Program-made: the position numbers and the translations under genes
In this document: positions 1 to 64,000 of the stretch, piece after piece
Layout: every line of letters begins with the position of its first letter
Position numbering within the stretch: the first letter of the stretch is position 1
Notes under the pieces: model-generated
Told to the model about the DNA's origin: nothing
The model's input: only the letters and a program-made list of their open reading frames with translations
The model's database searches: none
DNA from: Macrostomum lignano
Taxonomy: Eukaryota
Assembly (NCBI GenBank): GCA_002269645.1
Contig: NIVC01001811.1
Span: forward strand, 62,001-126,000
DNA: 64,000 nucleotides
Reading direction: 5' to 3'

Positions 1-770
1 GAGTAAGACAGTAAGAGCGGAGAGTGAGACAGTAAGAGTGGGAGAGTGAGACAGTAAGAGTGGGAGAGTGAGACAGTGAGAGCAGGAGAGTGAGACAGTA
101 AGAGTGGGAGAGTGAGACAGTAAGAGTGGGAGAGTGAGACAGTAAGAGTGGGAGAGTGAGACAGTGAGAGCAGGAGAGTGAGACAGTAAGAGTGGGAGAG
201 TGAGACAGTGAGAGCAGGAGAGTGAGACAGTAAGAGTGGGAGAGTGAGACAGTAAGAGTGGGAGAGTGAGACAGTGAGAGCGGGAGAGTGAGACAGTAAG
301 AGTGGGAGAGTGAGACAGTGAGAGCAGGAGAGTGAGACAGTGAGAGCAGGAGAGTGAGACAGTGAGAGCAGGAGAGTGAGACAGTGAGAGCAGGAGAGTG
401 AGTCAATGAGAGCAGGAGAGAGAGACAATGAGAGTAGGAGAGTGAGACAGTGAGAGCAGGAGAGTGAGACAGTGAGAGCAGGAGAGTGAGACAGTGAGAG
501 CAGGAGAGTGAGACAGTGAGAGCAGGAGAGTGAGACAGTGAGAGCAGGAGAGAGAGACAATGAGAGCAGGAGAGAGAGACAATGAGAGCAGGAGAGTGAG
601 ACAGTGAGAGCAGGAGAGTGAGACAGTGAGAGCAGGAGAGTGAGAGCAGGAGAGTGAGTCAGAGAGTAGGAGAGTAAGACAGTGAGAGTGAGGGTGAAAA
701 GGAGTGAGACAGTGAAACAGTGAGAGTAGGAGAGTGGGACAGTGAGAGTAGAATAGTGAGACAATGAGAG
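1..770. repeat. 22-bp purine-rich minisatellite (GAGAGTGAGACAGTGAGAGCAG)n
   Basis: Tandem units are directly visible. They degenerate towards ~770, and the array runs off the window start. Confidence 0.95.
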
Positions 771-1043
771 TAGAAATGCAGGTGATAATACACTTCAGTA
801 TTTAAGTATTTAACTATAAGACAATTAAGCTTTGAGTAAGTAGTTAGTCGACATCAGTTGACCAACTCCAGTTTAACTATTTCGACCTGGACCGGCGCAT
901 CTGCCTGTCTATTCTTAGAATGTTCAGACAGAATTGCACTTTATGACACTTGTCACATTCAGCCTAAAACATTAATTAAATCAAATTGTCCGCTTAAAAG
1001 TACATACATACCTTTTAAAGACTAATTCTAGTGCGTGTGTGTA

Positions 1044-1700
1044 CTCATGAACTCACTCATGAACTCACTCATGATCTCACTCATGAACTGACTCATGATC
1101 TCACTCATGAACTCACTCATGAACTCACTCATGATCTCACTCATGAACTGACTCATGATCTCACTCATGAACTCACTCATGAACTCACTCATGATCTCAC
1201 TCATGAACTCACTCATGATCTCACTCATAAACTGACTCATGATCTCACTCATGAACTCACTCATGAACTCACTCATGAACTCACTCATGATCTCACTCAT
1301 GAACTGACTCATGATCTCACTCATTAACTCACTCATGAACTCACTCATGATCTCACTCATGAACTCACTCATGATCTCACTCATGAACTCACTCATGAAC
1401 TCACCCATGAACTCACTCATGATCTCACTCATAACTCATTCATGAACTCACTCATGAAGTCACTCATAACTCAATCATGAACTCACTCATGAACTCACTC
1501 ATAACTCAATCATGAACTCACTCATGAACTCACTCATAACTCATTCATGAACTCAATCATGAAGTCACTCATAACTCAATCATGAACTCAATCATAAACT
1601 CACTCATAACTCAATCATGAAGTCACTCATAACTCAATCATGAACTCACTCATGAACTCACTCATGAACTCACTCATGAACTCACTCATGAACTCACTAG
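1044..1700. repeat. 12-bp minisatellite (ACTCACTCATGA)n
   Basis: Directly visible tandem units. Explains the THEL/MSEF ORFs. Confidence 0.95.
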
Positions 1701-2056
1701 TTCGCTTAATGGCTCAACTGTTTCTGTTTCTGCCCCCACCCCTCAGCTCTAACGCTTGCCTTTCCGTCTGTTCCGTCACTGGCTTGGTGCCTCTTCTTTT
1801 AACGCTCTGCTTTTTTATTGCTCTCTTGACCTGACCGAAAGCTGCTGCGACCACTTGCGCACTCTCCTTCTCTGCCGTTGGGCTTAAAATTTTTTGCCGC
1901 AATCGATTTGCGGTATCCAGGTGCCCTCCTAGAATTTTTGCGAAAGCTTAAGTTAAACACAAATACAATTTCTCTTACTGACCGATTTTAAGCACAGCTA
2001 TGAGCTGGTCTTCTTTGAGAATATGGGGTGACCCTTTAGCTGGATAGAACTGGGTT

Positions 2057-2303
<247 letters not shown>

Positions 2304-3067
2304 TCCACTTTGACAAGTCTCTCTCCTTTCCTCTCTTCTCTACCTTCAGAAGGAATCGAACTGTATTTCCACTTCGCAGCCCAGTTTCTAACTGGAAATT
2401 TCCAGCACTCGTTGTGCCACATTTCAGCCCTAAAAGTGACTGTTTGTGTGGCCTTGAAGTTCGGCAGGATGCCCTCAGCGGCCTCTCCCTTCCTGCACCG
2501 CCTGCACAGACTAAATTTGATACATTCAAATCGTTTGATCTTGCGGTGTGGACCGATTTTATTGACCGTGCAAAGGCGTTTTTTAAACATTTTTATTTAG
2601 GCTAGGACGAGTATAATACTCTAATTAAATCCCAATCTATAAAGTAAGTTTCGATACATATCGGTGAAGAAGAAGGTGCAATAAACAGTCAAAATTCTCA
2701 GCGCACTAACTTTGCTAATTAAAGATAGTTTGATACAGTTGAATCATTAAGTAGGTTTCTCATGCCGGTAATCTCTATAGCTGAAATTTGAGCGACAAGT
2801 TTTTCCGCAACTTTCTAAGCCTCCGACCAGAAGAAGATCATTGCAACAATTTGCTTTTTTCCCAGGCGGCCTCTAATTTGCTAATTGAAATGGGAGTCTA
2901 TCGAATGTCATAAAAAGTTTTTTTTCGATTTAATTTTATTGCTCTCCGCCTCTTAAAATTCTATATGGATTTCGTGAGGCGCTGATTATGCTACTTATGT
3001 GAGTAGAAAAGCATCGCATTTTGTTACTATTTTTAAAGAAATAAAAACATTTAAAAAAATTTATTAG

Positions 3068-5983
3068 ATGGACGTCATGGCCATCACGAAGAAGATCTCG
3101 GACCTAAACGGTCGCCTTGGCAACATGGTTGCACTGTCCGAGCCCAGAGAGAACCACTACATTGCCTACAAGTGCAAAGGTTCAGCCGAGTTCAACGCCA
3201 TCGATTCGGCAATAAGCAGTTTCGGCTCTGTGCTGGTCTCAGCCACTTACCCCGGCCTGTGCAGACTGGAGCTGCTGGAGCCAACTGCCACGGTGAATCT
3301 CACCTGCCGGGCCCGCCTTCAGGCTGTGGATTATCATGGCCGGATTCGAACTGGGGGCGGCGATCCGGTCACAGCCAGGCTGGAGACTCCGCTAGGCGAA
3401 CTGTTGGAAACTGCCGTTGAAGATGCGGAGGACGGCACCTATTTGGTGCGCTTTGTGCCGCTGTGTGCTGGCAGGCACCGGCTGACTGTCCGAGTGTTTG
3501 ACAGGCCTGTCCGGGGCTGTCCGGTGGAGCTGGACGTGGCCGGAAGGCACCGACCCGTTGCCAAGGTTACCGCTGGCTCGTCCGGCGCCTGTCAGATTGA
3601 AAGGCTGCAGGTGATTTATGGTTTGCTTGCTGACTTTGGGGGGGGTCATTTGACCTTCTCTCCAGACTGATTTTGGGAGAGGTCATTTGACCCTATGTTC
3701 AGACTGCTTTTGGGAGGTCATTGACCCTCTCTTCAGACTGATTTTATGAGGTCATTGACCCTCTCTTCAGACTGATTTTATGAGGTCATTGACCCTCCCC
3801 TCAGACTGATTTTTGAAGGGGGTCGTTTGACCCTCCCCTCAGACTGATTTTTGAAGGGGGTCGTTTGACCCTCCCTTAAGACTCCTTTTAGGAAGGGGTC
3901 AATTGACTTCCTCTAGTGTCTGTTAAAGCAGGGGTTATTTAACTGCTTTTATCGCCTATTAAGGTAAGGGGTCGTTTGACTGCCTTCAGTGCCTGCTATG
4001 GGGGTCATTTGACTCCGAAATTAAGCCTATGGTAGCAGTATTCATTGGGATAACTTTCTACTCATAACATGCTGTCTCATCGCCAGGCCCCGTACGCCGT
4101 GGCCTCGAGCCTGGCCGGGACCGAGGTGTTCGTGTCGGACACTGGCAATTGTCGGATAGCCGTTCTGGACTCGAATCTGCAGTGGCTGGGCGAGATCGGC
4201 AAAGACACAGCGGCCAGCGGCCGAGCGGCTACAGGGCTGGCTGTAGATGCAGCGGGGAGGCTGTGGGTGAGTTGGGTGGGCCATCGGCTGCGTGGAGGAG
4301 TTTTATGGGAGATTATAAAATATTAGATTGTAGAACATGTCGTGTAGCATTAGGCTGTGTAATACTATACTGAGGCGGGACTCAGGCATGGCTCAGGCAG
4401 GGCTCAGTTGGGACTCAGGCAGGACTCAGGCAGGGCTCAGGTGGGACTCAGGCAGGACTCAGACAGGACTCAGGTAGGACTCAGGTAGGACTCAGGCAGG
4501 ACTCAGGCATGGCTCAGGCAGGGCTCAGGTAGGACTCAGGTAGGACTCAGGCAGGACTCAGGCATGGCTCAGGCAGGGCTCAGGTGGGACTCAGGCAGGA
4601 CTCAGGCATGGCTCAGGCAGGACTCAGGCATGGCTCAGGCAGGGCTCAGGCAGGACTCAGGTAGGACTCAGGCAGGACTCAGGCATGGCTCAGGCATGGC
4701 TCAGGCAGGACTCAGGCATGGCTCAGGCAGGACTCAGGCATGGCTCAGGTGGGACTTAGGCAGGACTCAGGCATGGCTCAGGCAGGACTCAGGCAGGACT
4801 CAGGCATGGCTCAGGCAGGACTCAGGCAGGACTCAGGCATGGCTCAGGCAGGACTCAGGCACAGCCTCGAACCGCCCCAAACACCGAAGGTGGCCAACTG
4901 GAAGGAGCGGCAGGTATTCGAACTCGACCCCAGCCAAGATCGAATTGTGTCAACTATCAGCGGCGACTTTCTCGCCGAGCCCGGCCTAGTAGCCGTCGGC
5001 AGCCGAGGCGAGGTTGTTGTGGCCGATGCCGGCTCCGGCCAGGTGCACATCGTTGACCCCGGCAGCGGCTGCCGCGTAGCCAGCATCGGCAACTCCTCCT
5101 CCTCCTCGAGGCGGCTGAAATCGTTGACCGCCCTGACTGCTGATTGGTCGAACTGCGCAGACGGCGGCTGCAGTCTGGTGTACGGACTCGCCAGCGGGGA
5201 GGTCACCGTCTGCGGCGGCGGCGACTGGGCGAAAATCGGCGACCTGCGATGCCAGTCTTCGAATGGCGCAGTGGCCGGATTGGCTGTTGACGAGTTCGGC
5301 CGCTTGTTGGTGGCGAGACAGCCGGGAGTTGTTCAGGTATTTATGGAGAGGGGGTCACAGGGGGGTCGAGGGGGTCAATTGACCCCTCACTGTCAATAGG
5401 AACGTAAGATGCGTTCAAGTGAAAATCGCTTGACTCAGATAGGGGTCAAGGGGTCGTGCAACTCCATAAGAAATACAAGAGGGGTCAAATGACCCCCTTC
5501 TTAAATATAAAAGGGGTCAAATGACCTTTCCGAAATACACTAGAGAAGGTTATATGATTTACTTCTGGATGTTCGAGGGTCAAGTGACTCCCCGATCCGA
5601 ATTCAATACGGGGGTCAAGTGACTCCCCGATCCGAATTCAATACGGAGGTCAAGTGACTACCCCATCGAATTTCAATACGGGGGTCAAATGACTCCCCCA
5701 TCCGAATTCAATACGGGGGGTCAAGCGACTCCCCCATCTGAATTCAATACGAGGTCATGTGACTCCCTATTCGAGCGAACATTACTTTTAATAAAGATTT
5801 GCTAATCTCGATCCCCTTGCCTCGCAGGTGTACACCCGACCGCTTGGCGAGTTCATCTGCGACATTCTGCCGGAGGAGCAGGAGCGCCTGCGGCGTCCCG
5901 GAGGCGTCTGCTGCCTGCCCGACGGCTGGCTTGTGGTGGCCGACACTGCTGGCAATACGGTGAAGAAATTTCGCTACACTTGA
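3068..5983 (+). CDS. 3' part of a filamin-repeat + NHL beta-propeller protein (TRIM-NHL family, TRIM2/3/71-like architecture); exons 3068-3610, 4087-4266, 4890-5336, 5828-5983
   Basis: All four exons are flanked by AG/GT and join in phase 0. Filamin Ig repeat: DYHGRIRTGGGDPVTARL...DAEDGTYLVRFVP..GRHRLTVRV. NHL repeats: VFVSDTGNCRI, GLAVDAAGRLW|VANW, VVADAGSGQVH, GLAVDEFGRLLV, LVVADTAGNTVKKFRYT*. No RING/B-box exons are seen in the window, so they are presumably upstream. Confidence 0.85.
3640..4012. repeat. intronic array of GGTCA-N1-2-TGACC palindromes
   Basis: Recurrent gaggtcattgaccc / ggtcatttgacc units at ~35-40 bp spacing. Confidence 0.8.
4373..4862. repeat. ~10-bp minisatellite (CTCAGGCAGG/CTCAGGCATGG)n in intron
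   Basis: Directly visible. Confidence 0.93.
5355..5770. repeat. intronic array of GGGGTCA-NN-TGACCCC palindromes, ending in a ~35-bp tandem unit
   Basis: ggggtcaaatgacccc and ggggtcaagtgactcccc...gaattcaatacg repeats. Confidence 0.8.
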
Positions 5984-6081
5984 TGACCTCGACAGGACCT
6001 TGCTTTGTGGAATTGATTTTTGAGTGAGTCGATTTTTAAAGATAATATTCGCCCTCCCTTGATGAGATTAATGGATTTTTA

Positions 6082-6680
6082 GTGAGACTCATCGATCTGG
6101 GGTGAGATTAGTCTATCTGTAGTGAGATTCGTCCATTCTGGGGTGAGATTCGTCCATATGTGGTGGGATTCGTTCGTCTGGGTGAGATTCGTCCATCTGG
6201 GGTGAGATTCGTCCATCTGGGGTGAGATTCGTCCATCTGGGGTGAGATTCGTCCATCTGGGGTGAGATTCGTTTATCTGGGGTGAGATTCGTCCATTTGG
6301 GGTGAGATTCATCCATCTGGGGTGAGATTTATCTATCTGGAGTGAGATTCATCCATCTGGAGTGAGATTCATCCATCTGGAGTGAGATTCATCCATCTGG
6401 AGTGAGATTCATCCATCTGGAGTGAGATTCATCCATCTGGAGTGAGATTTATCTATCTGGAGTGAGATTCATCCATCTGGAGTGAGATTCGTCCATCTGG
6501 GGTGAGATTCGTCCATCTGGGGTGAGATTCGTTTATCTGGGGTGAGATTCGTCCATTTGGGGTGAGATTCATTTATCTGGGGTGAGATTCGTCCATTTGG
6601 GGTGAGATTCATCCATCTGGGGTGAGATTCGTCCATCTTGAATAAGGTTCGTCCATCTGGGGTGAGATTCGTCCATGTGG
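6082..6680. repeat. 20-bp minisatellite (GGGGTGAGATTCGTCCATCT)n
   Basis: Directly visible, ~100 bp after the NHL gene stop. Confidence 0.95.
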
Positions 6681-7934
6681 AGGGGGGATTTTGTTTATTT
6701 TTATTTAGTTGCCTCATCAAGTGAGATTTCTCGAAACTGCGTAAAACCTCACTGAGAAATGTGCACTAAATGTACTCAATTAATTTGAATTGCTTGATTG
6801 AGATGTTTAGTTATGCATAAAAAAGTTTTTAATAGTTTTTCACGGTTCGAATTGCACCTTTGAAAACTAGTTGTTTTTCTGTTCTGTTGAGAACATAGTC
6901 AGCTAGAATTAATATTGATTGATTGTGATTTATGCTCAATTCTTGTAGTTGTTGCCATAAATAATTTGTGCAAACAGAGCAGATTTTTTACCTTTAATCT
7001 TTCGTTTAATTTTTTTCATTTTTTGTTATCATTTGCAATCCGGCACTTTTTAAATTTAGCGCCTTTTTAAGTTAGTCCTTTACCTTAACAGCCTACTGAC
7101 TTGCTGATATCAGTAGGCAACTAAGCGCACCAACGTTATTATTTGCTCATTCCGCCTTCATTTAGTAGATTATTAAATTTGTTTTTTTGTTTATTCTTTC
7201 GCCAGTGCAAAGCCAGGTAAATAAACTGTAAAAACTGCTTAAACCACCTTTCTTTATCCGCTGAGGAGCAGGACAGGCTGGAATTTTTATTAAAGAAAAC
7301 AAGTTTGATAAAATAAATGCACAAAATTGTCTGCGCCTGTGCACCCGCTTAGTTAAACAAATTATAATTTGGGTGTTGCTGTTGAATTTTAAGTTATTTA
7401 CTCGACATATCGGTAGGGTATTGTTGGAACTGAACTGAATTTGGGGCAGGACTGCTTTGCCCCCTGCAAAGCCCACAACAGTCACCTTTCCACTTCTCTC
7501 TCCCTTCAATTTTTCAGCAATGCAGTGCGGTTATCTTCTCTTATCTTGCACGGGAGTCAGTTGCGGTGATTACGTAATCTGTCGCGCTTGCTTCGTAACA
7601 TATATGGGATAGGTTAGCAGGTGAGCCAGGCTGCCTGATATACACTACGATAGCGTATATTGGTATTAATAACTTTACTAAATATAATACTGCAAAGTAT
7701 AAATCTTTAATCTGTAGTTCTGTAAGCCTTTTAAAGATTATAGCTTAGAAGTATATTATTTTAGTATAGAAATTACCAAATTTGGTATGTTCAAAAGTTG
7801 AAGCAAAATTTAAGAATGAACAACCAATGAATTATATGTTATATATTTATAATTTTGTAGTGTAACACGCTAATAGAACACATTGGCGGGCTAAAAAAGA
7901 TGTTGAGCAAAATAACAATGGTACATGATGCAAT

Positions 7935-8632
7935 TGTTGTGTCTCGGCCTAATGGCCGCTGGACGGGTCAAGGTTCGGGCCCTCCCCGCCTGAGACACCC
8001 CTGTCCCAGCCCTCACCCCGGCTATTCCTACCCTGTCTCGCTCGGTTCGGCGAGAGTTCGCCTGACCGAACACCCTGGGATCGGCGAGAGTTCACCGTTC
8101 CCAGGTCCCTGCAGATCCCGGCCCCACGCGGCAACCCAGAAGAACGAAAGCTCGAGCTCACCTCCTCTTGATATATCGAGTTAATCACGAAGCGTTTATT
8201 GGCCCGAAGCAGTTATTGGCACGCGAAGGCAGAGGTACGCCGTGAACGCAAAAACAGTAAGAACGAAGCGGACACCAATAGAGAGCAAACGTGGAGCGCA
8301 GCCCGCTCAGGCTAGCATTTAAATAATACACAAAAAAGGGGGAGGGGTGGGGCAGAATGGAGACGGCGAGCCAAACCCTGGGGCCCAGCCGGCTTATCAG
8401 CCAGCCAGCCAATACGAGCAGCCCCAGGGTGAGGCGGGCAACGAGGGAGGGGGGGGCACCCAGATTGGACAGAGATTGGGCCGGGGGCTGGGTGCAAAGG
8501 GCTAGGCCAGGGTTGAGACTTACGCCTCTCACAAACCCTGGCCCGGGCGCGAGACGGGGGACGGGGCGGGGTGGCATGAAAACTGAAAACAAAAGTACGA
8601 GTACATACACACTGGAAGGGCGCAGCCCAACA
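7935..8632 (-). repeat. 3' LTR (698 bp)
   Basis: Near-identical to 15872-16572. TG...CA ends. Carries AATAAA on the minus strand. Confidence 0.97.
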
Positions 8633-8644
8633 TCCTCCCCCTCC
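8633..8644 (-). other. polypurine tract GGAGGGGGAGGA
   Basis: Purine run abutting the 3' LTR on the element strand. Confidence 0.9.
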
Positions 8645-8872
8645 ACGAAAAAGAAGAGGAGAAAGGGGATGTCAAGCAAAAAGCAACGCATGAACAAGCA
8701 AGTCTGAAAAAAAGTTAATTCAAAAAACGACGGCCGAAAAATAACAGAAAAACTTTGACGCGACGCGTGGATATCGCCGGCATTACAAAAAACAAAAACG
8801 AAAAAATGAAAACGGGACACAAACTATTGCGTACGCAAAAATTGAAAACGGGCTTAAGAACGCAATTCTACT

Positions 8873-10549
8873 CTACAATCGGCCAAAAAATCTACTACAG
8901 TTGGTCGCAAACAGTCGAGTCCAGTACCTGCGATCACATTCACTGTCCGCTAGGGCTTCCGGCACGAACTTGATGGCTGTCGGGTCCTTGGGGTCTCCAC
9001 CAAACGGTGCGGCCGATGTCACTAGCAGGCGCTGCCGCGGGAGACGCTTAGCCCGTTGGACCGCTCGCGGGGATCCTCGGCACCGAGCGGACACCTCGAA
9101 GAAGACCCCGTGGCACTTGCTCACCAGCGCGGCCTCGACGGCCTCCGGCAAGTCCAGGTCCTCGGCCAGCATGACGCTCATCGTTTGAAACTCCGGCTGC
9201 CGGAGGAATCCTAGGGCGACCGCCCAGGCAGGTTCGCCGCCTTCAACTCGGAACAAAACCGGCAGGCCGAACTCCTTGGCAAGCAAGAACTGCTCCATCG
9301 CCGCCGTTAACTGGTCCTGGCGCTGCGACCTCTCAGCGTCCCAATTGAGCTCGACTTCGCCGACCGCCACGACACGCGGCCAGCTACCCGCTAGAAATCG
9401 TCGTACATCGTCTCGCAGCGATGGCCACCACGGTGCAGCACTGGCCTTCAGGCCCAGGGCGAACACGATCCGTCGGTCTTGCAGCAGTGGTCGGACAACG
9501 GGACATTCTAGACGCAGGCAGTACGGCGAGTTTACAGCCGCTAGACATCGACGCACGCCACGAAGGTCCTCGGGCTGAATCGACCGGCCCAGCCTCGTTA
9601 GGTATGCCTTTGCATCGACGAGACGCTTAGCCGAGCTGACCTTGCGCTGATTCGGGTCGTCACGGGGGGAGACCTCCTGGACCGTGTCGGCCGGTCGTAC
9701 TTGCTCGGGGTCGACACCCGTTAACTCTTCGGTCGCCAAGTCGCGCTGGGCCGTCAGCGGAGTCTGCGAAAGGTGCGGCCCGTCACTCCCCTCCTCCGGG
9801 CGCCGCGCGAGGCCAGGATCCACTAAGAGAGACAGACCCCGGAGCCTCCCCAACAAGGGACCCCCCAACTCACACAGCTCAAAACCCCGCACAGCCAACA
9901 ACACGCACTCAAACGCCGCCTGCAGCACCGAAGGCGGGACCCTCCGACACCTCCCGGAGCCACCACCAGAACCTCTCTTCCGCCCATACTGATTGCACAG
10001 AAACGACACAGACACTGCTAAGAATCTAGACAACTGCTCAGGCACACTCACACCAGCCCCATCAAGAAACCTCGCCACCTCCTGAACCACCAGGCAAGCT
10101 CCTTCACTATCCCCAGCCCTCAACCGCGCCAGCAGCGCACCCCTCAGCCGCCTACACTCAGCAAGCGCAGCCGGAGCCAATAACTCGGCTGGGATCTCCG
10201 CGTGAACTGGAGCTTCCCCTGCGGCGCTTCCCTTAAGACTAGCCAAAGCTAACCTGACCTGCTCGGGCAACTCAACGTCAGGGGGAGGATTGAAAAAGTA
10301 GGCGTACTTTAACACCCCTTGACACGCTGCCTCTCCAACCCGATCGTATACTTCCCGAAACACTGGGTCAGATAAAACGCACATCGCCATCACGTCTCGC
10401 TGAGACTCCGGAGACTCTACCTCGGCAGGACAGACGCGGGGCCGCTTTGAGTACAGACGACTACACGCTGCCTCAATCTCCGCAGAGTTAGCAGTCCGAC
10501 CCACGCCTAACACGCCATACAAATCAGTCGGTGTCGTTGGCGACGACAT
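8873..10549 (-). CDS. retrotransposon ORF3 (558 aa): HPD-less DnaJ-like N-terminal domain + helical linker + TatD-like (probably inactive) C-terminal domain
   Basis: Uninterrupted ORF between IN and the PPT. J-like part: DLYGVLGV.R.A...EI..A..RL...VLSDP..R.VYDR.GE. TatD-like part: LVDAKAYL, VVAVGEVEL, Q...EQFLLAKEFGLPV, LPRQRLLVTSAAP, D..P.....V..ALA, TNCSRFF. By-eye motif alignment only. Confidence 0.75.
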   Translation of the reverse strand: MSSPTTPTDLYGVLGVGRTANSAEIEAACSRLYSKRPRVCPAEVESPESQRDVMAMCVLSDPVFREVYDRVGEAACQGVLKYAYFFNPPPDVELPEQVRLALASLKGSAAGEAPVHAEIPAELLAPAALAECRRLRGALLARLRAGDSEGACLVVQEVARFLDGAGVSVPEQLSRFLAVSVSFLCNQYGRKRGSGGGSGRCRRVPPSVLQAAFECVLLAVRGFELCELGGPLLGRLRGLSLLVDPGLARRPEEGSDGPHLSQTPLTAQRDLATEELTGVDPEQVRPADTVQEVSPRDDPNQRKVSSAKRLVDAKAYLTRLGRSIQPEDLRGVRRCLAAVNSPYCLRLECPVVRPLLQDRRIVFALGLKASAAPWWPSLRDDVRRFLAGSWPRVVAVGEVELNWDAERSQRQDQLTAAMEQFLLAKEFGLPVLFRVEGGEPAWAVALGFLRQPEFQTMSVMLAEDLDLPEAVEAALVSKCHGVFFEVSARCRGSPRAVQRAKRLPRQRLLVTSAAPFGGDPKDPTAIKFVPEALADSECDRRYWTRLFATNCSRFFGRL

Positions 10550-10886
10550 GGTCCTCCTGCAATGATGACATTTAAACCCAATCACTACCTATGCCTTGCG
10601 GACTAGCAACTGTGACCCTGACCTGACCCATCCTATGACATGTTTATTTTACAATACGATTGAGAACGCTTCTTGCCTAGCATACTTTGTAATTTTAATA
10701 CATTTAATGTTTTTTACGTGCTTTCCATGCGTTCCATTTTATGATTTTTTTGTGCTTTGGGGTTGTATCATTTTTTTCATTTTAGGTTATTTTAGGCTTT
10801 CTACCATAGACAACAGCGTGGAGGCATTAATACAAGTGCATATTAAAAATCAATTTATGACGACCGCCTTGTGAGCCCACTGCGAA

Positions 10887-13800
10887 TTAACGATACAATA
10901 CCGGATTCCCGTAATACGCTGGGGGCACACCCCGACGCTCGCGCAGTCTGCGCGGAGACACGGCTGGCGCCGCTGGAGCCACCGGTGCGCATGGCGCAAC
11001 TGGCGTTCCCGGCCCTACTATCCCATGCCGAGGCCCAACGGCAACTGGTGGCACCACATACGAGTAAAACTCCTCCTCCTCCTCAAGTTCCGGCTCTTTA
11101 GTCGCCGGCCCCGCGGGCTCCTGTCTGCACCCTGCCGGCTCAGGCGGATGCGCCGACCGGCGCTGCACTGCCGTATGCCTATTCATCAACCTGAACTGCT
11201 CAGGCCGCTCGGGTACTTTTCGCAAATTATTATAATGCACTATTTTGCTCTTTCCCCTATTGGCGTGCTTTACCCGGTAATTCAAATCGGATATCTTCTC
11301 TAACACCTTCGCCGGCCCCTTCCAATTGCAATGGAACTTGGCTGCCTCCCCTGCCTGCAGCGCAGGCGAGTATTCTAGGACGGCATCCCCAACTTCTATG
11401 GCCGGGCCTCGCACCCTTGAGTCGTACAGCACTTTCTGTTTCCTCTGGTACTGCTGCAGGTTGGTCCGCACCTGCGAATGAGCCTCAGCCAGACTATTAC
11501 CTAATGACTGAACATACGCCGGAGCACTGGCAGGAATGGACTCAGGCAAGGTTCCAATGTCCACTGGAAGCCGCATCTCCCTGGCGTACAGCATGTAGTA
11601 CGGGGTGTACCCCGTGCCTCTGTGAACGCTGCTACGGTACGCCATGAGAGACGGGTGGATCAGATCCTCCCAGTCTCCTTCGCCCACCGACTCACTCATC
11701 CTGCACTTGATCATTGACTTCAACGTCTTATTGAAACTCTCAGCCTGACCATCAGCCATCGGGTGATAGGAGGACGTTCTGCATTTCTTAACGGCAAGCA
11801 ACCGACACAACTGCTTCATCAAAGCCGACTCAAAATTGGTGCCCTTATCGGTGACTAGAAATTCAGGACAACCAAAGTGCGCAATCCAGTGATCAAAAAT
11901 CGCTCGCGCCACCGTCGGGGCTCGCTGATTGGACAAGGGCACCGCCACCGGCCACTTAGTAAAAGAATCCTGGATTGTCAGCACGAATCGATTGCCACCT
12001 CTGGACTTGGGCAACGGCCCGACAATGTCACTCATGATCCTCTGGAAAGCTCCTTCCGAGCAGATTGGCTGCAAAGGCGCCCGGTTGCTGCGCCAGGCTT
12101 CGCCTTCGCACAGTGGACACAGCTCCGGCAATACTCTTCCACGGAACGACTCAGCCCCGGCCACCAGTATCTCGCCTTCACTTTCTCTTGTGTCTTCCTA
12201 ACCCCAAGGTGCCCTCCTGCAACCCCATCATGAAGCTCACTGAGCACTTTCGGCAGCAAAGCCGGCGGCAGCAAGATCTTTTTCTGGCACCCACTCCCGG
12301 GACTCTGAAAATACAACAGATCAGACTCTACTCTTATCAGCTGCCGTTGTGCCCACAGCACACGCTCCTCCCACGACATCACTCTAGGCGCACTGGGGTT
12401 CGAACCCGGGTCCAGGGCATAGGAGCGGACAGCTGCAAGCTTCTTCTCGGCCACTTGCGCCTGCTGGACTTCCTTCAAAGACAGCCCACTGCCAAACACC
12501 GCGTTCACTACTGGCACATTCTCGCTAAACTGGCAGCTAGGGCAGCTCTCATGGCCAGCGTGTTTTCGGTACTTGCGAGACAGCGAATCAGCGTTGCCGT
12601 GCTCCTTGCCTGGCCTGTGAATGATCTCAAAGTCGAAGTTCTGGAGCGACTCAAGCCACTTGCGCACTGACCCTCTACGTCCTTCAGACTGGCTAGCCAC
12701 TGCAAAGCTTTGTGGTCTGAACGAACAGTGAACTTTCTACCTAACAAATAGTACCTATACTTTTTGACGAAGTGCACGACGGCAAGCAACTCTAACCTGG
12801 TGGTGCAATAATTTTTCTCCGCCGCATGAATCATCCTAGACCCGTAAGCGATCACCTTCTCACGGCCATCTGCTTGACGCTGTGACAGGACGGCTCCCAG
12901 CCCGACGCGCGAACTGGCGTCCGTGTCGAGGATGAACTCCCCGGCACCAGGCGAAAAATCCGGGAATGCCATCACATTCGGTGAACACAAAGCGTCTTTC
13001 AGCCTGCAAAACGAACTCTCCTCTTCACTACCCCACTCAAACTTCACTCCGTCTGCGGTTAACCTATACAGCGGCGCTGCAATCTCCGAAAACTGCGGGA
13101 TAAATGACTGATAGTAGGCGCACGTACCCAGGAATGCCTGCACCTTCTTGGCGCTACATGGCCTCGGCCAATTCTGGATCTCCTCGCACTTGCTCGGTCC
13201 GTTGCGATCCCCTCCTGAGAGACGATGTGGCCCAGAAACTTCACCCGCTCTGCGAGGAACACACACTTGGCGGGCTTCAGCTTGACATTGGCATCCCTCA
13301 GGCACTGGAAAACATGCTTCAATCGCTCGAGATGCTGACCCACCGACTTGGCGAACACGACTATATCGTCAAAGTACACCAGGCACTCCTTCCAGTTAAC
13401 CTCAGACAGGGCCATAGACATTAGCCTGGCGAACGTGGCGGGAGCATTGCGCAAGCCAAAACTCATGCACTTCCAGGCGAACTGACCCCTGTTGGGTACC
13501 ACGAACGCCGTTTTCAACTGGTCCTTCGGCTCAATCGGGCACTGATGATAGCCGGAGGCCAGATCCATCGTCGAGAAAACACAGTTCCCTCCTAGCGCAT
13601 CAAGCGTCTCGTCCATCCGCGGCGGTGGGTAAGGATCTGGCACTGTGACCTCGTTAAGGCGCCGATAGTCTAGACACAACCTCAAGCTACCGTCGGCCTT
13701 TTTAACCGGCACGATCGGGCTCGCCCACGGAGAGTAGCAGGGATAGATGCGATCCTGCTGCAACAACTCATCAACCTGCTTATCAATTTCCTCCTTCCAG

Positions 13801-14822
13801 CGCGGTGGAATCCTACGCGCGGGCTGACTTACTGGCTTGGCGTTGCCGGTGTCAATCTCATGCGCCATCAAGTGTGACTGTCCCAACTCCGAGCTATCCC
13901 TGGCAAAGACATCACGATTCCGAGCCATCAGGCGCTCAAACTCGTGCTTCTCATCGCCCGTCAGGCCACATCCTCCCCACTCCTTGACATCGCTGAGGGG
14001 GTTCCAGTCGTCTCGGACACTCTCCACCGAGTTCACCTGCCACCCAGCTGGCTGCTGGGCCGCCACTGGGGAGAACCAACCAATTCGGCTTCCCTTCCTT
14101 AATGACAGACTGCATCCTGACGTGTTCAACACCCTGACAGCCAAGCGACCGTCCCCGTCAGGCATCTGTACCGATCTGGCCACCATCTGCTCGTTACTCA
14201 CTCTCCTCTCAGACTCCACAATGCCTAGGAACTGAATCCCAGAGGGAACCCTTCTCTGCAACCTGACGTGCACCACCTTCTCTTGACCTGCATTGAACTG
14301 CTCAGGCTGACTCAGCACCAGACGGCAAAGACGCGGCTTATCTGCTGATAAGCGAAACGGATACACACAGGATGCAGTCTGCAAGCAATTCCTAGCAAAG
14401 TCAATCGCCATCCCGTGTCTCACGAAAAAGTCAGTGCCCAGAATACATGCCACAGCCAGTTCCTCGACCACAGCGAACTCGTGCAAAAACTCGGTGTCCC
14501 CAACAGAAAACTTCATCGTCACCATTCCATGTACAGCAATCGGTTCCCCATTGGCAGCGAAAACGGAAAAATTCGGCAAATTCGGCGATAAGTCAATGTC
14601 GGCTTTTCTAGACTTCAGGAAACGGTTGCTTAACAACGACACGGTGGCCCCGCTGTCCAGCAGACATGCAATCGGGGGCCCAAACCTAAACTGTGCATCC
14701 ACATAGCCCAGTCCCTGCCGACTCAGCACACTCTGGGACAAGGCCGCGGCCCCCGATGCACCCGGATTCACTGACGCTGGGGCCCGGACGGGTGCCCCGG
14801 CCGAGCCCCCAATCCGTTTCCC
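10887..14822 (-). CDS. pol: pol polyprotein (aspartic protease, RT, RNase H, integrase), read through three 1-nt frameshifts
   Basis: PR: LLDSGATVS. RT: PWASPIV, LDYRRLN, FGLRNAPATF, YFDD. RNase H: TDASS..LGAVL, TDH-like SDHKALQWL. IN: HHCC (ELHDG..GGHLG...CRSCVHC), DIVGPLP, VTDKG, YHPMADGQAESFN, WKGP. Breaks at ~13196, ~12667 and ~12093 are each repaired by adding one base. Confidence 0.93.
14758..14822 (-). promoter_or_regulatory. programmed -1 ribosomal frameshift signal: G GGA AAC slippery heptamer + H-type pseudoknot
   Basis: The heptamer (14816-14822) is in the gag frame and its -1 frame is pol (GKRIG). After a 6-nt spacer come stem 1 GGGGCUCGG/CCGGGCCCC and stem 2 GCACCCG/CGGGUGC. Confidence 0.85.
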
Positions 14823-15747
14823 GAACCCGACTGGTCCCACCGACGATCGCAGCGGTTGCGCATGTGCCCTGACTGGCCACACTCCCGGCAGACCACTGCA
14901 TTACGGCACCGAGCCGTAGTATGCCCTGTCTGCAGGCACCGACCACACTGCCTCTGCTGCTGACTCTGCTCAGGGGCTCGATGCTGCAAGCTCACTTTTG
15001 GCTGCTCAGACCTTGCTGTCGCCATCGGCGCAGTGGGCGCTGCAGCACTTGCTTTTAGCTGAGCCACTTCCGCTTTCAGAGCTGCTATCTCGGCGGCTGC
15101 CCTGGACTCCTGGCTGTTGCCAGCCGCTGCGGCCTGACCCCCACCATGTGCACAGCTCGCTTACCCTCAGGCTCCATCAGAGCCAACGATGCCCTCACTT
15201 GACGCACCCGCCTAATAGCGTCCTGGAGCGTCTCTGGCGCTTGCAGCAGCACGCTCTCCAGCACCCGGGCTGGCACCCGAATCCCCTTCAAAAACCTGTC
15301 TTTCACCAACTCTTCTCGCTGGGCCGCTGGCAGCATTGGGTACGATTTTCTCATAAGCTCCTTGAGCACGTCTGCATATTCTTCAATGGGCTCGCCATCT
15401 TTCTGATTCCTACTCTGGAACTCGGTCTTGTAATCTTGAGCAGTCCTATTCTCATCAAACCTAGCTTCTAGCTGCTCAACAAACTCATCATACGGCAAAT
15501 CATCGGCCAACTCAAGATTCGCAACAGCCTTAAAAGCAGTATTAAAGTCAAGCAGACTGAGCAGCGCCTGCTTGCGCTGATCCCCTAGAATATGAGCCGC
15601 CTCACAATACCCTGTGAATTGTTGCATCCAAAGGGCAAAGTCCTGTGTGGGCACGTACTTATTTGGCCTCGGCACCCGCTGTGCCACATTAAGTTCGTTT
15701 TGCAGACGCGCCGTCAGGGCGTCAATCAGATCGTCTAAATTGGCCAT
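14768..15747 (-). CDS. gag: gag with two CCHC zinc knuckles (1-nt frameshift at 15138-15142)
   Basis: Starts MANLDDLIDAL. Capsid-like region FQSRNQKDGEPIEEYA..L..L...YP...FLKG. Knuckles CGRCLQTGHTTARC and CRECGQSGHMRNRC. Adding one G to the G5 run joins the two ORF-track pieces. Confidence 0.9.
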
Positions 15748-15851
15748 GGCTACAAAAACACAGAGACAACCGAAGCAAACAACACACAAATAAACTAGGC
15801 AACACACACAACCCTAAACACACGGCAGGACAGCAGGGGAGAGGACCGCTG

Positions 15852-15869
15852 ATCCTGGTCACGGCACCA
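15852..15869 (-). other. primer-binding site complementary to tRNA-His 3' end (TGGTGCCGTGACCAGGAT)
   Basis: Lies 2 nt inside the 5' LTR boundary. Matches the ...ATCCTGGTCACGGCA-CCA end typical of invertebrate tRNA-His(GUG), from recall. Confidence 0.85.
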
Positions 15870-15871
15870 CT

Positions 15872-16572
15872 TGTTGTGTCTCGGCCTAATGGCCGCTGGA
15901 CGGGTCAAGGTTCGGGCCCTCCCCGCCTGAGACACCCCTGTCCCAGCCCTCACCCCGGCTATTCCTACCCTGTCTCGCTCGGTTCGGCGAGAGTTCGCCT
16001 GACCGAACACCCTGGGATCGGCGAGAGTTCACCGTTCCCAGGTCCCTGCAGATCCCGGCCCCACGCGGCAACCCAGAAGAACGAAAGCTCGAGCTCACCT
16101 CCTCTTGATATATCGAGTTAATCACGAAGCGTTTATTGGCCCGAAGCAGTTATTGGCACGCGAAGGCAGAGGTACGCCGGTGAACGCAAAAACAGTAAGA
16201 ACGAAGCGGACACCAATAGAGAGCAAACGTGGAGCGCAGCCCGCTCAGTGCTAGCATTTAAATAATACACAAAAAAGGGGGAGGGGTGGGGCAGAATGGA
16301 GACGGCGAGCCAAACCCTGGGGCCCAGCCGGCTTATCAGCCAGCCAGCCAATACGAGCAGCCCCAGGGTGAGGCGGGCAACGAGGGAGGGGGGGGGCACC
16401 CAGATTGGACAGAGATTGGGCCGGGGGCTGGGTGCAAAGGGCTAGGCCAGGGTTGAGACTTACGCCTCTCACAAACCCTGGCCCGGGCGCGAGACGGGGG
16501 ACGGGGCGGGGTGGCATGAAAACTGAAAACAAAAGTACGAGTACATACACACTGGAAGGGCGCAGCCCAACA
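15872..16572 (-). repeat. 5' LTR (701 bp)
   Basis: By eye it differs from the 3' LTR by only three 1-nt indels. Confidence 0.97.
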
Positions 16573-16677
16573 CAATATTGACTTCGATTTTGTGAAGAAA
16601 ACTTGATAAGTATTTTTTAATGAAACGAAACTTATATTTGCCTTGTGTTTATGAAAATTATGCATGAAATACAAAAA

Positions 16678-16875
16678 AGTTGCTATGATGTTGTCGCTAT
16701 GCCGTTGCTATGGTGTTGCTATGCAGTTGCCATGCTGTTGCTATGCGGTTGCCATGCTGTTGCTATGCGGTTGCCATGCTGTTGCTGTGCAGTTGCCATG
16801 CTGTTGCTATGCAGTTGCTATGATTTTGTCGCTATGCCGTTGCTATGCTGTTACTATGCTGTTGCTATACCGCTG
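16678..16875. repeat. ~21-bp minisatellite (GTTGCTATGCAGTTGCCATGCT-like)
   Basis: Directly visible degenerate tandem array. Confidence 0.85.
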
Positions 16876-17296
16876 ATATGCTTTTTCCGGCATTTTTATA
16901 AGATAATATTGGCAACTCAGAATCAATTCTACGAGTAGTTAAAAGCATTCACATGGTACGCCATGCGAAATTATGATTCAAAAACATTTCAGAGCAAAAT
17001 AACAAACGAACGAACAAAAAATAAAATAATAGAAATTAAATCCCAGCAATATTTGGGGATAAATCAAGCAGCAAATTCACCGCTCAGGTACAGTTTGTAA
17101 ACCGGGTACTGATTGAGAAGGAGATTAAAAAAGACTGCAATAACGAACACCTGAGTGAGTCCGTGAGTGCCCAGAAAAACTCATTTAAATTATCTTGAAT
17201 TAAAAGTCTTTGTTAATAGTATACGAGCGAACAGATTTAAGTACTTAGATTAGCAATCCATTTTATAGTCCCAGATATAACAGATTACCCGAACAG

Positions 17297-20200
17297 TCAC
17301 AGGTGTGGACTCCTGGCCAGGTGGATGAAGAACTCCAGCCGGTCACGTGACTCCACCCCGCAGCGGCCGCATCTGAAAGGGTTGCGGCCTCTGCTGTGGA
17401 AGGCCATATGCAGGTGGTACATCAGGCTGTCCCTGAACAGCATGCCGCAGTGCCGACACTCGCCAGCCTCGACGTCTGGAGGCGTCGACGAGGTTGAGCA
17501 GCCGGACGCTGATGAAGAACAGGATGCTGGTGCCACCTGCTGCTGTTGAGTAGAAGCAGACTGCAGCTGCTCGAACTGCTCAATCAGACGCTTCTTCTTG
17601 ATGTGAGACGGAGAGGACTGAGTGGCCGGCAGCTTGGCTGACAGGTCCAACGGGTGCGTCGCGCTGGCCTCCTCGGTCGGCAGCTGTGGCATCGGCGCCG
17701 GGCTGAATGCTGCGACTGCGGCGCTCTGATCGGCGCCGAAGGGAAAACTTAATCCTCCACTGAAAGGGAGGCCCGGCTGCTGATGAGGCGGAATCAGTGG
17801 CGGATGCTGAGGCTGAGGGACTAGCAGAGGTGGTTTAGGTGCACTGGCGACTTGGTGCGGTTGCCAAGGGGCTGGCAGAAGATGCTGTTGCTGTGGCTGC
17901 TGAAGAAACATGACCTGATCCTGCTGTTGACTCAGCGCGTCAGAGTCTAGCTTAGTTGCTGGGTACACCGGGTGACACCTGCAAGTTGTAGTGATGGGGT
18001 ATTGTATTCTAATAAGAATGGGGAGACAGGATGACAGGACTGAGAGAGACAGGACTGAGAGAGACAGGACTGAGAGAGACAGGACTGAGAGAGACATGAC
18101 TGAGAGAGACATGACTGAGAGAGACAGGACTGAGAGAGACAGGACTGGGAGAGACAGGACTGGGAGAGACAGGACTGGGAGAGACAGGACTAAGAGAGAC
18201 AGGACTGGGAGAGACAGGACTGGGAGAGACAGGACTGGGAGAGACAGGACTGGGAGAGACAGGACTAAGAGAGACAGGACTGGGAGAGACAGGACTGGGA
18301 GAGACAGGACTGGGAGAGACAGGACTAAGAGAGACAGGACTGGGAGAGACAGGACTGGGAGAGACAGGACTGAGAGAGACAGGACTGAGAGAGACAGGAC
18401 TGAGAGAGACAGGACTGAGAGAGACAGGACTGGGAGAGACAGGACTGGGAGAGACAGGACTGGGAGAGACAGGACTGAGAGAGACAGGACTGGGAGAGAC
18501 AGGACTGGGAGAGACAGGACTGAGAGAGACAGGACTGGGAGAGACAGGACTGGGAGAGACAGGACTGAGAGAGACAGGACTGAGAGAGACAGAACTGGGA
18601 GAGACAGGACTGGGAGAGACAGGACTGGGAGAGACAGGACTGGGAGAGACAGGACTGAGAGAGACAGGACTGAGAGAGACAGGACTGGGAGAGACAGGAC
18701 TGGGAGAGACAGGACTGAGAGAGACAGGACTGAGAGAGACAGGACTGAGAGAGACAGGACTGAGAGAGACAGGACTGGGAGAGACAGGACTGGGAGAGAC
18801 AGGACTAGGAGAGACAGGACTGAGAGAGACAGGACTGGGAGAGACAGGACTGGGAGAGACAGGACTGGGAGAGACAGGACTGGGAGAGACAGGACTGGGA
18901 GAGACCGGACTGGGAGAGACCGGACTGGGAGAGACAGGACTGGGAGAGACAGGACTGAGAGAGACAGGACTGAGAGAGACAGGACTGGGAGAGACAGGAC
19001 TGGGAGAGACAGGACTGAGAGAGACAGGACTAAGAGAGACAGGACTGGGAGAGACAGGATTGAGAGAGACAGGACTGGGAGAGAGAGGACTGGAGAGAAA
19101 GACAGGAAGGGTTGAGTCCCTCAGCAATGCCTCACCTTTCAGTGGGTGCCGCAGCCGCCTCCAGCTCAGGCTGCACCTGCAGCTTCAGCCTGGCCTTCTG
19201 CTGCCGTCTCCGGGACTTGGCTGCCGAGGCCGCCTGTTCCTCAGGCATGCTGCCATCCGGGTTGAGGGTTGCCGCTGGCTGGTGGCCGTACTTGCGCAGG
19301 TGCTGCCTCAGCGAGTGGCAGTACTTGCTAGCATATCCGCAGTCCCGGCACCTGTGCTGATAGACATTGGTGTGGGACTTGAGATGCGAGTTGAGCATGC
19401 TGCGGTTCACGCACTGGTAGTTGCATTTGCCGCATTTGTAGGGCTTGGAGCCAAAATGATTGCGGATGTGGTACTCCAGGTGGTGCTTGTACTCGGTGAC
19501 GAAGGGGCACTTGGGGCACTGCAGCATCCTGTCGGCCTTGATGTGCGACCTGGCGTGCTCCCAGAAGGCGGTCTTGTCCTCGGCGGTGAAGTCGCACTGC
19601 TTGCAGCGAAGCACCTTCGGGCAGGAGGCGCGGCCAGTGTAAGTCGGCGGCGGCACCACGCTGTGAAAGTCGCGCACGTGACGACGAAGTCGGCCGCTTG
19701 TGCGACACTTGTAGTCGCATTGGGGCACTGCTGATCATAGTGGGTGCCCATGTGCTGGCGGAACGTCTCGCGACTCACGCCTGAAGGTTTGTGGGTTCGT
19801 TTGGAGGGCATCTGACTGTCGTGTCTAACAGGTGACTGTCGTGTCTAACAGGTGACTGTCGTGTCTAACAGGTGACTGTCGTGTTTAACAGGTGAATGTC
19901 GTGTCTAACTGGTAACTTTTGAGTCTAACAGATGTGTGACACTGTCTAACAGGTATGTGACATTGTCTAACAGGTGTGTGACACTGTCTAACAGGTATGT
20001 GACACTGTCTAACAGATGTGTGACACTGTCTAACGGATGTGTGACACTGTCTAACAGGTGTGTGACACTGTCTAACAGGAGTGTGACACTGTCTAACAGG
20101 TGTGTGACACTGTCTAACAGGTATGTCACACTGTCTAACAGGTGTGTGACACTGTCTAACATGTGCGACACTGTCCTGTCTAACAGGTGTGTGACACTGT

Positions 20201-22773
20201 CTTGTCTAACAGGTGTGTGACACTGTCTAACAGGTGTGTGACACTGTCTAACAGGTGTGTGTCAAGCTGTTTTGCATCCGAAGTAAGGTCCCTTGCTAGT
20301 CCATGAACTTAATTTAAGATTTGGATAATTTTCTCGCAAATAAGTTTTCCAACCAGCTGAAAACGGATACAAAAGACTGTGACGCAACCAAGGCAAGACT
20401 GATGCGGAGAAATCAGCAACAAGGAGCTGCGTGACCAACTGACCACTTGATAGACCGGACAGACAGAACCGCTAATTCAATGGGACTCCGCAGCCCTCCC
20501 AGCACACTTCACAGACCGCCAGAGCCCTTGTTGGTCGTGGCAACAGAACATTTTTCGAATCCCGGAAAGTTTTACTCGAAAAGGTTGGTTAAAAAACTGA
20601 AATATCCCCGAGAAAGTCAGCCGGCAAATTGTGGATTTCAGCATTTAGTCACGTTTTGACTTTATTTTTGCCCAGTAAGTTTCAAAGAACAGAAGTTCCT
20701 GGTGAAAAGAATCACGTTTTGAAATTCAGGATTCATAATTTAGTGAACAGCTGTTCAAAAGAATTTCTGGGGATATTGCAGACCCACTAGGGATGTCACA
20801 GACTCACTGAGAATTTTGCAGACTTGCTGAGGATTTCACAGACTCACTGAGGGATCCAACAGACTCACTGGGGATGTCACAGACTCACTGGGGATGTCAC
20901 AGACTCACTGGGGATGTCACAGACTCACTGGGAATGTCACAGACTCACTGGGAATGTCACAGACTCACTAAGAATGTCACAGATTCACTGAGGATGTCAC
21001 AGACTCACTGGGGATGTCACAGACTCACTAAGAATGTCACAGATTCACTGAGGATGTCACAGATTCACTGAGGATGTCACAGACTCACTGGGAATGTCAC
21101 AGACTCACTAAGAATGTCACAGACTCACTAAGAATGTCACAGATTCACTGAGGATGTCACAGATTCACTGAGGATGTCACAGATTCACTGAGGATGTCAC
21201 AGACTCACTAGGGATGTCACAGATTCACTGAGGATGTCACAGATTCACTGAGGATGTCACAGATTCACTGAGAATGTCACAGACTCACTAGGGATGTCAC
21301 AGATTCACTGAGGATGTCACAGATTCACTGAGGATGTCACAGATTCACTGAGGATGTCACAGATTCACTGAGGATGTCACAGATTCACTGAGGATGTCAC
21401 AGATTCACTGAGGATGTCACAGATTCACTGAGGATGTCACAGATTCACTGAGGATCACAGACTCACTAGGGATGTCACAGATTCACTGAGGATGTCACAG
21501 ATTCACTGAGGATGTCACAGATTCACTGAGGATGTCACAGATTCACTGAGGATGTCACAGACTCACTAGGGATGTCACAGATTCACTGAGGATGTCACAG
21601 ATTCACTGAAGATGTCACAGATTCACTGAGGATGTCACATATTCACTGAGGATGTCACAGATTCACTGAGGATGTCACAGATTCACTGAGGATGTCACAG
21701 ATTCACTGAGGATGTCACAGATTCACTGAGGAGGTCACAGATTCACTTAGGATGTCACAGATTCACTGAGGATGTCACAGATTCACTAAGGATGTCACAG
21801 ATTCACTGAGGATGTCACAGATTCACTAAGGATGTCACAGATTCACTGAGGATGTCACAGATTCACTGAGGATGTCACAGACTCACTGGGGATCACGGAT
21901 GACGATCACAGCCTCTCTAGGATTACAGATGACGATCACAGACTCTCTGGGATCACGGATGATGATGACAATATCCCCCCAGGTCTCACCGGTGTAGTCG
22001 CACAGGTGGCAGGCGAAGATCCCGTGAGCATCACCGTCTGCAGTCGCCGCGGCCGCCTCCGCTTTGCCGACCGCGGCCTCCTGATCCTCGTCCACCTCAT
22101 CATCGAGGTCGTCAAGATCCTCAACAACCTCGTCTTCTTCCAGCTCGTCAGCAAGTTGATCCTCCTCGTCAAATTCAAAGTAGGCCACTGATGTGGAAGT
22201 CGCCGCTGCATCCGTCGGCTGCTTCGTTGTCTCCGACGACCCGGTTGCCATGGAAACGCTTGTTGTCGCTGTCGGAGTTTTCGGCGGCGACAAGCCGGAC
22301 TCGATCGAGAAGGCGGCCAGCTCGACGTCAGCGCTGAACGTCCGCTCTTCGCACGAGCGACCTCGTTCTGGTTCGGGGAAATCCTCTCGAGTCTTGGGAT
22401 CATTTGGTCGCAGCCGGTGCTCCGCATTTTCGTCCGGGTCATCTTGGCACGATTCCGAATCTGGCGAAGCGGACTGCGCTGATTGGCTGGCTGTGGCCTG
22501 CGATGCAGATGACGTGGCGAACGCTGATTGGCTGGTGCAGCGCCTACAAAAGTATATTGATTGGTAGAAAAAACGATTGGATACGTGTATCGAATAATGG
22601 TTAAATTTAGTAGCGAGCATTTCTTACACTTTATTACTGTAGTTTGTCTCAATAGAAAAGTATGAATAAAAATCGACTTGATCATTAAAAGCTTACTTAT
22701 CCGCGACATCGTGACGCAGCTGCCTCGGATAATTTCCATCATCGCGAGTGCTCTGTCCGTGAGCTAGAAACAT
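17297..22773 (-). CDS. hb: Hunchback C2H2 zinc-finger transcription factor (8 fingers); exons 22697-22773 (tentative), 21990-22543, 19136-19780, 17297-17978; 1-nt frameshift at 19722-19725
   Basis: The central fingers match Hb: [60 protein letters not shown]...HLRKYGH.P...LN.DG. C-terminal pair: [17 protein letters not shown]...PF.C..CG....DR.EFF.HLAR.PH. Splice phases are consistent (2,1,2). Confidence 0.93.
17999..19110. repeat. 15-bp minisatellite (GAGAGACAGGACTG[G/A])n in hb intron
   Basis: Directly visible. Source of the RD/SP-rich pseudo-ORFs. Confidence 0.96.
19815..20260. repeat. 20-21-bp minisatellite (GTCTAACAGGTGTGTGACACT)n in hb intron
   Basis: Directly visible. Confidence 0.93.
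20780..21975. repeat. 20-bp minisatellite (GAGGATGTCACAGATTCACT)n in hb intron
   Basis: Directly visible. Grades into ggatcacggatgacgatcac variants next to the donor site. Confidence 0.95.
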
Positions 22774-23149
22774 GACTTTAGGCGCAGGTGCGGCTAAAGG
22801 TGCGGTAGTTCCTATATGCCTTATGATATTTCTGCTAATAACTCTGCAGCTCACTCTTCTGCTTTATCTGTCTGCTTCTTTCGTCTCTCCTGTTCTCTCT
22901 TTTTCTATCTTTAGCAGAAATTCAAAACCCCGGTGGTCAATCCCCCCCCAGTTCTATTTTGCTGGGCTACCGCAACCCCTCCTCTCTCACCGCCGTCAGC
23001 TCCTACGCAATCGCCCTCAGACCCCATGCGGGGGTGCTGTGACGCAACACTGGCTGACCAACCAAGCGGGGTTGGGGAGGCAAAACACAGTTTATTGGCC
23101 AGCAGTGCAGCGGTTGACTGAACTGCTTCTGGTCTGCTCTGGGAGTCTG

Positions 23150-25425
23150 TCCTAGTGTCTGTCTCAGTGTCTGTCCTAGTGTCTGTCTCAGTGTCTGTCC
23201 TAGTGTCTGTCTCAGTGTCTGTCCTAGTGTCTGTCCTAGTGTCTGTCCTAGTGTCTGTCTCAGTGTCTGTCCTAGTGCCTGTCCTAGTGTCTGTCCTAGT
23301 GCCTGTCCTAGTGCCTGTCCTAGTGCCTGTCCTAGTGCCTGTCCTAGTGCCTGTCCTAGTGTCTGTCTCAGTGTCTGTCCTAGTGTCTGTCCTATTGTCT
23401 GTCCTAGTGTCTGTCCTAGTGTCTGTCCTAGTGTCTGTCCTAGTGTCTGTCCTAGTGTCTGTCCTAGTGTCTGTCCTAGTGTCTGTCTCAGTGTCTGTCT
23501 CAGTGTCTGTCCTAGTGTCTGTCCTAGTGTCTGTCCTAGTGTCTGTCCTAGTGTCTGTCCTAGTGCCTGTCCTAGTGTCTGTCCTAGTGTCTGTCTCAGT
23601 GTCTGTCTCAGTGTCTGTCCTAGTGTCTGTCCTAGTGTCTCTCCTAGTGTCTGTCCTAGTGTCTGTCCTAGTGTCTATCCTAGTGTCTGTCCTAGTGTCT
23701 GTCCTAGTGTCTGTCCTAGTGTCTGTCCTAGTGTCTGTCCTAGTGTCTGTCCTAGTGTCTGTCTCAGTGTCTGTCTCAGTGTCTGCCCTAGTGTCTGTCC
23801 TAGTGTCTGTCCTAGTGTCTGCAGTATCTGTCCTAGTGTCTGTCCTAGTGTCTGTCCTAGTGTCTGTCCTAGTGTCTGTCCTAGTGTCTGTCTCAGTGTC
23901 TGTCTCAGTGTCTGCCCTAGTGTCTGTCCTAGTGTCTGTCCTAGTGTCTGTCCTAGTGTCTGTCCTAGTGTCTGTCCTAGTGTCTGTCCTAGTGTCTGTC
24001 CTAGTGTCTGTCCTAGTGTGTGTCCTAGTGTGTGTCCTAGTGTCTGTCCTAGTGTCTATCCTAGTGTCTGTCCTAGTGTGTGTCCTAGTGTGTGTCCTAG
24101 TGTGTGTCCTAGTGTCTGTCCTAGTGTCTGTCCTAGTGTCTGTCCTAGTGTCTGTCCTAGTGTCTGCAGTATCTGTCCTGTCCTAGTGTCTGTCCTAGTG
24201 TCTGTCCTAGTGCCTGTCCTATTGTCTGTCCTAGTGTCTGTCCTAGTGTCTGTCCTAGTGTCTGTCCTAGTGTCTGTCCTAGTGTCTGTCCTAGTGTCTG
24301 CAGTATCTGTCCTGTCCTAGTGTCTGTCCTAGTGTCTGTCCTAGTGTCTGTCCTAGTGTCTGTCCTAGTGTCTGTCCTAGTGTGTGTCCTAGTGTGTGTC
24401 CTAGTGTCTGTCCTAGTGTCTGTCCTAGTGTGTGTCCTAGTGTGTGTCCTAGTGTCTGTCCTAGTGTCTGCAGTATCTGTCCTGTCCTAGTGTCTGTCCT
24501 AGTGTCTGTCCTAGTGCCTGTCCTATTGTCTGTCCTAGTGTCTGTCCTAGTGTCTGTCCTAGTGTCTGTCCTAGTGTCTGTCCTAGTGTCTGTCCTAGTG
24601 TCTGTCCTAGTGTCTGTCCTAGTGTCTGTCCTAGTGTCTATCCTAGTGTCTGTCCTAGTGTCTGTCCTAGTGTCTGTCCTAGTGTCTGTCCTAGTGTCTG
24701 TCCTAGTGTCTGTCCTAGTGTCTGTCTCAGTGTCTGTCTCAGTGTCTGCCCTAGTGTCTGTCCTAGTGTCTGTCCTAGTGTCTGCAGTATCTGTCCTGTC
24801 CTAGTGTCTGTCCTAGTGTCTATCCTAGTGTCTGTCCTAGTGTGTGTCCTAGTGTGTGTCCTAGTGTGTGTCCTAGTGTCTGTCCTAGTGTCTGTCCTAG
24901 TGTCTGTCCTAGTGTCTGTCCTAGTGTCTGCAGTATCTGTCCTGTCCTAGTGTCTGTCCTAGTGTCTGTCCTAGTGCCTGTCCTATTGTCTGTCCTAGTG
25001 TCTGTCCTAGTGTCTGTCCTAGTGTCTGTCCTAGTGTCTGTCCTAGTGTCTGTCCTAATGTCTATCCTAGTGTCTGTCCTAGTGTCTGTCCTAATGTCTG
25101 TCCTAGTGTCTGTCCTAGTGTCTGTCCTAGTGTCTGCAGTATCTGTCCTGTCCTAGTGTCTGTCCTAGTGTCTGTCCTAGTGCCTGTCCTATTGTCTGTC
25201 CTAGTGTCTGTCCTAGTGTCTGTCCTAGTGTCTGTCCTAGTGTCTGTCCTAGTGTCTGTCCTAGTGTCTGTCCTAGTGTCTGTCCTAATGTCTATCCTAG
25301 TGTCTGTCCTAGTGTCTGTCCTAATGTCTGTCCTAGTGTCTGTCCTAGTGCCTGTCCTATTGTCTGTCCTAGTGTCTGTCCTAGTGTCTGTCCTAATGTC
25401 TGTCCTAGTGTCTGTCTCAGTGTCT
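23150..25425. repeat. 12-bp satellite (GTCCTAGTGTCT)n, array 1 (further arrays at ~28260-30305 and ~32820-34000)
   Basis: Directly visible, with variant units CTCAGTGTCTGT and GCAGTATCT. Confidence 0.95.
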
Positions 25426-28400
25426 GCCTGCGTTGGCATCTGTGCCTATCAGACAAGCTGTGTGCAGGCCAGAAATGAAACTGAGAGAAAAAAAAATTCT
25501 TTTGCAGTTTTTACTTCTTTTTCATCAATTGCAAATAAAAAATGAAGTCCTTGCGGACGTGGATGTTCTGTGCGCATTGCGCAACAGAATTATTTAAGAA
25601 CGGGGAACAGGATTGCGAAATCCTCAACGTCTCAATGGCCTCATCTTTTGTCTTAGATTTCAATTTTGCTTCTAAATTTTCATACACAGTTTTTTATTAC
25701 GGGGGAAATTCGTTGACGCAAAAAAGTGGAGGAAAGAATGACAGAGAGGCTCTGATTGATTGATCAGTGTTGTTGCGACACACCTTGCCATGTCTGTTGA
25801 GCAATCAGCACCCCATGCTGTCTGTTTAATAACTGCGATAGAATTTCTCTCGAGTCTAGAAGCATTTCACAGTTTAATTAAACCTTTTAACGGTGGGCAA
25901 TTTTTTATTTAATCAATTTTTCCTGTTGCTTAAATAGACTTGGGTCCGCTATGCTGTTGCGTAATTGAATTGTAAAACGTGAAAAATCTATAGTTTGTTA
26001 AAGGTTTATTTTGAGTGAGTTGAGTGCTTAACATAGGAAAGGACAGAGGGGGAGAGCGGGAGGGAGAGGAGGAGAGAGCGGAAAGAAGAGAAGGGGAGAG
26101 CGGAAAGAAGAGAATGGGAGAGCGGAAAGAAGAGAAGGAGAGAGCGGAAAGAAGAGAAGGAGAGGGCGGAAAGAAGAGAAGGAGAGAGCGGAAAGAAGAC
26201 AAGAGAGAGCGGAAAGAAGAGAAGGACGGAGCGGAAAGAAGAGAAGGAGAGAGCGGAAAGAAGAGAAGGAGAGAGCGGAAAGAAGAGAAGAGAGAGCGGA
26301 AAGAAGAGAGGAGAGAGCGGAAAGAAGAGAGGAGAGAGCGAAAAGAAGAGAGGGAGAGAGCGGGCAGCGGTAACCCCTGCAGAACAGGTGCCTCAGCAGC
26401 ACGCACCTTCTTATCAGATCTCAGCGCAACCACTTGTAAACAGTTGCTTTAAAGAAGTTTGCAAAGCCACCCAACCATGGGCGCCTAGCGGTCTTACAAA
26501 CTTGAAGCTGGACACCCTGACTAACTTTTACGCAACACAATTGCTGATGAAGCTGACTCGAGGAGCCTGGATAGATTGGGGGGGGGGAAGACAGACCCCC
26601 CGCAGAATGACGTTTGAAAATTTTCAGTTCTGTCCTTCAGCCACTTGTAATCAGGCAATAAATCATTCAGTTTGCGCAATGCAGGTTGCCAAGCGACTGT
26701 GCTGTTGCGTCATCAGAATACTCTCTGGTTTCGACTTTCGACTTTCGCTGTAAACAGGGCAATGAGTGAAACAATTAATTTTATCGCACTTATTTTTAAT
26801 TATTTATATAACTATTTCCACCTGTCCAGATTAATTAGATCTTTTCAAACAGTTGCGGTTTTAAGACACCTGCAGCTTTTCAACTGCTATATTTCTAGCC
26901 CAAAATTTCCCGGAATGAACCGCGTATTGCATGGAAAACTTGCACTGCACACCTTGACCTTTGGGTTTGATAATTATCACATTGAATTTATCTACTCTCA
27001 GCTGTCTACTTATCTACCCTCAGTTGTCTACTTATCTACCCTCAGCTGTTTACTTATCTACCCTCAGTTGTCTATTTATCTACCCTCAGCTGTTTACTTA
27101 TCTACCCTCAGTTGTCTATTTATCTACCCTCAGTTGTCTACTTATCTACCCTCAGTTGTCTACTTATCTACCCTCAGCTGTTTACTTATCTACCCTCAGT
27201 TGTCTATTTATCTACCCTCAGTTGTCTACTTATCTACCCTCAGCTGTTTACTTATCTACCCTCAGTTGTCTACTTATCTACCCTCAGTTGTCTACTTATC
27301 TACCCTCAGCTGTTTACTTATCTACCCTCAGTTGTCTATTTATCTACCCTCAGTTGTCTATTTATCTACCCTCAGCTGTTTACTTATCTACCCTCAGTTG
27401 TCTATTTATCTACCCTCAGCTGTTTACTTATCTACCCTCAGTTGTCTATTTATCTACCCTCAGTTGTCTACTTATCTACCCTCAGTTGTCTACTTATCTA
27501 CCCTCAGTTGTCTATTTATCTACCCTCAGCTGTCTACTTATCTACCCTCAGTTGTCTATTTATCTACCCTCAGTTGTCTATTTATCTACCCTCAGCTGTC
27601 TACTTATCTACCCTCAGTTGTCTATTTATCTACCCTCAGCTGTCTACTTATCTACCCTCAGCTGTCTATTTATCTACCCTCAGCTGTCTACTTATCTACC
27701 CTAAATTGTCTACTTATCTACCCTCAGCTGTCTATGCATCCCCCGAATAGCTATCTACTCACACTGTCTAGAGCTCTTTCATACAACCTTCGAATGTCTT
27801 CTAGCTGACCTTCAGACTGAACTGCAGTCTGTTTTAACCGACAAACAATGTAAAAATGAATGACAAAAAATTCTCGAAAAAAGGCTGCCAGACCACCAAA
27901 AGGCTCGTAAAATTACAGGCCGAAGCGCGTCAAACCGAGTTCGTTTTTGGTTTTAGCAGTTTCAGCCGCCTCAGAATTTTTTTCCGAACAATTCGAATAC
28001 TGCTTCGAGTCGAGCTCGCTATTACGTAATCGAATGCTGGATACGAGAGACTCGGTATGAGACAGAAACAACAACGAAGAAATGAAGATTAAGTCTGGCA
28101 AGTGTCCGACCGCGCGAGAAGGGCCGCGGCTGCGCCAGGGACTACTATAGAAAGCAATCTTGATGCTGGACTGGAAACCCGAAAATTTAGAAAAAAAAGG
28201 TGGACTATTGCGCGCTTATATATCTTTCATAGCATTAGCTTGTGTCTGTGCGTGTGTCATGGTGTCTGTCTTTATGTCTGCTAGTGTCAGTCTTAGTGTT
28301 TCCTATAGTGTCTGTCCTAGTGCCTGTCTTTATGTCTGCTAGTGTCAGTCTTAGTGTTTCCTATAGTGTCTGTCCCAGTGTCTGTCTTTATGTCTGCTAG

Positions 28401-31400
28401 TGTCAGTCTTAGTGTTTCCTATAGTGTCTGTCCCAGTGTCTGTCTCATTGTCTTTATCAGTGTCTGTCTCAGTGTCTGTCTCTGTGTCTGTCTCAGTGTC
28501 TGTCTCAGTGTCTGTCTCAGTGTCTGTCTCAGTGTCTGTCTCAGTGTCTGTCTTAGTGTCTGTCTCAGTGTCTGTCTCATTGTCTGTCTCATTGTCTTTA
28601 TCAGTGTCTCTCTCAGTGTCTGTCTCAGTGTCTGTCTCAGTGTCTGTCCTAGTGTCTGTCCTAGTGTCTGTCCTAGTGTCTGTCCTAGTGTCTGTCCTAG
28701 TGTCTGTCCTAGTGTCTGTCTCAGTGTCTGTCTCAGTGTCTGCCCTAGTGTCTGTCCTAGTGTCTGTCCTAGTGTCTGTCCTAGTGTCTATCCTAGTGTC
28801 TGTCCTAGTGTCTGTCCTAGTGTCTGTCTCAGTGTCTGTCCCAGTGTCTGTCCTAGTGTCTGTCCTAGTGTCTGTCCTAGTGTCTGTCCTAGTGTCTGTC
28901 CTAGTGTCTGTCCTAGTGTCTGTCCTAGTGTCTGTCCTAGTGTCTGTCTCAGTGTCTGTCTCAGTGTCTGCCCTAGTGTCTGTCCTAGTGTCTGTCCTAG
29001 TGTCTGTCCTAGTGTCTGTCCTAGTGTCTGTCCTAGTGTCTGTCCTAGTGTCTGTCCTAGTGTCTGTCCTAGTGTGTGTCCTAGTGTGTGTCCTAGTGTC
29101 TGTCCTAGTGTCTGTCCTAGTGTCTGTCCTAGTGTGTGTCCTAGTGTGTGTCCTAGTGTGTGTCCTAGTGTCTGTCCTAGTGTGTGTCCTAGTGTCTGTC
29201 CTAGTGTCTGTCCTAGTGTCTGCAGTATCTGTCCTGTCCTAGTGTCTGTCCTAGTGTCTGTCCTAGTGTCTGTCCTAGTGTCTGTCCTAGTGTCTGCAGT
29301 ATCTGTCCTAGTGTCTGTCCTAGTGTCTGTCCTAGTGTCTGTCCTAGTGTCTGCAGTATCTGTCCTGTCCTAGTGTCTGTCCTAGTGTCTGTCCTAGTGT
29401 CTGTCCTAGTGTCTGTCCTAGTGTCTGTCCTAGTGTGTGTCCTAGTGTGTGTCCTAGTGTGTGTCCTAGTGTCTGTCCTAGTGTGTGTCCTAGTGTGTGT
29501 CCTAGTGTCTGTCCTAGTGTCTGCAGTATCTGTCCTGTCCTAGTGTCTGTCCTAGTGTCTGTCCTAGTGCCTGTCCTAGTGTCTGTCCTAGTGTCTGTCC
29601 TAGTGTCTGTCCTAGTGTCTGTCCTAGTGTCTGTCCTAGTGTCTGTCCTAGTGTCTGTCCTAGTGTCTGTCCTAGTGTCTGTCCTAGTGTCTGTCCTAGT
29701 GTCTATCCTAGTGTCTGTCCTAGTGTCTGTCCTAGTGTCTGTCCTAGTGTCTGTCCTAGTGTCTGTCCTAGTGTCTGTCCTAGTGTCTGTCTCAGTGTCT
29801 GTCTCAGTGTCTGCCCTAGTGTCTGTCCTAGTGTCTGTCCTAGTGTCTGCAGTATCTGTCCTGTCCTAGTGTCTGTCCTAGTGTCTATCCTAGTGTCTGT
29901 CCTAGTGTGTGTCCTAGTGTGTGTCCTAGTGTGTGTCCTAGTGTCTGTCCTAGTGTCTGTCCTAGTGTCTGTCCTAGTGTCTGCAGTATCTGTCCTGTCC
30001 TAGTGTCTGTCCTAGTGTCTGTCCTAGTGCCTGTCCTATTGTCTGTCCTAGTGTCTGTCCTAGTGTCTGTCCTAGTGTCTGTCCTAGTGTCTGTCCTAGT
30101 GTCTATCCTAGTGTCTGTCCTAGTGTCTGTCCTAGTGTCTGTCCTAATGTCTGTCCTAGTGTCTGTCCTAGTGTCTGTCCTAGTGTCTGTCTCAGTGTCT
30201 GTCTCAGTGTCTGCCCTAGTGTCTGTCCTAGTGTCTGTCCTAGTGTCTGTCCTAGTGTCTGTCCTAGTGTCTGTCCTAATGTCTGTCCTAGTGTCTGTCT
30301 CAGTGTCTGCCTGCGTTGGCATCTGTGCCTATCAGACAAGCTGTGTGCAGGCCAGAAATGAAACTGAGAGAAAAAAAAATTCTTTTGCAGTTTTTACTTC
30401 TTTTTCATCAATTGCAAATAAAAAATGAAGTCCTTGCGGACGTGGATGTTCTGTGCGCATTGCGCAACAGAATTATTTAAGAACGGGGAACAGGATTGCG
30501 AAATCCTCAACGTCTCAATGGCCTCATCTTTTGTCTTAGATTTCAATTTTGCTTCTAAATTTTCATACACAGTTTTTTATTACGGGGGAAATTCGTTGAC
30601 GCAAAAAAGTGGAGGAAAGAATGACAGAGAGGCTCTGATTGATTGATCAGTGTTGTTGCGACACACCTTGCCATGCCTGTTGAGCAATCAGCACCCCATG
30701 CTGTCTGTTTAATAACTGCGATAGAATTTCTCTCGAGTCTAGAAGCATTTCACAGTTTAATTACGAGCGTAAATCTTTTAACGTTGGGCAATTTTTTTTA
30801 ATCAATTTTTCCTGTTGCTTAAATAGACTTGGGTCCGCTGTGCTGTTGCGTCATTGAATTGTAAAACGTGAAAAATCTATAGTTTGTTAAAGGTTTATTT
30901 TGAGTGAGTTGAGTGCTTAACATAGGAAAGGACAGAGGGGGAGAGCGGGAGGGAGAGGAGGAGAGAGCGGAAAGAAGAGAAGGGGAGAGCGGAAAGAAGA
31001 GAAGGGGAGAGCGGAAAGAAGAGAAGGAGAGAGCGGAAAGAAGAGAAGGAGAGGGCGGAAAGAAGAGAAGGAGAGAGCGGAAAGAAGACAAGAGAGAGCG
31101 GAAAGAAGAGAAGGACGGAGCGGAAAGAAGAGAAGGAGAGAGCGGAAAGAAGAGAAGAGAGAGCGGAAAGAAGAGAGGAGAGAGCGGAAAGAAGAGAGGA
31201 GAGAGCGAAAAGAAGAGAGGGAGAGAGCGGGCAGCGGTAACCCCTGCAGAACAGGTGCCTCAGCAGCACGCACCTTCTTATCAGATCTCAGCGCAACCAC
31301 TTGTAAACAGTTGCTTTAAAGAAGTTTGCAAAGCCACCCAACCATGGGCGCCTAGCGGTCTTACAAACTTGAAGCTGGACACCCTGACTAACTTTTACGC

Positions 31401-33300
31401 AACACAATTGCTGATGAAGCTGACTCGAGGAGCCTGGATAGATTGGGGGGGGGGGGAAGACAGACCCCCCGCAGAATGACGTTTGAAAATTTTCAGTTCT
31501 GTCCTTCAGCCACTTGTAATCAGGCAATAAATCATTCAGTTTGCGCAATGCAGGTTGCCAAGCGACTGTGCTGTTGCGTCATCAGAATACTCTCTGGTTT
31601 CGACTTTCGACTTTCGCTGTAAACAGGGCAATGAGTGAAACAATTAATTTTATCGCACTTATTTTTAATTATTTATATAACTATTTCCACCTGTCCAGAT
31701 TAATTAGATCTTTTCAAACAGTTGCGGTTTTAAGACACCTGCAGCTTTTCAACTGCTATATTTCTAGCCCAAAATTTCCCGGAATGAACCGCGTATTGCA
31801 TGGAAAACTTGCACTGCACACCTTGACCTTTGGGTTTGATAATTATCACATTGAATTTATCTACTCTCAGCTGTCTACTTATCTACCCTCAGTTGTCTAC
31901 TTATCTACCCTCAGCTGTTTACTTATCTACCCTCAGTTGTCTATTTATCTACCCTCAGCTGTTTACTTATCTACCCTCAGTTGTCTATTTATCTACCCTC
32001 AGTTGTCTACTTATCTACCCTCAGTTGTCTACTTATCTACCCTCAGCTGTTTACTTATCTACCCTCAGTTGTCTATTTATCTACCCTCAGTTGTCTACTT
32101 ATCTACCCTCAGCTGTTTACTTATCTACCCTCAGTTGTCTACTTATCTACCCTCAGTTGTCTACTTATCTACCCTCAGCTGTTTACTTATCTACCCTCAG
32201 TTGTCTATTTATCTACCCTCAGTTGTCTATTTATCTACCCTCAGCTGTTTACTTATCTACCCTAAATTGTCTACTTATCTACCCTCAGCTGTCTATGCAT
32301 CCCCCGAATAGCTATCTACTCACACTGTCTAGAGCTCTTTCATACAACCTTCGAATGTCTTCTAGCTGACCTTCAGACTGAACTGCAGTCTGTTTTAACC
32401 GACAAACAATGTAAAAATGAATGACAAAAAATTCTCGAAAAAAGGCTGCCAGACCACCAAAAGGCTCGTAAAATTACAGGCCGAAGCGCGTCAAACCGAG
32501 TTCGTTTTTGGTTTTAGCAGTTTCAGCCGCCTCAGAATTTTTTTCCGAACAATTCGAATACTGCTTCGAGTCGAGCTCGCTATTACGTAATCGAATGCTG
32601 GATACGAGAGACTCGGTATGAGACAGAAACAACAACGAAGAAATGAAGATTAAGTCTGGCAAGTGTCCGACCGCGCGAGAAGGGCCGCGGCTGCGCCAGG
32701 GACTACTATAGAAAGCAATCTTGATGCTGGACTGGAAACCCGAAAATTTAGAAAAAAAGGTGGACTATTGCGCGCTTATATATCTTTCATAGCATTAGCT
32801 TGTGTCTGTGCGTGTGTCATGGTGTCTGTCTTTATGTCTGCTAGTGTCAGTCTTAGTGTTTCCTATAGTGTCTGTCCTAGTGCCTGTCTTTATGTCTGCT
32901 AGTGTCAGTCTTAGTGTTTCCTATAGTGTCTGTCCCAGTGTCTGTCTTTATGTCTGCTAGTGTCAGTCTTAGTGTTTCCTATAGTGTCTGTCCCAGTGTC
33001 TGTCTCATTGTCTTTATCAGTGTCTGTCTCAGTGTCTGTCTCTGTGTCTGTCTCAGTGTCTGTCTCAGTGTCTGTCTCAGTGTCTGTCTCAGTGTCTGTC
33101 TCAGTGTCTGTCTTAGTGTCTGTCTCAGTGTCTGTCTCATTGTCTGTCTCATTGTCTTTATCAGTGTCTCTCTCAGTGTCTGTCTCAGTGTCTGTCTCAG
33201 TGTCTGTCCTAGTGTCTGTCCTAGTGTCTGTCCTAGTGTCTGTCCTAGTGTCTGTCCTAGTGTCTGTCCTAGTGTCTGTCTCAGTGTCTGTCTCAGTGTC
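23700..33300. repeat. tandem segmental duplication, two copies of a ~4.6-4.9 kb unit
   Basis: Unique blocks 25420-26035, 26360-26990 and 27730-28260 recur at 30305-30925, 31225-31860 and 32290-32820. The ORF track shows duplicated ORFs (25542/30425, 26672/31541, 27913/32474). Breakpoints lie inside the satellite and are approximate. Confidence 0.92.
26990..27730. repeat. 22-bp minisatellite (TATCTACCCTCAGTTGTCTACT)n; shorter copy at 31860-32290
   Basis: Directly visible. Confidence 0.95.
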
Positions 33301-48572: not shown

Positions 48573-48583
48573 TCAATTTGCTC

Positions 48584-49171
48584 CTACCCAGCAGGTTTTG
48601 TCACCACCCCGTCGGGATACTTGGCTCTGAACTTGGCCACCACATCCGGGTCGATCAGTTTAACGCCGTCCAACTGATTACCAAGGGTGATCCAGTTCGG
48701 CTGAACATTATGAGGCCGACCAAACAGCTCCAGCTTCCTCGTGCCGGGCGACAGTCGCTCAATTATGCCGTAGATTTCGTCCGGTTTGTGCGAAGTGGCG
48801 CGGACTTCGCTAACGATGACGTCACAGTCCAGGCCGAGGTTGACATTCTTTGGACTGCCTTTGACTCCGATGATACAGTGCTCCTTGCCGTGGTTGAGCC
48901 AGTGACCCGTGCGACCGGTGCGGATTATCCTCTGCAGCTGATTGGTCTTCACCTGGCAACGGGGTGGGTGGGGGCGAAACAAATCGCTTTTTTGGAGCTG
49001 CGATTGCAATTCACCCCATAAAATCTGTGGGGATTCGAGATAATACTAATACTAATACTAATTATTAATACTAATCTACTACTACTACTACTACTACTAC
49101 TACATTACTACTACTACTACTACTACTCTACTACTACTACTACTATACTATTACTACTACTCTACTACTAT

Positions 49172-49202
<31 letters not shown>

Positions 49203-52200
49203 GTAGTACTACTAATACTACTACTATACCATTACTACTACTCTACTACTACTCTACTACTACTCTACTACTACTCTACTACTGCTACTACTGCTACTAC
49301 AACTATAACTGCTACTGCCACTACTACTACTAGTCTTCAATTGCTACTACTACTACTACTACTACATTTACTAGTAAACCTCATACCACTACTATTCATA
49401 CTACTGCTACTAGTACTACATTACTACTACTACCAATACTATTAATACTACTACTACTATTAATAATACTACTACTATTTTTAAAACTCCAAAACAGAGA
49501 ACAAGCAAGCAAAGCTCTCACCCAGATAAGCTCCCCGATAATCTTGTAACCCCACAGTCGCAAGCAGTCACGGCCGGTCTCAATCGCTCGCCCGGTCACC
49601 CACAGGAAAATATAGCCGGAGTCTTGCAGACAGGGAATGTCCAAGGATTTCATCTCGTGGTCAGACATGGTGCCGTAGGGCAGCTCCATGTGGATGTCCC
49701 AGGGCGGGTCGCCCATGATGACGGCAAATTTGCCCAGAACGGTCATGTCAAGATGCCGGATGTCGCACTGGATCCACTGCGGCGGGTACAGGGTGATCTC
49801 GTCCTGGTAGTGGGGCTTCTGGGGCACTGGAATTCGGTTTGGCTTGCATCTTTGTAGCTTAACTGTGCTTATAACCCAAATTATGACTTAAATTAGATTA
49901 CTATGAACTAAATAAAATAACTATGACCCATATGAAATAACTATGACCTATATTAAATGACTATGACCCATATGAAATAACTATGACCTATATTAAATGA
50001 CTATGACCCATATGAAATAACTATGACCTATATTAAATGACTATGACCCATATTAAAAACCTATGACCTATATTAAATGACTATAACCCAGATTAAATGA
50101 CTATGACCCAGATTGAATGACTATGACCCAGATTAAATGACTATGACCCAGATTAAATGACTATGACCCATATTAAAAACCTATGACCTATATTAAATGA
50201 CTATAACCCAGATTAAATGACTATGACCCAGATTGAATGACTATGACCCAGATTAAATGACTATGACCCAGATTAAATGACTATGACCCATATTAAAAAC
50301 CTATGACCTATATTAAATGACTATAACCCAGATTAAATGACTATGACCCAGATTAAATGACTATGACCCAGATTAAATGACTATGACCCAGATTAAATGA
50401 CTATGACCCATATTAAATGACTATGACCTATATTAAATGACTATAACCCAGATTAAATGACTATGACCCAGATTAAATGACTATGACCCAGATTAAATGA
50501 CTATGACCCAGATTAAATGACTATGACCCATATTAAAAACCTATGACCTATATTAAATGACTATACCCAGATTAAATGACTATGACCCAGATCAAATGAC
50601 TATGACCCAACTTAAATGATTGACCTAAATTTAATGACTAAGACTATACTTAAGTGACTATGACCCATATTTTAAGATCATCTACATGTACAAACCATTT
50701 ATATGAATTTAAGACCTATTTTTGATATTCGATACTATGACTGTGACCCGTTTACTAAGAATAAGTCTCAATTAGATGTGACTTTTCACCTATATTAGAT
50801 ATAATTAGTGACCCAATCATTATACTATGACACATTGTAATACACACCAGCAATGGCTTTAGAATCCCTAGCCTTTGGTTTGGCGGCCTCAGCCGCGGCA
50901 GCCTTCGCCTCTCTCAGATCGTCGGCATCGATCTCGTAGTGCACGTACTTGCACGTGTCGATGTGAAAGCAGGTGTTCAGAAACGAACAATCGCCCAATG
51001 ATGTGTCCGTGTGGCTTTGAACTATACGGCGGAAGTGCAAATCAGAGCAGCGTTGGGGAGGCTGGCCGGTGCGACCGTGCCTGCAAAGTTGAAGTGAAAA
51101 TATTGGGGAGATTCTCAGGGTGGTTTTAGGGTAGATTCTCAGGGTAGTTTAGGGGAGATTTACAGGGTGGTTCAGGGAGATCCTTAGGGTGGTTTAGGGT
51201 AGATTCTCAGGGTGGTTTAGGGTAGATCCTCAGGGTGGTTTAGGGTAGATTCTCAGGCTGGTTTAAGATAGATTCTCAGGGTGGTTTAGGGTAGATTCTC
51301 AGGCTGGTTTAGGGTAGATTCTCAGGCTGGTTTAGTGTAGATCCTCAGGGTGGTTTAGGGTAGATCCTCAGGCTGGTTTAGGGTAGATTCTCAGGCAGGT
51401 TTAGGGTTGATTCTCATGGTGGTTTAGAGTAGATTCTCAGGTTGGTTTAGGGTGGATTCTCAGGGTGGTTTAGGGTGGATTCTCAGGGTGGTTTAGGGGA
51501 GATCCTCAGGCTGGTTTAGAGTAGATTCTCAGGCTGGTTTAGAGTAGATTATCAGGTTGGTTTAGGGTGGATTCTCAGGCTGGTTTAGGGTAGATTCTCA
51601 GGGTAGTTTAAGATAGATTCTCAGGCTGGTTTAGGGTAGATTCTCAGGGTGGTTTAGAGTTGATTCTCAGGCTGGTTTAGGGTAGATTCTCAGGGTAGTT
51701 TAAGATAGATTCTCAGGCTGGTTTAGGGTAGATTCTCAGGGTAGTTTAAGATAGATTCTCAGGCTGGTTTAGGGTAGATTCTCAGGGTAGTTTAAGATAG
51801 ATTCTCAGGCTGGTTTAGGGTAGATTCTCAGGGTGGTTTAGAGTTGATTCTCAGGCTGGTTTAGGGTAGATTCTCAGGTTGCTTTAGGGTGGATTCTCAG
51901 GCTGGTTTAGGGTAGATTCTCAGGGTAGTTTAAGATAGATTCTCAGGCTGGTTTAGGGTAGATCCTCAGGGTGGTTTAGAGTTGATTCTCAGGCTGGTTT
52001 AGGGTAGATTCTCAGGGTAGTTTAGGGTAGATTCTTGGGTTGGTTTAAGATAGATTCTCAGGCTGGTTTAGGGTAGATTCTCAGGGTAGTTTAGGGTAGA
52101 TTCTTGGGTTGGTTTAGGGTAGATTCGTGGGGTGATTTTGGGGAGCTTGATGTACAATTTTTAACAAGTCGCGCAGAACAGCAGTCAGCAACAAAGAGCA

Positions 52201-54439
52201 GCAACAAAGACCCACCTAGCCGCGGCAGTAGCTTCGCATTGCTCCCTAGTTTCGAAGTCGCAGAACTTTCTAACTAGCGCCCCATTCCTAGATTTGAACT
52301 TTTCGATTCGCTGCAGCTCCATAAAAGTTCTCCTGTGCAACAGTTCGGCAATCTCCGCGTTCGCCCGGGTAGCCTGGCGCTCTTTCAAAGTTTGCAAACT
52401 GAGCAAACTCTCCAGATTGCCGGCGTTTAAAACCTGCTGATAAGTGGACTCTTCCAGATGGTTGGTGTCAGTTTTCACCGCGGCTAAACAGGCGGTGAGG
52501 CGGTTGTGACGGCAGTCGGAGACCATCCACTGGCTGAGCAGAGGCGCAGTCTTGTCTGAGTCGTTTCTGAAAGCGAAGAGTTGGGGAGATCTATGTGGCA
52601 GATTGGGGTGATCTGTGGCAGATTAGGGTGATCTGTGGCAGATTGGGGTGATCTGTGGCAGATTAGGGTGATCTGTGGCAGATTGGGGTGATCTGTGGCA
52701 GATTAGGGTGATCTGTGGCAGATTGGGGTGATCTGTGGCAGATTGGGGAGATCTGTGGCAGATTGGGGTGATCTGTGGCAGATTGGGGAGATCTGTGGCA
52801 GATTGGGGTGATCTGTGGCAGATTGGGGTGATCTGTGGCAGATTGGGGGATCTGTGGCAGATTGGGGTGATCTGTGGCAGATTGGGGGATCTGTGGCAGA
52901 TTGGGGTGATCTGTGGCAGATTGGGGTGATCTGTGGCAGATTGGGGAGATCTGTGGTAGATTGAGGAGATCTGCGGCAGATTGGGGAGATCTGTGTGGCA
53001 GATTTATTAAAAGTACAACTGAACCCTTGAAGAAACAACCGTACCTGACAACAACGATAACGCCCTGAGCTGCCTGCTTTTCCAGCAGGTCAACCAGAGC
53101 TTCTGGTGTCGGTGCCTGAGCGTCAGGAAATTTGACGGCCAGCATGTCGAAAATGACGGCAAAACTGACTGGCAGGTCCACCGTGACGCCGAGGTCTTCT
53201 AGCACTTCGAGGAGGCGCTGTTCGAGCTGCTGCACATGCAGATCATCAGCGTCAACTAGGGGCGAGGCAGCGACATCCGGGGCTTTGGCGGCCGCCTCAT
53301 CTGGTGTCGCCTCCTGATTCGAACAAAATAGTAATTTAAAAGGTTAATTTGCTGAACATAAAAATAAGATAGAAATGTTTTCAGAATTAAAAAAAACGCA
53401 ATTTAAATTTGGCAATTTAAAGAAACCAATACTGATTCTAGGAAACCAGAAACTGATTCTAAGAGAACTAAAAATGGCACTAAGAAAATGAATACCGATT
53501 CTAAGAAAACCGATACAGATTTAAAGAAGCGTGATAAAATTACTAAGGAAACCTGATGCCGATTCTGAGAAACCTGATAACGATTCTAAGAAATTAGATG
53601 CCGATTCTAGGAAACTTGATACCGATTCGAAGAAACCTGATATATTCATTCTAAGAAACCCGAAACCAAATCTAAGAAGCCTGATACCGACACTAATAAA
53701 CTCGATACGGATTCTAAGAAACCTGAAACCGATTCAAAGAAACCTGATACAAATTCTAAGAAACCTGATACAAATTCTAAGAAACCTGATACGGATTCTA
53801 AGAAATCTGATACGGATTCTAAGAAACCAGACGCCGATTTTAAGAAATTAGATACTGATTCTAGGAAACTTGATACCGAATCGAACAAAACTAATACTCA
53901 TTCTAAGAAACTTGATCGTAATTCTTCTAAGCCACTTGATCCTAATTATTTGATACAATGTTAACGCTTCGTAGATTCCACGAAACAAGGCTATAATTTT
54001 GAAGAAATAAGCACGATACTTCTGCAATTTAAAGAAACCAAACTACGATTCTAAGAAACTACCCTTGTAACCAATGATGAATCTAGGAAAAAGGATCCGA
54101 ACATCCTATTCTAAGAAACCAGATATTACAAACCCCCGAACCAAAAACTTGGTTCTCAAAGCACAAAGTCTCACTGACCACTTTGAGCTCTTCTTTACAC
54201 TCGAGCAGTTCCAATTCATCGGCCTTCTTTTCCTCAGCTACAGGAGCCCCGCCATTATCTCCCCCTTCGTTGGGGGCTTCGCACTCCTCGCTGTCAGAAA
54301 CATTTCTTGGCATCTTGCTGGCCACCATAGCCTGGGCAATGATTGCCTGACTGTCCAGCTTGCGCTTCTCGCGACGCTCGCGCAGCGACACATTTTTGCT
54401 GCGAGCCTGCTGAATTTCCTTCCACAGGTCGCTAGACAT
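48584..54439 (-). CDS. METTL3: N6-adenosine mRNA methyltransferase catalytic subunit (MT-A70); exons 54179-54439 (donor tentative), 53045-53313, 52216-52566, 50848-51080, 49522-49826, 48584-48952
   Basis: N-terminal leader helix [11 protein letters not shown]...SLRERR. CCCH region [10 protein letters not shown]...LHFRRI...[25 protein letters not shown]. Catalytic DPPW ([16 protein letters not shown]). FLWVTGR; [26 protein letters not shown]; [42 protein letters not shown]. Splice phases are consistent (0,2,2,1,0). Confidence 0.96.
49045..49480. repeat. (CTA)n trinucleotide tract spanning METTL3 last intron
   Basis: Directly visible. Confidence 0.93.
49880..50640. repeat. 20-bp minisatellite (CTATGACCCAGATTAAATGA)n in METTL3 intron
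   Basis: Directly visible. Confidence 0.95.
51105..52130. repeat. 23-bp minisatellite (GGTGGTTTAGGGTAGATTCTCAG)n in METTL3 intron
   Basis: Directly visible. Confidence 0.95.
52580..53003. repeat. 20-bp minisatellite (GATTGGGGTGATCTGTGGCA)n in METTL3 intron
   Basis: Directly visible. Confidence 0.95.
53425..54060. repeat. degenerate 21-bp minisatellite (GATTCTAAGAAACCTGATACC)n in METTL3 intron 1
   Basis: Directly visible. Confidence 0.85.
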
Positions 54440-54770
54440 TCTTGTTTAATGTCCCTCTGATTTTGCCAAAGCTATGGCAGGTTTTAACTATATGTTTGAA
54501 TACAAACTTGTCGTTGAATTTTCTGGCTGAAATGTCAATTGGAGCCTTGTAGTATATATAGATCGATATTCAAGTAGATATCTTGATAGCAGGGCAGGGC
54601 CACATGCCGCCCATGAAGCCTCTCAATCTGGCCCTCATGTCCTTTGAAACTTCGCAATCCGGCCCGCTCAAGGTTTGTGTCTCTTCTTACGTCTCTCCGT
54701 CTCTCCTCTTTTATCTCTTCTCTCTCCCTCCATATCTTCTCTCCTCGTTTCTCCTCTCCTCTTTCACAGT

Positions 54771-54772
54771 CT

Positions 54773-54845
<73 letters not shown>

Positions 54846-55007
54846 ACATTTTAACAATGAATAAGGCTAACATATCGTATTTTATTACTTGTACATTTTT
54901 GAGTTTCAACAAATAAAAGTCGAATACATGTGAGCTTGTATTTCTAATAAATATATTTTGACTATTGCCTTTTGAGTAGGCCTGTTACCATTTGACTGTT
55001 GTCATTT
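54771..55007 (+). repeat. ~235-bp direct repeat flanking the Penelope-like element (second copy 57232-57464), starting with (CT)n
   Basis: The two copies are identical apart from the microsatellite portion and one substitution (ctgttgtc/ctattgtc). Confidence 0.92.
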
Positions 55008-55024
55008 CATCTGTCGTCTTCAGA

Positions 55025-56698
55025 TCGCTGCTGGACCGAAGGATCATCGATCGGCGCCAGTTCAACGCCTTCTGCCCGAAGGAGGGGTTCCGCACGCGGT
55101 GCTTCTACATCCTGCCGAAGATCCACAAGCCCGTCGAGTCGTGGCCGCTCGGCGACATTCCTCCGGGCCGGCCCATCGTGTCTGACGTGGACAGCGAGTC
55201 TTACGCCAGCGGCCGCTTCATCGACAGCTTCCTGCAGCCGATCGTCATCCAGCTGCCCAGCTTCATCAGGGACACTGACCACTTCCAGGCCGCCATCCGC
55301 GGGATCGCCTGTGCGGCGTCCGAGGAGTCCTTCCTGTTCACCATGGACGTCGCCAGCCTGTACACCAACATCCCGACGGAGGCCGGCCTCGAGTGCGTGC
55401 GAAGAGCGTTTAGGGAGCACCCGGACAGCCGGCGCCCAGACGCCAGCCTACTCAGCCTGCTCAAGCTGAACCTGGAGCGCAACGACTTCGAGTTTGACGG
55501 CAGGTACTTTCTGCAGGTGAAAGGCACTGCCATGGGGAAGTCGTTCGCGCCCAGCTACAGCAACATCTACATGGGCTATTGGGAGCAGAGAGGCCTGGAG
55601 ACCAGCCCGCAGAAGCCCAGCCTGTGGCTCCGCTACATCGACGACGTCTTTGGAGTGTGGCGTGGCACAGAGGCGGAGCTGGTCCAGTTCCATCAACACC
55701 TGGACGCCCTCGACCCCAACATCCGACTTCAACTGAGCTACAGCAGCACAGAGGTGAACTTCCTAGACACCACCGTCTTCTGGGACCGCGAAGGCGACAG
55801 CAAAAGCCTGGCAACCAGGGTATATTTCAAGCCCACCGACAGCCGAGTCCTCATCCACCGCGGCTCCTTCCATCCTAAGCGAACTTTCCGGGGCGTGGTA
55901 AAGTCCCAGCTCCTCAGGTACGCCCGGCGATGATGCTCCCGGATGGCCGACTTCGACGCAGCGTGCACCGGGCTGATGTCGAATCTGGTGCAGCACCAAG
56001 GCTACAGCCGGCGCTTCCTCCGCACCATCAAGTACGACGTGCTGACAGAGCTCGGCTTCTACCCGACCAGACGGTGGGAGTTCGGCTTCCTGCCGTGCAA
56101 CTCGGCCCGACTCTGCAAGTGCTGCCAGGCGCACGCCAGGTTCACCTCCGTCTGCCCCGGATCAGCAGCCACGACAGTTCAGCTCATCATCAGTCAGCGA
56201 ATCGACTGCAACGCCACGAACGCCGTCTATGCCGTGTTCTGCCGCCGGTGCGACCACACGGTCTATGTCGGCGAGACCGCCAACAGCATCCGTGGTCGCA
56301 TGCTGGCGCACATCGGTGACACCTGGCACACCCGTGACACTCCGGTAGCGCGCCACTTCACCAGCGGTGGCCACAGTCTGACGGACTTCGCCTTCACCGG
56401 CATCTGGACACGCGATGGCACAGGACCCAGAGCTGACGAGCGGCGTCAGCGCCAGGAGGCCAAGTTTATCGAGGTCCTGAGGACTCATGTTCCACACGGC
56501 GCCAACGAACTTGCCGGCATACTGCACAAACCGGCCATCCCGCTGATCCTGCCCCACTGTGCAACCTCCGACGCCCTGGCTGCCAAAGTGAAGGACAGGG
56601 TGATACGCCACTGCGAGACCCCGGTGCTGCCCGCCTACACCAAGGGGAGAAGCCTCCGGACTCTGCTCTCTCATAGTCGGCTCGATCCTGCCAACTAG
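55025..56698 (+). pseudogene. PLE RT/endonuclease ORF, N-terminally truncated, single in-frame TGA at 55931-55933
   Basis: ORFs 54992-55933 and 55943-56698 are in the same frame, separated only by TGA TGC TCC CGG. Confidence 0.88.
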
Positions 56699-57122
56699 GT
56701 CCCTTTTGACGCCTGTACAAAGGCTCTTTTACTGCTATTTTTCCCCTCTGTGATTTTTTCATTGACTTTATTTTGATTTATTCAGATTATTTATTCTCTG
56801 CTTTTTATTCATTTTTCTGACACTGTGTATGGTGCACCTGCATTTTTTGCTCTGAGCATTTAATAATAATTTTTATTTACCTTGTCTATTTATTTTGCCA
56901 TTTATTTTTACAATTTTTATTCTACACTCAAAGGTCGTCGAGGCCCACTTGTACAGTTTTAGCCACCCCCTGCTTTTCTCATAGTCTCGGACTCGTTTTT
57001 ATGTATTGACCATGCATACTGTTTTAAGTGCTTGAGCACATCAATTTATCGATCGTCTCTCCCTGGCAATATCGCCTTTATATATTGATGGCAATTCGCG
57101 CCAAATAAACTTCACTCGCTTA

Positions 57123-57161
57123 TAGCCCTGATGAAGAAATTTAATTTCGAAATATCGGCTA
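57123..57161 (+). ncRNA. minimal type I hammerhead ribozyme
   Basis: Stem I UAGCC/GGCUA; core CUGAUGA; stem II GAAAU/AUUUC; GAAA; palindromic AUAU helix III; predicted cleavage after UC (C57156). Confidence 0.85.
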
Positions 57162-57254
57162 CTCAATTTAAATAGACATTTTCAGTCCTTTCTGACTTTC
57201 TACCGTGTCAGTGCCCGAGATTGGAGGCACCCTCCCCTCTCTCTCTCTCTCTCC

Positions 57255-57304
<50 letters not shown>

Positions 57305-59348
57305 ATTTTAACAATGAATAAGGCTAACATATCGTATTTTATTACTTGTACATTTTTGAGTTTCAACAAATAAAAGTCGAATACATGTGAGCTTGTATTT
57401 CTAATAAATATATTTTGACTATTGCCTTTTGAGTAGGCCTGTTACCATTTGACTATTGTCATTTTGACTATTGCCTCTTTAGGCACATAGCCAGAAATTT
57501 TCTTTGGAAGGGAATAGGATGCCCTTAAGGAGAAGGCTATGGAAAGAGGATTATATCCCCTAATCCTTCCTTTCCCTATGGCAATTTTTGATCCATACAT
57601 GCATAAACCCCTGATTTACACTGGCTATGCAACTTACTTTTTAACCAAAATATACAAAAAATTTAACCAAAACTGCAAATTACCTAAGAAAGAAACCTTG
57701 ATGCAGTTTTGGGTAAATGGCAGGAGTAACTATGACTGTCATATTAAGGCTAAATGCCTAGTCATCTAATTAGTACTATATCTATATTCTTTTAGGTGGG
57801 CATTTGTGCAACTTACCTTAGTCTACCACAATTTTTATAGTGTCTAGATTGGCTAGTTACACATATGTTTTGATCTGTTGTTTTTTTACCTATAGATATA
57901 GTCATTAAGAAGTATGATTTTAAAGTTTGAAATAGGCACTAATAATAGCCTTTCCGTGCTAAGTATTACCAAGATTGCAAATGGTTGCCAATTGTTTAGT
58001 CAAGCCATAGAGCTGCAAGCTGCAAGGCTAGCAAAGAAAATGGTTTATTGAGGTTGGGCTTGGAACTAAATGTATTATAGTTGATTGTTAGTATAAAAAG
58101 GGCCTTTTTTGAAGGGAACCATATTGAGTTGCTATGCCTTAAGATTTTATTATGCTCTAGTATTCTAAATTTTTTATCATTCTAATAGTTTTAGCTTTTG
58201 CTAGTTTTTTGGATTATCTAAGTTGAAAGAACATGGTAAACTATGGACACTATTATCACACTATCCAGCTTTGTTTTTAGTGAATCAGAAATTTGTTTTT
58301 AGATAGCCACTAGCTAAATATTTCATTCTTAATATAAATTTGAGTTTAAAGAATTTAATCATACTTATGCCAACAAATTATGGCTAAAAAGGAGTCTAAT
58401 ACTGGGTTTTTTGTCGATAACTTGGATGCGATTTTGCACCCTGTGCTAGATTTCAGGGTGTGATTTTCAAGACCAGGATGTGCTGCACTGCTGCAGACAA
58501 AAACTGGTCTAACACTAATAGTGTGTTTCAAATTACTGGCTAATTCTAAGAATATGAAGTGACTTAAGACGTTTATAACACTAAATTGTGAAATCCGCAT
58601 CACATTCTTGCAAAAAATTCTGGTGCACTTTTTGCACCCAGAGTGAAATTTCAGGGTGCAATTTTTAAGACAAGGATGCTATTTGCACCTATTTGCACAA
58701 AAAACCCAAGTCTAATAACAATATGACTAATAGAATAATGCCACATTTTGAAACATGGTAGCTATATCAAAAATAGGCCTATAAAAAACTTATAGAAATG
58801 GTGGCCATGTCTCTAATAGTGAATAGGTCTATACTTTTAGAGTTTAAACATAGCTAGGTTATCTATCATGCCTAAATAATATTTGAGCTTATAGAATGGC
58901 AGCTATCAATGAAGTATATAACTATAGTATAGTGCTAATGGTTATAACAATATTAAATGATTTCATATTTAGACACAGTGGCTATGTCTGTGATATAGAA
59001 TCTATTTTATACTAGAGACAATAGCAGTCTTCTATTGGTAAAAATTAAAGCAATAATAGGCTTATTGTATGTTTATATGGTGACAGTGGTAGATATGCTT
59101 ATATATGTTCTAACTCGAACATTATAGAGTATAGACACTACACTGCCACTGTTTTGTAAGTAGGCCTACTGAAATAAAAAAGGCCAAAAGATATAAGAAA
59201 AGAGTCAATCTATTAATCTAGAGTAGAGCAGAGGTCAGGTCCCAACCTTTATAGGCAATAGGCCACATTGGCAACTAGCTGGCTTGGGATATACCAACCA
59301 TATGTGAGTTGTATACTCACTCACTTCCACGGGTGGTAGGAGCTTGTG

Positions 59349-60083
59349 TAGTGATGGATCAAAATTCGATTTCAATTTTGATATTCCGAATTTCGAAACT
59401 AATTTTGCATTGAAATAATTTTGATTTTGATTTTGAATTTCAACACCATTCATTGAAAATCATTTCAAAATTTTGGTTATATTTTAACAATTTAGACATT
59501 GATGATCATTCTATACAAGAAAGAAAATCTATAGGAAGTGAAAAGAAGTGCAGTTCAAAGACTTAGTGGGGAGGTGAGAATCGCCTTTTCTACAAAAAAG
59601 ATTGTGCGGGGCACACACTGTTCCAGGCCTTGTGCTGCACCCACCTCAACCTCCACAAGCCCACTGGCTGAACTCATCGGCGTGGATTTTAATTGGCTAA
59701 AGACTTAGAGCTTTAATGAAATGGATACTCGTATAGGCTACTCGTATCTAGATCTTCAGCTTTAACAATGGTGAAGTATAATACAACTTCTACCATATTT
59801 CTATGTATGAGTGTATAATACATAATACACTAGCATTTTCTATTTCGTATTTTTAAAGTAAGTTAAATCTTAAGTATTCTGGTTTAAACATATCAAAGAT
59901 ACTTTTTATAAAACATGTAAGCTCATAAATGCAGAGGCAAGGTGTTAACCTTTTTGCATGATTAGCGAAAAAGTAAAAATTTGTTAAGCTCAAAAATTTC
60001 GATTTCAATTTCGATTTCAATTCTAAGGAACCGAAAATTTCGATTTTGATTTCGATTTGAAAAATAATTTCAATCTATCACTA
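59349..60083. mobile_element. non-autonomous hAT-type DNA transposon (MITE, 735 bp)
   Basis: TIRs TAGTGATGGATCAAAATT / reverse complement TAGTGATAGATTGAAATT (15/18). 8-bp TSD AGCTTGTG/AGCTTGCG (7/8). Subterminal TTCGATTT(C/T)A repeats at both ends. Confidence 0.8.
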
Positions 60084-61169
60084 AGCTTGCGGCACTAAAG
60101 GCATATATCCCCACCCAGAAAATGAGTCCATATGATAATTTTAGTGCTTTTTCTCATTTTAGGCCCTAATTGTAACTTATAAAGGTACCTATACCCCCTT
60201 GCCCTGTGCCCAGTGTCTCCCTAAAATATTAAGCTCTGCTACCCTTGCTCACTTCCCTTACTCCCTGCAGCCTACTTTCCTTGTAACCTTTTAAACTTCA
60301 AACCCCATTTCCTTTGCCTTGAACCTTCTTGATATTAGCTAGCATTCCTTCCTAATTTTCATTTCAACTCTTGTCCTAAGTGCATATACATTTGTACACT
60401 AGTGACTGGAAATGGCTAAAATAGCAATCCAAATGAATTGAAGCATCAAGGGCTGTAGTGAAATCTAATGATAGACTTGGTGGGATTTTTTTTATTAGAG
60501 GCAGGGGGTTCTAGGCCTATGCATCTTCGGGCACTTTAACTTTAAGCCACATAGGCACACAACTGGCAAAAGGCAGTACTGCCCATTCCACCAACTCTCC
60601 TGAGTAGGCATACAAGCGCGTGGATATGTACGCAGGCACACACTCACATAGGAGTGTACAGTAGCCCTAACTTTATATTATTGTTAGGCATCTACACTTC
60701 ATTGCGCCTTGGGGGGTTGGCTTTCAAGGCCATTGCATTAATTGCATGAGCAAAGCCAAGCCGAGATTCCAATTCAGCCCCAAATTATTGTAACTACACT
60801 TGGAATTAAGCCTGGGTCACTAGCACAACAGAGCAGTTGCACTAGGCCTACCGCTAGGCTATGGCCCCCCTTGACTGCATGTAATGCAAACTGCTGGAAG
60901 TTGCCACGGGCATGTATATAACTTTGGCCGATCGGTTTTTACCGACGTTAAACCGACGTTAAAATGTACATAGAGGGAGTGGGGTGGCTGCACACTGATG
61001 ACAAGTAGAATGGGGTGGCTGACAGGGAAATCCCCAAGGCCACCACAAGGCGCATACCAATGAAAAGCAAGGCAAACTAAGCAAATGGCGTGATTCTGCA
61101 TTGATGACTCACTCGACACTCCTTACCTCTGTCTCTGTGCGCAAATACATGTATAACTGTTTGCATTTA

Positions 61170-61630
61170 AATACATTGCCGACGTAAACTTTTGCCGACG
61201 CTAACTTTTTCTGTAAATTATATATTCTAATACATTGCCGACGTAAACTTTTGCCGACGCTAACTTTAATTTCCCGTTCAAAATACATTGCCGACGTAAA
61301 CTTTTGCTGACGCTAACTTTTCCCATTCAAAATACATTGCCGACTTAAATTTTGCCGACGCTAACTTTTCTATAAATTATATATTCTAATACATTGCCGA
61401 CGTAAACTTTTGCCGGCGCTAACTTTTCCCGTTCAAATACATTATTGCCGACGCAAACTTTTGCCGACGCTAACTGTTCTCGTTCAAAATACATTGCCAA
61501 TGTAAACTTTTGCCGACGCTAACTTTTCCCATTCAAAATACATTGCCGACGTAAACTTTTGCTGACGCTAACTTTTCCCATTCAAAATACATTGCCGACT
61601 TAAATTTTTGCCGACGCTAACTTTTCCCGT
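61170..61630. repeat. ~50-65-bp minisatellite built from paired TTGCCGACG motifs
   Basis: aatacattgccgacgtaaacttttgccgacgctaactttt repeated about 8 times. Confidence 0.9.
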
Positions 61631-62400
61631 CCCAGCCACCCTTATCCTGAGCCAAAGGTATAAGGTCACTGCACTATTCAGCCTCGACACGAGGCGAGTG
61701 ACAGCTGGAGCGATTCTGAAGTCCACTGTTACACTGACGGCTCAATGAGGCATGGTCTTTTAGGCTTCGGAGCTTGCGTCTTCTTCAAGGAGAAGAGTGT
61801 GGAGCTACTCTCAGCACACTGGGCTCAACTCCAGTGTTTTTACAGAGCGAGGTGCTTGCCATCAGCTGCTGCGCGGCAGAGCTGCGCCGAAGGCAGCACT
61901 GTCGGAATCTATTTTTCACTCTGCGGTTGGTGGCAAGACCCCCTACCCCTCTCCTCTCCTGCGTAGAGCCCTCAACCGCAGAGACCTCAGCGCAGTCAGC
62001 ATGGCCTTCTCCGGGCATGGCTGCTTCTCTCGCCACCGCTTCCTTCAGGGCCAAGTACCCGAGGAGCGGTGCCCCTTCCCCGCTCGCTGAGCATTTTATC
62101 TGCCACTGCCCGGTTTTCACCAGGGCCAGGCTCACTCACCTCGGGCCAAACCCGGTTCTCTCCGACGTTTGCAGGCCCGAGAGCATCCCGCTGCTCGCCC
62201 GGTACCTCAGGGACACGGGAGAGCTTATTTCTTCCCCACCGCCGGTGAGGAGGACCGCGCTGCAGGCGAGACCGACGGGTCCCCCTGAGCGACATCACTT
62301 CGATGGAAGTCATGGTCTCCAGGGGCTAGCGGAATGGGCGGTCTCCTCCGCCTCCTCGCTGCATCCGCCGGACGCCCCCTGCAGCTAAATCAAGTTAAGT
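61630..62400 (+). mobile_element. decayed, internally deleted 3' fragment of an R1/LOA-type non-LTR retrotransposon
   Basis: RNase H start HCYTDGS and VFLQSEVLAI, followed by C-terminal motifs LNRRDL....FSGHG....H....CPF and EHFICHCP.F...R...LG, spread across frameshifts. Confidence 0.75.
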
Positions 62401-62904
62401 CAACCTCCCTGGCGATCAATTCACTTCTTGAAATCGGTCGCGCAGCGCCCGGATGTCGCTAGTGTACATGTGTACGTGTAGAACTCTGCCGATTGATTCT
62501 CCAGCCACTGGTTGGCAAGGGGTTGGGTTCCTAGAGACTTATAGCTCTTCGTTAGACTCGAAATGGGGTCCGCGGAGCGGCCGCTTATTTACATGCAAAA
62601 GTTGACAGAGCAGCTTACATGTAATTATAAAGTTAGAGGGTGCCAGGTCTGGTGAATTGGCCAGCGCCGCGTCGCCATGGATTTTATTGTGGGGGGGACA
62701 AAGCCGGGAATTCTACATCTACATGTACATGACTGAAGTCGTACATGTACATTTTTTCAGAATCGGTGTTCTCATTGCTCATTTTTGGCGCCGCATGCAT
62801 TCATTTTGGCTCCGCAGGCATTTAGTAACAGTAAAAGGTATCAAAACAACCGGTTTTAACCAAAAGTATCCGAACTACATGTACATCTATCAGCATCAAA
62901 GCGT

Positions 62905-64000
62905 GGTATAGCCGCTGTAGCTTGACCTGGAGCTGCGGTCTTAGGTTCTCTGAGTCTAAAACCGTGGCTATTATGTTCCCCAGCCGCCGAAACTGGAGGA
63001 TCGAACCGCTCTCCCTCTATGGCAAACCCGTTGCCATGGAGAAACAAACCAGATGTCTGGGCATCACCCTCTCGACCACAGGTTGAATTGGACTCCACAC
63101 GTCCAAACCAAAGCCCGCAAAGCTCTCGCGACTCTCGCGCAGATCTGCAAAGCTTTTGGCGCTACCTGGGGCCTCACACCCCGTCGCCTCTGGTGGATTT
63201 ACTCTGCCATCGTGAGACCGGCCATCTCCTTCGCCGGCTTCATTTGGAACAGTTCCCTAGAGGTGAAAGGGGTTCTCGATGCTCTTAACAGGGTGGAAGG
63301 CCGAGCTTGTCGAGCTATCATGAGCACGGCTCCCTCTACACCCTGTACTGGTATGAACTCCTTCCTGGACATTCCCCCTTAACCTCTTTGTCAAAGGGCA
63401 GGCAAAGAAGACCAACTCGACCCGCCGTCTGCTTGACGCGGGTGTCCCCATCCAGAAGCAGTTCGCCTTCAGGAAGCGGAACCTCCGGCCGCACGGTGAC
63501 AGCCTGCGAGACCTGGAAGCAGTAGGAAGCCTGCTGACCCTCTCGGACGGAATTCCGTCCACGCTCTGCCCTCCGCTCAAATTCAAAACCAGCATTCCAC
63601 CACGCCATGAGGCTAGGGACAACCGGAAACCCCGTGAAATCCACTGCTTCACTGACGGGTCCCAAATCAACTCCGCCCCTGGCTACGGCTACTGCATCGT
63701 GTCTGGAGGGAGAACTGTGGTGGCCTTCTTTCCAGCACACCGGCACCTGCTCCACCGTCTTCCAGAACGAAGTTCTCGCATCAGCTCCTGCGCCATCAGC
63801 GCGTCTGGGGGAAGGAGATGATCCTCTCCACTCGGTCAAGCGGCGATCCACGCCCTTGAGCGCACACCATCACCTGCTATCGTACAGTCCTCGACTGCAT
63901 CAGGCAGCTAGCTCAACCGCTTAGTCGCATCTAACAAGGTGTCCCTATAAGGTGGATCCCCGGGCACTCGGGCCACCCTGGCAACGAGCTGGCCGATCGT
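62905..64000 (+). mobile_element. decayed R1/LOA-type non-LTR retrotransposon (RT thumb end + RNase H), runs off window
   Basis: LRFSESKTVAIMF; LDHRLNW..HV..KA.KA...L....GATWGLTP..L.WIYSAIVRP.I; HCFTDGS; STVFQNEV; WIPGHSGHPGNELADR. Multiple frameshifts. Confidence 0.85.

What the first reader, a model, noticed from the sequence alone, without database searches (positions are those of the whole stretch)
8873..10549. Gypsy retrotransposon carries a J-domain/TatD fusion ORF in the env position
Seen: between integrase and the PPT, on the element strand, lies an uninterrupted 558-codon ORF. It has no signal peptide, TM segment or furin-site/fusion-peptide pattern, so it is not an env. The N-terminus (10331-10525) aligns by eye to a DnaJ J-domain. 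The last ~250 aa (8876-9625) align over the full length of a TatD TIM-barrel nuclease, from the LVDAKAYL start to the TNCSRFF end. Established: extra ORFs in LTR elements are usually env, and bdelloid LTR elements are known to capture DEDDy 3'-exonucleases and GDSL esterases. I do not recall a TatD or J-TatD fusion in any retroelement. Inference: this is a captured and fused cargo gene maintained by the element, possibly a new accessory/anti-defence module.
Basis: partly seen in the sequence, partly recalled or inferred. Interest (0 to 1): 0.95.

Follow-up and report, generated by a model that had tools for sequence, protein, structure and literature searches.

The report
Flatworm retrotransposon's J–TatD-like third gene
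A young Gypsy-type retrotransposon of the flatworm Macrostomum lignano carries, where retroviruses carry env, a conserved third gene made of a chaperone-type J domain and a TatD nuclease fold; in this family both parts have lost their catalytic signatures, and no such accessory gene turned up in the papers I could search.

Summary
Window 7935-16572 (minus strand) is a complete Ty3/Gypsy element with near-identical LTRs, a 4-bp target duplication, PBS and PPT. Between integrase and the PPT lies an unbroken 558-codon ORF (10549-8873). Its N-terminus is J-domain-derived and its last ~250 residues are TatD-derived. Single-sequence Pfam scores fall below the curated cut-offs. The call rests on an exhaustive phmmer search, two-sequence profiles against PDB, an AlphaFold model with Foldseek, and UniProt's own naming of sister copies.

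The host is Macrostomum lignano, not a bdelloid. Three M. lignano gene models carry nearly identical ORF3 copies. Two relatives in unidentified sequencing runs extend the gene across the element lineage. One links an integrase (42% identical) directly to an ORF3 opening with an intact J domain. The other holds a 51%-identical TatD-like half with a coding pattern of divergence (dN/dS about 0.27).

Here HPD reads RPR, and six of the seven TatD catalytic and metal-site columns compared are replaced. So it is more likely a non-catalytic accessory protein than a nuclease or co-chaperone. A canonical donor in the 5' LTR and an acceptor 7 nt before the ATG fit env-like subgenomic splicing. This is a new variant of the known "extra ORF3" theme; its function is inferred only.

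The parts
7935..16572 (-). Complete Ty3/Gypsy LTR retrotransposon (8638 bp): LTR-PBS-gag-pol-spacer-ORF3-PPT-LTR
   Evidence: LTR alignment and motif coordinates; Pfam domains in the order gag, PR, RT, RNase H, IN
15872..16572 (-). 5' LTR (701 nt), TG..CA ends. Holds a TATA-like box (16264-16257), AATAAA (16137-16132) and a candidate splice donor (exon ends 16099, GT at 16098-16097).
   Evidence: There is no ATG in the 158 nt between the TATA-like box and the donor.
7935..8632 (-). 3' LTR (698 nt). Differs from the 5' LTR only by three one-base indels in homopolymer runs.
16573..16576 (.). Target-site duplication (4 bp, ATTG on the element strand), upstream copy. The partner copy is at 7931-7934.
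   Evidence: Read from the alignment of both LTR borders
15851..15869 (-). Primer-binding site starting TGG, 2 nt after the 5' LTR
14771..15813 (-). gag (capsid-like domain and a weak Zn knuckle). Broken as assembled: one frameshift.
   Evidence: Retrotrans_gag hit; weak zf-CCHC hit in another frame; relative L004 has both in one ORF
10887..14900 (-). pol (PR-RT-RNase H-IN). Broken as assembled: three frameshifts.
   Evidence: Pfam hits spread over four overlapping ORFs in different frames
10557..10886 (-). A+T-rich spacer after the pol stop. It ends in a pyrimidine-rich stretch and an AG acceptor (10558-10557), 7 nt before the ORF3 ATG.
   Evidence: The junction reproduced by gene model P0004 joins base 16099 to base 10556.
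8873..10549 (-). ORF3, 558 codons plus stop, unbroken
10304..10525 (-). J-derived domain (aa 9-82). RPR stands in place of the HPD motif.
9635..10303 (-). Middle region (aa 83-305). Predicted helical at low confidence, with no homologue outside the family.
9764..10051 (-). In-frame, open 288-nt stretch with canonical intron ends. Two public gene models skip it. Candidate retained or alternative intron.
   Evidence: Its codon-position GC pattern matches the rest of ORF3.
8876..9634 (-). TatD-derived TIM-barrel domain (aa 306-558). Six of the seven catalytic and metal-site columns compared are replaced.
8645..8872 (-). T-rich untranslated stretch after ORF3
   Evidence: L001 has a similarly T-rich stretch after its ORF.
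8633..8644 (-). Polypurine tract abutting the 3' LTR

Best explanation
ORF3 is a real, lineage-conserved third gene of a young Ty3/Gypsy retrotransposon family of the flatworm Macrostomum lignano. It occupies the env position but encodes a soluble protein: an N-terminal J-derived domain, a helical middle part and a C-terminal TatD-derived TIM barrel. It is most likely expressed the way retroviral env is. A splice would join a donor in the 5' LTR leader to an acceptor 7 nt before the ORF3 ATG, making that ATG the first in the message. In this family both domains have lost their chemistry. HPD, which J domains need to activate Hsp70, reads RPR. The two histidines of the N-terminal H-x-H, two further histidines and the acidic pair of TatD enzymes are all replaced. 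The protein therefore most likely acts without catalysis, as a binding or scaffold accessory factor. The nuclease-fold half may hold nucleic-acid ends or a host partner, and the J-derived half may serve as an interaction module. Shown: the anatomy, the homology, the motif losses, several copies, and conservation in diverged relatives. Inferred: the splicing, the absence of activity, and the binding role.
For: Element anatomy and ORF3 position. J and TatD homology; UniProt itself names two sister models 'J domain-containing protein'. Motif loss: alignment columns; the 51%-identical relative P0003 shows the same loss at the catalytic columns it covers, apart from the aspartate after the retained glutamate, which it keeps. 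Several copies: P0001, P0002 and P0004 match ORF3 at 96-100% over the aligned parts. P0002 also holds a 3' LTR piece plus flanks absent from the window. P0004 holds 5' LTR sequence joined to the ORF3 start. Lineage conservation: L014 has an integrase 42% identical, followed about 100 nt later by an ORF opening with a J domain that keeps HPD (60.2 bits), with an acceptor 1 nt before its ATG. One run, SRR31628403, holds both an integrase 64% identical and a TatD-like half 51% identical. Selection: codon-position identity to L001 is 0.61/0.68/0.39, dN 0.49, dS 1.84, ratio 0.27. Base composition: ORF3 GC3 0.66 against pol 0.59-0.65, while the rest of the window outside the element has 0.47 GC. Splice model: canonical donor and acceptor, no ATG in the leader, and the P0004 junction is reproduced exactly.
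Against: No transcript or protein data were available, and I could not find out whether the public gene models rest on RNA evidence. Pfam scores of the window protein alone are below the curated cut-offs. The structure model used an alignment containing true TatD proteins, so the Foldseek result is partly circular. The dN/dS rests on one pair, 163 codons and a near-saturated dS. L001 carries one frameshift, and neither L001 nor L014 is physically shown to hold both halves. The window copy's own gag and pol carry frameshifts, so this copy as assembled is not autonomous. Loss of both motifs is also what neutral decay would produce.
Confidence: 0.6

Rival explanations
1. ORF3 is a working enzyme pair: an active TatD 3'-5' nuclease tethered to a functional J domain that recruits and activates Hsp70 (the reading implied by the first reader).
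For: Both folds are recognisable. One glutamate of the TatD site is kept. The relative L014 has an intact HPD, so the ancestral gene probably did engage Hsp70.
Against: In the window copy and in all three sister models HPD reads RPR. The H-x-H pair, two further histidines and the acidic pair of TatD are replaced, and P0003 shares those losses where it overlaps.
Confidence: 0.07
2. ORF3 is a neutral passenger: a host (or foreign) gene fragment once picked up by the element, now decaying, and open only because the family amplified very recently from one master copy.
For: Both catalytic signatures are gone. The M. lignano copies are almost identical, so they say nothing about selection. L001 has a frameshift. 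Few homologues exist anywhere.
Against: The reading frame and fold residues persist at 51% identity, with third positions far more diverged than first and second. A J-domain ORF3 sits behind integrase in a relative at only 42% integrase identity. An acceptor is placed just before the ATG in both lineages. An open stretch of 571 codons exceeds every one of 2000 shuffles.
Confidence: 0.2
3. ORF3 is expressed not by cis-splicing from the LTR but by spliced-leader trans-splicing onto the acceptor before its ATG, as for downstream genes of polycistronic messages in this flatworm. This is a rival for the expression step only.
For: M. lignano trans-splices 28,273 transcripts, and almost 7% of assembled transcripts are precursors encoding two or more proteins (PMC5730564). 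The acceptor is strong and lies 7 nt before the ATG.
Against: A canonical donor exists in the LTR leader, and one public model (P0004) joins it to this acceptor.
Confidence: 0.25
4. ORF3 is an ordinary host gene and its place inside the element is an assembly chimera or a coincidence of nested insertions.
For: The assembly shows homopolymer indels, and the genome is highly repetitive and redundant (PMC5730564).
Against: ORF3 lies between integrase and the PPT inside one LTR pair with a target duplication. Its composition matches pol, not the rest of the window outside the element. Sister models contain LTR pieces next to ORF3. L014 independently links integrase to a J-domain ORF.
Confidence: 0.03

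Closest known systems
Bdelloid rotifer Vesta/Juno LTR retrotransposons with non-env enzymatic ORF3 (DEDDy exonuclease, GDSL esterase; Rodriguez et al. 2017, PMC5408684)
   Same: Gypsy-type elements with a third ORF after pol that lacks transmembrane or coiled-coil env features. It derives from a cellular hydrolase fold, in one case a 3'-5' exonuclease. ORF3s are said there to be typically expressed from spliced messages.
   Different: No sequence relation: ORF3 here gives no DEDDy or GDSL hit. The fold is a TatD TIM barrel fused to a J domain. The bdelloid ORFs keep their invariant catalytic residues (with DEDD changed to DEED), whereas here they are lost. The host phylum also differs.
env of retroviruses and errantiviruses (position and expression)
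   Same: Located between integrase and the PPT. Candidate subgenomic splice from a leader donor to an acceptor just before the start codon.
   Different: No signal peptide, membrane span or fusion features. Flatworm env-carrying elements described so far have a herpesvirus gB-type env in the order gag-env-pol (PMC13524379).
TatD family (E. coli TatD/YcfH/YjjV, S. aureus TatD, human TATDN1/TATDN3)
   Same: The whole TIM-barrel domain aligns. The best PDB matches by profile and by fold are all TatD family.
   Different: Six of the seven catalytic and metal-site columns compared are replaced. Pfam score is below the cut-off. The domain is fused to a J domain and carried by a retroelement.
J-domain proteins, including J-like domains without HPD (for example DNAJB13, the best PDB hit)
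   Same: The helix I-IV sequence pattern is recognisable. The relative L014 passes the Pfam cut-off with HPD intact.
   Different: HPD reads RPR in the M. lignano family. No G/F or client-binding domains follow; a TatD fold does instead.
J domain of polyomavirus T antigens (from my own knowledge, not tested here)
   Same: A mobile or viral genome encoding its own J domain to engage host Hsp70. This may describe the ancestral state seen in L014.
   Different: No sequence relation was tested or claimed. It is a different kind of element, and the window's copy lacks HPD.

Membership tests
Ty3/Gypsy (Metaviridae) LTR retrotransposon | Paired LTRs with TG..CA ends flanked by a short target-site duplication | tested here: met
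   LTRs of 701 and 698 nt, differing by three one-base indels; 4-bp duplication
Ty3/Gypsy (Metaviridae) LTR retrotransposon | PBS after the 5' LTR and PPT before the 3' LTR | tested here: met
Ty3/Gypsy (Metaviridae) LTR retrotransposon | pol domain order PR-RT-RNase H-IN, with integrase last | tested here: met
   Pfam hits in that order along the minus strand. The clade within the superfamily was not determined.
J-domain protein (DnaJ/Hsp40 class) | Match to the J-domain profile | tested here: inconclusive
   Window protein alone: 18.3 bits against a cut-off of 27.8. With relative L014 as a two-sequence profile: 55 PDB J domains, best E 5.8e-15. L014 alone: 60.2 bits.
J-domain protein (DnaJ/Hsp40 class) | HPD tripeptide between helices II and III | tested here: not met
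   RPR at the aligned positions in the window and in P0001, P0002 and P0004. HPD is present in L014.
TatD family nuclease | TatD-type TIM-barrel fold over the whole domain | tested here: met
   Model pLDDT 79.8, pTM 0.82. Foldseek top 15 all TatD family, TM 0.70-0.80. Caveat: the input alignment held true TatD proteins.
TatD family nuclease | Score above the curated Pfam/NCBIfam cut-off | tested here: not met
   PF01026 23.3 bits against 27; TIGR00010 20.2 bits against 206
TatD family nuclease | Conserved metal-binding and catalytic residues (N-terminal H-x-H, Glu, two His, acidic pair) | tested here: not met
   Only the glutamate (E398) is kept. The other columns, nearly invariant in the bona fide TatD rows, read K, Y, R, a non-histidine, T and A.
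Retroviral/errantiviral env | Signal peptide, membrane anchor and fusion machinery | tested here: not met
   Maximum 19-residue hydropathy 1.49; N-terminus not hydrophobic; no env family in Pfam
Bdelloid-type enzymatic ORF3 (DEDDy or GDSL) | Homology to DEDDy exonuclease or GDSL/SGNH hydrolase | tested here: not met
   No such Pfam hit at E up to 0.01

The most novel reading that the evidence does not exclude
A lineage of flatworm Gypsy elements has carried its own J-domain/TatD-fold gene since before its families diverged to 42% integrase identity. It would be the first retroelement-encoded Hsp70 co-chaperone, coupled to a nuclease fold. In M. lignano it has become a double pseudo-enzyme that may bind, and perhaps blunt, a host nuclease, a chaperone, or reverse-transcription intermediates.
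Probability: 0.25. Interest if true: 0.8.

Novelty: new variant of a known kind. Interest (0 to 1): 0.62.

Why it matters
Extra genes in LTR retrotransposons show how retrovirus-like elements gain new functions. Apart from env, only a few kinds are described. A J-domain/TatD-fold gene kept across diverged families would add a new cargo type. It would also point to chaperone recruitment and nucleic-acid-end handling as needs of these elements. And it would give an example of an element-borne gene that stays under constraint after losing both catalytic signatures. M. lignano is a transgenic laboratory model whose LTR elements are already under study (PMC12801592), so expression and distribution can be checked directly.

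Tried and rejected
- The word-indexed protein search gave nothing for the whole ORF3 or for its TatD half. It even missed P0003, so those blanks say little.
- Exact look-ups of ORF3, P0002 and P0004 found no contig. Sister copies could therefore be studied only as proteins, and no within-species dN/dS was possible.
- Single-sequence AlphaFold of the whole ORF3 was useless (pLDDT 39). The J-derived domain and the middle region have no usable model.
- A global alignment of full ORF3 with domain homologues misplaced the TatD N-termini. It was not used for modelling.
- Scans of viral, prokaryotic-genome and metagenome contigs returned only distant ordinary TatD genes.
- The PADLOC and PHROGs libraries gave no hit.
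- A link to heat-shock control was rejected: no heat-shock element lies in the LTRs.
- The paper behind the UniProt gene models is not held, so whether RNA supports them is unknown.
- The organism of runs SRR31628394 and SRR31628403 could not be identified.
- Origin of the TatD part (host TATDN-like or prokaryotic): the nearest full-length matches look prokaryotic in type, but composition may drive that. No phylogeny was built.
- The joined-exon products of the two splice models were not built or searched. Exons were handled apart, by reference.
Full report
**1. What is there**

On the minus strand, an ORF of 558 codons runs from the ATG at 10549 to the stop at 8873. The open stretch is 571 codons. 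In 2000 shuffles of the integrase-to-LTR interval, the longest open stretch was 282 codons.

The ORF lies inside a complete LTR element, window 7935-16572.
- The LTRs are 701 and 698 nt with TG..CA ends. They differ only by three one-base indels in homopolymer runs.
- A 4-bp target-site duplication flanks the element.
- A PBS starting TGG lies 2 nt after the 5' LTR, and a polypurine tract abuts the 3' LTR.
- Pfam places a gag capsid domain, aspartic protease, RT, RNase H, the integrase zinc domain, the integrase core and an integrase C-terminal domain in Gypsy order upstream of ORF3.

As assembled, gag carries one frameshift and pol three. A further frame change lies at the gag-pol border and may be the natural one. 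ORF3 has no break. The only LTR differences are homopolymer indels, so I cannot tell real decay from long-read assembly error.

**2. Host and copies**

An exhaustive phmmer search of 1.84 billion representative proteins found 13 hits. Three are UniProt gene models of Macrostomum lignano: a 3511-aa model, a 1229-aa 'J domain-containing protein' and a 173-aa 'J domain-containing protein'.
- They match ORF3 at 96-100% over the aligned parts.
- The 1229-aa model also contains a piece of the 3' LTR, plus flanks that are absent from the window.
- The 173-aa model consists of 5' LTR sequence joined to the ORF3 start.

So ORF3 exists in several element copies at other loci.

The window's many tandem arrays fit what is published for this genome. 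LTR elements make up 21% of it and simple or tandem repeats 15% (PMC5730564). At least 137 LTR families are known in M. lignano, mostly of the Mag, Gmr1/Osvaldo and CsRN1 clades. The paper that catalogues them mentions no J or TatD ORF (PMC12801592).

**3. The two domains**

*J part (aa 9-82).*
- Pfam DnaJ scores 18.3 bits, below the cut-off.
- The best PDB hit is DNAJB13, E 6e-5. NCBIfam DnaJ models reach E 1e-5.
- J proteins appear at E about 5e-4 in the 1.8-billion-protein library.
- A two-sequence profile with relative L014 hits 55 PDB chains, all J-domain proteins, best E 5.8e-15.

*TatD part (about aa 306-558).*
- Pfam TatD_DNase scores 23.3 bits, below the cut-off.
- The exhaustive search found bona fide TatD proteins at E 8.9e-9 to 8.5e-4. 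Their own Pfam E-values are 1e-27 to 1e-80. One aligns over ORF3 aa 256-556.
- A two-sequence profile of ORF3 plus P0003 hits only TatD-family chains in PDB, best E 3.6e-5.
- An AlphaFold model built on alignment A2 has pLDDT 79.8 and pTM 0.82.
- The Foldseek top 15 PDB entries are all TatD family, with TM 0.70-0.80. This is partly circular, because A2 contains true TatD proteins.

Among predicted viral structures, only one giant-virus protein shares the fold at E below 1e-3. The middle region (aa 83-305) has no homologue and only a low-confidence helical prediction. There is no membrane span or signal-like N-terminus.

**4. Both chemistries are gone in this family**

I compared the columns that are nearly invariant in the bona fide TatD rows of alignment A2.
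- ORF3 keeps one glutamate (E398).
- It has K and Y for the two histidines of the N-terminal H-x-H, and N for the aspartate after that glutamate.
- It has R for the next histidine, a non-histidine for the following one, and T and A for the acidic pair.
- P0003, 51% identical, shares the replaced histidine and lacks the acidic pair. These losses therefore predate the split of the two.

In the J part, the positions aligned with HPD read RPR. The same holds in all three sister models. From established knowledge of J domains and of amidohydrolase-fold nucleases, neither Hsp70 activation nor metal-dependent hydrolysis is expected. This is an inference, not an assay.

**5. The gene is older than this family**

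A search with the window's integrase core led to two Logan contigs.
- **L014** (run SRR31628394) ends a Gypsy pol whose integrase is 42% identical to the window's. About 100 nt later, on the same strand, an ORF opens with a J domain scoring 60.2 bits, with HPD intact. A pyrimidine tract and an AG lie 1 nt before its ATG. Its 162 visible residues align with ORF3 aa 10-172 (23% identity, E 9e-6 pairwise). The contig then ends.
- **L002** (run SRR31628403) holds an integrase 64% identical, followed by an A+T-rich spacer like the window's.
- **L001**, from that same run, encodes the TatD-like half at 46-51% identity in two frames (one frameshift), followed by a T-rich stretch as in the window.

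L001 and L002 are not physically linked, and the organisms of both runs are unknown.

For the 163 aligned codons of the longer L001 segment, nucleotide identity by codon position is 0.61/0.68/0.39. dN is 0.49, dS 1.84 (near saturation) and dN/dS 0.27. The integrase gives 0.73/0.79/0.37 by codon position.

ORF3's GC3 (0.66) equals that of pol (0.59-0.65). The rest of the window outside the element has 0.47 GC.

Together these results argue for long residence in the element lineage under purifying selection, with ORF3 evolving faster than integrase.

**6. Expression model (inferred)**

The 5' LTR has a TATA-like box, an AATAAA and then a canonical donor, with the exon ending at 16099. No ATG lies in the 158 nt between the box and the donor. 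A canonical acceptor ends at 10557, 7 nt before the ORF3 ATG. Joining the two reproduces exactly the junction peptide of the 173-aa UniProt model. This is the layout of an env-type subgenomic message.

Spliced-leader trans-splicing onto the same acceptor is a live alternative in this species (PMC5730564).

Two UniProt models also skip an in-frame, open stretch of 288 nt (10051-9764) that has canonical intron ends. Its codon-position GC pattern looks coding. It may be a retained or alternative intron, or a predictor artefact.

I did not build or search the joined-exon products; exons were handled by reference, apart. I could not learn whether RNA evidence underlies the models.

**7. Comparison and novelty**

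The closest known parallel is the bdelloid Vesta/Juno ORF3, which encodes a DEDDy exonuclease or a GDSL esterase (PMC5408684).
- Same idea: a hydrolase-fold ORF3 expressed from a spliced message.
- Different: the folds are unrelated, the host phylum differs, and the bdelloid ORFs keep their invariant catalytic residues (with DEDD changed to DEED).

Flatworm env-bearing elements described so far carry a gB-type env in gag-env-pol order (PMC13524379).

Full-text searches found no paper linking TatD or a J domain to an LTR retrotransposon ORF. I rate this a new variant of a known kind.

Noticed in passing
L014:2165-2650 (+), Logan run SRR31628394: A related Gypsy element (integrase 42% identical) carries, about 100 nt after integrase, an ORF opening with a full J domain with HPD intact. 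A splice acceptor lies 1 nt before its ATG. The contig ends after 162 codons, so its C-terminal half is unseen.
   Followed up: partly
L013:9532-14011 (+), ENA ERZ26859043: A more distant Gypsy element (integrase 38% identical) has four same-strand ORFs (145, 235, 470 and 286 aa) after integrase. None gives a convincing Pfam family; the last shows only weak, sub-threshold matches, mostly to coiled-coil models. This is another unexplored post-pol coding region.
   Followed up: partly
L012:6886-11257 (+), ENA ERZ26858995: An element whose integrase lies before RT/RNase H (Gmr1-like order), with a SCAN-type gag. It is among the distant relatives of the window's integrase.
   Followed up: no
window 3068-5399 (+): ORFs with a Filamin repeat (E 1.9e-10) and a weak NHL repeat. 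They look like exons of a TRIM-NHL-type host gene just beyond the element's 3' side.
   Followed up: no
window 35964-44668: An 8.7-kb array of about 265 copies of a 33-nt unit with strong strand bias. It produces spurious ORFs of nearly 3000 codons.
   Followed up: no
window 26036-30309 and 30925-33995: Two blocks carry the same three tandem-repeat units (22, 22 and 12 nt) in the same order, which suggests a local segmental duplication of satellite arrays.
   Followed up: no
window 54992-55933 (+): A weak RT hit (RVT_1, E 1e-4), probably a fragment of another retroelement.
   Followed up: no
window 7935-8632 against 15872-16572: The two LTRs differ only by three one-base indels in homopolymer runs. 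That pattern suggests long-read assembly error, which bears on how to read the frameshifts in gag and pol.
   Followed up: partly
P0007 (ENA, 192 aa): A TatD-family protein from an unrelated source that also lacks several ligand residues, so ligand-poor TatD relatives occur elsewhere too.
   Followed up: no
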